In this document: positions 1-64,000 of the stretch, in pieces
How positions within the stretch are numbered: position 1 is the stretch's first letter
Layout: each line of letters begins with the position of its first letter
Assembly: GCA_973895155.1 (NCBI GenBank)
Contig: OZ316892.1
Location: forward strand, 4,112,410 to 4,176,409
Source: Marsupella aquatica
Taxonomy: Eukaryota > Plantae > Marchantiophyta
Reading direction: 5' to 3'
Length of the DNA: 64,000 nt
Notes under the pieces: model-generated
Databases searched by the model: none
The model's input: the letters and a program-made list of their open reading frames with translations, nothing else
What the model was told of the DNA's origin: nothing
Position numbers and translations under genes: made by a program

Positions 1-159
1 GTGAAGATAGGTCCGCAGCCAAAGAAAACAAGGCCCCCTGCCTGGTCACTATTCACTTCTGCCCAAGTGAACAGTGCCATCCCATTCTGTTCCACCCCCG
101 ACCTCGCTTACTGGCTATCTGCAAAGAAGGAAAGATGTTGGCTGAGTTGGGTTGTAACC

Positions 160-256
160 GTGGAAAAGCATGGTTAGGCTAATGAGTGCTGTCAACCAAA
201 GTAGGGTGGAAAAGCATGGTTAGGCTAATGATGGCTGTCAACCAAAGTAGGGTGGG
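160..256. repeat. ~46-bp tandem duplication
   Basis: GTGGAAAAGCATGGTTAGGCTAATGA..GCTGTCAACCAAAGTAGG occurs twice in tandem. Confidence 0.85.
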
Positions 257-943
257 AGGTTTTTGAGGGCACAAAAACACGGATTCAAACTTCTCATGTG
301 ACTTTGGATGAAGGCGACAGTTGTTGGCCAAGTTGCACGCAGTGCAGGAGCTGGCCCCTGTTTAACTCAACCATGCTCGAAAACTCAGTTCACTTTATGG
401 ATATCTAAAACTTTTGCAAATTTCTCACAAAATAGAAAGTATTCTGGAAGCCATTGTCTTCCAGTTGAAGATCTTGTTGTCTGTCTATCTCGGAATGGTG
501 AGCGGATTCCTCATACTTCTAATATCAGTGGTGTCCATTGTCATGGTTTTATCGAGATAGAACGTACCCAAACTAGAAGTTTGAAGCTAGGATGGATGCC
601 TGCTTCTGGTTTGGTGCTAGGGAAGAATTATTTTATCTGGGCACCCTCCATCCTGTGGGAACACCAGCATATCCCTTGGGAGCTTCAAACTCCCTAGACA
701 AGTGACAAACCTTCAACGCAATTTATTCCTTAATCTCTTGTGGAGAACACTGCAACTCACTCCAAATATCAAGGCAGGCTCTTAGACAAGGATGGACCTC
801 ATCACTCCAAAATATGTCTGGTCTTTTGCTGTCTACCTGTCATGGTAATGTGCAACTAGCCACAAGGTAGTATGGCTGGCAAAAGATGTAAAATACAGGA
901 CATTGGGGAATTTCAATACTGTGTAAAATGAACGGATGATGGA

Positions 944-1250
944 GGAAGGGAAAACTACCAACGAACCCTTACAAGTTGCCTAATTTACCAAAATGCCCCT
1001 CCTAATCGTTGGCATGCAAGTGTTCTCATTACTCTGCAGAACGAACTAAAACTATAGGAAGGGAAAATTATCAAAGAACCCTCACAAATTGATTAATTTA
1101 CCAAATTACCCCTCCTAATTCTATGGAATGCAACTGTTCTCATTACTCTGCAGAACGAACTAATAATATAGAAAGGGAAAATTACCAACGAACGCTGACA
1201 AGTTGCCTAATTTACCACAATACCGCTCCTAATTCTTTGGAGTGCAAGTG
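944..1250. repeat. ~113-bp tandem repeat, about 2.7 diverged copies
   Basis: Units beginning GAAGGGAAAA(C/T)TA(C/T)CAA start near 944, 1056 and 1170. Confidence 0.75.
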
Positions 1251-1529
1251 TTCCTTCTGCTGCCTGTCAATGGCCATTGAGAGTAGTTTGCTATGCAATG
1301 TGCACTGTGATGCACAATACAGGACAATATATAGACTACGATTTGTTGCAAGTCCCCTACAAGAGTCAGTGGCCTTGTGAGAAACAAGGAACACCTTTGC
1401 CTAGTTGAGACATTGCAGGGATATTCTAGTAAATTCCAAACTTTAATGGCATTTTGGTATTTTTGGTAGCTTATTGGGGTAAGTTTAAAACTTTCCCATG
1501 CATGAATACATGCACACAATGTGCAACCT

Positions 1530-1940
1530 AATACCAATGTCAGCTGTCACCGAGGTTAATCATTTATAACCCAGTCTACAACGAAGTACTTTTCCAGTAT
1601 ACCCTTAATTTGGGCTTCACTGTGACTTGTCCAGGATTAGCTAAGATAACCTACGTAAAACCATTGTCTGTTGTAACCCTGGTTAACAATTTCTCAACCT
1701 AGTCTACCATGGAGTCCTTTTCCAGTTTACAGCTAATTAAACTTCTCTGTGACTTCTCCATGGTTAGTTTAGCCTAAATACCATTGCCCGCTGCAACCCT
1801 GGGTAACAGTTTCTCAACCCAGTCCACTACGGGAGGACTTCTGCAGTGTACACTTAATTAAGGTTCCCTGAACATGTCCAGGGTTAATTAGGTACCATTG
1901 TCAGTTGTAACTTTCTTTAAAACGGTTCTCAACCCAGCCG
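1530..1940. repeat. ~120-125-bp diverged tandem repeat, 3-4 copies
   Basis: ACCA(A/T)TG...AACC(C/T)AG motif recurs near 1532, 1660, 1780 and 1893. Confidence 0.65.
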
Positions 1941-2349
1941 ATTACTTTCAGGAAAGGCAGTCGCATAAAATGACGTGGGGCCAATAAGGTCAGGCCAAGA
2001 GGACGACAGACTGACAGAGGAAGCTAAGGGGGGCGTTGAGATAGAACCATAAGTTTAGTGCGCGCTGTGGTAGGGAGGCAGTACAAGGGCCTGGAGCATA
2101 CCGTGGGTTGCATACATACCTGGGCGGGGTTAATCGCTGATCCTGAAGGGCGACAGCCTAAGACGAGCTCTCCCATTGCACATGACGGCCGGGTGAGTCT
2201 TAGCATTTCTCCAAGGGGAATATGCACGTCATAATTTGTGCTCGAGGAGGCTCGCGTTCGCGCGGCCTCCACCAATGTAAAAGGACCATCATCTGAATTT
2301 TGATATGGACGGCGCGTCCTCCGATTTTCAGGTGTCCAGGCAGTTTTCC

Positions 2350-4345
2350 TTCGTCGCAGTCAGTCGGAGGATCTTGTCTGGTCTTGCGATTTCTTCAACA
2401 TTCGGTGTTGAGACAGCTTCTTCTGAATCGTCGTCGGGATCTAGTGAGGTTCGCGCGTTTCTTCAACCACTCAGTCAGTCGGAGGATCGTCTTGCGATTT
2501 CTTCAACATTCGGTGTTGAGACAGTCTTCTGCTGAATCGTCGTCGGGATTTAGTGAGGTTTGCGCGTTTCTTCAACCACTGCGTCGAGACAGCCTTTTTT
2601 CAATGGTCGTCGGGTTTATGTAAGGTTCGCGCGTTTTGTACAACCTTCGGTGTTGAGACAGTCTTCTTCTGAATCGTCGTCGGGATTTAGTGAGGTTCGC
2701 GCGTTTCCTCAACCACTGCGTCGAGACAGCCTTTTTTCAATGGTCGTCGGGTTTATGTAAGGTTCGCGCGTTTTGTACAACCTTCGGTGTTGAGACAGGT
2801 TCTTCTGAATCGTCGTCGGGATTTAGTGAGGTTCGCGCGTTTCTTCAACCACTGCGTCGAGACAGCCTTTTTTCAATGGTCGTCGGGTTCATGTAAGGTT
2901 CGCGCGTTTTGTACAACCTTCGGTGTTGAGACAGGTTCTTCTGAATCGTCGTGGGGATTTAGTGAGGTTCGCGCGTTTCTTCAACCACTGCGTCGAGACA
3001 GCCTTTTTTCAATGGTCGTCGGGTTTATGTAAGGTTCGCGCGTTTTGTACGACCTTCGGTGTTGAGGCAGTCTCCTTCTAAATCTTCGTCGGGATTTAGT
3101 GAGGTTCGCGCGTTTTTTCAACCACTGTCGAGACAGCTTTTTCTCAATGGTCGTCGGGATTATGTGAGGTTCGCGCGTTTCTACAACCTTCGGTGTTGAG
3201 ACAGCTCCTTCTGAATCGTCGTCGGGATTAAGTGAGGTGCGCGCGTTTCTTCAACCACTGTGTCGAGACGGCTTTCTCTCAATGGACGTCGGGATTATGT
3301 GAGGTTCGCGCGTTTCTTCAACTTTCGATGTCTAGACAGCTTTTTCTCCATCGTCGTTGGGATTAAGTGAGGTTCGCGCGTTTCTACTTCCTTCGGTGTT
3401 GAGACAGCCTCTTCTGAACCGTCGTCGGGATTAAGTGAGGTTCGCGCGTTTCTTCAACCTTCGGTGTCTAGACAGCTTTTTCTCAATGGTCGTCGGGATT
3501 ATGTGAGGTTCGCGCGTTTCTACAACCTTCGGTGTCGAAACAGCTTTTTCTCAATTGTCGTCGGGTTTAAGTGAGGTTTGTGCGATTCTTCAACCTTCGG
3601 TGTCGAGACAGCTTCTTCTGAATCGTCGTCGGGATTAAGTGAGGTTCGCGCGTTTCTTCGACCTTAGGTGTCGAGACAGCTTTCTCTCAACCGTCGTCAT
3701 TTTGGGATTAGTCATTGGGGTTTAAGTGAGGTTTGCGCGTTTCTTCAACCTTTGCTGTCGAGACAGTCTTTCCTCAACCGCCGTCGTCGGGATCTAAGAG
3801 GTGCGGGCGTTTCTCTTACAGTCGGGTCGAGAGTGGATCGAGACAGTGCTTTAACTTTAGTGTCGAGAGTCGAGATAGTGCTCCATCGTTATCGGGGTCG
3901 AATTGAGAGGTCGGGGGGTTTCTCCAACCTCTGCTGTGGAGAGGTTAGACTCCTGCTCCATCACTATCGGGACCTAATCGGGAGTTTCGGGCATTGCACC
4001 ACCCTTTGGTGTCGACAGTCGAGATATTGCTCCATCGTTATCGGGAGCTAATTGAGAGGCTCTGGCATTTCTCCAACATTTGGTGTTGAGAGTCGAGACA
4101 GTGGTCCATCGTTATCGAAAGCTAAATGAGAGCTTCCGGCGTTTCTCAAACCTTTGGGGCCGAGAGTCAAACAGTGCTCCTTTGTTATCGCGTATAATTT
4201 AGAGATTCGGGCATTGCTCCAACCTTTGGTTTCGAGAGTAGAGACTTCGAGAGTTGAGACAGTACTCTATAGTTCTCGTAATCTAATTGAGAGGTTCGGG
4301 CATTGCTCTAACCTTTGGTGTTGAGAGTCGAGACAGTGGTCCATC
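2350..4345. repeat. CpG-rich minisatellite: ~68-bp monomer, 136-bp dimers, decaying into ~72-bp diverged units
   Basis: Core TCGGTGTTGAGACAG...TCGTCGTCGGGATTTAGTGAGGTTCGCGCGTTTCTTCAACC repeats about 20 times. ORF-track ends 2760/2896/3032 are spaced exactly 136 bp. Confidence 0.92.
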
Positions 4346-5254
4346 GACGGGTGTAGCTGAGAGGTGCCGCTGCTAATTAGGTGTTCTTCTGCGACGACGG
4401 AATTATAGCAGAAGCATATTTCATGAACAGTCGAACGGGAGGAAGTAATTAACGGGCACTGTGTGAAGTGCTGGATGCTGGAGGTTTTCTTTTGGAATTT
4501 GAATGGTAGTAATTTTCGTAGATAGACTTCTTCAAACCTCGAAACGAGAAGCTGTGACGTGAATGTTAAGAGTAGGTGACGACTTTTCGTCGAATTTGGC
4601 CTCTTCGGAAGTAGTGCTTGCTTCTCAGGAACGTTTTGCGCGACAGTTTCTTGATTTGGTGTAGGGTTTCAGGGTTTATAGTTTTGTACGATGCGAATGA
4701 CACTGAAGAGTTTTGTCCTTGAAGATGCGAGCTCACGGTTTTGGATCCCTGGCATCGTGATTGAGGGGTTAGAGTTTAGCATGAGGCCAATTTACACTGC
4801 GCCATGTCTCCGTTCCTGAATAGTGTTATCCTTAAAGAAGCCAGTTCATGGATCTGGATTACTGGCATCGTGTTCACTTGTGGAACCGAGCGCGGGTGGT
4901 GGTTGAGGTACAGTATCTTAAAGTGAAAGTGTGCTCACAGAAGCCAGTTCAGTTGGAGTCCAATTGTTTCTGTCCGTGGCGGGGGAGACATACTAAGGTT
5001 TCGCATCGTCCTCCCAGAATGGTTACAACAAATCCACGAGGTCTCCACCCTCCCCAGTTATCTGCATCGCCCCTCCCTAAACCTGAATTCGAGTGTGTGG
5101 CAAACCTTCACCTATGACTGCGGTGGACGGAGTTTCTACCTCACAAGGGTGCATGTTTTCTGACTCCCTGCAATGGAGATGTGCCCTTCCGCTATCAACA
5201 ATGTCACGTTTCGAGAACATGTAGTGCATGATTGTGCTCCCCAGAAGCCTCAGC

Positions 5255-6190
5255 GTAGGTGCACAGCTTGCTGTTCAGACTCGAGATCATTGCAGTTTGG
5301 TTTACCCAGACTCGAATGGTCTTGACTCAGACAACAAGTTGGGTTCACCACCTCCATGTCGCAGTGTGCCGAACTTTCTATTTAGAGTCCAGTCCCTTAG
5401 TGTGAACAACTTTCTGGTGCACAACTTGCTGTTGAGAGTCGAGGTTGTTGAAGTTCGGTTTACCCGGACTGGACTTCAATGATCTCGACCCAGGACGCCA
5501 AGTTGTGTCCATCACCTCCATATGGCTACGTGCACAATTGAATCAACAACACGAGTGCACACTTTGCTGTTCAGAGTCTAGATCAATGCAGTTTGGTTTA
5601 CCCAGACTTCAATGATCCCGACCCAGGATAGCAATGTCCCTCGATTCACCGCTTCCATGTGGCCACGTGCACAACTGAATCAACAACATAGGTGCACAAT
5701 TTGCTGTTGATTCTAGATCTATGAAGTTCGGTTTTACCAAGACTTCAATGATCTCGACTCAGGACACCAAGGTCTGCACTTCACAACAGTTTTGATCTAT
5801 GAAGTTCGGTTTTACCAAGACTTCAATGATCTCGACTCAGGACACCAAGGTCTGCACTTCACAACAGTTTTGCTCCACGGTAGAACACTTCCATTTCCAT
5901 CTGACATCACTTGGGTTGGACAACATTTTTACTTGACGTCAGTGGCGCCCAATAACATTTACACTGAACAACAGTTGCCCTTGACAACCTCAAAATGATC
6001 AACATTTCCATCTCGTGCCCAATAACATTTACACTGAACAACAGTTGCCCTTGACAACCTCAAAATGATCAACATTTCCATCTGACATCACTTGGGTTGG
6101 ACAACATTGTTACTTGACGTCAGTGGCGCCCAATAACATATACACTGAACAACAGTTGCCCTTGACAACCTCAAAATGATCAACAACAGT
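5255..6190. repeat. Cluster of tandem repeats (~135-bp units, a ~77-bp exact duplication, further duplications at 5890-6190)
   Basis: GTGCAC(A)..TTGCTGTT..AGA..C.AG motif x4; GATCTATGAAGTTCGG...ACAACAGTTT x2; CCCAATAACAT.TACACTGAACAACAG x3. Confidence 0.8.
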
Positions 6191-6834
6191 ACTGCTCAAT
6201 TATTTGCCTTGATTGATAGCACTTCGGCTACAGTTCATGAAGATTGCCCAAATTTTGTTTACAGCCACTTTAATTTAAGAAGAGGGAGTAACAAATGAAC
6301 TTGAAAGATCAAGAACTAAGGACAAAGGCGCTCGCATGGATTTTCTTGTGAATTCAAAGCGAAATTTTCCAAATTGTCGGTCAAGTCAAATGTAATAATT
6401 ACTGACAAACAAGATGAGCAATGAATTGATGCCGTGAGAAAAAAGGCATCTAAGATCAGGCAGCGAAAGACACTGCAGTTATCGAAACGTTCCTTCTCAA
6501 GCAAAATTGAATCACTAGCTTGGTCTTTGCATGAAGTTGACGAATAAGTGCCAGAAGTTCATTGTCAACAGTCTGGAGGAGACTCGTGTGCAAGAGCCAG
6601 GGCATTGTGAAACTTCTCTAGTTTTACTGTTAAAAAAAGAAACTCTTAGGCCTTTTAATGCTTAGGCCCTAAAACCAGGTCCTAAAAGGGAGGCCCAAAG
6701 TCTCTCTAAAGGGGACAATGGGCAAAACAACCATGAGAAGTATGAAGGGTGAGTGGTATTCTAGTGCTCAGGCCCTAAAAGGGAGGCAAAAGGTTTCTCT
6801 AATGGATATATCAACCACTTGTAAGTGCATAACA

Positions 6835-7345
6835 CGCTCCTCCATAGGTGGGTATGTCCTAGCCAACTAAGTAAGATGCTCTACCTAAGTGAAAGCATCT
6901 CAAAAGCATCATAAAGGCACTTCAAGGATCGCTCCTCCATAGGTGGGTATGTCCTAGCCAACTAAGTAAGATGCTCTACCTAGGTGAAAGAATCTCAAAA
7001 GCATCATAAAGGCACTTCAAGGATCGCTCCTCCATAGGTGGGTATGTCCTAGCCAACTAAGTAAGATGCTCTACCTAGGTGAAAGAATCTCAAAAGCATC
7101 ATAAAGGCACTTCAAGGATCACGTATCCTATAAAGATCAAGGATCACAAATGCACTTAGGTAGCAAGGAAGTTGGGACTAAATCCTATAAAGAACTAGCA
7201 AAAGTAGTCACTACCAAGTGGTGTATCCTATAAAGATCAAGGTTCACATATACTAGGATCAAGGATCACAAATGCACTTAGGTAGCAAGGAAGTTGGGAC
7301 TAAATCCTATAAAGAACTAGCAAAAGTAGTCACTACCAAGTGGTG
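6835..7345. repeat. 95-bp tandem repeat x3 followed by ~122-bp repeat x2
   Basis: CGCTCCTCCATAGGTGGGTATG starts at 6835, 6930 and 7025; GATCAAGGATCACAAATGCACTTAGG...TACCAAGTGGTG occurs twice. Confidence 0.9.
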
Positions 7346-7477
7346 AACTGAGTATCCAAAGAACACCTGGAGCACACCAAAAACCCAGGTGGTGCTCTAA
7401 ATTTGAGGGTAACCCTCAAGGACCCCACCAAACAGCACCAACTACGCAAAAAGGATGACTACCGTTTTCCCCCGAAC

Positions 7478-7821
7478 TGTTAGATATTGCTCTAGTCTTG
7501 TGACTCATGAGCTAACCACAGTTAGTCTAACTCGGGTTAGGACTTAGCTAATGTTAGTGGTAGTGTTGTTGTGTATATAGCCAGGGCTGATGCCAGACCC
7601 TGGTGGAACTTAGGCTCATTGTTACGGAGCTAGTTGAGAGATAGGGAGAGCTTGTGCTGTGGATGTTTGGTATGGCCGGTCGGCCTAGAGTGCAGTAAAG
7701 CTCTTGTGTGTTCCCGTGGACGTAGCCTCATGTGGAGGTGAACCACGTATCTCTCTGTGTTGACTATTGTGCGTTGGATGGTTCATGGGCTTGCCGTTAC
7801 GAATGTCGTCTATGCTCAACA
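7478..7821 (+). repeat. Copia 5' LTR (344 bp)
   Basis: TGTTAGATATTG...TATGCTCAACA; matches 31023-31370 with about 11 substitutions and a 4-bp indel by my count. Confidence 0.97.
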
Positions 7822-7823
7822 AG

Positions 7824-7835
7824 TGGTATGAGAGC
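7824..7835 (+). promoter_or_regulatory. Primer-binding site (tRNA-iMet type)
   Basis: TGGTATGAGAGC, one mismatch to TGGTATCAGAGC, 2 nt after the LTR. Confidence 0.85.
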
Positions 7836-9319
7836 ATGCTTGGGAGGTGACAAGGTTTTTTTGTGATAGGTTTTTCCAGCGTTCATTGTCGCTGATACAT
7901 TCGGAGTTTCGTCGCATGAAACTCAAATGTGTGTGGCTGTGAGGACAGGTTAGTGAGAGGGCTTTCTAACGGTGGTTAGAACTCGCTGATCGGTATCCGT
8001 GGTGCGGAGGAATTGAAGTTTGCGTCATTCAGGTTTTATTCGTGTTCGATGACTTTTCGGGGGAGAGACCAGAGATCGCATTTTTCAACGGTGTGAGCCG
8101 TGCGGTGCGAGAGGGATCGCACATTATAGCTCAAGTTGAAGGTTGAAGCGAGCTGGTCGTTTCGGTAGCTGGATTGCTGCCGAGTTGTTACCAAGTGTGT
8201 CGTGACGAGTGAAGGAGGCGTTCAGGTTTTTTCACAAGCTATGGAGCTTGTTCCCATCTGAACCGGGTTTCTCTTTGTGACGTCCGACTCGGTGGAAGAA
8301 ACACGAAGTGCTACGGCTCAACGGTTTGATCACGGCGAGGCGGTCGTTTTGAGTCCGGGAATGGCACTTGATGCGGAGTGAAGGCGACACGACAAAATTT
8401 TTGACTCTGCTGAGCTTGTAGACGGCGCCAACTCAATTCGGCAACTTTTCATGTCGGTGCACTTCACTTTCTCTAGCTAAACGGCATTTAGGTTTATTAC
8501 ACGGCCTTATTTGTGGTTAAATCAACTTTGTTTTTAAAGGTTACTTTAGACTCCCGTTTTACTGCCTTGCCCTACGGGGGTTCCCTCGGCCCGGTCCTCC
8601 TTATTTACCACCACGCCCCGCCCCTCTGTACTTCAGCTGAGCCCAGCCGGCCCTGCCTTCCCTCTCGCGACCGGGACCTGCCGCCCGTCGCCCCTCCCTC
8701 GTCATTTTTTCCCCGTACGCGGCTGCGTACGCAGCCGCCCGTATTCTCCCCCGATGTTACGCCCTTCGTACCCCCGGCCCATACGGGGTATTTTTGGCAA
8801 ATAAGGGGCTTTGGACCCCCTTTAGGGCCCCTTTTTAACCTTTTTTCCCTCTTTCTTATTTTACTTGGAAACGGGACTAGCCGCCCTCCGTTTTCACCGC
8901 TCCGACAAGGGGAACGGCCCCCTATGAGACCTATCAGACCGTGCGGGAATATTCCTGAAAAACAGAGAGCTGTTTTTTGGCCGTCCGACAAAGATTTTGT
9001 CTGCCGAACGATAACTTTTTTGGTTCTTTTTCGGTGAGGACGTTGCCACTGGAGTTAGCAACGCGGCGCACCAATCACATCGTGATTCCGACGACGGGTT
9101 GTTCTGGGTATTTTGGTTATTCTCCGAGGTGGTCAAAATGGGGGAGTTTCTCAAGGTTTTACCCACCCTAACCAAAATTTGAATAACTTTTCCGTCAAAT
9201 TTTGATTTTGATTTCGGCTTTCAGTATTGGACTCCTAGCTTCGTGGGCTACGCGGCAGTGTTGAGTTTTGAGTTTTATGAGAAGTTTCAAAAAAAGACGT
9301 TTTTTCGTGATTGTTTCAT

Positions 9320-10457
9320 ATGAGTGACTCGGAGGATATTGGAAGAATTGGCGTCGGTGGAGCTTCAGGATCGCGATGGTCAGACGGAGAGTCTGAGGAA
9401 GAGCTGCTACCGTTTGAGGAGGAACTAGTGACACCGGTAAGATCATCGGTGCGGCGTGCAATGGAGGAAGCTGTACTACTACCAGAGCTGTTGGTAGTGG
9501 GGAAGAAGAGGAAGATGGCTAGATTTGGAGGAGTGAAGTTTGAGGTGGAGAAGTATGATGGTCATACTGATTACTTGCTCTGGGAGAAGCAAGTGAAGGG
9601 TGTTCTACGTGCCATGGGCTTAGCTCATCTGCTTTCTTTGCGAGAGCAGTATGATGAAGAGGAGGAGATTTCTGTGAGATAGTGGAGACAGGAGCAGGTG
9701 ATTGCTGTCAACGCAGTGATGCTATATCTCAAGCCGCACATCATCAAATAACTAGATGATTATGCGGATTGCACGTCACTATTCAAGGCTCTAAGAGAGA
9801 AGTACTACCGGAAAGATGTGTCAGACCGGCTGTACAAGAAGTCTCTCTTGACGAGCCTCAGGCTCAAGGAAAGGAGCAAGATGCAAGATCACTTGGATGA
9901 GTTTGACAGTCTAGCGGTGGATCTGTCAAACCTGGGAAAAGGAGTTGAAGATGAGGATAAGGCCTTGCTTTTGCTAAGCTCCTTACCGCCGTCATATCAG
10001 GGCTTGAAATAGGTGCTCTTGTACAGAGATCTAAAGTCCATTTTGTATAATGAGGTGGTGAGCTCTTTACTGTCTGATGATGCTTAGAAGAAGCTGGGTC
10101 AATCACAGACAGCATCTTCTTCTGGCAGTGCACTGAATGTGAACCGTGGGAGAGCAGCGCAACGCTCAAATGGACAGAACAGGTGTAGATCTACATCACG
10201 GGGGAGATCTAAATCCAGAGGAAAATCACAAGAGAGAAAGCCTCTTGCATGTTGGAATTGTGGCAAGCCTGGCCACATGAAAAGGGATTGTCGAGTAAAG
10301 GTCCCTACTGCATCTGCTAACGCGGCATCGAGCTTGCATGAGGTAGATTTACTCGATGATGATGACATATTGTGATGCCAAGGTTATCCTCTCAACGTAG
10401 TGTCAAATCCAGGTAGTGATGACTGGATTCTAGATAGTGCATGTAGTTTTCACATTT
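9320..10457 (+). pseudogene. gag: Copia gag, zinc knuckle and start of protease, with stops
   Basis: KFEVEKYDG..YLLW (Tnt1-like N-terminus), EDKALLLLSSLPPSY, CWNCGKPGHMKRDC knuckle, DWILDSACSFHI protease motif at 10421-10456. Confidence 0.93.
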
Positions 10458-11053
10458 ATCACTATATTCATTAAAACTGAAATTATAAATGATATAGGGA
10501 AATTTGGCGATTTAAAAACATAGTTTTAGGCATGAAAATTGTAAGTTTGGAAGATGAAAAATGAAAATTCAAGCATCATTAAATGTAAAATTGAGGACAA
10601 AAAATGAAATTTTGGGAAAATAAAATATTAAATTGGATGATATTAAAAAATATTTGGGTGATAAAAGTGTTCATTTGGTTGGAAAATAGATAGAATCTAG
10701 TAATAACATATAAGCTTGGATAGCATCTATATTCAAAACATTTAGCTTGAGTAAGATATCTAACTAAGCACCAATACAATGGAATGACTATATTGTCTAG
10801 ACAAAGTTAACTAGGATGATATCCAACCTACTAGACTAGAAGGAATGAAATGACATCATTTTCTAGAATTAAAATATACTAAGACAAATAAAATAATAAT
10901 TATAAGAAAGTCCATTCAATAACTTTGAGAGATCATAGAGTATTAATTTGATTGTCTTGTTATCTCACTTTAGACAAACGCATGGAAATCAACTCGACCC
11001 TCTTAATCACAAGTCATTTGAGTGGAGACTTGTAACCTACGAGTTCTATCAAT

Positions 11054-14000
11054 CTACTCATCAATTATACCTTCCATGTAAATTTTGAGAGTTTTCAAAA
11101 CATTCTTAGAAATTGTCAAACCTCTATCCATAATATTTTGTTCTTTAGCACCTGACTTAAACCCATACATTGCAGAATTTGCAAACTGCCAACTTTGAGT
11201 AACATTGTCAAACCCAGGATCCAGCTCCCAAGTCTTAGTGGTTTGAAAGTAACGTTCATATCGAACATCATCCTTTGCATCATGCTTACCATGTTTAGGC
11301 CTCCACCATTGTACTTGGAACATAGGAGCATTCCTCTTAGGAATGCTCTCAATAGACATTGAAGAAGACCCTTCAATATGTTGCAAATCTGTTGAGGGAA
11401 CCTCATGGTTTGGATCCACACCACCCAAAGCTTGAACCTTTGCCATTTTCCTGTTCCCATTCATCCTCTGGACGTAAAAATACAAAGTGACCTTCTTGAA
11501 TATCTTGTAGAGGAATCCACCTTGCAGGTTCTTGCTCTTGTCGTGCACCAACAAAGGGTGCAGCTTGATCTTCCATCTCTTCCATGTACTCATTTTGAAG
11601 GTCCATCATCTCTGGATTTTGATAAGGTTCACTTGACGGCTGAGATGTCCCCAAAATCATCTTGTAACCTGTGCCATGGTTAGTCTTTGGCCAAAAATCA
11701 GTTGTCAATGGCAATTGTCTTTCCCCCTCCCCTTCTATTGTAAGTTCCTCGGACAGTGCTTGCACAAGATTCTTCCAATATTTGACCAGAGGAAATCTCT
11801 CTCGATATGCTGCAGAGGTCTCATCCTTACAACTTTTCTTCAAGAAATCAATATAGCGATTAAGGAATGGGATGATTTCTCCAGCCTTCTTTTGTACATC
11901 CCCAGATATAGGTTTTGCAAATGGTTGGCCTTCCGGTAAAATGAGCGCATTTGTGATGGGATTAGTTCTCCAAATGGACCTCCCCATTGCCGGAAGCCAA
12001 GGTTGCTTGACATGTGCTTTATATTGATACACTGGCACATTATCCCTCATGGAGAAAAGAAATGCCACTGGTTTTGAGTGACCTTGTATCTCTTTCACCT
12101 GGAAAGTTTTCAAATACTCCTTCTAAGATGCAACCTCTTGAATCAATCGTGGTACAGGATGAATGCTTTCACACTCCCAAACCTCAGCCATCAACCCCAA
12201 GAGGGTAGCAACCTCTTTGTATCTGACTTGTTTGGATACTTGAGAAAATAATGCATCCACGTCTTCATGGGTGTGGCCAACCATGAGGAATGACATTTGC
12301 ACAGTTTCAAACACCCCCTGCTAACAAGCTCAATGCAAAATGCCATCACATATTGATTTTTGTTATCTTTCCCTGAATTGTCCATCTGCAACGTTAGGTG
12401 CCTTGGTAAGGGCTTGAAAGAGCCCCTAGTAGTCTCAGGATCATCCTTAGAACCAACATCCACTGTGCTTGACTTTTTAGTCTCCTGACCATCTTCAATG
12501 CCTTGAAATCGAACAATTGAAATATTTTTGGGTTCCAAGTAACCGGCCAGAAATGCTTCAAAGTCTAGAAGGGACTGAAATATTGGCCTAGTTGCATTCC
12601 AATTCAATCCTTCAAGAAGGTCTCCAATTTTGTCTCCTGTGTAATCTTCCAAATCTTAGAGGCATTTGGCCAAAGATGTCACGGTAAAGTCTGCATCTCC
12701 AGGCCAAAGTCCAGTCAAACTAAAATGTGCATACACTCCAGGATCTCTTCCATGGGTTAACATCCCAGTAAGAGCAATAGGCAAAGGCTGACCACTACCA
12801 GAGAGGGATTTTGGAGTGGGGACCAACTTGGGGATCCAAGTCTTGGCTTGATCCATCTTATCATGAATAATGCAAAGATAGTTTTGAGGATCCTTCTTTG
12901 CAAGAACCCTATGAGCATAGTAAACATATCTTCTTGACATTTGTTCACGAAGATGTCGCGCTCTTTTCTCTTCAATCTCTGCACGCTCTTTTTTTCTCTT
13001 CTCCCGCATCAATTGATCTTTGAACTCAGTGCAAAACGTGCACTTAGCAAATGCACTTCCCTTGTGAAAGTCAAAATTATCAAATGAGTTTTTCCAGATG
13101 TTGTACATAGTAACTTCAGTAACCTTAGCAAACCCATCTAATTCCATCTTGGTAAACACCTCTTGGAAAATCTCCTTCTTAGTAAAACAAGATGGGAGCC
13201 GATATTCAATAGTGTCAGTGCCGTTGGACCCACCATAGGGAAGATGTGGCATTGGTTCCCCATTTTGGATTAAAATGGACTCCAACAAGGCGCGAGCGTG
13301 CAAAGTGCTTGATCGTGTCTTCCGTTGTGGAAACCAATTGTGCAACCAGCTTCGTATTGATTTTTGTAGTCATAGTACTTTGTTGTACTGAACCCATGCA
13401 TTTTAATAAATGCATCTTTACAAACCACACGTCCCTTTAGAACAAAAAATCCCTTTCTCTTGACTTGCTCCTCTCTACACCCAAAGAGACTAAAGATGTG
13501 ACTTGTTTTGTTGTCACTTGACATTCCATGGTATTCCCTCCTCATTGCCTCTAAGTCCTCCCTGCGCATGTTCAAGCAACACTTCAGCTTGCAACAACCT
13601 TCTCTTTGGATGGAATCAATGGACTCCTCGGTAATTTTCAAAAGTGCCCTCGACTCCAAATGCCTTTTCTTCTTCTCCTCAAGATCAACTTTTGTCCTCC
13701 TCATGAAATTGTATGGTTTTTTTGTAGGTTTACCATCACCATCTGAATCCGGATCGCCCTTAGTTTGACCCGACTCCATCCACTTCTCTGAAACTTCCTC
13801 AAGGATATCCCCAAGAAACCTTTGAGACAAAATCAATAGAAGGGATTTGATTTCCCACCTCACCAAGCCAGGGGTACCAACACGGATATTTGGAAATAAT
13901 CCAGGTTCATTGATATTCACAACAACAACACCAACATGATCTGCACCAAGAAGTTCATCGTCAATGGCACCTGTTTCAAATGGGACCGTGATAACACCTG

Positions 14001-14755
14001 TTGCAACCTTTCGACAATGAGAAGCGTCATACAAATCAACCTCCTCCGCCATCCAGTTGGAACGTAGTGTAAAATCTTTTAATGGAAGATCATTGAAAAT
14101 ATTTGAACTACCAAACATGCCAAAATCTCGTAGAGTGCCCTTTCTAGAAACATGCGCAACATCCCAGATAACTTAGGTATGCAAGGCCTCTTCTATTGTA
14201 TCAGCTCCAAGGTGCGAGTATGGCAATTTTTGATTTCCCTTAACAATATCAGATATTCTTATACTGATGCAACCAACCCCGAGTCTTTCAGTATGACAAA
14301 TATCCATCGGATTTGTCTTGAAAATGACTCCATTTGCAACCAACTGATCAAAAATGAACATCTGAACTTCATCTCCTTCCTTGAACACGTCCTCTTCAAC
14401 CCTTGCATCAATTTTGGATTTATCATTTCCAACATCTCCAGCCAAAGAGAAATCATCGACATTGATTCTTCGACGCTGAGTTGATGACCTCAAGTATGCC
14501 AATGCACAATCCCAAATCACGCAGGAGTCAATTGCCTCAGCCAATGTAGAAAATTTGGGTGAAGGAAATGGAAGTTGATGCGATCCATCAAAACACTTTT
14601 TGATCAATACCCCAATTTGATTATCCCCTAGATAAATGTTATGTATAGTATCCTGGGGGTCAATCTTTTGAACTATCCCAATTGCCATTTCAAATCCATC
14701 GATCACCAATGACACTTCATCCCCTCATGTAAAATTGATCATGATAGCAGACTAT
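11054..14755 (-). pseudogene. Sola-like (DUF7869-type) DDE/D transposase, ~1200 aa, with stops and frameshifts
   Basis: Consecutive minus-strand ORFs give CCKLKCC, VCKDAFIKMHGFS, FAKCTFC, IIHDKMDQ (D1), LQMDNSGKDNKN (D2) and FLMVGHTHEDVDALFS (D3). Probable splice acceptor near 14756. Confidence 0.8.
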
Positions 14756-14859
14756 CTGTATTCAAATAAAGTTAGAAATTGTTAAGTTCCCCATGTTACA
14801 ATCATGTTTCAAAATCTGGACTCTCCTCCAAAAAATATTGTAAAATCACTCAAAACCCT

Positions 14860-15240
14860 AAACACATTCAAGTTGGGTCGAACTTATTCCGACCCTCTGA
14901 CAACAATATGTCTTAAAACGATTGAATTGGCTAAACATTTACAAGTCGGGTCGGAATTATTTCGACCCTCCTCCAACAATGTCTTAAAATGATTGAATTG
15001 ACTAAACATTTACAAGTCGGGTTGGAATTATTTCGGCCCTCCTCCAACAATATGTCTTAAAATGATTGAATTTACTAAACATTGACAAGTTGGGTCAGAA
15101 TTATTTCAACCCTACTCCAACTATTAAGTTGAAATTATGTCAAAACTATTCGTGAAACTATCTTGCTTATGCTTTTATATACCAGATTAAAATGCTAGTT
15201 AAGATGACATAGTCAAGTCGACACGAAATAATTCCGACCC
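14860..15240. repeat. ~70-bp tandem repeat x4 with an internal hairpin, plus one inverted core at ~15224-15240
   Basis: Each unit holds GGGTCG(G)AATTATT(T)CGACCC; CGAAATAATTCCGACCC occurs further downstream. Confidence 0.85.
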
Positions 15241-16996
15241 ACTTCTAGAAACTATGTTAGTAATCACACAAAGGGGTACAGTAAGTTCTACACATGCTAG
15301 AGTGTGGATAAAAGTCTAGAAATGAGTAAAGTATATGATCTAGAACCTAATGTGTAAATCTTAATCTAGGTTTGGCTTAAAGGAATTGAATTAGATGCAG
15401 TTGAGCTACTACTTCTAAGATAAATAAATAAAATCACTAACTTGCTCTGCAATATATCTCTACCCACCCTTGTACAAGCTAAATGGGTACCTAGGATGCC
15501 AACATTGTAACTCTTAGCACCACAGTGCTCACCAGTGCCCTTACCAAACCTTGCATTCAACCATGCGGACCTAAACAAGGCACTCGGACAGAGGAGAGTC
15601 AGTGACCGTACCAATCACTGTCTAAATGACAATGAACCAAAAAATGGATTGTGGGAGGTCTATACTTAGTTTGAGAGGCAAAAAACCCACACATTACCCA
15701 GCACACGAGTGGACACCAACAGATTGGGCACGGGTGGATCAGGCACGCACCCAGCACACAAGTAGACATTGGATAGGGTGTCAGCCAATCACTCACGAGT
15801 GATAGGTGAGTTGCAAGCACACACCGCTGACAGCTTGGAAGTTTAAAATTGGTAGGTGAGTCGCGAGTGGTCGTGAGTGGTCACGCCATCACAGGTGACT
15901 CACGAGCACATGCAGCAAGGAGGATCTCCATCATTGGCGTGCATTGATGCCTCCGTATCCTCTCGGATCCTTGCCTCCTCAGACTCCTCACTCGCAGGGG
16001 GTATAGGAAGGCAGGCCTTGCGCTTGAGGTCTCACTTCCTTGCCTCCCTCTTGCCTCCTCTCTTTCCTCCTCTCCGGGCTCCTCTCTCGTCTCCTCACTC
16101 CTTGCCTCCCTCTTGTCTCGCTCTTGGTGTGAGATAAGGATGTTTATAAAAGAAGGGTTAACTAACCATAAATTTTAGAATTTTTACGTTTAAGATCTTA
16201 AATAATGCTGAAGAGGGACCTGAAGACTACTTTGAAGTGTTATGAGACTTTCAAGCCCATCTGAGGTCAACCCGGATTGATATTAGAGAAGGAGGATCGA
16301 CCCGGAACTTTTTGTTATAAGCCTGGAATGAGATAAAAATCTTATACCGAGACTCTACTCAACAACAGCTGTCCATTGCCAAAGTTTTTAAAACCATAAG
16401 TCAAACACAGGCACGACCACAGTCAAATCCGGATATAAGGAAGGAGAGTCGATCCGGCCTCTCACACCTCTCAAAGCCGAACTTAGTAAGTTTTGAGCTC
16501 CCGAGTGCATTAGGCTGTTTAAGCAATAGAGTGAGGAGGCTCTACCCTTTTGGTAGAGGATCTTGGGTCCGGATTATAGGACCAATCTTGCATTGCATGA
16601 TGAGAGCCTGGATATGAGGGTACTGACTGATTCGTTGTGAGGGGAATGCCTACTCCACCGCTGGAAGTGAAGGCAGGAATTTTGAGATCCTGATCGTGGA
16701 TACATCGGTTGTGAGAAGGGCGGCCAGGTCGACCCGGACATCACCATTGCAGGCCCGATTGAGTCCAGATTTTCCCCACGTTAGATGACCCTGCAGTGTG
16801 GTTGACGAAAACTTGATGCAATTCTTCCGAAACGATTTTCAGTTGATCAGAAACGCTGTGGCCAGGTCAACCCGGACATTTCTACCAGTGGTCGACATCG
16901 AAGAGATTGAATAGTCTGAAGTCGCAACATTGTAGAGCTTGCCGTAGAGGAGGCAGAACAGTTACCAAAAATCAATTTTCTGCTTCCAGAAATCCT

Positions 16997-18678
16997 ATGG
17001 AGCAAGGGGCGGATCCAGCCGGAATGTCTACTTCTCGCGTCTCTAAGGGGCATTCAACCTCAACATCACCTGCACCTACTCCGGTTAAAGCCCCTGTGAG
17101 ACGATCGAAGAGAAAGGAGGTCCCTATTGCCATGAAAATTCTGAGGCCAACTATTCCGGACAGTGAAGCTGAGAAGGTTAAACTGAGGGAGTCTTTGCTC
17201 AGGATGGGCTGTGAGTCTCTGATGGAGCTACCTTGGAGTTATCAAAGCGAAGATATGATCAGAGAGATCCGATCTAAGGAGTATCGGGCTGAGTTTAAGG
17301 ATACCTCCAGAGTCCATCACCTGAGCGATGGACTCAGATGATGATTGCAGGAGCTTTTGTATTGGAAGATGAAGGAGAAGGTCCAGTGGGGAGAGCTGTC
17401 AATCTAATCCTTCCTTACTTCAAAGGAGCCATCAACAGTAAGGACGGGTTCAATGTTTCTAAGTGTTTGGATCCTGATCTGAGACGAGTCTTCAGCTTTC
17501 TGCTACCCCTGCTGTACCCTGAGAAGCCAAGAAGAGTTACTGTTGGAGTTGGCTCTACCATTGTTGTTGCTTACAAGGGAGAAAGAAAAGTCAACTGGGC
17601 TAAGCTTATCTTTGATTTGATAAGGAAGTTGGTACAGAACCTATCCAACAAGAGTCCTACTCCCCTCTCCTGCTACCTGGTACATCTATATAGCTTTGAA
17701 GGAGTTTTGTTCAGAGAGGAGAAGAAATTACTATTGGCCAAGTACAACTTCATCAAGTATGGAGAGACAGATCCAGATATCACCCAGGCCACCTCTAATG
17801 ACAGTGAGGATGAGGAGCCAGCAAAGAAAAATCCTCGAAAGACCCGGTCTGCTGCCCGGAACCTCGATCCGGACTTTTCCGACCCGGCCTTCGTCGACCC
17901 GACTGAATTTCCGGATGCACCCGGCCATGCCTCCCTAGACACCCTAGCTGATTTCCAGATCATCTCAGACACATTCCAGAAGGTGAAGAGGAAGACCACT
18001 GTAATGGAGAAGGCCATCACTGACATTTCTCAGAAGTTAGGAGTGAAACCAGGGCAGATTCTTGAGAAGATCTCCACCATGAGTGATGCCACAGATAAGA
18101 GGAAGTTGGAGAAGGAGAATGAGTTCCTCAAGAAGAAGGTATCTGAACTCAAACAGCAGTTGGAAAGGAGTAAGAAGAAGAATGAGCTTGAGCATACTCT
18201 CCAACTCAGTATCACTCAATCTTTGGATCTGATTGAGCCTTTGACTAAGATAGCTTCTCTGGATCTTCTTAAGGCCCAAATTTATGATGAGTATTTGGCC
18301 AAGAACACCACACCCATCCTTTTCTCCAAGATTAACCATTTAGTGGTAGATGTGAGTACCAAGGTGGATGATGCACTTACAGGCCTCTCAAAGACCTGTG
18401 AAACCTTAACGGAGATGAGTGACTTGACTACTGAGGAGCTATTAGCTGATACTGAGATTCCTCCCTTTACTACCAGATCTTTCTCTCCTAGTCCTCATGA
18501 AGGAGTCTATTCCACTGGCCCCTCATCACCCCTCAACCCTCCTGGTTTCCCCACTCCCAGTACACACTTCCACTCCCATTCTTACACCTATTCTCATGAC
18601 CCAAGTGCCCATCAGGAGAACATGGATATTGACCCGTCCATCCCTTTTACCACTGGCCAGCAAGGAGTTTTCCTTTGA
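16997..18678 (+). pseudogene. Retrotransposon accessory-type ORF (~560 aa over one frameshift; coiled coil, Ser/Pro-rich tail)
   Basis: ORFs 16907-17341 and 17338-18678 abut. FLLPLLYPEKP..KVNWAKLI..PLSCYLVHLY block followed by a coiled coil; lies upstream of an LTR-like segment and PBS. Confidence 0.55.
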
Positions 18679-18959
18679 CCAGAACCCCTTGCCATGGCTA
18701 ACCCTGAGGAGGTTCCTTCCCAAAAGCTAGGACCAGAATAGAGTTATATTTAGAGAGTTAGAGCCACATTAGTTTAGACTTAGAAATATCTATATAGATT
18801 AGTATATGACTAAGTAGACTCCAATATTTTGTTGATGTATCCATTGGAGACTCTACTCCATTTTTGACTAGGATAGTTCGCTTTTATTTACATATTTATT
18901 TAGACTTGGGTTTTGAAGAGGCATGTCTTTTCATAATCTCCACTTTTAGTACAAAAGGA

Positions 18960-19760
18960 GGAGAACCCAAAGTCAACAGGGAGAGAAAACATACATTTTG
19001 ATTTCCTCATTGCCTTTGAAGGAATCTATGTCTTTTCTTCCCTTCCTTTTTACCATGGTTGAGTAAAAGGAAGAAGTTTAGCAACCCTTGAGTTGTTGTG
19101 AAGTGTTCAATGAATGCTAGAGTGTGCCTTAATGATATTGAAAGATCAATGAGATTTGTGATCAATACATTTGGAAGATTCACCAAAGAGGAAATTGACA
19201 TTTGCACAAAACCCAAACAAGCAATCTTAAGGATTGTAGGAGAAGTAAACCAATTCGAGTATCCTAGTACCGTCTTAAGCAAGACCAGAAAAGTGTCCCG
19301 AGTTGATTTACATTGTTGTCTTCTAAATTCAATAGATGGAGAAGAGTTGCTACAAAAAATCAAAAAGCATAGAAAATGTTGATTTCTGAATCTTAAATTA
19401 AGCCATAATCCTTATTGAAGGAGTGGTGATGGTCAGAAATTCAATTCCCTTGCACTTTGAAAACTCCTATCTACTCTCTCTCTAGTTTCAATTTTTGTTA
19501 ATTCTAGTCTTTATTATTGCACTGTGAATCCTAAGGATTACCCACTTGAGTTTGTGGTTAAACACTTATGTTAAGGAGATCACTAGAAATCTCTCCAACC
19601 TAAGAATGTTGGTGTAAACTTCTCAAATTGTGTTAATTCAGTCTTTTTGATTTTATCCACTCCTAACCGGAACGAAATCGAGTTGTTAAGGAGTAAATAG
19701 TCATTTATCTCTTTATCACCTTGCTACATACTACACCCATTTTGGCGCCGCTGCCGGGGA
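18960..19760 (+). mobile_element. Putative Ty3/gypsy (Athila-type) LTR-like segment ending in CA at 19739, followed by a tRNA-Asp PBS; left boundary uncertain
   Basis: CA-TTT-TGGCGCCGCTGCCGGGGA (19743-19760) has one mismatch to the complement of the plant tRNA-Asp 3' end. Purine tract at ~18953-18965. Confidence 0.6.
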
Positions 19761-19881
19761 GTAACTGAGATCGGGAGACCTGCCGCGACAGTGGATGTCA
19801 AAAGGAGATCAACAAAAACAGTCAAGAAGTAACGGCAAAAAGGTACTTGATTAAGGAAAAGAGGCTGGAACCTCCTAAGTT

Positions 19882-20769
19882 ATGGTGAGGAGAAGTCGAC
19901 CTCAAAAGAGGGAGAGAGCCCAAATCAAGTCAAGAGAGAACCAAACCCAAAATATCAAAGATGCTACTACACATTCAAGAGCAACAATTGTGAGAAGTAG
20001 TGGAGGAAGTTACTTTTGGGGAGGAGAATTGATTAAAGTTGATTCATGGGACACGAATGTTTTTCTTGATTGTTTGTTGATTTTTAGAAGATTTGTAAAT
20101 GGTAGATTCGAATTGGTGGAAGCCACTTATGATGAAAAATTTGACAAGGATTGTATTCCTGATTTATTGAGGGACCACCACATTGAAGAGGAAATCCTAG
20201 ACATAGAAATTGAAGAGGAATTAAAGGAAGCATTGGCAACATTGAAAGGAGATCAATATTGGAGAAACAAGCTTGACAATGTACTAGTGAAGTTCTATGA
20301 GAATTCAAATGTACTTCTAAACGAAGAGAAGCCTGTTGTGACTTTGGAAAGGCAAGAGTTGATAGGAACATTGGACCATTATAATAGAAACGGTTGGATT
20401 CTACTCAAATGGAAGGATTGGAGGGCAGGAAAACCCTGTTTTCAATGGAGTTCCCATTTGCCAGAAATGTTTGATTTGACCAATGTTTTAGTATTGAAGA
20501 GACTTTGGATTGATGATGGTGAGTATAAGTTATTACCCATCAAGGAGGAGAATGATTTTGAATTTCTGTTAAAGAAGCACAAGCACCATACTATTTGGGC
20601 GTCTGAAACAGAGGAAATCAAAATCAAGGAGACGTTAGCCGTATTACATGAGATTAGTGAACCTTGGGTAGATACACTTGATTTCCTAGAAAATCTATTG
20701 AATGGATATAGGACGTTAGTAGAGCAAGTGGTGTTGAATAATGGATTCTTCCAAGTAGATTTAAATTGA
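19882..20769 (+). CDS. Unknown 295-aa ORF just downstream of the Athila-type PBS (retroelement 5' extra ORF?)
   Basis: Uninterrupted ORF in AT-rich DNA; no family recognised. Confidence 0.45.
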   Translation: MVRRSRPQKRERAQIKSRENQTQNIKDATTHSRATIVRSSGGSYFWGGELIKVDSWDTNVFLDCLLIFRRFVNGRFELVEATYDEKFDKDCIPDLLRDHHIEEEILDIEIEEELKEALATLKGDQYWRNKLDNVLVKFYENSNVLLNEEKPVVTLERQELIGTLDHYNRNGWILLKWKDWRAGKPCFQWSSHLPEMFDLTNVLVLKRLWIDDGEYKLLPIKEENDFEFLLKKHKHHTIWASETEEIKIKETLAVLHEISEPWVDTLDFLENLLNGYRTLVEQVVLNNGFFQVDLN

Positions 20770-21327
20770 TACCCCAAAATGCCGAGACCCCAACCAAGAT
20801 CACTTGGTAGTTTTAGAGTTCAAAACATTAGGGATTCTTATTTGCGAACGAGAGTACTCAGTCTAAGAGGTAGACGAGGGATTCACTGGTTATCAATCAC
20901 GTGGTGGGAAGGAGATCTCCTACATTTAGTAATTCTCAAACTGAACGGAAGGATCAGTGGAGAAAGATACATTGTTATTTCAATTTCAGAATTGGCCAGA
21001 GACCTCATGACCAGGAGGAATGATAGGAGAAGAGATCAGCAGTAAGAAGATTGTCTTTTTGGAAGAGGAAAAAGGGAGAAGAAGAGACCCGGACCAATGT
21101 CCAACCCGGACCCGGACATTTGTCCAGGTAGGCCATTGTCCGACCCGGATCAGAAGCCGGGTCTGAACCGTCGTACCCAAAAGGCACCCGGAAACTCAAG
21201 AGTAGGAGGTAAACGTCGTGACCTAGGGAACCTCAGGGTGGACCCTCGGCAAGAAAAAGAGGAGTATGTCCAGGAATCTCATGAGGATCGATTCATTCAA
21301 TTATTCCAATCAGATTTATGAGTTGGT

Positions 21328-21610
21328 ATGTCAAACAAAGGAAAGTCAAATTGGAGAAAGAAGAGTAACGTTGACTCTGAGGACGAATCATCAGGAGTGA
21401 CATCAGTGCAGCCACGACAATTATTTCCTGATTCACCACCTGTTGGGATCGTTTCTGATCGACTAACGGAACTCCAAGATCGATACGGAAAAGGGAGTAT
21501 TGAAAACCCTACCTCCAGTCGTCCAACCTACATTAATTTAAGATCTGGACCTAAATTGGTACCACCAACCCAGATTGGTAGGGGATATATACCCACGGGA
21601 AGAGGATGTC
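21328..21610 (+). pseudogene. Possible truncated gypsy gag N-terminus
   Basis: Low-complexity start with an INLRSG motif, downstream of the PBS; ends abruptly. Confidence 0.3.
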
Positions 21611-21699
21611 AAAAGTCTACAAGTTTAGACAGATTGAAGACCACATGTCAATGTTAAAAATATGATGTTGACCATTTTGTTTTCAATGTTTCTTACCAG

Positions 21700-24600
21700 A
21701 AAAAAATCTTGAGAAGCCGGAGTTAAATATTATGGATGAGGATATCAAGGACTTTGTTTTCCCTGACCAAGATACTCCAGGATTTAGATGGGCACTAGAA
21801 GTTGGGGTGTCGGCGAAAGGCAGTCTCTTGATTTGTTTCAAGGGCCTCACAAGTCAATTGAATGACCGCAAGACAATTGTTACTCTAGGTCTAGTCGTCC
21901 TTGTGAACACGGACAACAACCGCAATGCAACAATTATTGTTGAGTCCAATGAGAAATCTCAGTGGATGAGACTTCTGGTGCCAATAAAACTCTACTCGAC
22001 TTTACTGAATGTTGAGTGGATGGCTTGATTGGAGATAAGCGTAGCTGATATGGGATTCTTCCCAGATGGAGTAACAATTGATCAGATGTTTGAGAAGACG
22101 CATTCTCAAATAAGTGGAGTTGACCTAGTGTTTGGATTTCTCTACGTAAAGAAGCACATGCATGACAATGCGGACAGTGTGGACCCTCCGTCTACTTGGA
22201 TAGTTGAAAGGATGATTGAGAAGGCACATTTTTCATACGAGCAAGCAATCGACAAGAGTTTCATTTTTTGTCCAGAGTTTCAAGAGGCCGCATGCCGGAC
22301 GTGGATTTCAGAGATGAAGAAAAAAGAAGCAAAGCATAAGGCAAAGGAGAGAAAGAAGACAATGGAAAGAAGCGCGCAATCAAAGACAGAGAAGAAATGA
22401 AAGCTTCGAGAGCCGGTTGTTCAACAAGAGAAACAATATGGGAGTTCACGCCGTAAGAAGATGGCTTAAAAAAATGAAGATGATGAGGGCCCCCAAAAAA
22501 AGCAGACAAAGAAGGCAAAGGTTGCAAAATCAAAACCAATGTCAGCGTCGACTTCAAACTTTGTCTTGCATCCAGAGGATGATATGTGTCCGACAGAAGG
22601 ACCCAAAGAAGATGATGTGCTCAAAGGCCAAGAGGTTTTGCGTAATATTGAGCAGTATTATACTTTTGGCATCCGCAAAGTTTTTGATATTCCTGTAAAA
22701 AGTATTATTCCGCCATCGGCCATTTTTGTATATCGAATGTTCAATCTTTTGCATGCAATGGAGATATCAAAGTCTATGATGAAAAACCCTGGATAGGAAC
22801 CATAAGTTGCTGATTTGATTCTGTATCACGAGAGCACTAAATAGTTGCTTCTTATGACAACACACCTCAAGATAGGAAAGAGTTTTTGATTGGTGTGAAG
22901 AAGCATGAGATCCAATTCCTTGCCATCAGTGGCCAGCATTCTGCAAGAGCTGCCCAATGGATCCAAGGGGGGGCCGAGACTGACGCCAAGCTGACAGATC
23001 TTGCCAACAAACTAAAGTATAGGAAAGCAAGGATCCTATCTGACCTCACTCCGAAGACAATTTTGGTTGAGCATTCAAGTTTATCGAATGCTGTCAATGA
23101 TACTATGCAATTTAAGTCTTGTTTTTTAGAGACTATTGTTCATGCACGAAGGCAGTTTGAGGAGTGCGGGAAACCGCCGCGTCCAAGGATTGGGACCAAT
23201 CAAAATACAGACAGGAAAAACTATCAGGTACATGTTGGAGCAACACAAACTATTCTTGATCCGCTTTGTTTAAAGATTGTCAGTGGTAGAGGTTTGCCTG
23301 GCCCCAAGGGCGAGACTGCCTTGTCTTGTTTTCCTTGGTTAGAAGATTAAAGCAAATGTTTGCCTCGCCCTCAGGGCAAGGTAACCTAGACTAGTCTCTC
23401 TAAGAATAATTCCCTAGTTCCATTTCAGTCAATTGCGGTTAGATGTAGAGGTTCGCCATGCCCTTGGGGCGAGGCGGCTTAGCCTGTTTCAAACATAGGT
23501 ATAAATTTTCTAATATATGCATTGTACCCTGAAACTAATGTCAAGTCCATTGGATATGCAGGATTGGTTTGCCCTTGCAAAGGTTACAATGGGGAAGTCA
23601 AGCCTAAAGAGCATTTATTGGTTACTTTTTGCCGAAGATGAGCTCTTTGAATTATGGCGGAATGTGTGTGCAAAATGGTTGAGTGGGAAGCTCCAAGATG
23701 GGGCTGGTGGGTATGGAGGGCCAAGACCCCCAAAATTGATCACTCCCGGTACCTTCGATGCTTTGAAGGAGAGATTAGTAGCAAACAGATAATTGAGATC
23801 TTGAAGGACGTTGAAGAGGAGCGTGCCTTGCTGAAGAAGGATATCACCAACAAATCAGAGCTTGTCGCAATGGGAGACTTGGCCCTTACAATCAAGATAA
23901 TGTCCAAATTGAGAACAGTCATTATTGGCTATTTCATGGAAAAGTATCGTGAGAAGTTTCCTGTTGGCACATCTTGGGAGTCTCTGGTGATATTGTTGCC
24001 TTCCTTGAAATCTGAGCTTGAGATGACAAAATTGAGGAGAGCAGCGGGTGAGGTTTACCTCAACAATTCATTGAAGAAGAATGTGGTCAAGGAGAGTTTC
24101 CCACAAAGTCGGATGGTCAGACTAGATGGGGTGTATTGTAAAGAATTTGGTGGGATTGGTCGTTCTCGCACGGAGCCTTTCTTGACATTTTTTAGTGATA
24201 ATTTGATGAAGACGACCGTGCCGGAAATGCTACAAGAGCCTTCGCCTTTGTGTCCTCTTGCCATTGTTGACTTCAGTAGGCTCCGACAACATGTTTGGAC
24301 CGATGCTGAAATTATTGCATTACTACAATACATTGTGGATCTTCCAAGAAATCCAACAATTGTTGTTGTCATGACTGTGCATCCGGGGCCACTTGCTACA
24401 AACATTTTGAGTGCCCTTACGAAATTGCAACATGAAAAGGGAATGGACATCCACGTTGACTACGGGAGCTATCGACGGAGTGATACACCAGTTCCAGAGG
24501 GCTTACTTTTCAGTTGTGGTATGGAGGAGATAATCTTTGAAGGAATCACCACTGAGGAGAAATTTGATTGGAAGCAAGTGTTCAGGCCTGGATTTAATTG

Positions 24601-27196
24601 CCAATTTTCTTACAATTCGGCGATCGACCCTAATTTCCAAGTGGAAGACAAGACGGAGAAGCGAGATAAGAATAAGAGTAAGACAAGTAAGGAGACAGAG
24701 ACTGAGTCAACTTCGGCATTTCACATTGGAGATTTCTTACGAAAGGCTCCCATGTTTGAGATGGTGGGAAGTAGAGGTGGCTTTGTGAATATTCACGCTA
24801 AGCCAAAATGTATACTGCAGAGTATTATTGATTTTTTTTTGGCTGAAGGGGAGACTATACTTGACTTTTTCTCGGGAGGACAGGTTATGAAGGTGTCATT
24901 GTTGTGTTTCAGAGAATGCTTTGCGTATTCAGACACTGAGGATGAATATGATTTCACTCAGGCATATGGAAGGGTTCTCTGCGAGAAATTTCCTTCCATA
25001 ATGAGTGACCGGATGGGCGGTTCCAAATTTGGTAGAGCCCGTGATGGGGTTTCCAAGCATGTTGGCGCCAAAGAAGGCGTAGACCAGGGCGAAGATGAGA
25101 TTGAGGAAGGAGAATTGGGTCATGACACAGACGATAGGGTCACCCGAATTTTGGATGAACGTGGAACACAAGTGGTAGGTATTCCCTACTTTGGTGTGGG
25201 GTTGGCCGATTTTGTGGGTCAACCTGAGGGCGACCCACCAAGAAATCCCTTTGCCGGTGTAGAGAATTGGATGCACCAGGCGGACCCAAATCTTACATCC
25301 TCCACATCAGACGCACATTGGAAGGCAACCGCAGATGATCGAGGCAATATTGACGCAGTAGAATTGGGAGAAATGTCAGACATTGCGCTTGCTAAGGAGG
25401 ATGATCGTCAAGTACCTGAGATCGCTGCAAATGAAGAAGAGAAGGCAGGTGCTTCAAATCCTCCCCTGTCTCCTCTATATTGCTCATCAGAGACTAAATT
25501 GGTTTTTACAAGTGCTTCTACAGGAAGCCCCGTAGTATTATCATTTTCACAAAATTCTGGATCCGAGATCGACAGGACTGGATATATGAAAACAGTCGGT
25601 CCTGCAACTCATTTTATATGGAGAAATGGACCAAAGGTTGGAATGATAGAATCACTAGACGATGCTCCAAAGATAATGGCAAAATCAGATTACAAAAAAC
25701 TGAACTTGAGACTGAGCCCAGTTTTTGCACCCCCATCCTTTGAAGAGCAACTTCCCAGTGGTATCAATTCCGAGATACAGAGTGTTCTAGGTGATCAAAC
25801 AATAGATGAATTTGGGCATTTTAGCATTGGAAATTATTAGCCCTTTCTTTGGTTCTTGGTATTTTAATGACAATCTAAGCTTTGTCTTTGTAATAATATA
25901 CTTTTTTACAGACCAAAGTTCCATCGTAGAATCTCCTTCCTCAAAGGATTTTGTTGGCATTCCCTCGAAAAGCGTTGCTGTGGACGAAGGGTTTGACCCA
26001 GGTATACTTTGGATCTAAAAAATGACAAGTGAATGTAATTAATGTTTTTCTAGGAGGGTCGCCCCAGGGTCGTTCCTCTCTACTTCAAATGCTATAACAA
26101 AGTTTGTTTGATTTCAAATTTTGAGAGTTTTCCTCCGTAGTAATTGTTTAAACTTTGAGTCGCATTGACTAAAGGCTTATTTTAATGTTTCCAGAATTCA
26201 CTCCAATACTACACTCTCCGATCCGGCAAAAGCTCTTGGTTCTTGACCTTAACAAGATTTGTTGGGATTGCATTAAGACCAGAAGCTCAGGACCATGGCA
26301 AAATCAGACAAGTTTACGTGGTGTGCACTGGGGGAGACGTGGAGGGTTTAATTTCATGTATGTGGAGCGCCCATACCTCCACGAATTTCTATATGCAGCT
26401 TTCATGGTTTTTGACGTCGCAATTTGGACCTGTGCAAGGAGGCCAAAAACAATGGAGTTAATGGAGTTGATTTTCACTGAGGAGGAGCGACAGAAGTTCA
26501 AGTTTGTCTTTACTCAAGAAGATACCTTTGATAGTTGCATCCAAAGGCCAGATATAACAGATGGGAAGGCCAATTTACTTCTGAATAATTTGCAAACCAT
26601 TTGGGACCGTTTTCCAGAAAAATATGACGCTTCTAATACAGTTCTTATTGATGATTCTCCATTGAAGGCATTTTTGAATTATGACGTGAATGGACACTTT
26701 TTTGCCCGAGATATTATGGCCGTATCTTTGCAAATTGAGAAAGGCTTACTGCGTTCAACATTATATCACTGTCAACAATCCAAAGTGGTCTGTTTTCAAT
26801 TTATTAACAAGCAAGGAGGATCATGCTGCCATCTATGCTCTTTTGGAACAGAAGTGGGCAGATTGTCGTTGTATCCATAAGGAGTTTGGAACCATCTTGG
26901 ATGTGACTCCTGAAGAGATTCCTTGGGACGGAAAGAACGAGGTGCAGCATTACCCACCACTGGAGACGTGGACCACGGATGAGATCGAAGAAACTGCAAA
27001 CGCAATACTTGGAGACAACTATTCTGGTCCTCAAAGACAAAATAGAAGGCATTTTATTTGGAAAGTTCTCAGAACTAGGGATCTCACCAATAAGTTTAAG
27101 AACCACCATGCGAGAGATACTTGCAACCGTGACATCCGCTATGATAAATCAGGAAGCAAACTTTCTTGTTCAAATGAGTTTTGTCTTGATCATTAG
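21700..27196 (+). pseudogene. Spliced cargo gene: unknown N-term, ParB/Srx-like, N4/N6 DNA-MTase-like, acidic linker, FCP1/NIF HAD phosphatase-like (disrupted copy)
   Basis: Predicted exons ~21700-23227, 23562-25790, 25912-26001 and 26195-27196 with phase-compatible GT-AG introns. Motifs FLAISGQHSARAA, KPKCILQSIIDFFLAEGETILDFFSGG, KLLVLDLN..ERPYLHEFL..VAIWTCA..NTVLIDDSPLKA. Confidence 0.7.
23296..23475. repeat. Small inverted-repeat element inside the cargo-gene intron
   Basis: GCCTGGCCCCAAGGGC and GCCCTTGGGGCGAGGC are inverted with one mismatch; a related motif lies at ~23362. Confidence 0.5.
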
Positions 27197-27664
27197 GAGA
27201 TAGGGTTGCTCTAGTGCCTACCCTGAATTGTATATTCATATTATGTCAAAGGATATGTTTTGAACATGTAGGATAAAGTAAATAATTATGATATGCTTAG
27301 TGTGAGGCTCTCTCACTGGACTGGACAATTTAATAATTATATAGTGGGTCAATCTCATTTTGACCCTTGATTTATGACCATATATATTTTTTAATTTATA
27401 GATGGTCTGAGTGGTATTGGCCTCTGATTTTTGGACTAAATCAAATTTACTCTAATTTTTAAATTAATTAGAATATATGATTTAAGTTATTATTAAACAT
27501 TTGGGTGAAAAAAAACAAAATTTTGGGCGTTCAAAAGTGTATATTTGGGCTGAAAAAAATTAACTTTTGGGAATGCTTTAATAGAAATTTGGCTTGAAAA
27601 AAAAACTTTAGGGTTCATCTTATGGACTTTTAAAAGTACAATTTTAATGAAAATAGTGATATTT

Positions 27665-30600
27665 GCTCTAGGAGAGATTTTTCAGTTCTTACACGGTTTC
27701 CAACGGGTCAGTGTTGATGGGAAATGGAATCCCATGTCAAGTTGTTGGACTTGGATCTGTAAGATTTCAGATGTTTGATGGTGTTGTAAGAACGTTGAGG
27801 AATGTGAGACACATTCCCAGCATGATGAAAAATCTCATTTCACTTGGAGTTTTAGAAGCAAATGGCCATCAGTGGAGTTATGCTAATGGTGTCCTTCAGG
27901 TTTCAACTGGTACTAAAGTTGTATTGAAGGGAAAAAGACATAGCAATCTATACATTTTGGAGGGCAGTGTTGTTTGTGATGAAGCCAATGTAACCTTATC
28001 TCACGAGGAGACGGCCCGGGTGTGGCACTTCCGTTTGGGCCACATGAGTGAAAAAGGTTTGGCTATTCTTCAGAAGAAAGGATTACTTTCTAATTTGCAA
28101 TCTTGTAAGTTGGAATTCTATGAGCATTGTGTGCTTAGAAAGCAGCACATGAAACCCTTCAGAGTTAGAACTCACACCAACAAGGAGGTACTTGAGTATG
28201 TACATAGTGATGTGTGGGGTCCAGCCCCTACTCCCTCACATTCTGGATGATTATACTATGTCACGTTCATAGACGATTACTCAAGGTATGTGTGGATCTA
28301 CTTTCTACACAGTAAGTCTGATATTTTTGCCACTTTTAAGGAGTGGAAAGCCCAAGTTGAGAATCAGATTGGTAACAAGGTGAGATATCTTCGATCGGAT
28401 AACGGCGGTGAATACAGTTCCGGGGAATTTGGAATGTATTGTAAGGAGCAGGGGATTACCCGCCATCTCACAACAAGTTATACTCCTCAACGGAATGGTA
28501 TTTCTAAGAGACTCAACTGAACACTATTGGACCGCTCGAGGAGTATGTTGAGTCAATCATGCTTACCACATGAGTTTTGGGCTGAAGCTGTCAACACTAC
28601 AGCTTATTTGGTAAATTTTTCTCCATCAAGTTCTATTGGATTCAAGACGCCATTTGAAATGAGGTACGGGCGTCTAGCAGATTACTCACATCTAAGGATT
28701 TTTGGATGTGATGCTTATGTGCTTACACCTTCCCAGCTTCGATCCAAGCTGGAGTCCAAGTCGAAGAAGTGCATTTTCCTTGGCTATTAGAAAGGTGTGA
28801 AGGATTATAGGTTATGGGATCCAGTAACCTGTAAACTAATTGTCAGTAGAGATGTGTCCTTTAATGAATCCAGATCATCAAAGGAGGGGGAGAGTTCTCA
28901 GGACTCCCATACTGACAAGGGGAGATCTCCCATCCCGGACCGGGTTGAGGGGGAGATTAGTCATGATGATGTTTATGACAGGAGAGATGGAGAAGCTCCG
29001 GGCTTGGAGCTGGTTCCTGTGATGGAACAAGAGGAGCATATTGTTGCTGGGGTACCTCAAATTCAGCCAGCAGCAGCAACAGATCAGCCTAAGTCATCTA
29101 CTAGAAGAACTTCCAATCGTTCTAGTAGAGCTCCTACCAGGTATGGTCAATGGGCAGACTCATCTAAATTAGATGACATTGACATTGCACCCGATGATGA
29201 TGATGATATGGCTTTGATCTTGGAAGAAGGAGAGCCTTCTTCGTACAGTGAGGCTTGTGCTTCAGAGCATAAGCATGAGTGGAATGCTCGGTGGAATGCA
29301 GCAATGCAGAGGGAGTTGCAATCTTTGAGTGACAACAAGACATGGGAGCTGGTGGAGCTTCCAAGAGGTCAGCAAGTGGTGGACAGCAAGTGGATTTACA
29401 AGTTGAAGGATAGTCCTTCAGAGGGTGGAGACAAGATCTACAAGGCAAGGCTTGTTGCCAAGGGGTTCACTCAAGAGAAAGGAGTGGACTACAATGAGGT
29501 CTTTTCACCGGTGGCTAAGTATTCCACAATTCAGATCTTGTGTCAGCTTGTTGTGTTTTTTGGTCTGGTGATGGATCAGATGGATGTTGTTACTGCTTTT
29601 CTCTATGGCAACTTGGAAGAGTTGATCTTCATGAGATAGCCACTAGGCTTTATGAAGAAGGGCCAAGAGAACTTAGTTTGCAGATTGCTCAAGTTCTTGT
29701 ATGGATTGAAGCAGTCTCCCAAACAGTGGAACAAACGGTTTGATGATTTCATGCTTGCTCAAGATTTTACAAGGATGGTGTATGATCCTTGTGTGTATAC
29801 AAAATCAGTCAAGAATGATGTATTTGGTTTCATCATTCTAGTTATTTATGTGGATGACATGCTGATTGTGGCTAAAGATCAATCTGAGGTTGACAGTCTC
29901 AAGGCAAAATTGAGTGCTGAATTCAGGATGAAGGATCTTGGTAAGGCCAAGAGGATCTTAGGGATGGAGATTTTTAGGAACTCTGAGACTGGACAGTTGT
30001 GCTTGAGTCAAGGCCCGTATGCGAGGAAAGTACTTGCACGATTCAACATGGAGAACTGTAAGCCAGTGAGTATTCCTTTAGCTTCACATTTCAAGTTATC
30101 ATCGGCTTTCTCTCCTACGGATGCTGTGGAGAAAGGTCTGATGGCTAAGATTCCTTATGAGAAGGCAGTAGGCAGTGTGATGTATTTGATGACTTGTACT
30201 AGGCCTGACTTGGCCCTAGCGATGGGCAAGGTTAGCAAATTCATGTCAAATCCAAGGAATGTTCATTGGGAAGCTGTGAAGTGGATTCTCAAGTATGTGA
30301 AGGGAACACAGGACTATGGATTATTATTTGATAATAGATCAGATAGAACGTTGGTTGGCTATGTAGATTCTGACTATGGAGGCTGTCTGGACACAAGGAG
30401 GTCTACAACTGGGTTTGTATGCACTCTTGGAGGAGGATGTATCAGTTGGAAATCTACCTTGCAAAAGTGCATTTCTCAGTCTACTACAGAAGCAGAGTAT
30501 GTTGCAGCAGTAGAAGCAGCAAAGGAAGCAATTTGGTTGGACAAGTTGATCGCGTAGATGGGTTTAGAGCATGCCAAAATGACTCTAAACTGTGATAGTC

Positions 30601-30815
30601 AGAGTGCTCTTCACTTGGCTGCTAACCAGGTGATGGATAGCAGGGTGAAGCACATTGATATCAGGTACCATTTTATCAGGCAAGCAGTGTCTGATAAAAC
30701 TTTTGATCTAGTCAAGATTGATGGGAAGCTCAATCCTGCTGATGCCTTTACCAAAGTGATTCCTTTGGAGAGTTTCTCAAGACACTGTGCTACTTTGCAA
30801 GTTTTGCAGTTGTAG
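27665..30815 (+). pseudogene. pol: Copia pol: rest of protease, integrase, reverse transcriptase, RNase H, with in-frame stops
   Basis: WHFRLGHMS, VHSDVWGP, LRSDNGGEY, YKARLVAKGFTQ, LYGLKQSP, IYVDDML, YVDSDY, KHIDIRYHFIR, NPADAFTK. Confidence 0.97.
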
Positions 30816-31011
30816 TGCAAGTAGAGTTATTTAGCAATGTGTGACTATTTGTATATGGATTACTCATTCCTGTTTGGCTACGGCTTAGTTCTAGTTAACC
30901 CTTAGTTAACCCTTGTGGTTTTTAGGGGGAGACCTGGTTTGGTAATTGTCTAGAACTTCCCGCTGAGGAATCCATATGGTAGCATTTAGTCCAGTCCCCA
31001 AGATAAGAGTC

Positions 31012-31020
31012 AAGGGGGAG
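31012..31020 (+). promoter_or_regulatory. Polypurine tract
   Basis: AAGGGGGAG ends 2 nt before the 3' LTR. Confidence 0.85.
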
Positions 31021-31022
31021 TT

Positions 31023-31370
31023 TGTTAGATATTGCTCTAGTCTTGTGACTCATGAGCTAACCACAGTTAGTCTAACTCGGGTTAGGACTTAGCTAATGTT
31101 AGCGATAGTGTTGTGGTGTATATAACCAGGGCTGATGCCAGACCCTGGTGGAACTTACTAAGGCTCATTGTTACGGAGCTAGTTGAGAGATAGGGAGAGC
31201 TTGTGCTGTGGATGCTTGGTATGGCCGGTCGGCCTAGAGTGCAATAAAGCTCTTGTGTCTTCCCGTGGATGTAGCCTCATGTGGAGATGAATCACGTATC
31301 TCTCTGTGTCGACTATTGTGCGTTGGATGGTTCATGGGCTTGCCGTTACGAATGTCGTCTATGCTCAACA
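31023..31370 (+). repeat. Copia 3' LTR (348 bp)
   Basis: TG..CA copy of 7478-7821, followed by TSD CGAAC. Confidence 0.97.
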
Positions 31371-32918
31371 CGAACACAGCGCCCGGGCGTTGTGTTCAAA
31401 AGTTGAAAATTTAGTGTCCTTATACAAAAAAGCATGTTTTTTTCGAACACAACGTTACTTTTACACAACTCCCGGGCGCTTTGTTCGAATTTGGCATTGT
31501 GTTCGAGGATGACGTTGTGTTCGAACTTGGGCACTATGTTCGAGTGAGGGGTTTGCTGTCGTGTCTTTTGTTATAATGAAGTGTTCAAAGTTGACAGTAT
31601 GTTGGAGTGAGGACATTGTGAAAGCAATCTACAATGAGCTCACAGAAAGCAAATATGTTTCACATTATAATTATATGCTTACCATGGGATAACATTTGTT
31701 GACTTGGTGCATATTATTCATGGTTTGTAAGGTCTAATTTTGTGATACAAATCATTTGTTATCTGCCCATGTTGAATTCAGTGTTTAAATTAACTAAATA
31801 TTCACAATTTAACACTTATCTCTAACACATCAATTCTATCCTATAATTCCAGCTTATACCCCAATCCATACCCCAATCCAGCATATGCCTAAATTTGAAC
31901 ACAACGCCACTATTCAAACACAACATTAATTTTCAAACACAACGCCAATATTCGAACACAACACTACATGTTACAAAAATCCAAAACAAAGTGTCAAAAT
32001 TCAAACTAAACACCCAGGGCTCACTAATCGAATATAGCGTCCCTTGACTCACTATTCGAATATAGTGCCCGGGCGCTGTGTTCAGGGGAAGACGGTAGTG
32101 TAGAAGCTATCTGATCAGGTGGACAAATGGTGTGGGTATTATCCAAAAGTAATGAGAATATACATAAAGGGTGGCCAGTGGGCACTTGCCCGATATGCAG
32201 TTAAATGTGCAATGACCAAAAGAAGGATGCCCAAAGGATCTTCCTATCATGTACCCTTTGAAAAAAAAGAATGGCTCAAATAATGGTGTACTCTCCTATA
32301 GATGTAAGATGAAACTATACCAGGGGGCTCTCAAAACCATATATAGGCTAGATGAAATGGATATGTCATATGTCTAGATATGGAGCTCTCAATGTAAGAT
32401 ATATGGCCACTTGTGAGATTCTGTTGAAAGTTAGAGTCATCCACATAGCCTACAATCCAATCACTCCTCCAAGAACAACAACTGCAAACTGATATGGAGA
32501 TAGATGATCGGATAATGCACAACAATATTGTGATGATGATAGAGTCCAAGACACAACACATAAAAACTTCTCTCCAGTGCCAAGGGGGTGAAATCTAAAC
32601 CATGGCTAATAAGCAAGATGCTCCCAAAATCCGAGATACTCAGAGGCAAATGCCGTACTGCAGCACACTGATAAAGGGAAAACATCACGGATGGAAGCCT
32701 AAGTATTGGTCTTTAGTTGTTCAAAATAAAGCTCGAAAATGCTCAGAAACCCTACACTCTAAACCCCCTATATGCAAGCCCTTGGGCAGGCAGCCCTTAG
32801 TCTTTTATTTAAGAGAACTTCCTCTTGAGAGAACTTTACTTTATACATAGCAACTTCGGTAGAATGAGCCCAAATGGGGACTACGAACTCTGCTGTGAAA
32901 CTTTACTACGTCAACTGG

Positions 32919-35900
32919 TCAAGATTTGCAAATCGATTCGCTTTGGATCCTTTCCTCTTTACATCGAGGACAGGAGCAAACAAAACCATAATCAGCAAGC
33001 ATAGCCTGCCTATCTTCAAGGTCTGCATCTTCATCAATATAGCTTATTGTTATCTGCATGGAGGACAGTTCCAAGCAACCAACATTAGATATCCACCACT
33101 TGATATGTTCATAAAAAAATCCACACGACAAGTCAAGGCCAAAAACTAGAGCCAAATTAGACTCTCGATCTCAGACAAAGAATTCAGCTATAAATCGAAA
33201 ACCGTTATGTGCGAACCAAATCAGCGACACATCCCCTTTCTTTCGACACCAAGAGTTTCGTACGAAGTTGGGTAATCTCTCTTGTGCCTGTCAGAGGCAG
33301 TTTCTCGTAGTAGAGTCACGGATACGGTGAAATGGCCAAAGCTAGGGGGAAACTTATCTCAAAGGAAAGTACGGTGGATTCAACGAACTCATACGAGCCA
33401 CCTTTCACTCTTTTCAGTTAGGCCTAGCTGATAACTTCCCGAAGGATCACTTTTGATAATTCATACTGAAGATGCACTGGCAGACGAGCCACCAAAGAAA
33501 TATTCATCTTGGAAATTAGACTATGTTCATATGTAGTCTAAGGAGAAGAGCGAAGGAGAAGAGCGAAGGAGAAGAGCCGGAGGTACTGTACATACCTCCT
33601 CACCTTTCCTGATTGGCCTTGCTGCGAGCACCACAGCATGGCCATCCCTATCCTGGTGAATATCAATAACAGTCAAATTAGTACTGTTAAGGCTGGCAGT
33701 CAAAGTTAAGCTTCGCAGTTACATAAAGACGGGCATCAAGAGCAATATACTGCAAGACTCAAGACACTAGCACGAGAAAAGATAAATTAACGAACCTTCT
33801 ACATGACAGACATTACCTCTACAAATTTCGCTTTGAAACTTGTAAAACAAAACCTACCTCATCCCTCTTGAAGGCCTTGGCATTGGGCTGACAGGAATGA
33901 TTGATACAACTCTGTAGAGCAAAAAATCCTGAACCTGCAACATTGAAGCTGGGGTCAATTTCAAACCTTGAAGTGAAGCAAAACTTTGAGCGGAACCTGT
34001 GAGGCCCACAGACAACGTGGATCTTGCATGACATTTATCAGAGAAAGAAGCTAAGCAGAAATAACTTCGATGGACTAGTGAAAGGCAGTCAATAAACTTA
34101 AACAGCTGTCAATAAATGTTGCAAAGTTCAGGAAAGGGTACTACCTTGACAATAAGCTGCATATTCAGAACCCAAGGCATCTAAGAATGGCTTAACAATC
34201 AAGTCCGCTTCAGCCTGGTTACGAGATGTGACATGCAGAGATTTTAGCGAATTTAGTAATTGTCCATAATATTCTGTGCCGTCCAAAGAGATTGCCGTTT
34301 ACGAATGAGAAGAATGGATGCCACCGGGACCCAGAAACAAGGGGTAATTTTGAACAGCCGAACCTACTTTGGCCAAAGGTGGAAGATCATCAATGTATAT
34401 GAAATAGTCCTCCACTGGTGAAGCGACCACTATCTCCCTGAACATGTAACCAGCTAGAAAATTTGAGAGAGAATGTGAGCAGATTTATCTTCACAATGAA
34501 GAAAGCTTTTAGCTTATTTTCAAAAAGAAAAGTGAACATCTACAGGAGAAACCATTACAAGTTGTTTTGCTCGAACATGCCGATAACGTGCCCGTAAACC
34601 TCCATAGAAAATACTGAAGAATCCAGTTAAGGTTGGACATTGTCTACTACATTGAGATACCAACGTCCTTCAACAAAAGAAAGAACAAGCCCGGTAGAGA
34701 AAGAACAAGGCTAGGACTCCTTGATGCTTCCAACAATGATCCACAAGCACACTTTTACTACTCAATAGAGATCGAATGAAAATTTAAGGAATCGTACGTC
34801 TACTAGACTCGAGCTGGTTAAGGAGAGCAGAGAAAGGGAAAGAGTCGAGAAGGTAGTCGTTCACAAGGATACAAGGTGAAAACCCTTCTTCATAGACAGC
34901 TTCTTTCAAGTATTTCAAGGACTGCCAAACCAACATCCGACTGGATAAATTTCTGTACAAATTATGTATCCAAAAGTGTTTTCTTAATAAATAACTCATG
35001 AATACTTGTGCTGTCTTTAGTGTGGTTTTTCATCATTCATGATCAAACTCAAACTCTACCACCAGTATACTGTTCGAACATCTCGTTGCTTTAAAAGCTG
35101 GGAGCACACTAATAAAGCAAGTTGTTGCTGATATTTCCAACATTATGTTGATTCTTTCAAGATGACCTTTATATCTCAATCATTTTGGGAAACAAACCTT
35201 GGAGGCAAGCCCTTGTATCTGTTCTCTGAACGCTGTTTCCTCTGAGGAACTCATCCCGGATGGCAATGCAACAGCTTCCCACCACCTTCCACCCACACGG
35301 CAAAACGTTGGCAAAGTCAGTACATAGCAGGACCAACCAGCTGCTTTCACCCTAAATTAGACAGGCCAAACAGCTCCCTTAGAGCCGAATAATTACCTGT
35401 TGAGAACGCATCACACTTCAGATTATAGACTTCGGGATGAACCTTACAATTTCTTGTGGCCCATTGCAAAGGGCTCCCAAGCCTCCAGCAAAATATCGAG
35501 ATCGTCTTGTTCTTGGTCAAGACCTGTCAGCTTCCTCCGATTTTGATGTTCACATTTCTCATTCTTTAGTCTCCGTCCTTGCAAGATAGTCCCCGAGATG
35601 ACCTACAGGATTCAGGCCCAACACTTACCCAGGATTACTTATGCTCCGTTAAATAAAAACTTACAAGTCATGTCGTCACACGGCAATCGATATTTACATA
35701 CCTGGGCAGCAACATGAAATATGTCATTGGTTTCTGCACACGATAACTCGATGTTACAAACAAACATCAATTTTTTTCCAAATTCGAGCAATCGGATATT
35801 AATATATGAATGTAGTGGAACTACACAGGGCGCACACGTGTTCTTGACAGCGCATAAATACGTGAATCAGTTTTATAAGGATTCTCAATCCCAGTCCCAA

Positions 35901-37956
35901 AGCAGTATAGCCTACCTGTAAGCTGACCAACACACATAATTCAGGGCAAACTGTGACCTACCATCTGCAAAGTCCTTGAATCTGGCCAGGGCTTGTTGGT
36001 CCTGACACAGAGAACCTGGACCACTGCATAGAAGTGAGTGGTAGCTATTCCATGCGTCACCTGCACATGCATTGCTGGCACCAACACCGCTGTTACCAAC
36101 TCTTAACCAGAAGACGCTCCTACCTGCCTCCCAAGTACAGCTGAAAATTGACAGGTTCATCCAAATACTCTCCAGAAAAATAGATGGGTGCAACACTACA
36201 ACTTCAAGGTTCAGAAAACTGGAGTTAACTTTCTTAGCGAGAGCCTACACTACCTCAGAGCAGATGAAAGCCACAAAATCATTCTGCAAAGGACATTTGA
36301 AAACAATTCTGCAACATGGTGACTTCGCTACTACTTTAAAACTTGATCATTAACACGAACCTGCAAAAGAGTTCTTCATTGCAACCACCAAGGCAATTTA
36401 TTATTGCGGGTAATGGGAAGAGGTCCCTTTCAGGCAAGCTAATGTCACCATTCAAAAGTGCGTTCACGAGCTTTGCTGAGATAGGTTTCTTTCCACTCGG
36501 CAAGTCCTCACAACCACACCCTTCTTCCCCATCATTACTTTCCTGTCTACTAGATTCGTCGATATCCATAGCTAAATCCTCAAATCCCCTGGAGTTGGAC
36601 GCAGCTATTATTGGTCCATGTGTACTAGTATGCGATTGGTGATGATGTTGGGAAGCATCGGGTAAACACTCATCTCCTCCCTCAAGAAGTCGACGTCCAA
36701 TTTGAAGCTCTAGGGAGCCGATGTACTGGAAACAGAAACTGCAAACCAGAGCATCTGCCTGTTTGATTGAAAGACGTTCACAAATACAAGATGTCAGTTA
36801 GACCTCACAACTGTATCCTCGCTGTGCAAAAAAGAACAAGTGAATGTAAGTCATGGCCTTTAGGAACGTTCTCAAAAGTACTTTACATATACAGCAAAAT
36901 ACTTCAAGGACAGAAAAGAGAGGGCACCTTATTTGCAGTGTGTTGAGCTCCAACCAGCTTAGGTTCTCGTAGCACAAGATCATCCTCCTTAAAATCTCTC
37001 TCAGCAAACAAACCTGGAGGCACGCATTACGTACCAGGGATGCATTATATAAAGGAGATGGCATGGCATGGCATGGCATGGCATGTGCACGGTTCAGCGC
37101 ACACCTTTCACTACCAATTTGGAGAATCGGTAAAATTAGAACAAGGGTACATGAATGCCCTACCTTTTCCCAGAGCACCTCCAATCTGGTCCACTCGCAA
37201 CCCAGGTCCTCTTCCTGATGCTGACAGCTTATCATAATAATTCTGGTGGCACAGTCCCATCCAAAGTTTTAGATGTGGACACTTACTACACTCATGGCAG
37301 AGAAGCTAGACATCACACATCTACACTAAACTTGTCATGGACACTGCAACTGCATGAAGATAGTATTCAATACTTGCTCTGCGCACAAGGAATCTCAAGG
37401 GTTTTAAAGTTTAGAAGTAAGAATTGTAAAGAGCCCCCTATCGAGCCACTCTATTGTCCCTCAGTTTCTCAACTCAAAAATTCGGCTGGTATGTGAACTC
37501 TTATTCACCCACATCCTTCACAAGGCCAAACTAGTTCAAATCTATCCGCGATTGACACTTCACTTGTTACAACGAAGTGAATAACCGACTACAAACGAGG
37601 CAAAATCTCTGATACAACCAAAAATTCAATGCAAGTTCCCAAGCATCGTCAATGAGTGACTACATCGTCAATTCCCCTCTAACAAAACTAATGGATTACT
37701 TTTCAGAATTTATAACTTTCAAAGACGGACGATGAGACAAAGACCGCCTTCGCTGATAATATTGGACTCCAATGCAATGCGCGAGATGTGACATAGAATT
37801 AACAAAAACGATAGAAGGGATACTACTCATAGAAACAACAACAACCACAACAACAACATCAAATATTAAATACTACAAACTCACCCGCATGGCGGAATCG
37901 GGCGGACGTGCCAGCAGTTGCTCCACCATGACTACAGACCTGAGCTCCCTCGGCAT
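32919..37956 (-). CDS. ATXR2: ATXR2/SDG36-like SET-MYND lysine methyltransferase, 15 exons, ~511 aa
   Basis: Phase-consistent exons: 37956-37885, 37242-37164, 37013-36928, 36758-36361, 36074-35962, 35733-35702, 35602-35448, 35285-35198, 34921-34873, 34613-34559, 34437-34368, 34214-34145, 33934-33858, 33652-33596, 33053-32919. Motifs GKGLFA, LVCSFCF, IGMFEQNNL, QSCINHSCQPNA, GEEITISYID, YGFVCSCPRC. The start could instead be the ATG at 37929. Confidence 0.92.
34614..34872 (-). other. U12-type (minor spliceosome) GT-AG intron of ATXR2
   Basis: Donor GTATCCTT; branch site ACCTTAAC about 10 nt before the terminal AG. Confidence 0.85.
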
Positions 37957-38913
37957 CAGTCAAGTGACAATTTTCTGGACGCGAACGAGACTTGGGTGAG
38001 GAAACTACGGACAACAATTGCGAAAGTTTAGGGTTTAGGGTAAACCCCCAAATGCCACATAGAACGATTCATCTTGGAGAACACCTTGCTGCTGGAGGAC
38101 GTCGAGCACGACAATGCCGTGTCTGCTGCTGCTGCTGTAGACAGAAGCACCGTCGTCATTTTCTTCTCCCACAGCGTTCACCCTGTAAACTCAGAAGGCC
38201 CGCACGTCGAGAGATACACCAAGCGCCTTAAACCCCTGAAACTACAAGTTTCGTTTCCAAGATTGGTATGCAACCAGTCCAATTAAGATGGTTGTAGAGT
38301 ATCTTGTTGACTGTATTTGGTAATTTACAACTATAATAAAGGATCCTGTCGTTTTTAGTCCTTCTTTCCCATACAAAAAAATTTCTGGGCAGGGAAAATC
38401 CAGAGCCATTGGATTTGATTAGCTGTTTTTGCTCACCATTGATGAAAAAAATGTACACCCTATCACGTATTTGCTTCCCGCTGCCCCATAATGCCCCCGG
38501 CCAATCCCTATGGGCCTACCCTCCTTGCACACTGGCATAGAGCTCGTCTTAGTATAAAAGTGCAAGGATTGGTATGCAACCAGTCCAGTTAAGATGGTTG
38601 TCTAGTATCTTGTTGACTGTATTTGGTAATCTTATTATAAAAGCGCCAATAAAAGTTTACTCTTAAGGGTCACGGTCTAGAAGGGTCACGGTCTAGACAG
38701 TAACTCTCCCTATAGAGACAAGGCTGATAATGAGGTTCAATAAGGTAAACATCTTAAATGAGGATGAACAAAATTGACATTAACTAAAGACAAACCTGAA
38801 ATGAGAATGGACAAAAAACAAGGATGAGTCAAAGACTGATCAAATAGCATATAAATTGTAGCAAGATTTTCCTTCATATCCATATATGTTGAAGGAATGG
38901 GTCATGGGAGCTA

Positions 38914-39520
38914 GTTTTCAATAACTTTGGTTTGTCCAGAAATAGTGTGACTTAACATGTTTAATTAGTGTGATTCCTGATGAAAAAACAAATTCACACT
39001 AATTCTATAATATTGGTGTCACACTAATTAGTTTCTTGTTGTCTGGTATCTTGTTGACTGTAATTGGTAATTTTCAATAACTTTGATTTGCCCAGAGTGA
39101 CTTAACATGTTTAATTAGTGTGAATCCTGATGAAAAAACAAATTCACATAAATTAGTGTGAGTCACTCTATAATATTGGTGTCACACTAATTAGTTTCTG
39201 TAACTTGTTGACTGTAATTGGTAATTTTCAATAACTTTGATTTGTCCATAATAGTGACTTAACATGTTTAATTAGTGTGATTCCTGATGAAAAAACAAAT
39301 TCACATAAATTAGTGTGAGTCATTCATAATATTGGTGTCACACTAATTAGTTTCTTGTTGTCTGGTATCTTGACTGTAATTGGTAATTTTCAATAACTTT
39401 GGTTTGTCTGTAAATAGTGTGACTTAACATGTTTAATTAGTGTGATTCCTGATGAAAAAACAAATTCACATAAATTAGTGAGTCACTCTATAACATTGGT
39501 GTCACACTAATTGGTGTCAC
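38914..39520. repeat. ~157-bp AT-rich tandem repeat, about 4 copies
   Basis: TTTTCAATAACTTTG starts at ~38914, 39071, 39225 and 39387. Related TATCTTGTTGACTGTA segments at 38260-38325 and 38565-38630. Confidence 0.9.
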
Positions 39521-39562
39521 ATTAATTGTTCATTCACACTAATTGCGGTGGACTGCGTACTA

Positions 39563-39768
39563 AACCTAGCCCAGATCCTATACTTACATTTGCTCTACTC
39601 TAGAGAAACTCTAACCTTAATTCACTATCTAGTCACATGGTCGGGGTTAGAAGCCAACAACCCCGGCCCAGACAGCCTTTTTCCTATAGTTACTTTAGAT
39701 TGTGTCCAAGCACTCCCGTAATCACTTGCTTCTCTAGAGTAGAGCAAAGTTAGTATCTGGGCAGGGTT
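39563..39768. repeat. ~200-bp MITE-like inverted repeat
   Basis: TTTGCTCTACTCTAGAGAA pairs with TTCTCTAGAGTAGAGCAAA; GCCCAGAT pairs with ATCTGGGC. Confidence 0.6.
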
Positions 39769-40924
39769 CTATCCTGCACCCTGTTTACTAGCATTTTGGG
39801 AACAGGGTTCAGGCTAGAACCCTCCAAAGAAACTCCTTTATATCCAGGCAAATCCAGAAATGGTTACAGGCTAGAACCCTGCAAAGAACTTCTTTATATC
39901 CAGGCAACTCCAGAAATGATTACCCTTATATCAGGTAATTATTGTCCCTATCCAGGCACCTCCAGAAGGCAACTCCAGAAATGGCTACACTTATTCATGT
40001 AATTATTGTCCCTATCCAGGCAACTGCAGAATTAGTTACACTTACATCATGTAATTATTGTCCCTAAAAATGTGACAGATTACTGTAATAGCAAGACCTA
40101 CTTTACATATTCTAATTGCTGTCCAGAAAAAAGGTTACATATCACAGAGATGGTTACACACAGGTAACCTGTATTCCTGACAGCAATTACAAAGGATGAT
40201 CAATATTTTTCAATAGAACTGAAGCCTTGTAAACAGGATCCAAACGATAATCAACGTGTTTCGATAGAACTGAAGTCTTGACAACAGGATAAGAGCTGAC
40301 ATATCTGGGACAATGGAAACATGATCATCTCCAAAGATCTGAAACTTTGTACCTTCCTAAATTCTGTAAGCCAGTGGATGGCAATTAACATGGTTGCCGG
40401 TGATATTCATACGCTATATGTTGCTCCAAAAACGACAAGACACCAATGAGGATGTTGTCTTACATAACACGAAAAATCTGTACTCTAATGAGCAGAGAAG
40501 AAGCCATGCAGAATGCAGAAGACAAATTCTCAATCTCGAAAGACACATCGGTCTCATAAATAAATCAAGTTTGAGGGACGAACTTGACGTAGAATACCCA
40601 AATCATTCCAAGCGAAGATGCACAGTGATCAATATTGGGTACACAAATCCGTGCACGAACAGCAGAGGTCGACCCTTCAAAAGAACCTTTGTCACTAGAA
40701 ACTACTAGGTCGATCATGCACCTCGGAGCATTCGGGAATTGACCAAGCTTCAGGGGAGTAGACGTACCATAATCTCTCCGAGGAAGCACAACGAAATGAA
40801 GTTGTCAACGATATCACTACCTACAGTGGCAAAAATCCTTCCACACGGACCCCCAGCATGAGAAAGGGTCATGTGAAAAGACGAACAAAAAGTACAATGG
40901 CTGCTTCTAGAGCTACAACAGAGG

Positions 40925-41659
40925 CTACAAACTTCCTAGTGCCTTAGAAATCTCGGAGGTAACGTCTTTCGGAGATTTCTCCGCATGAAGATGGGCCACT
41001 ATTCCCTTCCGTTCATAATAGTCAACCACAGGGCTCGTTTGCTGATGAAAGGCCTCCAGCCTGCTCTTGAGAACGTCCGCATTATCGTCCTTCCTCTGGA
41101 TCAGCTTCTCACCGGTCACGTCATCGATCCCGGCCTTCTTGGGTGGCGCGAACTTTGTGTGGTATGATCGTCCACTGGCAGGGTGAATCCAACGACCTGT
41201 AATGCGCTCTTCGAGCACAGAATCTGCAATCTCGAAATCCAAAACCTTATCTATCTTGGTGCCCTTTTTCGCAAGCATCTCATCCAACTTCTGAGCTTGG
41301 ACCACCGTGCGAGGAAACCCATCCAGAATGAACCCTTTCGAGCACGACGGACGCTTCAGGGCTTCGTCAATGATGCCAACGACGAGATCGTCACTCACGA
41401 GCTCTCCCTTCTCCATGGCCTTCTTCGCCACCACTCCAAGAGGAGTTTGTGCCGCCACCGCGGCCCTCAGCATGTCTCCAGTGGCAAGATGACAGAGGCA
41501 GTAATCTTCTTTGATCACGGGAGATTGAGTCCCTTTTCCGCACCCGGGTGGCCCGATGAGGATCAATCGCTTCTCAGACTTTGGAGCGCATCGCAATCGC
41601 CTCAACACCTCGGTCATGAGGCTATCAATGGGCACGTCCTCCAAATTTGGCGTTGCCAT
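40925..41659 (-). CDS. ADK: Adenylate kinase (plant AK2/ADK3-4 type), single exon, 244 aa
   Basis: P-loop [49 protein letters not shown]; complete and uninterrupted. Confidence 0.97.
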
Positions 41660-44600
41660 CTTCCCAAGTCTCGATCGATCGAAAGAGAAGAGCTAATCAA
41701 GACGCGTCCGAGGAACAAATCTACTGACTTCCCAGAATCCCTGTCCCCGTTTCCTCGTTTACTCAATGTCAAGACGATCCAGCAAATCCGGCGGCTATGC
41801 AACAATGGCAGCTGTCTTGAAGCTCGAGTCGGCCCTACAAAACCGGCAAAAAACGGCTGCACCCGAGACCAATTTAAAATCTATAGGGTATTTAAAGTGC
41901 TCATCACGCAGTAACCCAGAAACGATCCGCATGACAATCTCCAGGTGCCACTTATTGCAGCCAACTCCCAAGTCTGAGGTGGTCATTGCATCCAAAGATT
42001 TACCTCTTAGGGTAGCAACACAAAACTAAACACAAACACATAGAAAATCCGCGGAAGAAAGATTCTTTCTCGTCTTTACCTAGCCCTCCAGCATGGTTAT
42101 AAAGAAATAAAAAGTCTTTCAAGATATTTCCTTCTCTTACAGTAGTCGATCACTAAATCACTTCGCCAACAAAAAGAATCAACAAATGCTAATCGTCAGT
42201 CTCCGGCCGCGCAGATGTCCCCTTACAACGAGACTCCCCGCTCTGTCTAAGACTAAACTCGAGACCATGGATTACTTCTCCACATCGCCGAACATCCGTC
42301 AAATGGACGGGGGCACACAAAGACCTAATAGGGGCGAACTACTAGTCTCTCACATCTCACCAAACTCGAAGATCTCCAAAAGACTGCTTCAAACAGATGA
42401 GACCACAAGCGTGTTATCAGCTCGATTGATCGATCGCCAGAGAGAGCTAGAGGGAGATCTTCGGGACCATACCTAATCACACATCGAAGGAGCGAGAGAG
42501 CAACCCGCAGCTGCCGATAGATCACTCCCTTCCGTTCTTTCACTCGCGCGACCGACCAGCAGCACCTCCCTCCATCATTCAAGCATTTTGGTGGATCGAT
42601 CTCCTCGAGTCCTCGTCGCCTCGATCGCTGGTCAGTAGAATAGCAGAATCCAACAATTGGAAAGCTGTGACACCTACTCGCAACCTCCGAAGAAATGGCA
42701 GCCCCTGTGATGTTGGCGTTGTCACAAAATCGTCGTGGAAACCTTCTTAGAGTCTTTACTTCACCAACTTCAGTCAAATGTGCTCACACGATTTCTCTGA
42801 GCTCGGATCCGATTTCTGCTGTCACGCGGAGTAATCGAAAATTTTCTCGTCTCCCCTAAAACAAGAATATGCTCTCATGGACCACAACGTTGGTCTTTGA
42901 AACCCCCATGGACCACAATTCCCAAAATTTGAGTTTAATTACAATAATCTCATGTTTTTCATTCAAATATTTTTTGGTTTTTAGTAGGTGCTAGAGGAGT
43001 AGGTAAGCTACACTTCCATAAAAGTGACCGTGATTTTTTGGCCATTTTGGTTGAATTATTCATCATGGAATTATTCATCATATTAGGTTAATTTCTATTG
43101 CATTAATATGAAATATTAGGGTTTGTGTGCTTTTGTGTCTCCTCCTTCTCTACTTGCCTTTCCAATGACAAACTAAAAATCATTTTCAGACTCATGGATC
43201 ATCAAATAAGCCCAAAACTCCCAAGTACCACCAAAATGTGGTCCACGGGAGCATTTTGTCCAACGTGGTGGTCGATCCAAGCCTCACTGTCCCGCTAAAA
43301 ACTTATCGTTTTGTTTTTCAGGATTCTGTTTTTGGCAACTGAAGCCCAGGTCTACCAAGCACGGGAACCATGCAACCCAAATGGACCCTGATGCCCTTTA
43401 CACCTTCACTCGTTGACACCTTTCTTGTAGCCCAGATGACTGTACCCAGCACATGAACCATGCATCTCAAATGGATGTAGACATCCTTTACATGTTCATT
43501 TGTTGACACCCTTCTTGTAGCAGAAAATGTTTCAGTTTTCAATAGACTAATTATAGATTTATCTATAAACTCACATGTTTTTTTATGCTCTAGAGGCAAA
43601 TACACCCTTCCAGTTTCTGAAAATGTTTCAATTTTAGTAGAGTACTAGATTTTTAAGGAAAAATCTAGAGGCTAATAGTGCCAAGTAAACAAAGTTGGGG
43701 CAGAAGGTTAGATACCATACTAGAGTTTTCTGTAAAGTGGCAGACTTAGGTGAGTTCTCTATTATTTGGTAGGGTTCAGACTGAGTTTTTGTGAGTCATC
43801 GGGTAGTTTTAAAGGATACTCATTCTAGGATTAACTAACCACATTTTTTTGAGTTTCACCCTCTAATTTTAGATATAACTCTAATGTGTCCTAAAATGTG
43901 AGAATTCTGAAAAACTCATGGTGAGATTGCAAATTGCTTGTGCTCTGATCCTATTTCTGTCTTTCTAGGATGTTACGACGAGCAATGGAAACTATTTTCT
44001 TCTCCCCTAAAACTTATATGTTTGTCTTTCAGGTTTCGCTTCTCAAAATTGAAGCCTGGATGGACCAAGCCCTTGAACCATGCAACCCAAATGGACCATG
44101 ACACCATTTCAAACCTTCCCTTGTTGACACCTTCCCCAATTCCATAATTAAATGTTTCAAGAGTAAAGTTTTATATGTCTATAGACTATAATATGCAATC
44201 TCACTCTTTCTTTCTTATGTGGTCTAATTAAGAAATGTTGCTTTCGCCAGAAGCCTCCCTGGCCATTGGATTATGGTGATATGTTTCCCTAACCATGAGA
44301 TGGACATAAGGGTGTTAGTGTGCCCTTTCCCATGCCCGACCCCCACCAAACCTGTCACTCTCCTTAACTTGCACACTGACTCCTTGAATCCAGTTGTCAG
44401 GCCTACTTGCTGATCAGCGCTTTCCTGCCTGGCCATCTCACTTATGTTCATCAACACTTCCACTCAACATTGTTTACTATTGACATTAATAACTACACAA
44501 TGCACAGGTATTGGACTAGTCTTCAATACCTCTCTTGATGCTCAATTGAATCGGGTTTTAATGGGCCTGTTAGAATCCTCCTTGAAACATCCTTCCAATG

Positions 44601-47600
44601 TGTCTAACACAGTTAGTTTTCATGAACATTTGAGAAAGATGAGAATTTCTCAAGACTACGCGGTCACTCACTATCCACACTTTGTCCTTCCAATAGATTT
44701 TGAGTAAATTGTTCGAGTCTATATCAATGCCTCCCTCAACATCCAATGAAAGTAGTCTACTTCTAGGTTCATTAGAAGAGACTTGGAAAGATCTTTTCAA
44801 TCTACTTAATAGAGGGATTTGCTTGTTGGGACCTAACATGAAAATGTTACTTGATAGGATTTTTTGGGTCCGTTGATTCAAGGTCAATCAACAGTCTGGA
44901 TCACTCAAGGGTCCTACCAAGTAACACATTTCATTTTGGGGTCCCATCAACTTTCATGGGAGGGATATGCTTAGGAGACCCCCTACCAGTAAAACTTTTC
45001 CTGATCAGCCCCCAAGAAAGTTTTTGCCCTGATCAACCCCCACTTAATGAGCCGTACACTCGGTTCTTCTATAAGGCAAAAATGCACATGCATGTCCTTA
45101 CGGTGCCTTACCTTGTCACCACAACAGTTGCCTCGTGTGCTTGACCATGTCTTTGTGTATGTAGTGGGGCCGCAGTTTCCTGCTGTCGCAAGTCTAACTC
45201 AATTCCCTGGTTAAGATTTGAAGACATTATGGATTATGTCTTCAAATTGTTTTAGAGTTTTGATAAGTTGGGACGCAATGTGCTGTGGAGCATCAGTGTC
45301 ACTTTTTCTTGTGGGTTCTAGGCAGGAGCGTCATTCTCTTATGGGTTTAGGCAAGCACTATTATTTAGTGAGTTTGGGCAAATTAAGGCAATGACAAGAT
45401 TAGGCGGGCCCAAAGTCAGTACGCAAGGCTTGAAGCAAAGCTTGACCCCAAGTATAAACTAGCAAGCCATGTGGGACTCTTTTCTAATAATTTTAATGTT
45501 TATTTTTAGGTGAGCCTTATGTCCCTTATGCCTTTTAGATATGCCATATTAGTCCTGGAAATGCAAAAGTGTGTATTATTAACAATATTAACCACGCTAT
45601 CCCTGGGCCACAATAACCAGAAGGGAGAAAGGGGTTTAGGGGTTAGAGTTTGTGGTTTGGAATCAAACAAATTGAGTATGATTAAATTGGTAGTGTTTAT
45701 TGCCACAAGCATGTCCTTACCTTTGCATATTAGCGATCATGATTCAATCCCCGATTCAATAGACAAGTGCTGAATATGAATGCAACGAGAACCAGGGCTA
45801 TCAGCTACTAACAAAATCCAATGATAAGGAAGACGCCAAAGAGTAAATTCAAATGAATATGAATGAATAAAAAATCCCATGAAAACCCTCGCTTCAGTTG
45901 ATATGAAGGTGTAAGGTACTAGTTAGTGTCTCCATGTGAAATAATGACTACATCAAGTTTTTGCCATTTTGTCCAAAGCCCAAAGACCACCCATGCCCAA
46001 CTCTTGCATTACAAAACTAGCTGGTCGATCAAATGTTTATGGGGGACATTCTTTGTCATTAAATGCAAATTCCTTACATAAAATCCTTCAGTTTGGAGGT
46101 AGTCAAAAGGTTTGGGAAGACCCTAGGCAGCCCACTAATTGACAGCCAGGTAGGATCAGTAAATTGCAAGCAAAACACAAGTATTTATGGATTTAGGGTT
46201 TAAAATACACATTGTCTTCATTGGCCTTTTTCCCAGAAAAAATAGTCTTGCCATGTTTGTGCAGGCAGGGGTCCGTGAATGGCCGAGACTGGTGGTTTTC
46301 ATAGACATTGTGGAGATTGTCTTCAAATAACACTTAGCATTGTTTGTAAAAGTGGTTGTATTGCGTGTGCACAATTGGCACTCCCTTTACATGTCATGCC
46401 TGCCCCCATATATGATGAGGACAAATATAACCTTTTGATTTAAAGAATTACCCTCTTTGAAGTTTAAATCTCAAAAGGGGAAACGGAATCATGCTGGGCT
46501 TTAGTTCTTGCGCAGTTCTATGGGATACTCTCAGGCTCTTTGGATTTCATGGGTTTTTTTTTCTGTTTCCTCCTTTATTGGGTCTTGTGCCCACTGTTCT
46601 TTGGTAGTGTGACATATGTTTTGAGATTTGAATCTCCAAAATATGTATTACAGTGCAAACAAACAAAAACACCAATGAAACCGGGAGACAAGGTCCCAAA
46701 GGCAAAGGGAAAAGGAGGGGACAAAACCCAAAGAAGACCAAAGAGGCCAAACAAGCAACCAAAGATACTACAAAGTGGCCTTTAAAACTAATACCCTATA
46801 GGGCAGAGAACTAAAAAGCCTGGTAGAGCTTGGAGTAAACCTCATAGGAGGGTCACAAAGTGGAATCTGCCTAGAGGTGCTAAAACCAACTGCCTAAGTT
46901 CTACGAAGGATAGTGAATGCTTGAACCCCCTGAAGTGCCTGGGAGACCCTCTGTCTATAGAAGGTGGTGAGGACGGAGGCAGGGAGATATGACCCCACAA
47001 GCCCTAAGAAACTGGTCAAAGGTAGGGTGTAGTGCACCAAAAACCTTAAGAGCAAAAGGGTAGAACAAATCCCTAGGGTAGTGAACAACATAGGCCCCCT
47101 GCTTGAGCCGGGTAGCCAGGTACATGGGCAGCTACCACAATGTGGCTCCCTCCTGTACTATCTGCAACAACCACATCATCAATAGAGCGAACCCCTACTA
47201 ACTCAAGAAATGACCATATCTCCAAAAGGAAGAACAAGTTAGGGTCATTGGTCTTGAGACTTAAACAAAAAAGATGGGAAAGCAGGATTTGAAACACTCA
47301 TCCCCTTGTCACGCTCAAAGTGAAGCTTTAATGTTTTGTAAATGACTCAGAAGCTTTGGGGAAATGACCAAATTAATTACCCATTTGTAGTTCAATTGAC
47401 TTCAATTGTTTGAGGTCAGCTTTGATCAGTCCCTTCCAGCAGAATCATGTCACATTGGCACCACCCCCCCTGAACTAAGAGGGGTATATTCAAAATTAGA
47501 CAAACGAGCATGAATGCACATTCTTTGAATATCAATAATAATGATTCATGATAAAAATCATTGTGCATGATCATCATTTTCACATATATAACAATTATGT

Positions 47601-48479
47601 ATCTCTTAATTCTTTCCATCCACATAAACTTTGGTGGGGCCTTGGAGTCACGGTCTAGCGGCTTGCGGGGCGGCTTGCCTCTAGAAGCCTAGACCCCAAC
47701 TCTAATTTCTCATTGCAATTTATTAGTGAGATATTGAGGGTACTCTGCAGCAGCTTTTTAGGGGTAAATTTCCTTAAACTTTTGCATGTTAAAATGGACT
47801 ATAATCTCATTTTTTGCAAACTAAGAGAAATTTCAAATTTTCAAACCTATATATGATTGCACATGATTTTGACAATTCACAGCCTCTCAGACCTGATCCA
47901 TTGACATTAACTGTGCAACATCTTGCTTAGTGTTGTGATAAAGTGCACTTCACAACAATGCTGGTCCTGGATGCATACATTGTAATGTTGTCAAGGATCA
48001 CACAATGTATTGTACAGTAGTGAACTGTGCATGAGTGCAGGGTGGATAAGTGCATTCAATATATTGTGCAGGACAACCATGTCATCTAACACTATAATAG
48101 CTGATGTCGCTCTTTTCTAATCTTCGTTCGTTTACGAAATCAGCAATGGGCGGGAATGATCCATGGCAATTAGATTATTTGACTGTTTTTATGAGCCGTT
48201 CGATCGTGAATAGGGTTGTGTCCAGGCACGCAGGGCTGTTGCAAGGCCGCTTGCTCGCCATGCCCCTCTCTCGCAGTTTACTCTAGGCATTTTGTGCTCC
48301 GACGTTTCAAAACGTACTCCTGCCCCGCCCACCATAGCTTCAATGGATACGCCAGCATCACTCGCGGGATTTTAGTCCAGGCATTTTACTCCTTGGCGCT
48401 CCTGACGCCACGGCCGTTCTCTCACTGACTACAGCTTGGACATGTCAGCATCGCTCGCAGCATTTTACTCCAGGCGTTT

Positions 48480-49110
48480 AAGTCCCTGCCGTGTCGCTCT
48501 CTCCCCATGCGCTGCGCTCCCTCCCCGGCTCCCCATCTGCTCTTTCTCCCCTTCCCATGCGCTTCACGGCCTCGCCGCGACCTCCCCATCCGCTCTCCTC
48601 CCCCCTCCCTATACACGCACCTCTTTTCTCCCTCCCTCCCTTGCTCCCCTCCGGCCCCCATGCGCGCGCTGCCTCCCACGGCCGGGCCCGGGTCCCTATG
48701 TACTCGGTCCTCCCTCCCTCCCTCCTCCCTCCCTCCCTCGCTCCCCTCCCCCATGCGCACGCTGCCCGGGTCCGAGTCCCTATGCAGTAGCTCCTCCCTC
48801 CCTCGCTCGATCCCCTCCCCTCCCTCATGCGCGTGCTGCCCAGGTCCGGGTCCCTATGCGCTCCCCTCCCCTCCCCTCGCTCGATCCCCTCCCCCCCCTC
48901 ATGCGCGTGCTGCCCAGGTCCGGGTCCCTATGCGCTCCCCTCCCCTCCCCCATGTGCATGCTGCCCCTCCCTCGCTCCCCTCCCCTCCCCATGCGCGCGC
49001 TGCCCTCCCCTCCCCATGCGCGCGCTGCCCTCCCCTCATGCGCTCACCTCCTCTCTCCCTTGCTCCCCTCCCCTCCCCCATGCGCGTGCTGCCTGGGTCC
49101 GGGACCGTAT
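48480..49110. repeat. C-rich degenerate minisatellite in the Helitron 5' region
   Basis: Repeated CCCCATGCGCG(T/C)GCTGCCC...GGTCCGGGTCCCTATG units separated by CCCT runs. Confidence 0.85.
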
Positions 49111-49543
49111 GCACTCGCCTTGATGGGTGAGTAAAAGGCCCCCCTTCCGATGGCAGGCTTGGCTTGCCTCGCTCCTGGATGCCTCGCCCTTCAACCTCGC
49201 ATACCTCGTGAGGTCAATGCTAACCCAGGCCTGACGCCCTCTTTGGGCATGATGGCAGGCCGGCGCCAGACTACTGCCGCGCCCCGACACCCTCTCGCCT
49301 TTCAGGACCTGACTCTTGACGCTGTCGCCATTGTACACCCAAGCCTGGAGTAACGAATTGCGCACGCCCTCCATTTTTGCACGAGTATTTTTGGGTTGGA
49401 GGCCAAAAAAATGCCGTGGGAAGTGGTCCGGGGGTGGCAGGACCCCAGAAGTATATATAAGGGGACCTGAAACATTGGAGGTGAGCAAAAACGGACAAAT
49501 AATGGAAGACGGCCAGACCATGGGAACCTGAATGGGAAACGAC

Positions 49544-50062
49544 CACACCCCGGGGCAGTATGGGAACATATGGGAACCTGCCACAGAATACAAAACAAGC
49601 ACACCCCGGGGCAGTATGGGAACATATGGGAACCTGCCACAGAATACAAAACAAGCACACCTCGGGCCGGTATGGGACCCAGCTAAACATGGAAACGGCC
49701 AAAGCACAACCCATTGGTGATGGCCCGGGGAAGGGGTGGGTTTGTGACAGTGTCAGAAATTTTGGGGGTAGATTTTATGAGGGATCCGCATGGGGTGGCC
49801 GACATAACAATTTGTGGGACCTCTACTTTTTTGGGTGGTCTGGGGGCGATCACCATGGGATGTGGTCGTCATCAGAAATTTTTGGGGAGCCCCTCTAATA
49901 TTTTTGGGTGACCCCCACTATTTTTGGCCCTTCTTTTTTGGGTGATCCGGGGGTGATCACCATGGGATGTGGCCGTCATCATAAATTTTGGGGAGACCCT
50001 CTAATATTTTGGGTAACCTGGGCAACGTTCTTTGGCCTTTCTTTTTTGGGTGATCCGGGGGC
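49544..50062. repeat. ~56-bp and ~118-bp tandem duplications
   Basis: CACACCCCGGGGCAGTATGGGAACATATGGGAACCTG x2; GATCACCATGGGATGTGG.CGTCATCA.AAATTTT x2. Confidence 0.8.
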
Positions 50063-50392
50063 GAAATGGGACACAGGCATTTGATTGTGATCACTTTGTG
50101 GTGCTTGCATCAGCCAATGCCTGTTAAGTGGATACCATAGGGGCAAGAGACGTCCTAGGAGTAGGATGATCGCCACAAAGGTTGGGAGGGCAAGACGAGG
50201 GACTGCGGTAGGCGATATCTTTCACAGATATTGGGTCTCCTCACATGTCTCAGGTCTCTTGCAAAGGTGTGGCCCAACCGGCGTTCAACATAGTTAGGGG
50301 TCTCTTAGCTTCATTGCGGGTACATACAAAATTCTCATAGGTTTTGTGGGTTGGATGCAGACAATGAAGGGGTTTAAGAGAGAACCTGGACC

Positions 50393-53300
50393 ATGAGGAC
50401 CCCACGCGAGAGACTGGAAGCTGATCGGGAGTGGCATGCCCAGAACAGGGCAGTCACAAATGCAAGGCGTCGCCAACGATATGCTGAGCGACGACTACAA
50501 GAGAGGGCTGAAGTGTGTACGGTGCCACAACCAACTTCCACACCAATTGTGGGACCTTTGGTTGCGGTAGCAAGTATTCCACCAAGTCCGATACTTTTGG
50601 TACCAAAACCAAGTGAGACAAGTGCTGCACCAAGTGTGGCGTCTGCCTGCACAGTTAGTGGTCGACAACTACGGCACGAAGCAAGGGCACCGCGGCGGGC
50701 ACCAACAACATCATTGGCCTCCTTTGAGGGGGCAAGTACAGGACCAACTTTGGCATCTGCGCGCGCAAATAGTGGAAGGCAGCTTCACCGTGAAGCAAGA
50801 GCTGCTCAACAGGCATCGGCCAGATCCATTGCTATTGGTACCAGCCAAGATCCGGTGAATGGATTATCCAACTTTCCCATGTTCAATGAAGGTTGGCTCA
50901 TCGATGGTGCCTTGGACGCATGTGGGGTTGACCAGCCTCCAGAGGATTTTGCCATTGGCCCACTGTGCGAGCCCATAACCAACAATGGGCCACAACACTT
51001 GGACGTCTTTGAAGAGGATTGGCTCATTGATGGCGCTTTACAAGATGGGGTTGCCTTTATGGCTCAGCCCCCACCCTGTGAATCCATACCAAACAATGAA
51101 GAGTCTAACCTTGACATCTTTGATGAAGATTAGCTCATTCATGGTGCTCTTCACGAGGGGCCAAATCCGATCCTTGATGATGGGGGTGATCAATTTGACA
51201 CGTTTGTTGAGGGCACCTTGGATTTGTCAAATGAAGATGGAGAAGAGGAAATTGAGCATATGCTCCAAAAGGAAATGGGAGGCACAATCTTGCGCCATAT
51301 ACTCCGGCTCAACCCAATCCACGTGTTCTTTTGCAGGAGCGCCAAAGACTAGAATAGATCCAACAGTTACCAAAGGCAAGACAGCCGTTGGACCCTTCAA
51401 TGGGTCGACATCTTTTGGGACGCATGAACATTGAGTGCCCACAATGCAAAGCGCTTCATTGGATCGAAGAGTGCAAGTCAGGGACGCAACGCAACCCGTT
51501 CTTTACCATGTGTTGCGCCAGAGGGAAGGTGGTATTGTCTGAACTTGGTGATCCCCCTGAACCTCTACGGAGTTTGTTGATTGGTACCAATGTTGTAGCT
51601 ATAGCATTCCGGAAGAATATTCGAGGCTACAATAATGCATTGGCATTTACGTCCCTAGGTGTTAAAATTGACGAAAGGGGTGGTAATCAAGGCCCATATT
51701 CCTTTCGTATCCAAGGAGCATTATATCATTGTGCCGGTAGCCTCTTGCCGCCTGATGGAGAAGGACCAAAATTTGCTCAATTGTATATTCATGATACAGA
51801 AAATGAGTTGGGAAACAGGTAAATAAGTAATATGTGCAACATTCTTGCAAGTTTTTTCCTTTAATATTCTAAGTATGTTTCCAGCAACTAAGTTGTGTCT
51901 CATGGTTTTTTCTTGGGTTGTAGGATGAATAGGATGCCACAATTGGATCATGTTGTGTTAGCTTCATTGCAAGACATGCTGCATACGTACAATCCATATG
52001 TGAGGCTCTTCAAAAATGCGGGGAGCCGCATTGATGGCACTGAGGTGGCAGAGGTATCGCTACGTATTATAGCGGAGCGAGATACTGACCCTAGGCGCTA
52101 TAATAAGCCCACAACAGATGAAATTGGCGTGATTGTGGTGGGAGAGGAAGGTATTGAAACGCGTGGTAGGGACATTATCCTAAGGAAGAGGAATGGTGGC
52201 CTACAAAGGATTTCTGAGTGGCACCGGTCGTATGCTCCCCTTCATTATGTTTTGCTTTTTCCTCATGGACAGGATGGGTGGTCTTATGACATCCCATTGG
52301 CAGGCCATGAATTCCAAGATGGCTGTTGAACCAGGAGCCAGGGGTGGACGAAATGGTTCTAAGAAGGTGACCCAACTTCAGTACTATGCGTATAGGTTAC
52401 ATGCAAGGCGGGGAGATGATTGGTTGCTTCGTGGAGGACGATTGCTCAAGCAATACATTGTAGATGCTTATGCATGTATTGATCAAACACGACTCACCTA
52501 CATTCGTAATAATCAGAAGAAGCTAAGGACCGAGTTGTATCAAGGGCTACAAGATGTAGTTCAAAATGAGGACGCACGAGCAAGTGATGTGGGTAGGACC
52601 TATATTCTACCATCAACCTATGGAGGCAGTGCACGACATATGATGCAGGCCTATCAGGCGGGCTATCAGGATGCCATGGCAGTTGTTCGAACATATGGGC
52701 CTCCAGACCTTTTCATAACTTTTACGTGAAATCCTGAATGGCCTGAAATCAGAGCGGAGTGCTACCCCTACTAGACCCCGGCCAACCGCGATGACATTGT
52801 GGCAAGAGTATTCAAACTTAAGTTGAAGGCCCTATTGGTGGACATTCGGGCAGGGGTATTAGGTAGACCTATTGCTTCTATGTATGTCATCGAATTTCAG
52901 AAGAGGGGTTTGCCGCACGCCCACATACTGATAATATTGGTGGAACGACATAAGTTGCGCACCCCGGAGTTGGTTGACGAATTGGTTTTGGCAGAGATAC
53001 CGGATGCACGAGTACATCCCCAATTATATCAGACTATTATGAAGTCCATGGTCCATGGTCCATGCGGTCGCGGGTATCCAAACTCACCTTGCATGGTTGA
53101 CGGGCAGTGCAGCAAGGGCTATCCGCGATCATTTTCATCTGAAACAATTTTTGGAGATGATGGGTATCCTTTGTATCGACGTCGGGATGATGGCCGCAGT
53201 TTCTCAAAAGATCAAAGCACATTTAAGTTTGACAATAGGTGGGTTGTTCCTCATAGTCCATATTTGAGCATGAGATTTAATGCTCATATCAATGTGGAGA

Positions 53301-53837
53301 TTTGTTCTTTGATTAAAGCAATCAAGTATTTATATAAGTACTGTTATAAAGGGCACGATAAAGCAACGGTGGAGGTTGAGCAATGAGACAAAGTAAAGGA
53401 ACATTTAGATGCCAGATATGTGTCTGCTGCTGAAGGAGTATGGCGCATCAATCAGTTTGAAATGTCTGAGAGTACTACTTCAGTGCAAAGGTTGCAAGTG
53501 CATTGTGAGGGGGAACAATCGGTAATGTTCAATGAGGATTCTGAGATCAATGATGTGGTCCAACAAGAATCTCATAGGGACACAACCCTCACAGGGTGAT
53601 TCAGAGCTAACACGGTACATGAACGTGCGAGACAACTTTTCTACAACAATTTCCCCAATGAGTTTGTGTGGGATGCATCCTCCCGTGCATGGAACCCACG
53701 AAGAAGAGGGTTTAGCATTGGTAGGATGTATTTTGTGCCGCCAGCCGTGGGTGAATGGTACTACTTGAGGGCGCTTCTTCTTCACATCAAAGGTGCAACA
53801 TCATTCATCGACCTTCGCACATTTGAGGGCAATGTAT
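50393..53837 (+). pseudogene. Helitron RepHel N-terminal and Rep (HUH) region, disrupted
   Basis: CPQCKALHW..CCARGKV, NIRGYNNALAFTSLG, KFAQLYIHD, DLFITFT*NPEWPEI, IEFQKRGLPHAHILI, KYLYKYCYKGHD; intron ~51819-51923. Confidence 0.93.
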
Positions 53838-54625
53838 CACTACAACACTATGCACCTCTTTTGCGAACCACCACCCTTCGCATCATACAAAGGAAACAAA
53901 ATCTGAAATACCCAATTTGCGAACTTACTCGCATCGCAACGTCTTCGCTACTTCCCATCTCAAATTCTTTGCAAACGGCCCTTCGCAACTACTTCGCAAC
54001 TTGCGATTCTAAATACGTCGCAACATCTCCGCAACGTTGCGACGGCACTGTCCTTGCAAATATTGAGAAACGACAAATTTCATTATTTTGCGAGAACAAA
54101 TGAATCGCTCGCGTTGCGGTAACATTTACATCGCAATTTCCGATGTTAAATTTCTCTATAACTTGCGATGCAAACAAACTCGTAAGATTGCGAGAAGCGG
54201 ATGACCGCTTTGTTGCAAAGGCATTTAACTCGCAAACGTGTGGAGAGGAAGTCTTTGCTAGGGTTGTGATTTAGACAACATCGCAAGTATTGCGATGCAT
54301 TTCTCCTCGGAATGGTTGCGATACGTTCACCGTGGGTCTTTGAGATGGGGGTTGGTTCTCAAAAGCTTCGCAAAATGTATATTTCATGGGTTTTTGTGTA
54401 TTTGGGTTAGGGTGAGGGTGAGGGAGACCATTCATGGGTTTTGAAGGAGGGAGGAAAGTGATGTTGACCCAGTCTGCCGCAATTAAAATGACATTACTGA
54501 AAAAGTACAAAAGTTACAAAATGGAAGGGTAAAAACCCTTAGGTAAAGTGCCACGGCCATGCATGCTGATCGCTATACATGTGAACTCGATGTAAGTGCT
54601 CTAGCTACAACTTGTCTACATCGAG

Positions 54626-56724
54626 CTAGAAAGGAGTGTTCCTGCCCCTCCTTGCCTTCTTCCCCTTGGCCTTCTCCTTGCCCTTGTGTGCTCTTGGGGG
54701 GGGTGCAACCTGGACTTCCTCCTCCTCTTGGTCACCCTCGGGGTCACCCTCATCCTCATCCTCATCCTCATCCCCACCTCCACCGCCCTGGCTTGCCGCG
54801 CTACCACCCCCAGCACCACTGGAACGTGCTGATGCAAATGACTGGTCTCCAGTGCTAGTTGGCCTGGCTTGAGTAGCAGGAGCTGTGCTCCCCTCCCCTG
54901 TCCCCTCCACATCCTCATCACTACTATCGGTGCCACCCTCGGTATGGGAGTCACCATCCTCCCCTCCCTGCTTCCATTAGCAAACCAGGGTGTCTGTTAG
55001 TCTCATATTCTTTACAAGTGTGAACAAAAGAGATATTCATTCAAAATTGCAATGAATGTAATAACCTAAAAATTCTCACCAATAATTCATCAACTTGCTG
55101 AAAGAGATGCTCCTTCCCATGTTTCTGGCCCACCTCCATCTCAGCCGCCGTAATCTTCCTCTTGTACCTCTTGTACTAAGCCAAAACAAAACCAGCACAA
55201 TTGGGTTAACACCAACCCATAACCCGATTCACATGGCTTCTAAAAATTAGGGGGTTTGTTGGGGCTGGTGGGGTGGTGCATCAAGGTTTTGGGGTTATGG
55301 AGGGTGGCATATATGGGGAAGACCCTCAAAGAACACTTAAACGATCGGAAAATTTAAAAATTCAAATTTTTGAAATTTTGCGAAGGCGCCAGCTTCGCAA
55401 TCGTAAGGACAATTACGTTTGCGAAGCTGGTTGCGATGCGAACGTCTTCGCAACGCCTTCGCAAACGTAAGCAAAAAAAGGGCATAATAAGGTTTGCGAA
55501 GGATTTGCGAAGCTACCCGCATCGCAAATGTATCGCAAACTTTGTCATAGCAAAAACCCGAGAGGGAAGCAACTGTACGTGACCTAATCTGACACAACAA
55601 GTCTAATTGTAACTACTTGGTGGAAATGCAAGAAAGAGTTGGCTCATTGCAGGTGTGTTGGAATAGGAATTGGAGTAGCAAGAAGTCAAGGGAGGAGAGG
55701 GAGGTGCACTCACGAATGCTGCTTTGAGGCCGGGGAGGCCACCTTGACCCAGCCTGTGGGTGATGTTGGGCTTGTCTCGGACTCGCTCAGCTGCCTTCAG
55801 GAACTTGTTGGGTGGATCGCCTACTTCTGCTACAACCTGCTGGAGCTGGGCTACCTTCTGCTCCATCACCTTCAGGTCCCGGTCAGACTTCCCGGCCTCC
55901 TTTGCCCTTCGAGCCTTTGCCAGCTTCTCTGTGAAATCATTGAGGAGCCTGGCTGCTTTCAACTTCACCTCTGTCTGGTAGAAGGCCTGCCAGATATCTT
56001 CTGAGAACTGCAGCGGCCTCTGCAAATTCCTATACTCCTCCAAATCTCTAAGGTGAGACCTGATCTTCATTCTATCATGGTATCTAGCTTGTGACATGGA
56101 GTTTGAAATTTTGTCAGCAAGCCACTGTGAATCCATCTCTCCTCCATTTCGAAATTCATCTTTCACCTGATTGATGACTCGCTTCTGCTCTGCCTTTGAG
56201 CGAGTGCCCCACTCGACTCCTCTTGCAAAATTTGTGGATACAATGTGCCTGATTGTGCTCTTGGCCCCATTGTAAGCAAGCTCGGTGGGAATCCCCTCAT
56301 CCTCTAAAGTAATCAGAGGCAGCTTCCTCCTTGCTGCCTCCTTCTTTCTTTGCTCCTCCCTCTGTTTCCTGATCAGGTCTCTCTCATCTTTCCTCCTCTT
56401 CTTTTCCAATGCTTGAGGCGAGAGCACTCCAGCCTGAGCTCTCTCGTCCCTCTTTCGCTTCCTCTCAGCAGCCGCCTGCTCTGCTGCCTTCCTTGCATCC
56501 TCCTCCACTGCTGCTTACCCTGCAGTGAGACCTGCTTGCAAGGCTTGGCCCAGAAGGGCACTCAATGATGCCAGCCCTGCTGGACTGGTGAAATCAATTT
56601 GACTCAACTGTGCAACCGAAAAATGCTCATCCACAATCGCCTTCAATCGATCCCCCCCCCCTCGGTTGCCTCCGCTGCTGCAAGAAGCTCCTCCGTCACC
56701 ACCAGTCCCCTCTTCGCTCGCCAT
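54626..56724 (-). pseudogene. CACTA second ORF (TnpA/ORF2-like), about 3 exons, one in-frame stop at 56515
   Basis: ORFs 56515-56880 and 55603-56508 are in frame. Donor GTGAGT at ~55713, small exon ~55177-55080, and an acidic/basic tail exon ending at 54626. Confidence 0.55.
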
Positions 56725-57444
56725 CGCTCCGCCCTTGCCCTCGTTGCTCTCCTCAGGCCTGAATGAACTGAATCCGCCTTGTCCGCGTTCGGCAATCCAT
56801 AAGGATTCAAAATATTGGGCTTTGCGATTCGTTTCGCATCGCAGTTTGCGATGCATCGGCCTTCGCAAAAAGCTTCGCAAATTCTATCTTTGCGAAGCTT
56901 CAAGATTCGCAAAAGCCTTCGCTATTTGGTTTTGGCATAACCCCCGTCTCGCATGCGTATTTGATGTGTTGTTAGGGATACTAAGGGGGCTTATGAACAT
57001 TAAATGGGGTAGATGTAGAGGATTATGTTGCATTTTAGTGGGATGTGATGAGATAAGGATTGGGGGGGTTAGAAAATTGAAGGAGTTATATTGCAGGGTA
57101 AGAGGAGGGGGTTTGGCCTGGTTAGGGGAGGGTTTCTTTTGTGAAGGTTGGGCTTAGATTGGCTTAGATACGAGGGGTTTTATGTTTTGGGTTTGCAGGG
57201 GGGTTTTATTTATGAAGGTTGGGGTTATATGTATTGGAGGGTAAGAGCTAGGAGGGGTTTTATGTTTTGGGTTTTGGGGTTTAGGCCAACTTAGGAGGGT
57301 TTGAAAGAGAGGTTTCAGTTTTATAGTATCTTGGGTTACTTTTATGGTATCTTAGGAGGGTAACCAAGAGGGGTGGCATATAATTATGGTAGAGAGAAGC
57401 ATAGGATGGTTGAAGGGAATTGACCATTTAGGTTTTTGCTAACT

Positions 57445-58500
57445 TCATTGGCTTACGCTTTTAGAGTTCCCAAGGGTCTATGGTGGGTTTTTATTGCATG
57501 ACACTCACCTTTCACTTGAAGCGGGATGAGGTTTTGGTTTTTATGCTAACAATTGAGGGAAATCCCATGTAATCATGATCCAGTGCAGGACCATCACTGC
57601 TTCCTCAACTTTTGTCTAATGCATATGCATTGTGGGAACCCGGACATCTAAAAGGTATATTTAAACATGTATGTTAGCAGGGTTTGATAAAGAGATTGTT
57701 CATAAACCTTGTCCTTCTTTGTTGTGCAAGAATATCTATATGCACATGTTTGGGGGTCTACAACTTGAGAGAAGCTAATGGCTATCCAAACTTACTTTTT
57801 TGTTTCCAGTATTTTCCTCGTGCTTCTAGATTCAGCTCATGTTCAATGAGCCACACGACCTACAGGCACTATTGAGTCCGGATCTCATTCAGGTAATTAT
57901 TGTCCAACTTCATTCTGGGCTTAGGCCTTTAGAGTTTTCCCAGGGGTCTAGGGTGGGTTTTTATTGCATGACACTCACCTTTCACTCGAGGGGGGATAAG
58001 GGTTTAGGGTTTAGGGTTTTATGCTAACAATTGAGGGGAAAACCCATGTAATCATGATACAACGCAGGGCCAACACTACTACCTCAACTTTTGTCTAATG
58101 CATATGCATTGTGGGAACCCGGGCATCTAAAAGGTATAACATCATGTATACAGTCAATGTTGTTAGTACAGATTTTTATGCTTGCCCTTCTTTGTTGTGC
58201 CATGATATATGTGGGTAAATGTCTAAGATTCCACAACTTGACGGCTGCTAATTACCATCCAAACTTACATTTTGTTTCCAGTATTTTCCTCCTACTTCTA
58301 GATTTGGCAAATGTTCCAAAAGCCACGTGACCTATAGGCACTGTTGAGCCCGGGTCTCATTCAGGTAATAATCTAACCTCACTTAGGACATAGGGTATTA
58401 CAATTTTCCCAAAGGTTATAATGTGGTTTCTTCTTGCATGACACTCACCTTAATTTGGGTTTCATGCTAACAAATATAAAAGGGTAATAAAATCCCATGT
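57445..58500. repeat. ~465-bp tandem duplication (2 copies plus a partial) upstream of the CACTA transposase
   Basis: TTGCATGACACTCACCTT occurs at ~57495, 57964 and 58434; TTTGTCTAATGCATATGCATTGTGGGAACCCGG occurs twice. Confidence 0.85.
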
Positions 58501-58606
58501 ATAAACCAACCTAATTGTTTTTTGAGTTCATTTTTTTAAAAATTGCTTTATATATGGCCTAATTTTTCCTAATCATGCCCTACATGCAATGTAATGTGGC
58601 AGTGGA

Positions 58607-58832
58607 TATGTCCTCTTCCTCTGAACTATCCAGTAGTGAGTACTCCTCCGATGACGATATACCCCCTCCTCCTCAGCCCGAGGTTACTGGTCCTCGTGGT
58701 CCACCCCGAAGACTTTGTGACTGCACCAGATGTGTGGGCCAAATTTCTCAAAAATTTTATGTGTGTGCTCAACATATTGAGAGATATGGACGTCATAGAG
58801 GTCTTACTCCCGGGGCTTCTTCATCCCATATG
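58607..58832 (+). CDS. First coding exon of the CACTA transposase locus (transposase-associated Cys/His domain-like)
   Basis: MSSSSELSS...LCDCTRC...CAQHIERYG; ends ATG|GTAAGT, a phase-0 donor. Confidence 0.65.
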
Positions 58833-58943
58833 GTAAGTTTGTTTCAATTGATTGCCGTTCTTTACTGTTATTTTTAGAGGTGAATCAATGTTTACACATA
58901 TGGTTTACACATTTGGTTGTTTGTGGGTGTTTGCATGGAATAG

Positions 58944-59774
58944 GGATCCAGTATGCGTAGATTGGTGACACCACCACCCTATGTCCCATCACAAGGAGTT
59001 TTAGATGCTATAGGCAATGCACTTTCACAAGCCTTGGGTTTGGGAATTAGTACCAGTCATGGGACAGAAGGGGAATACCCTCATGTGCCCACTGAGACAC
59101 GAAGACCCCGGTCCAGGCCCCAATCCAACAGGAGGCCACGAGCACCCAATGACCCATCCAGAACACTAGTTCAGGGTAGGTGGGGTGTTTGTTCATTCAC
59201 TGGCAAGTGTGCCTCTATCATCAAGGATTGGGAACCTATCACTCTTGGCTTGCCTTATTTTACAGATTTTGATGAGGAGATTGTGGTTTGGGGTAGACGT
59301 TGGATTGTGAAAACTTCCACACTTGGAGAGAGACATGGATATGGAGTATTTGCTTGTGAGGATATCATCATGGATGAGGAGGGTGGGTCAAGTGTTCGTG
59401 GTAGAGAGGGTCCTACTTTGTTCCCATACGGTGGACCCATCTACAAGAGAAGACATTGGAACATGATCCTTGCACAACATCCTGAGTGGAAAACATATGC
59501 TCTAGAGATGGATACTTTTGATGGTAGCACTAGAAGGTATAGTGAGCAGCGGGTGATAGATGGTGATCCCATACGTAATGGGAATATTGTTGGTTTCATA
59601 AATAGTACTGTGGGGACTCGGCCCAAGCGTAGGGCCAATTGTGAGTGGGTTTTTACTGATGGTCCAATGCCAGCACCATATGGCACGACATATCATAAGG
59701 ACCATTGCTTAGTTCTTGCTACTAGGACCATTAGAGCAGGAGATGAGTTATTCACACACTATGAGTGGGATTAG
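58944..59774 (+). CDS. Intact SET-domain exon inside the CACTA element
   Basis: STLGERHGYGVFACEDI, LFPYGG, IDGDP..GNIVGFINS, ANCEW, VLATRTIRAGDELFTHY; phase-0 acceptor TAG|GGA at 58943/58944. Confidence 0.85.
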   Translation, partial: GSSMRRLVTPPPYVPSQGVLDAIGNALSQALGLGISTSHGTEGEYPHVPTETRRPRSRPQSNRRPRAPNDPSRTLVQGRWGVCSFTGKCASIIKDWEPITLGLPYFTDFDEEIVVWGRRWIVKTSTLGERHGYGVFACEDIIMDEEGGSSVRGREGPTLFPYGGPIYKRRHWNMILAQHPEWKTYALEMDTFDGSTRRYSEQRVIDGDPIRNGNIVGFINSTVGTRPKRRANCEWVFTDGPMPAPYGTTYHKDHCLVLATRTIRAGDELFTHYEWD

Positions 59775-59985
59775 GAAATCATGTCCTTTATCCTCTTGCA
59801 CCTATTTTGGACTTCCCATTTACTATTATATATATGGCCTTTGGGCTCATTTTGGAGTAATAAGGTTTTAGCCCATGCATTTACTTTAATTCTTAATGTC
59901 TTGAATGAATGGTGTTAAGTCTATTTTAATTTGTTGTACTTGGTCAAATATACATGAGGAGGTTTTTTGGTTGTAATGTGCATAG

Positions 59986-61517
59986 AATGCACAACCATCT
60001 CAACAAATGTTACCACGAAGGTTGAGAGCAACATATCGGGAGATGGGTATGCCAGAAGAGGGAGAACCATCAGAGGGTGATTCCTCATCAAGTAATGATG
60101 TAGGTGGTGCTGATGAGGAAGCCGCACCTCGGACTGATGACCAGGTCATGCATGATCAAGATAGAGCCATGGATGACTTCATGGTTGATTGGTTTGGTGC
60201 CGATGTTGAGGATGATGTGCCTCACATTGGTCATGAGGTTGGCCCTTCAAATGACCCACGGCCACAACATACTCCAGAGGGACAACAACAATGGAAAGAG
60301 GCAGAGGAACATGCTTGAACCTATTTTTGAGGGTGCTCGGTTGAGCCGTCTTTCTGCCATATTGGGGCTCTTGAACATTCAAGCCAAACACAAGACAAGC
60401 AATTCTATGTTATCAGACATATTTGAATATTGTCATGACTTGATGTTACCCTCGGAGAATGTGTTGCCAGGGACCTGGAAGGATGCAAAGAAGGTTCTCT
60501 CATCCATTGGTATGGATTACCATATTATTCATGCCTGTGTGAATGATTGCATGTTATTTCACGGGGATACAACCCATATCACAGAATGCACAGTGTGTCA
60601 TGAGCCACGGTATGAGCCAAACATGCTAACCCAGAAGGTACCAAGGAAAGCAGTTCGTTGGTTCCCCATAATTCCTCGCTTGTTGCACATGTATAGATGT
60701 TCTGACTTGGCCGAGTTGATGGTATGGCACAAGAAACATCGTTCGGAGCCCGGTGTCATGCGATTACCAGTTGACTCTCCTGCTCATAAACATGTGGAAT
60801 CAACATGGCCAGATTTTGAGCGTGACCCTCGGCATGTGCGACTGGGGTTGGCATCAGATGGAGTTAGCCCTCATTCACTTGGAGGGAAGGGGAGACCTAC
60901 ATCGGTCTGGCCTGTGGTTCTCATGAATTACAACCTTCCACCATGGTTGTCCATGAAAAAGGGTTTTTTGTTGCTATCTTTGATTATCCTAGGGCCAAAG
61001 AAGGTGAAGAACATGGACACCTATTTGACATTACTGGTTCAGGAACTCCAGAAATTATGGGAAGGAGTATGGGCATATGATGGTCGAAAGACTACAGGGG
61101 GTACCCCACTGGTTTTCAAACTCAAAGGGGTTTGTATGTGGACCATGCATGACTACCCAGGTAAGAACTTTGTTGTTTAAATGCATCATATTCTAATGCA
61201 TGGTATCCCCTCATTTCCATGTGCTCCTAACATAATGTGTGTTTATATGACCAGGATTTGGCTTTGTGAGTGGGTTGCAAACCCAAGGCTACAAGGATTG
61301 CTCCACTTGTGGCCCAAGCCTTGGTGATGTAGCCAAGTATTCATCACATCTTCGCAAGATTGTTTATCTTGGGCATACAAAGTTTCTTCCAATGGGACAT
61401 CAGATGAGGCGTGACCCACTACTATTTTCCTCTATTGATATGCCCTTTGGTGACGAGCGTGATGTACCTGAGCCAACAACTTTTACACACTAGAAAGACA
61501 TGGCTGCAAGAGTTGCA
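59986..61517 (+). pseudogene. CACTA TnpD/Tnp2 (Transposase_21) N-terminal half, frameshifted and truncated
   Basis: IHACVNDCMLF, CTVCHEPRY, FPIIPRL, RLGLASDG, SVWPVVLMNYNLPPW, WTMHDYPG; intron 61161-61254. Confidence 0.93.
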
Positions 61518-62159
61518 AAACCAAAACATTCACAAAATGAGACCCTAGACAGGCACAGGATTTGCGAGCCTATTACATGGCTGCAAGTTAGCCATATATT
61601 CCACAAACATCGCTCATTTGCGAGACAATAAGACTCGCAAAATATTTTGAGATGCTTAAATATTCGCAACCATTTAGTTTTCCAGCGCATCTCAATGAAT
61701 TTGCGAAGCGGTAAAGATCGCTAACTTGTTCAATGGTAATTGCTTCGGAAATGTTTTGCGATACCTGAAGTGTCGTAAAATGTTGCGATGGTCTAAGTTT
61801 CGCAATTATGTGTTGCGATGTGTGTAAACCCTAAACCCTAAACCCTAAACACATCGCAACACATAATTGCGAAACTTAGACCATCGCAACATTTTATGAC
61901 ACTTCAGGTATCGCAAAACATTTCCGAAGCAATTACCATTGAACAAGTTAGCAATCTTTACCGCTTCGCAAATTCATTGAGATGCGCCGGAAAACTAAAT
62001 GGTTGCGAATATTTAAGCATCTCAAAATATTTTGCGAGTCTTATTGTCTCGCAAATGAGCGATGTTTATGGAATATATGGCTAACTTGCGATAGTAATAG
62101 GCTCGCAAATCCTGTGCCTGTCTAGGGTCTCATTTTGTGAATGTTTTGGTTTTGCAACT
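61511..62159. repeat. Long inverted repeat: ~312-bp arms around a 25-nt spacer containing (AAACCCT)3
   Basis: 61511-61823 is the reverse complement of 61849-62159 with a few transitions and one short replaced patch. Confidence 0.93.
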
Positions 62160-63087
62160 TTGAGATGGTGGTATCTTCGGAAGTTTGCGATGAGGGAATG
62201 ATGGCAATTAGGGAGCAGTTAAGTATCGCAAATGTAGCGATGAGTTTGCGGGTGTAGGGGTTTCGCAAGATGTTTCGCAAAATATTATGAGCGCTTCAAA
62301 GAGGTGGAAAAGGAATGGGATTGGGGAGGGAGGGTAAAGGAGGGTGGATACATGTAATTTTTAGGGAGGGACAATGAAAAGGAGGAGGAAGGGAATGGGG
62401 CTAGGAGGGACAAGGAACGGAGGGATCCAAGAGGGAGGATACAGGTTTAGGGGGCACAAGGAAATGAGGGAGGAGGAAGGGTATGTAGATATAGTTTTAG
62501 GGAGGGTTTGGATTTAGGGAGTGAAAATAAAAAGGAGGGAGTTTAGGGTTTAGAGAGGGACAAGGAAAGGAGGGAGGGTATTGGTTTAGAGAGGGACAAG
62601 GAAATGAGGGAGGTTTAAGGGTATAGGTTTAGGAGGGAGGAGAGAAGCTAGGTTGTATAGGTAAGAGTGGGGGACAGGGGTGGAAAGTAAGGAAAGTATA
62701 GGGTTGAAATAGAAAGCCAGGGGTTGGGACAAGGAGAGGAAGGAGGAAGGAGGGTTTAATAAGAGGGACAGACAATGAAAGAAAGGAGGAGGGAGGTGGG
62801 TACAAGTAATAAGGAGAACAGCTAGGGGGGGATTAGGAAAGCATGGAGGATAGAGGACTACAAGCAACATGAGTTTTCTTTGCATAAAGTCTACCAAAAG
62901 GTGTGGTGAGTGTGGGGTAGGGATGGGAGATATAGAAAACAACATTTGAAAATGATATACTTACAAAACATAAGTTTATTGATAATTGAGAAGCACATAT
63001 TTCTCCATTCTACCGAGAAGAGAAATCTTCATATCATCAAATCTAACTATATATCCGTGTAGCTATATATCCACAAACACAGACCCC

Positions 63088-64000
63088 TCAAACTTGGTCC
63101 TCATCATCTTCAGGTTGGGACACAACCAGAATATCAGGCTTTTCCCCAACGATTGAACGAGACCGTGGCACATATGTGATGACAAGTGACCATTCCTCTG
63201 GGTTTGGGGGGTATGGAATATAGAAACATTGTTCCACATGACTTGGAAAAGTGAACGGCTCTGATGTTTGCCAATGAGATGGCTGGAAACTAGTGGCAGA
63301 CGTCTTCAGTCGTGTAAATCCACACTCATCTTGAACCACAGTAGGATTGTTACCTGCAAGGTTCACTTTGAACCACTTGCACTTGAAGACATACTCTTCA
63401 AACTTTGATTGTGCATCATAAGATATCACTAGAATCTCTTCTACCTTTCCATAATGTGGCACAACATCTCGAATAATATTTGTGTCATGGCGACTGCTGC
63501 GGGAATCTTGAGAGAATTGTCCTTGAACTCCACAATCAAAGGTACGACCCCTCTTCTCATCAAGGGAAGAAATCCTAAAATCCATCAAACCATAAGGATA
63601 TGTTACACAAAAATAGACACAAACATATTCCAATTAATTGAACACACCAAGAATCTGCCTCTTCAATATACGTGCTTGTATTACAAATGAATTAAATTAA
63701 ACCAAGTGATTCAAATCAAAGGTTACTAAGGTAGATGGAGATCACTGAAATGTCTTCCTTGTGTCCACATTGCTGTCCTTGTTGTAACCACTCTCAAGGG
63801 ACCATGAACAATGGTACGAACATCATCTGTGATAGCCGGAAAATGTAATACACTCTCTCCCCTGACCACCATGTCATCCCCCTCAACTAACTTCTCCTTC
63901 ATATAGTCAAGGTACTTTGGAAAATCCTTGGTCTTGTGCTGTTACTTTTGGCATCCTCATAGAAATCCCTCCATTCTTCCATGATAGTGCTGTTACTCAC
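63088..64000 (-). pseudogene. CACTA transposase C-terminal region (DUF4216-like and upstream exon), opposite strand to the N-terminal half
   Basis: TFDCGVQGQF, HYGKVEEIL, VFKCKWF, QDECGFT, EPFTFPSHVEQCFYIPYP..WSLV. Confidence 0.85.

Follow-up and report, generated by a model that had tools for sequence, protein, structure and literature searches.

The gene under study is carried by a 17,203-bp cut-and-paste DNA transposon, probably a Sola1, at 10458-27660 of the window (the whole stretch of Marsupella aquatica DNA that was analysed, 64,000 nucleotides). Exon A of the gene is predicted to hold a ParB/sulfiredoxin fold and exon B a beta-class amino-methyltransferase fold, and catalysis has likely been lost in the plant family because the catalytic motif is missing family-wide. 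The copy in the window is dead. For intact copies, judged from conserved sequence and predicted folds, there is about an even chance that they make a non-catalytic accessory protein combining the two folds, which would bind the palindromes of its own element and keep the element expressed or mobile.

A transposon interrupting Copia carries the gene

The gene had been called transposon-borne in a sequence-only reading of this DNA, which gave no limits for the element. This was confirmed, and the limits are now set by a pair of TIRs with flanking ATTT. The features of the element outside the accessory gene are as follows.

10454..10457, + strand: left TSD copy ATTT, 4 bp, flanking the left TIR
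10458..27660, no strand: entire DNA transposon, probably Sola1, within Copia (TIRs, ATTT, contig ends)
10458..10479, + strand: left TIR, core 22 bp (pattern match)
11054..14724, - strand: broken transposase gene region, DUF7869 (Pfam and translation with stops and frame changes)
14875..15240, no strand: five copies of a 21-bp imperfect palindrome, candidate sites for the accessory protein or the transposase (site count)
15300..21640, + strand: internal segment of another repeat with LTR-retroelement-like ORFs (depth; boundaries approximate)
27639..27660, - strand: right TIR (pattern match)
27661..27664, + strand: right TSD copy ATTT, 4 bp, flanking the right TIR

The TIR pattern, which was built from the same two ends, matched only twice in the 64-kb window, with 0 matches expected in 100 shuffles. 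The ends can also be parsed as a 2-bp TT duplication with termini one base longer, yet contigs from three public runs start precisely at 10458, which counts for the 4-bp ATTT reading. Copia contigs diverge from the window sequence at 10457 and represent the empty-site Copia. The transposon thus interrupts a Copia retrotransposon, which rules out the gene as Copia cargo. A search of Rfam over 10400-27700 gave no match. A CACTA label, suggested by the letters CACTA within the TIR, was rejected since these letters begin two bases inside the terminus, the duplication has 4 bp and Pfam Transposase_23 matched only at E 0.043.

The transposase and the accessory gene lie on opposite strands, with the transposase pointing away from the gene. 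Its match to Pfam DUF7869 (E 2.4e-10 at 12191-12655) is the sole sequence match bearing on homology to the Sola1 DDD transposases; we take its motifs to be Sola-like and DUF7869 to be linked to Sola, and a literature search on DUF7869 found no paper. TIRs are present, and the ATTT on both sides of this one site fits the 4-bp AWWT target duplication described as a Sola1 hallmark (PMC3845634). The element is probably a Sola1.

In the main contigs of run X1, the depth was 507-555 for the transposase and 474-515 for the gene, as compared with 36-50 for a low-copy stretch. The element is multicopy in the public runs, and near-identical sister copies exist. This depth, together with the relatives described below, rules out a single-copy captured host gene. 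In this copy, the internal segment, which is presumably of retroelement origin and has a primer-site-like sequence at 19743, takes the place of the accessory gene's 5' part. Its depth changes from run to run without following that of the gene, with about tenfold lower values at 20067-21586, and in one X1 contig the sequence before 21641 is a different one. Since the segment depth varies independently, the gene is not the cargo of this LTR-like segment.

Structure and relatives of the accessory gene

The sequence-only reading had joined the gene through three GT-AG introns (23228-23561, 25791-25911 and 26002-26194) into a protein of more than 1500 aa. All three introns are present and join in frame; read from the acceptor at 21700, the joined frame has 1,615 codons, or 1,268 without NIF. 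The ParB-like, KP/DFFSGG and NIF motifs described earlier are likewise all present in the translation. The parts of the gene region are listed below.

21700..23227, + strand: exon A, with an N-terminal domain without assignment, a basic linker and the ParB/sulfiredoxin-fold domain (~22650-23110) (translation; fold from relative P0168)
23228..23561, + strand: intron 1 (phase 0), containing a second kind of palindrome, GC-rich, in three copies at 23295-23476 (intron position conserved in L001)
23562..25840, + strand: exon B, with a helical domain, the predicted beta-class methyltransferase fold (~24170-24990), an acidic linker and a conserved C-terminal module (translation, relatives, fold)
25912..26001, + strand: exon-like stretch of 90 bp that has strong splice sites and continues in frame into the NIF exon (splice scores)
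26195..27196, + strand: NIF/FCP1-family HAD domain and C-terminal extension (Pfam, structure search)

In exon B, a kept Asp is found at 24269 and DFFSGG at 24863-24880, and the stop at 25838-25840 ends the C-terminal module. Both the position and phase 0 of intron 1 are conserved in L001, a 32%-identical relative with a 109-nt intron, and the relatives P0017 and P0163 are uninterrupted across this position. The stops and frameshifts noted earlier amount to five in-frame stops in exon A and three frame changes, namely a frameshift near 22850 in exon A, one at 23753 in exon B and a frame change at 26694, where other copies have 36 extra bases. Other copies in the public runs are free of at least two of these lesions.

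Both domains occur in one frame in P0163 (1,009 aa) and in the Riccia models P0090, P0102, P0133 and P0139, and intact relatives include those of Calypogeia and Riccia. All 13 relatives named to species are from liverworts. The metagenome scan gave 10 loci: one true relative (L001, 1.8 kb without flanks) and nine that matched ordinary prokaryotic methylases weakly. Nothing beyond weak matches of this kind came from the genome scan (5 loci) and the viral scan (2 loci); four of these seven were translated, and all had DPPY. We assume that the named relatives also sit in transposons, and the genes marked 'hypothetical' and 'FCP1 homology' in liverwort annotations are probably remnants of such cargo.

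The five stops and three frame changes of this copy, and the fragmentary state of many stored relatives, would be expected if the gene were an inert passenger without benefit to the element. However, the relatives retain open frames of 660-1,009 aa and conserved motifs in several clades with proteins only 24-47% identical, and the copies that lack lesions of the present one point in the same direction. The long conservation at this level of identity therefore argues for a functional gene, and an inert passenger is highly improbable.

Predicted ParB and methyltransferase folds

The large ORF of the window alone matched no Pfam family at E 0.1, and therefore the ParB and methyltransferase assignments rest on relatives and predicted folds. 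The Rossmann methyltransferase and ParB folds expected by the sequence-only reading were both found by structure prediction and Foldseek. For the ParB part, none of the 17 alignment members matched any Pfam ParB family. The predicted model of the relative P0168 had a mean pLDDT of 70 (core 73-96), and among its listed structure matches every one down to rank 33 belonged to the family of ParB, Noc, KorB or sulfiredoxin, with E 2.4e-3 for the best. A search of the viral library with the ParB part placed phage ParB proteins at the top (E 1.2e-4). The Arg of GxxR, which we take to be the nucleotide-binding motif of ParB CTPases, is replaced by Ser (S-G-[QA]-H-S type) in all 13 proteins with the block and also in the window. 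Because of this replacement, clamp-like loading by the ParB part appears doubtful.

The methyltransferase-fold model had a pLDDT of 89, and its best Foldseek matches were all beta-class amino-methyltransferases (MboIIA and CcrM at E 1.2e-8, M1.HpyAVI and PvuII). A profile match to M.RsrI was obtained at E 8.8e-9. The permuted Rossmann fold, with the catalytic block before the SAM block, is present in the predicted model. Motif IV, [DSN]PP[YFW], was found in none of the 170 stored proteins. The expected site reads D-[LF]-[TSA]-[RH] in relatives; its first Asp is kept in 40 of 42 rows and both prolines and the aromatic are absent in all rows, where the equivalence of DFSR to DPPY is drawn from the fold and strand order, as three profile alignments recovered the SAM block only or nothing. 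The earlier remark that this copy has no DPPY or SPPY thus holds, and the absence extends over the family rather than being limited to a decayed copy. In motif I, DFFSGG is one residue shorter than in M.RsrI and the Thr of the motif is replaced. The position of the SAM-ribose acid is occupied by A, S, T, V, C or P in the 56 listed of 58 rows. In 17 of the 56, an Asp follows one position later and might replace this acid.

An active amino-methyltransferase with a non-standard motif IV, depositing 4mC or 6mA on the element that encodes it in line with the proposal made for the algal proteins, would agree with the complete beta-class fold predicted at high confidence, with the kept Asp, the KP lysine (present in 60 of 63 rows) and the nearly invariant DFFSGG, and with the working 4mC enzyme of the same class in liverworts (bioRxiv 2021.02.12.428880). 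The kept Asp and DFFSGG also fit a working non-standard active site. However, the motif IV prolines and base-stacking aromatic, which contact the target base in N4CMT and CcrM (PMC10406627), are the very residues that are missing, and motif I is shortened with a non-acidic residue at the ribose-acid position. Activity of this kind is unlikely. The DNA-marking enzyme suggested by the sequence-only reading is thus unsupported, since the loss is shared across the family.

The NIF exon and the proposed three-domain fusion

The NIF domain recognised earlier was substantiated by Pfam NIF at E 1.3e-11 (44.9 bits against a cut-off of 21.8). Its closest solved structure is UBLCP1 (E 7e-7), and its best NCBIfam model is HAD-IIID, every NCBIfam score being far under the cut-off. 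Motif I reads DLNKI in the window and DVEGL in three Riccia models; DxDx(T/V), which we take to be the catalytic motif of the NIF/FCP1 HAD proteins, is not matched here. The domain is probably a pseudo-phosphatase, and its exon is cargo of the same element.

The claim of a single three-domain protein stood in part: all joins are in frame, whereas the join of the methyltransferase part to NIF through the 25791 donor is doubtful in this subfamily. This donor had been called weak, and in a rough matrix it scored 1.0, whereas the other two donors reached 4.8 and 3.9. The sequence I-D-E-F-G just beyond it is conserved in relatives, whose frames then stop. If the main product were nevertheless one protein of ~1,600 residues, its NIF domain would engage a phosphoprotein at the element, be it phosphorylated RNA polymerase II or a different one. 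The three in-frame joins are consistent with such a product, as are the intron-like base composition right after 25790 (GC 0.29 against 0.45, 49 bases) and the acceptor at 25911, which requires some donor. NIF follows the methyltransferase part in three Riccia models, two more extend into the first NIF motif, and an Atlas cluster is represented by a plant protein of 1,673 aa (score 0.94, no common Pfam). On the other hand, besides the weakness of the donor, 26 of 28 motif matches end 3-17 residues past the conserved Gly beyond it, and the Gly codon that it requires is missing in 7 of 21 distinct contexts. The NIF-fused models, all of them gene predictions, form a separate clade (support 100/99), and a weak search found no relatives of 1,277-3,645 aa among 2,637 candidates. 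We consider this main product somewhat unlikely; in this subfamily, NIF would more probably be made as a second product or in a minor splice form than as a third domain that is always present. An ATG near 25807 was rejected as the NIF start because a T-rich intron-like tract would be translated.

Palindromes and proposed function

The first four of the five 21-bp palindromes are spaced 71-73 bp apart, and none occurs elsewhere in the 64 kb (0 expected by chance). The array has the transposase on one side and the accessory gene on the other, at a distance of 4.4 kb from the left end; no such site lies near either end. The palindromes may be transposase sites instead.

In the preferred reading, that of a non-catalytic accessory protein, these five palindromes would be bound by the protein, whose ParB and helical part and emptied methyltransferase fold would act as a DNA reader. 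By analogy with VANDAL VANC, the outcome could be protection of the element's promoter region from host silencing. Anti-silencing, which the sequence-only reading had suggested, or self-regulation would be a reasonable role.

A different role would be that of a transposition helper like TnpA of Spm, which would bind the internal palindromes and help to bring the far-apart ends together or present them, leaving silencing unaffected. Such a role would suit an element of 17 kb with short TIRs and a gene that is fixed cargo with a depth equal to that of the transposase, and proteins of the ParB family are known to bind palindromes and to bridge DNA. The internal position of the array is against such a helper, and Sola1 elements of 2-3 kb with a transposase only are reported to be autonomous (PMC3845634), which makes this role rather unlikely. 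It is very unlikely that, in the Sola1 giants of land plants, alternative splicing yields a ~1,600-residue three-domain protein in which ParB docks on the palindromes, the non-standard D-[FL]-[ST]-R methyltransferase site marks or flips a base and the dead phosphatase holds phosphorylated RNA polymerase II. If it does, these elements would encode an epigenetic and transcription switch of phage origin that targets the element itself and is independent of VANC, and plants might have a second source of 4mC or 6mA.

Comparison with known systems

The ParB-methyltransferase accessory design on a giant Sola1 is already known. Sola1-1_Ec32 of Ectocarpus is described as a giant element of 21.5 kb with a 4-bp TSD and a 1,104-aa protein with ParB-like and N4C/N6A methyltransferase domains opposite the transposase, and its transposase has the moss Sola1-1_PPa as best match (PMC12477816). 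The pairing is thus not confined to prokaryotes and phages, as the sequence-only reading had held. Compared by description, our element shares with it the giant Sola1 carrier, the accessory gene opposite the transposase and inside the TIRs, and both domains in one frame (seen in relatives). It differs in the land-plant host and the NIF gene downstream, and the family-wide motif loss is established for the plant side only. In red algae, the accessory genes PAG2 and PAG3 of giant Plavaka DNA transposons provide PF01555 methylase and ParB-like cargo, with tandem inverted-repeat arrays beside the ParB gene as proposed binding sites (bioRxiv 2025.02.11.637652), resembling the candidate sites here. 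As described there, the carriers are EnSpm elements, and ParB and methylase are encoded by different genes, in fusion with a 2OG oxygenase and a SET domain.

The predicted fold, motif order and KP and DFF blocks are shared with the beta-class enzymes (M.RsrI, MboIIA, CcrM, PvuII, rotifer N4CMT and Marchantia DN4MT1) and with phage ParB-methylase fusions, whereas the plant proteins differ in the missing [DS]PP[YFW], the short motif I, the introns, the long helical insert and the acidic linker. The nearest named Atlas neighbours are phage ParB_N + N6_N4_Mtase clusters, which at scores of 0.8 or less serve as a lead only. The NIF domain likewise resembles UBLCP1-like and FCP1/SCP HAD phosphatases by its Pfam score and best solved relative, and differs from them in its first motif.

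Few transposon proteins are known to shield their own element from silencing, and the Bostrychia paper names VANDAL alone (bioRxiv 2025.02.11.637652). VANC proteins of VANDAL are anti-silencing accessory proteins with demonstrated function (PMC5735166). The likeness to VANC lies in an accessory protein whose candidate targets are tandem repeats in the transposon's non-coding DNA; it is taken as a functional model and not as homology, and the VANC carrier is Mutator-like. For the algal ParB-methyltransferase cargo, binding and methylation of its own DNA have been put forward as a proposal (PMC12477816, bioRxiv 2025.02.11.637652). The plant family lacks the catalytic motif and also shows altered ParB and phosphatase motifs, which shifts the hypothesis to binding over chemistry. 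Since the element is known with its two ends, its transposase, sister copies that are nearly identical and a short candidate site, self-binding is testable in Marchantia or Physcomitrium. Our literature search found no description of the gene in land-plant Sola elements or of the linked NIF gene, and Repbase or earlier papers may have either. Relative to the systems above, what is new here is a fully bounded land-plant carrier, the family-wide loss of the catalytic motif and the linked NIF gene.

Carrier transposon of the accessory gene

The window is plant DNA rich in repeats, with TTTAGGG runs, and the accessory gene lies in an element nested in a Copia retrotransposon. The relevant features are as follows.

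7478-7821 and 31023-31370: Copia LTRs
10458-27660: transposon of 17,203 bp inside the Copia element, bounded by terminal inverted repeats of 22 bp and flanked by ATTT on each side
11054-14724, minus strand: broken DUF7869 gene (Pfam E 2.4e-10)
14875-15240: five 21-bp imperfect palindromes, in the stretch that separates the transposase gene from the divergently oriented accessory gene

The Copia element is split: its gag stops near 10450 and its pol restarts near 27661, and the left and right flanks of 10458-27660 join into one unbroken Copia frame. The pattern derived from the two terminal inverted repeats had no matches in the window beyond these ends. Contigs from public sequencing runs X1, X3 and X4, which are ~12% diverged from the window, start exactly at 10458, and Copia contigs from X1 and X6 depart at 10457 into right-flank sequence. 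The sequence-only reading had called the gene transposon-borne, and the terminal repeats, the ATTT on both sides and the contig ends at 10458 bear this out. AWWT target duplications are described as the hallmark of Sola1 (PMC3845634), and a table of PMC9033089 lists Sola1 in Physcomitrella. It is probable that the carrier belongs to this superfamily.

Elsewhere in the window, within 58944-63633, a SET-domain ORF (Pfam E 1.5e-5) lies immediately 5' of a CACTA tnp2 transposase fragment, with a DUF4216 fragment on the opposite strand; the arrangement may represent another transposon whose cargo is related to chromatin, comparable to red algal PAG2 or HarbingerS. A long near-perfect inverted repeat (61511-62159; 244-bp arms, 98%) flanks a short run of telomere-type repeats. 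An open, intronless adenylate kinase frame (40925-41692, minus strand; Pfam ADK E 6e-59) lies among repeats and is possibly a retrocopy. Fragments of a Helitron Rep/helicase occur at 50378-54103, and tandem arrays of 68-bp and 74-bp units at 2386-4346.

Copies and decay

Six runs with three organism labels contained 24-53% of the sampled words of the accessory gene. The main contigs of X1 reached depths of 507-555 across the transposase and 474-515 across the accessory gene, against 36-50 at 20067-21586; the two genes are thus repeated to a similar degree, depth itself not being a copy number. The segment at ~15300-21640, whose depth relative to the accessory gene shifts between runs, is a separate repeat. 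One X1 contig carries different sequence upstream of 21641, and the repeat probably replaced the 5' end of the accessory gene. Within the segment, 16847-20769 holds two unannotated ORF regions and, at 19743, a sequence resembling a primer site; these may be accessory ORFs from an LTR retroelement of bryophyte type.

The window copy of the gene is dead. The stops and frameshifts already cautioned against amount to five stops in exon A, a subsequent frameshift near 22850 and another at 23753; the latter, and a deletion at 26694, are not found in other copies. That the gene is an inert passenger of the element is considered highly improbable.

Exon structure and the proposed NIF join

All three introns occur at the positions first claimed and join in frame, giving 1,615 codons with the NIF part and 1,268 without. 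Intron 1 is supported because its position and phase are identical in a metagenome locus (L001), the frames of three stored relatives (P0166-P0168) end at its position, and another relative (P0163) is a 1,009-aa frame spanning the ParB through the methyltransferase part. Two regions matched no Pfam family: a ~220-residue N-terminal domain before a basic linker (21733-22400) and a conserved C-terminal module of ~130 residues (25430-25830), which ends E-[IL]-Q-x-x-L-x(5)-E-[YF]-G-S.

The single long three-domain protein proposed earlier stands as far as the frames are concerned, whereas its second join, from the methyltransferase exon to the NIF part, is doubtful. Its donor scored 1.0 versus 4.8 and 3.9 for the other two on a rough matrix, and no alternative GT was found before the stop. 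Past this donor the residues show conservation: the motif there is matched by 28 stored proteins, of which 26 stop 3-17 residues beyond its Gly, the other two being a Riccia model that continues without a NIF match and one chance match. The Gly that the donor requires is missing from 7 of 21 distinct contexts. Many of these frames were called on genomic contigs, where an intron would end them just as well; therefore, the case against the join rests on amino-acid conservation rather than on the stops.

Whether the three-domain fusion is nevertheless the main product is a question apart from function. In favour of the fusion, base composition becomes intron-like past 25790, NIF is present in 3 of 50 scanned relatives while two more extend into its first motif, and the Atlas contains a 1,673-aa plant representative. 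However, in a tree of the 39 of 74 rows with at least 190 aligned residues, the four NIF-bearing models fall within a distinct clade (100/99). In the same tree, the window belongs to a starred group of 10 rows, six of which end at the motif. Together with the weak donor and the conserved residues, this leaves the fusion as main product doubtful. In both clades, the NIF part lies downstream of the methyltransferase part; their fusion is predicted for one clade but is unproven for that of the window, where the NIF domain may be separate from the accessory protein.

Domain folds and altered active sites

A representative search returned 232 proteins at E <=0.001, the best 150 of which were listed. 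A protein of Calypogeia fissa, a leafy liverwort, is the closest named relative (43% identity). Of 27 relatives looked up, 13 were named to species, and all of these came from liverworts (2 Calypogeia, 11 Riccia sorocarpa); the plant that hosts the element is therefore probably itself a liverwort or some other non-seed plant. Pfam N6_N4_Mtase was matched by 9/9 close relatives and 26/50 others, mostly under the cut-off, and not by the window frame. The 74-row profile matched M.RsrI (E 8.8e-9), and the predicted model of 24110-25012 (pLDDT 89) best matched MboIIA, CcrM, M1.HpyAVI, PvuII and N4CMT. The predicted model of P0168 matched Noc, ParB, KorB and sulfiredoxin (best E 2.4e-3, none reaching 0.001) and gave five matches at E <=0.001 against phage ParB proteins. 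The NIF domain is closest to UBLCP1 and HAD-IIID, with scores far under the NCBIfam cut-offs. The accessory gene is real, a transposon-borne gene with predicted ParB and methyltransferase folds.

The missing DPPY/SPPY noticed at the outset extends to the whole family, [DSN]PP[YFW] being found in 0/170 stored proteins. At the end of the strand where motif IV would be expected, an Asp stands in 40/42 rows, and the residues after it are L/F, T/S/A and R/H. Judging from the modelled fold and strand order, this Asp would correspond to motif IV, a correspondence that the profile alignment did not recover. DFFSGG is almost invariant, yet one residue shorter than its M.RsrI counterpart, and the position that usually holds the ribose-binding acid is non-acidic. 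In the ParB block, Ser follows His in 13/13 proteins, where Arg is usual in the canonical motif, and NIF motif I reads DLNKI or DVEGL. From these sequences, all three domains look non-canonical across the family and not in the window copy alone. In N4CMT and CcrM, the target base is contacted by the proline carbonyl and Tyr (PMC10406627), and Marchantia DN4MT1 carries TSPPY (bioRxiv 2021.02.12.428880). With motif IV lost family-wide, catalysis appears unlikely, which argues against the initial view of a DNA-marking enzyme; an active methyltransferase with a non-standard site is an unlikely reading.

Palindromes, proposed role and precedent

The 21-bp palindromes are absent from the rest of the window and are not expected by chance. 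By analogy, we give about an even chance that the accessory protein binds these five candidate sites and, once bound, would serve as scaffold or reader, maintaining the promoter region of the element in a usable state. A role as transposition helper seems rather unlikely. A GC-rich palindrome occurs in three copies in intron 1 (23295-23476) and once more in the X1-contig sequence upstream of 21641; this palindrome may represent either an additional binding site or a dispersed repeat of small size. Self-regulation is testable because the land-plant carrier is bounded, the motif is lost throughout the family and a candidate site is defined.

Our literature search found no account of the accessory gene in land-plant Sola elements, although subscription papers, Repbase or supplements may contain one. 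The paper on the Apopellia genome contains no mention of Sola, and the accessible text of a 2026 preprint on transposon regulators mentions neither Sola nor ParB. According to Iyer et al., phage ParB-linked methylases moved into eukaryotes, and DIRS1 elements contain inactive methylase domains (PMC4738411). The targets of the anti-silencing VANC proteins are arranged as tandem repeats (PMC5735166). In Bostrychia, inverted-repeat arrays are reported to adjoin the ParB-like PAG3 genes. In Ectocarpus, the 21.5-kb element Sola1-1_Ec32 carries a 1,104-aa ParB and N4C/N6A methyltransferase gene opposite its transposase, for which the authors propose self-binding and self-marking (PMC12477816); the best match of that transposase is the moss Sola1-1_PPa (supplement of PMC12477816). 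The accessory gene shares the ParB and methyltransferase design of Sola1-1_Ec32, and its architecture thus has a precedent.

Follow-up and report, generated by a model that had tools for sequence, protein, structure and literature searches.

The CACTA transposon in a 64,000-nt stretch of Marsupella aquatica DNA (the whole stretch analyzed, hereafter the window) carries a SET-domain exon inside the first coding intron of its transposase gene, where it would act as an alternative last exon on a shared zinc-finger exon and yield a 351-aa protein predicted to methylate chromatin lysines in the element's favor, a reading whose chances, taken as a whole, we put slightly short of even. If the first coding exon is joined to the acceptor at 58944 and the RNA ends in the spacer behind the SET exon, a finger–linker–SET product would result, and joining to the acceptor at 59986 would skip the SET exon and give the usual finger–Tnp2–DUF4216 transposase. 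The SET protein would most likely oppose host silencing of the element, and it would more probably be recruited by the element's DNA-binding proteins on clusters of TCGCAA half-sites than by the small finger alone. The features on which this rests are as follows:

53838–54400, plus strand: left end of the element, with the CACTACAACA terminus and a subterminal region holding 17 TCGCAA half-sites
54630–56760 (outer limits approximate), minus strand: divergent multi-exon accessory gene, main exon at about 55690–56514
55370–55540, no strand: TCGCAA cluster (10 half-sites) within a divergent-gene intron
56820–56915, no strand: TCGCAA cluster (6 half-sites) at the divergent gene's 5′ end
57441–58451, plus strand: degenerate 470-bp tandem repeat 5′ of exon 1, holding candidate non-coding exons, such as 58282–58364
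58608–58832, plus strand: first coding exon (exon 1), with a Ser-rich start and a CxCxxC-x13-H zinc finger, probably of the transposase-associated type
58833–58943, plus strand: intron 1, 111 nt, phase 0
58944–59774, plus strand: SET exon, with a 71-aa Pro/Arg-rich linker, a 205-aa SET-fold core and a stop
59775–59985, plus strand: AT-rich spacer, 211 nt
59986–61160, plus strand: transposase exon with an acidic linker and the start of Tnp2, frameshifted near 60318 in the window copy
61255–61510, plus strand: next transposase exon, with a stop at 61491–61493 where one relative has Trp
61511–62159, no strand: 649-bp hairpin, rich in TCGCAA and of subterminal type, with three central CCCTAAA units
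63091–63941, minus strand: 3′ transposase exons including DUF4216 (63091–63633), running on past the window end

The window element belongs to a bryophyte CACTA clade and is a copy that has decayed and been rearranged. The 10-mer at its left end (53838) also starts loci L005, L008, and L028; right ends with a CACTA-type terminus (one mismatch) are found in L021 and L028, and that of the window copy is not within the window. L028, a Sphagnum-type copy and the sole locus with both ends, is a complete element of 9,893 bp, in which CACTA-type ends and a 3-bp target duplication can be read. In the window, Pfam matches Tnp2 (PF02992, E 4e-39), to which the frame opened at 59986 had correctly been assigned in the initial annotation, and DUF4216 (PF13952, E 3e-8). 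The match of the transposase to its relatives stops near 61510–61530; the hairpin is a rearrangement junction, and the DUF4216 half, which lies on the same strand as Tnp2 in L014, L015, and L028, is inverted. The frameshift and the stop noticed earlier in the transposase are both real, and near 60318 other copies have two more bases. The contrast of an intact SET exon with a broken transposase, once taken as meaningful, is a matter of decay of the window copy, whose 3′ half is inverted as well: stops in decayed copies amount to 15 in 4917 codons for SET and 11 in 2454 for the transposase (p 0.40). The hairpin, the inverted 3′ half, the element start at 53838, and the second, divergent gene had previously been missed.

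Exon 1 comprises 75 codons, running from an ATG at 58608 (58607 had been given) through the motif CDCTRC-x13-H to ATG|GTAAGT at 58832, the phase-0 donor originally reported. Its sequence profile is similar to that of the finger with which CACTA transposases usually begin. With the two sets trimmed to the surroundings of the Cys/His motif, hhalign matched it to flowering-plant transposase N-termini (86%, E 5e-6), and with sets cut in the same way its own profile outscored 200 of 200 shuffles. For PF13963, the N-terminal transposase-associated finger, the window exon has no Pfam match, and P0083 and P0147 reach E 0.03, short of the cut-off. In P0147, which lies outside the SET-bearing clade, the same finger is joined directly to the transposase. 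Given that exon 1 is like the standard N-terminal finger of the transposase, both splice choices make sense. Its dN/dS is 0.09 (window against family), and its pN/pS among copies of the Sphagnum-type family is 0.95. The designation of this exon as the first one holds in so far as it is probably the first coding exon, and probably fails for the first exon of the transcript. The candidate non-coding exons within the upstream repeat have AG and GT ends as read from the sequence, and diverged contigs align up to 58367, then again from 58599.

The donor at 58832 and the acceptors at 58944 (AG|GGA) and 59986 (AG|AAT) are all in phase 0, as initially proposed, and the donor is one of the two best in 58600–61300 by a rough splice matrix. 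Among related loci, which belong to one family except for L004, the donor GT is present in 15 of the 15 holding exon 1, the AG of the first acceptor in 14 of 15 and that of the second in 20 of 21. Because these sites are kept despite intron interiors that differ from the window in sequence and length, the layout is not due to chance. In L033, at 33% SET identity, the donor and both acceptors, the latter picked by eye, are also in phase 0. The spacer is likely the 3′ UTR of the SET form and the end of the transposase form's long intron. Altogether, it is likely that exon 1 is shared by the two forms through splicing. No SET-exon-skipping or splice-matching joint occurs among the 15 listed in each of two contig comparisons (72 and 3 more being unlisted), which took in four contig sets apiece, from five runs altogether, none recorded as RNA; joints near introns with unknown letters between are read as diverged families. 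As for an in-frame SET–transposase fusion, the window SET exon has no phase-0 donor above threshold by the same matrix, and the candidate was rejected; the predicted proteins P0021, P0090, and P0134 do join SET to transposase.

The loci fetched by SET match, a selection in which SET-less family members could not turn up, number 33. Over 280 nt of downstream sequence is available for 24 of them, and 21 of these match the transposase exon; for 20 there is upstream sequence of 270 nt or more, and of these 15 match exon 1 and 2 more show the finger motif. The finger/SET/Tnp2 layout recurs in the Sphagnum-type family, in L033, and in Calypogeia and Riccia proteins entered in databases as gene predictions, which show a finger joined to SET, or SET parts joined to transposase. 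In a quick tree of 55 rows, the four SET-linked transposases group together on a single branch (SH-aLRT 97); the SET tree has long branches and no outgroup. With L032 and L033 left out and the family majority taken without L004, SET dN/dS between window and family is 0.23 (0.15–0.35) for the core and 0.17 for the strict domain, and 0.15–0.29 with L004. The corresponding value for the transposase is 0.06, which places SET under weaker constraint, and pN/pS among Sphagnum-type copies is 0.87 for SET and 0.50 for Tnp2. These comparisons support the SET exon as a fixed part of the element, conserved across deep lineages under purifying selection.

The SET exon is stop-free as first described, its 276 codons running to a TAG at 59772–59774, and it matches Pfam SET (E 1.5e-5); for the exon as for P0001 and P0002, Pfam gave SET alone and no DNA methylase domain (PF01555). 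Foldseek likewise finds a SET fold (E 3e-7), with Z 11–12 to Set1, PRC2, SET7/9, SET8, and LegAS4. The top fold matches of the core, from the PDB and viruses, are tied and include activating writers, so that the substrate is not readable from the fold. Canonical motifs are kept, namely G132-Y-G134 (GxG), Y162-G-G (YxG), and E268-L-F-T-H-Y273 (ELxxxY), and over 30 diverse SET rows with a mean column identity of 23%, Y185 is retained in 30, the second Gly of GxG in 29, N220 in 26, E268 in 29, and Y273 in 28. Canonical SET lysine methyltransferases carry the motif RFINHxCxPN with its His, according to PMC3980110; the window reads GFINST here, and 29 of the 30 rows have Ser for His. Y162 is replaced by Phe in 13 of 30. 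The protein ends 3 residues past Y273 in the window, and 2 to 27 past it in the 28 rows having that Tyr; since the stop follows so shortly, the post-SET cap and a counterpart of LegAS4 Y231 are missing. FINS in place of NHS and the lack of post-SET cysteines in the window exon are thus as the initial annotation had them. It was also right that the exon is unlike the nearby host SET gene, a putative ATXR2 of the ATXR2/SMYD type (minus strand, about 32900–36800; Pfam SET E 0.004): that gene carries NHSC and a CxCxxC tail (exons 33822–34034 and 32922–33170), both absent from the element SET. Y162, N220, and Y273 align with LegAS4 Y135, N181, and Y220 (numbering offset worked out by hand), which are three of the six residues altered in its catalytically dead allele. 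We consider it somewhat more probable that the finger–SET protein is catalytic than that it is inert; that it has a histone substrate and acts at the element is rather doubtful.

The remaining readings can be weighed on this evidence. With the same splicing, SET could be a binder without catalysis, shielding either a host writer or a histone tail; alternatively, finger–SET could compete via the shared finger and damp transposition. The Ser in motif III, the missing post-SET segment, the Phe at position 162 in part of the rows, and a constraint weaker than that on Tnp2 would all suit such a binder, but GxG, the Asn, the Glu, and the last Tyr are kept across rows this divergent, and LegAS4 is active without the His; we regard this reading as improbable. 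An active methyltransferase might instead have a non-histone target, such as a host silencing factor or one of the element's proteins (transposase or accessory), or might lay a repressive mark on chromatin, be it that of the host or that of the element. This is about equally improbable: SET7/9, SET8, PRC2, and viral SETs are indeed tied with activating writers among the fold matches, and the core, at a net charge of −2, a crude proxy, is not strongly acidic, whereas the LegAS4 histone site is described as highly acidic; yet there is no direct evidence for any such target, and characterized plant transposon accessory proteins counter silencing.

It is quite improbable that no choice around a shared exon exists and that SET and transposase are instead encoded by separate or serial ORFs, each starting at an ATG of its own, with exon 1 belonging to one alone. 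Some Arabidopsis En/Spm families do have separate genes, and an in-frame ATG stands just behind both acceptors (at codons 4 and 8) in the window as well as in the Sphagnum-type family; in L033 one lies right at the SET acceptor. However, AG and phase 0 are kept at both acceptors, the first Met after the second acceptor of L033 is codon 60, the codons between the 59986 acceptor and the ATG are kept in number and partly in residues, and the finger belongs to the transposase in relatives. Passive capture of part of a host gene, as in Pack-CACTA elements, or an independent insertion that does nothing for the element, would agree with the near-neutral SET pN/pS among decayed copies but is largely refuted and extremely improbable. 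The SET exon has a dN/dS of 0.17–0.29 between families, which is not neutral, and keeps its position at 33% identity; the elements encode transposase, unlike non-autonomous Pack-CACTA; the introns flanking SET share at most a 9-mer (U-rich tracts) and, inverted, 7 nt, which speaks against an insertion with its own TSD or TIR; and no conventional host SET is found among 95 and 86 matches to the element SET.

How the SET protein might reach the element, if it does, is suggested by the divergent gene. That gene keeps its place and strand in 7 related loci and has a dN/dS of 0.13; the model of its protein is helical and of low confidence (pLDDT 59). Pfam, an hhalign profile, Atlas (best 0.80), and Foldseek gave no assignment, TnpA (PF03004, tandem HTH) included, and the gene is a candidate for a TnpA-like DNA-binding protein. 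TCGCAA half-sites number 57 in the element against 2.8 in shuffles, with 14 pairs spaced 11 nt, part of them doubled by the hairpin. The position of the 55370–55540 cluster is matched in L002, L005, L006, L008, L028, L029, and L031, and there are no half-sites in 57000–58607, directly 5′ of exon 1. Arabidopsis TnpA-Spm1 binds clustered CCVTCGCAAA, a full motif to which none of the element's TCGCAA sites conforms. By analogy, targeting would more plausibly run through the divergent gene and the clusters than through the finger, and the earlier supposition of a finger that tethers SET to DNA found no support.

In En/Spm of maize and Arabidopsis EN/SPM3, one gene gives TnpD and TnpA by alternative splicing, and the bryophyte element has in common with them CACTA ends, a 3-bp target duplication, Tnp2 with DUF4216, and subterminal motif clusters built on the TCGCAA core of TnpA-Spm1 sites; its transposase gene is likewise predicted to yield a second protein (PMC13547354; bioRxiv 10.64898/2026.08.24.746577). 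Unlike in En/Spm as presented there, the second product would be a SET enzyme fold within the first coding intron, and the candidate for TnpA is a divergent gene of its own rather than tandem and downstream. SET domains on elements of this superfamily are represented by PAG2 of red-algal Plavaka, an accessory gene described as combining SET with a DNA methylase domain (bioRxiv 10.1101/2025.02.11.637652); going by that description, PAG2 differs from the bryophyte exon, which has no methylase domain, belongs to a land-plant Tnp2 lineage, and lies within the transposase gene. HarbingerS, oomycete MuDR, and Helitrons are likewise DNA transposons with SET genes, proposed to be anti-silencing (Repbase Reports 2014, cited in PMC12730594 and the Bostrychia preprint), of other superfamilies and hosts and, in the descriptions available, with no shared exon. 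Transposon-borne SET genes as such are already known from these sources, and no published description of a land-plant shared-exon SET transposon was found. VANDAL VANC and TnpA are DNA binders that cause hypomethylation, TnpA-Spm1 via host demethylases, and neither modifies histones; the bryophyte element is similar in having an encoded protein and clustered CG-containing motifs in non-coding parts, and differs in encoding a SET-fold protein, a predicted enzyme. Among minimal SETs without post-SET zinc (Legionella RomA/LegAS4, acting on H3K14, SET8, SET7/9, and viral ones; fold Z 11.0–11.5), LegAS4 has the highest identity of the top fold rows, 30% over 130 residues, and like the element SET misses the motif III His, but the latter has no ankyrin part and a shorter tail. 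Since the LegAS4 sequence match is not significant (E 0.13 in a PDB search) and the fold matches are tied, neither ancestry nor substrate can be inferred. SETMAR, a single-copy host fusion, also has SET and transposase sequences in one gene; unlike it, the bryophyte unit is mobile, its SET frame is closed by a stop codon, and a search for an in-phase fusion donor gave no strong one.

The SET genes of oomycete and red-algal transposons have been described, in the sources cited, from sequence alone, and VANC and TnpA are DNA binders. The conserved CACTA SET exon of mosses and liverworts provides a candidate enzyme that is small and soluble and whose active site suggests unambiguous controls, and with it come a well-defined splice alternative and a candidate DNA address. 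The host plants include transformable models, and their transposons lie partly in facultative heterochromatin. Histone-mark writing by transposons thereby becomes directly testable, as does SET function without the His and the post-SET tail. The furthest extension of our proposal, which we regard as unlikely, is that a land-plant transposon clade encodes a histone writer belonging to a new subfamily of minimal SETs, splice-switched against the transposase and sent to TCGCAA clusters, whose mark would block H3K9 or H3K27 silencing; it would be the first case of enzymatic histone editing by a plant transposon. Two telo-boxes 5′ of exon 1 in the window were considered as a signal and rejected, not being conserved in relatives. 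The insertion site of the window element appears, from our reading of its translation rather than from a family match, to be a Helitron-like helicase frame.

A SET-domain exon is a real, old and selected component of a bryophyte CACTA clade. The copy in the window, which is larger and more damaged than the initial annotation described, comprises the following features:

53838, plus strand: left end of the element, beginning CACTACAACA and sitting, by reading of the frame, within an apparent Helitron helicase frame
about 56760 to 54630, minus strand: divergent gene inside the element
58608-58832, plus strand: exon 1, 75 codons with the finger motif CDCTRC-x13-H, its 3' end a phase-0 GT donor
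58944, plus strand: SET exon acceptor, AG in phase 0, opening 276 codons
59986, plus strand: transposase exon acceptor, AG in phase 0, its frame leading into Tnp2
61511-62159: near-perfect hairpin of 649 bp, centred on three CCCTAAA units of telomere type; the transposase match stops near 61510

The proposed anatomy of one exon, one donor and two phase-0 acceptors is borne out by the window sequence, with Pfam matches to SET in the 276-codon exon (E 1.5e-5, above cut-off) and to Tnp2 behind 59986 (E 4e-39). The sequence likewise shows a stop at 61491 and, near 60318, a frameshift in the transposase. However, no significance of an intact SET beside a broken transposase is supported: this damage is a property of the window copy, because a near-identical, high-depth form in public contigs has two extra bases at the frameshift and continues beyond 61517 with different sequence, and decayed relatives do not spare SET (15 stops in 4917 codons vs 11 in 2454 for Tnp2). 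In the window copy, the 3' transposase exons, including DUF4216, are inverted, and the hairpin connects the truncated transposase with these inverted exons. It may stem from fold-back repair, from two copies lying tail to tail, or from an assembly artefact. The divergent gene lies head-to-head with the transposase, whereas a tandem layout is described for Arabidopsis EN/SPM. Decayed Helitron-like Rep/helicase frames, into which the element is inserted, occupy ~50100-53837.

A word search with the SET frame recovers 46 proteins, a search of 50%-identity representatives 95 and a profile search 86; the minority of hits carrying an organism name are all bryophyte (five Sphagnum species, Calypogeia fissa and Riccia sorocarpa). 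A metagenome scan yields at least 33 loci matching SET; among the 33 listed, 30 are 84-97% identical to a Sphagnum jensenii protein, a third family is represented by L004, and identity is about 33% for L032 and L033. As these loci were fetched by SET match, they are unable to reveal SET-less members. The transposase exon is matched in 21 of the 24 listed loci with >280 nt downstream, the others being L033 (a similar linker, by eye), L022 (broken by other sequence) and L032 (nothing). Exon 1 is matched in 15 of the 20 with >=270 nt upstream; of the other five, two (L032, L033) show its finger motif and three (L017, L023, L024) are broken by other sequence or truncated. One locus, L028, is a complete element of 9,893 bp flanked by a 3-bp target duplication. 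Splice sites are kept among the listed loci (donor 15/15, 58944-type acceptor 14/15, 59986-type acceptor 20/21), while intron interiors are unlike those of the window, and L033 has phase 0 at the donor and both acceptors, the latter picked by eye. The four SET-linked rows of a transposase tree with 55 rows group on a single branch (SH-aLRT 97), which would fit a single old capture of SET. L021 is an internally deleted copy that passes at 2385-2449 from transposase to right terminus and retains SET.

Copies from mosses and liverworts closely resemble each other, the window being 70% identical to Sphagnum and 72% to Calypogeia (proteins P0001, P0002 and P0037 compared). This likeness, together with unsaturated dS between the window and the Sphagnum-type family, hints at possible horizontal transfer. 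Calypogeia fissa also has two very divergent SET family members, P0124 and P0131, which may represent further carriers or domesticated genes; the N-terminus of P0124 is of another kind, rich in Cys and His.

Measured between the window and the family majority of listed loci, dN/dS across the SET exon is low: 0.23 (0.15-0.35) in the core, 0.17 in the strict domain and 0.38 in the linker, against 0.09 in exon 1 and 0.06 in Tnp2. The divergent gene, which has no family match, is also conserved (0.13). That the SET was passively captured is very improbable. Within-family pN/pS (SET 0.87, exon 1 0.95, Tnp2 0.50), nevertheless, counts against the favoured reading set out below. Silent divergence is lower in SET than in Tnp2 (23/67 vs 47/92 fourfold sites, p 0.04; dS 0.65 vs 1.5, window 58944-59774 vs L001-L031), for which splicing constraints or module exchange between families could account.

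The SET structure model (mean pLDDT 75) returns 276 Foldseek matches at E up to 0.001, SET domains, with Set1, PRC2, SET7/9, SET8, NSD2 and the Legionella minimal enzyme LegAS4 tied at Z 11-12 and viral SETs matching equally. Residues kept across 30 diverse rows are GxG, Y185, N220, N232, E268 and Y273. Y162, N220 and Y273 align with LegAS4 Y135, N181 and Y220, reported among six residues altered in a dead allele (bioRxiv 10.64898/2026.05.29.728679), and T184-Y185 may, by our own alignment rather than HMMER's, be the counterpart of S158-Y159; LegAS4 Y231 has none, because the element protein stops at D276. The standard motif is RFINH with His (PMC3980110); as initially claimed, Ser replaces this His in the element, whereas LegAS4, with Phe there, still methylates H3K14 (same preprint). 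The nearby host SET gene (~32900-36800), with NHSC and a cysteine tail, is of a different type, in keeping with the initial annotation. Catalysis is predicted with somewhat better than even confidence, and a non-catalytic binder or damper is unlikely.

Ordinary CACTA transposases begin with CPCxxC-x13-H. With both sequence sets trimmed around the Cys/His motif, window exon 1 outscores 200/200 shuffles against a profile of that region, and profile-to-profile comparison gives 86%, E 5e-6; Pfam PF13963 is matched by two relatives, and only below cut-off. In P0147, a CACTA transposase outside the SET clade, the finger is fused straight onto the transposase. Since exon 1 resembles the usual N-terminal finger, a full-length transposase would require splicing across SET, and conservation of the 58944 acceptor suggests that a finger-SET form exists as well. 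In-frame ATGs behind both acceptors would permit separate translation of SET and transposase, though separate ORFs are quite unlikely overall. The claim of one first exon stands in part: exon 1 appears to be the first coding exon, but candidate non-coding exons, bounded by AG...GT, lie upstream in units of a degenerate 470-bp tandem repeat (57441-58451).

The reading we favour, tentatively and at a little less than even confidence, is that one transcription unit would yield either the transposase or a finger-SET protein, the latter methylating chromatin lysines so that the element stays expressible. A non-histone or a repressive target for SET is rather unlikely.

A DNA address for such a protein may be sought in TCGCAA half-sites, of which the element has 57, including 14 TGCGA-N11-TCGCA pairs; shuffles give 2.8, and the remaining 53.8 kb has 13. 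Clusters lie at the left end (17 sites), within an intron of the divergent gene (10), at that gene's 5' end (6) and at 61500-62300 (23, hairpin-doubled in part), and relatives carry clusters in matching positions; the 1.6 kb upstream of exon 1 holds none. CpG o/e is 1.2-1.5 in the end clusters, not depleted, vs 0.3-0.5 in coding parts. Arabidopsis TnpA-Spm1 is described as binding clustered CCVTCGCAAA and giving CG hypomethylation (bioRxiv 10.64898/2026.08.24.746577); the core is common, but 0 element sites carry that motif in full. Such clusters point to a TnpA-type system in the element, for which the divergent gene is an unproven candidate, and offer a possible route for targeting SET. TTGCGA-N11-TCGCAA palindromes cluster in window 53838-64000 and L028 6255-16147.

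SET genes are reported on HarbingerS and oomycete MuDR transposons (PMC12730594) and on Helitrons and red-algal Plavaka PAG2 (bioRxiv 10.1101/2025.02.11.637652). Alternative splicing and split genes of En/Spm are treated in PMC13547354 and bioRxiv 10.64898/2026.08.24.746577, whose main texts lack 'SET domain'; 'SET' is absent from the accessible text of PMC13317346, and that of PMC11982613 holds nothing relevant to SET-bearing CACTA. Bryophyte transposon chromatin is covered in PMC10952607. Searches of mainly non-subscription literature, Repbase not included, turned up no description of a SET exon in a CACTA element of a land plant; an element of this kind may figure among the 962 Spm protein models or the curated EnSpm sets that supplement two of the preprints cited here.

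Elsewhere in the window, long ORFs without annotation, the largest of 729 aa, are grouped at 11057-14724 (minus) and 19879-27200 (plus) and resemble further large transposons carrying accessory genes, and an uninterrupted frame labelled adenylate-kinase-like from its translation (40928-41692, minus) is a possible retrocopy.
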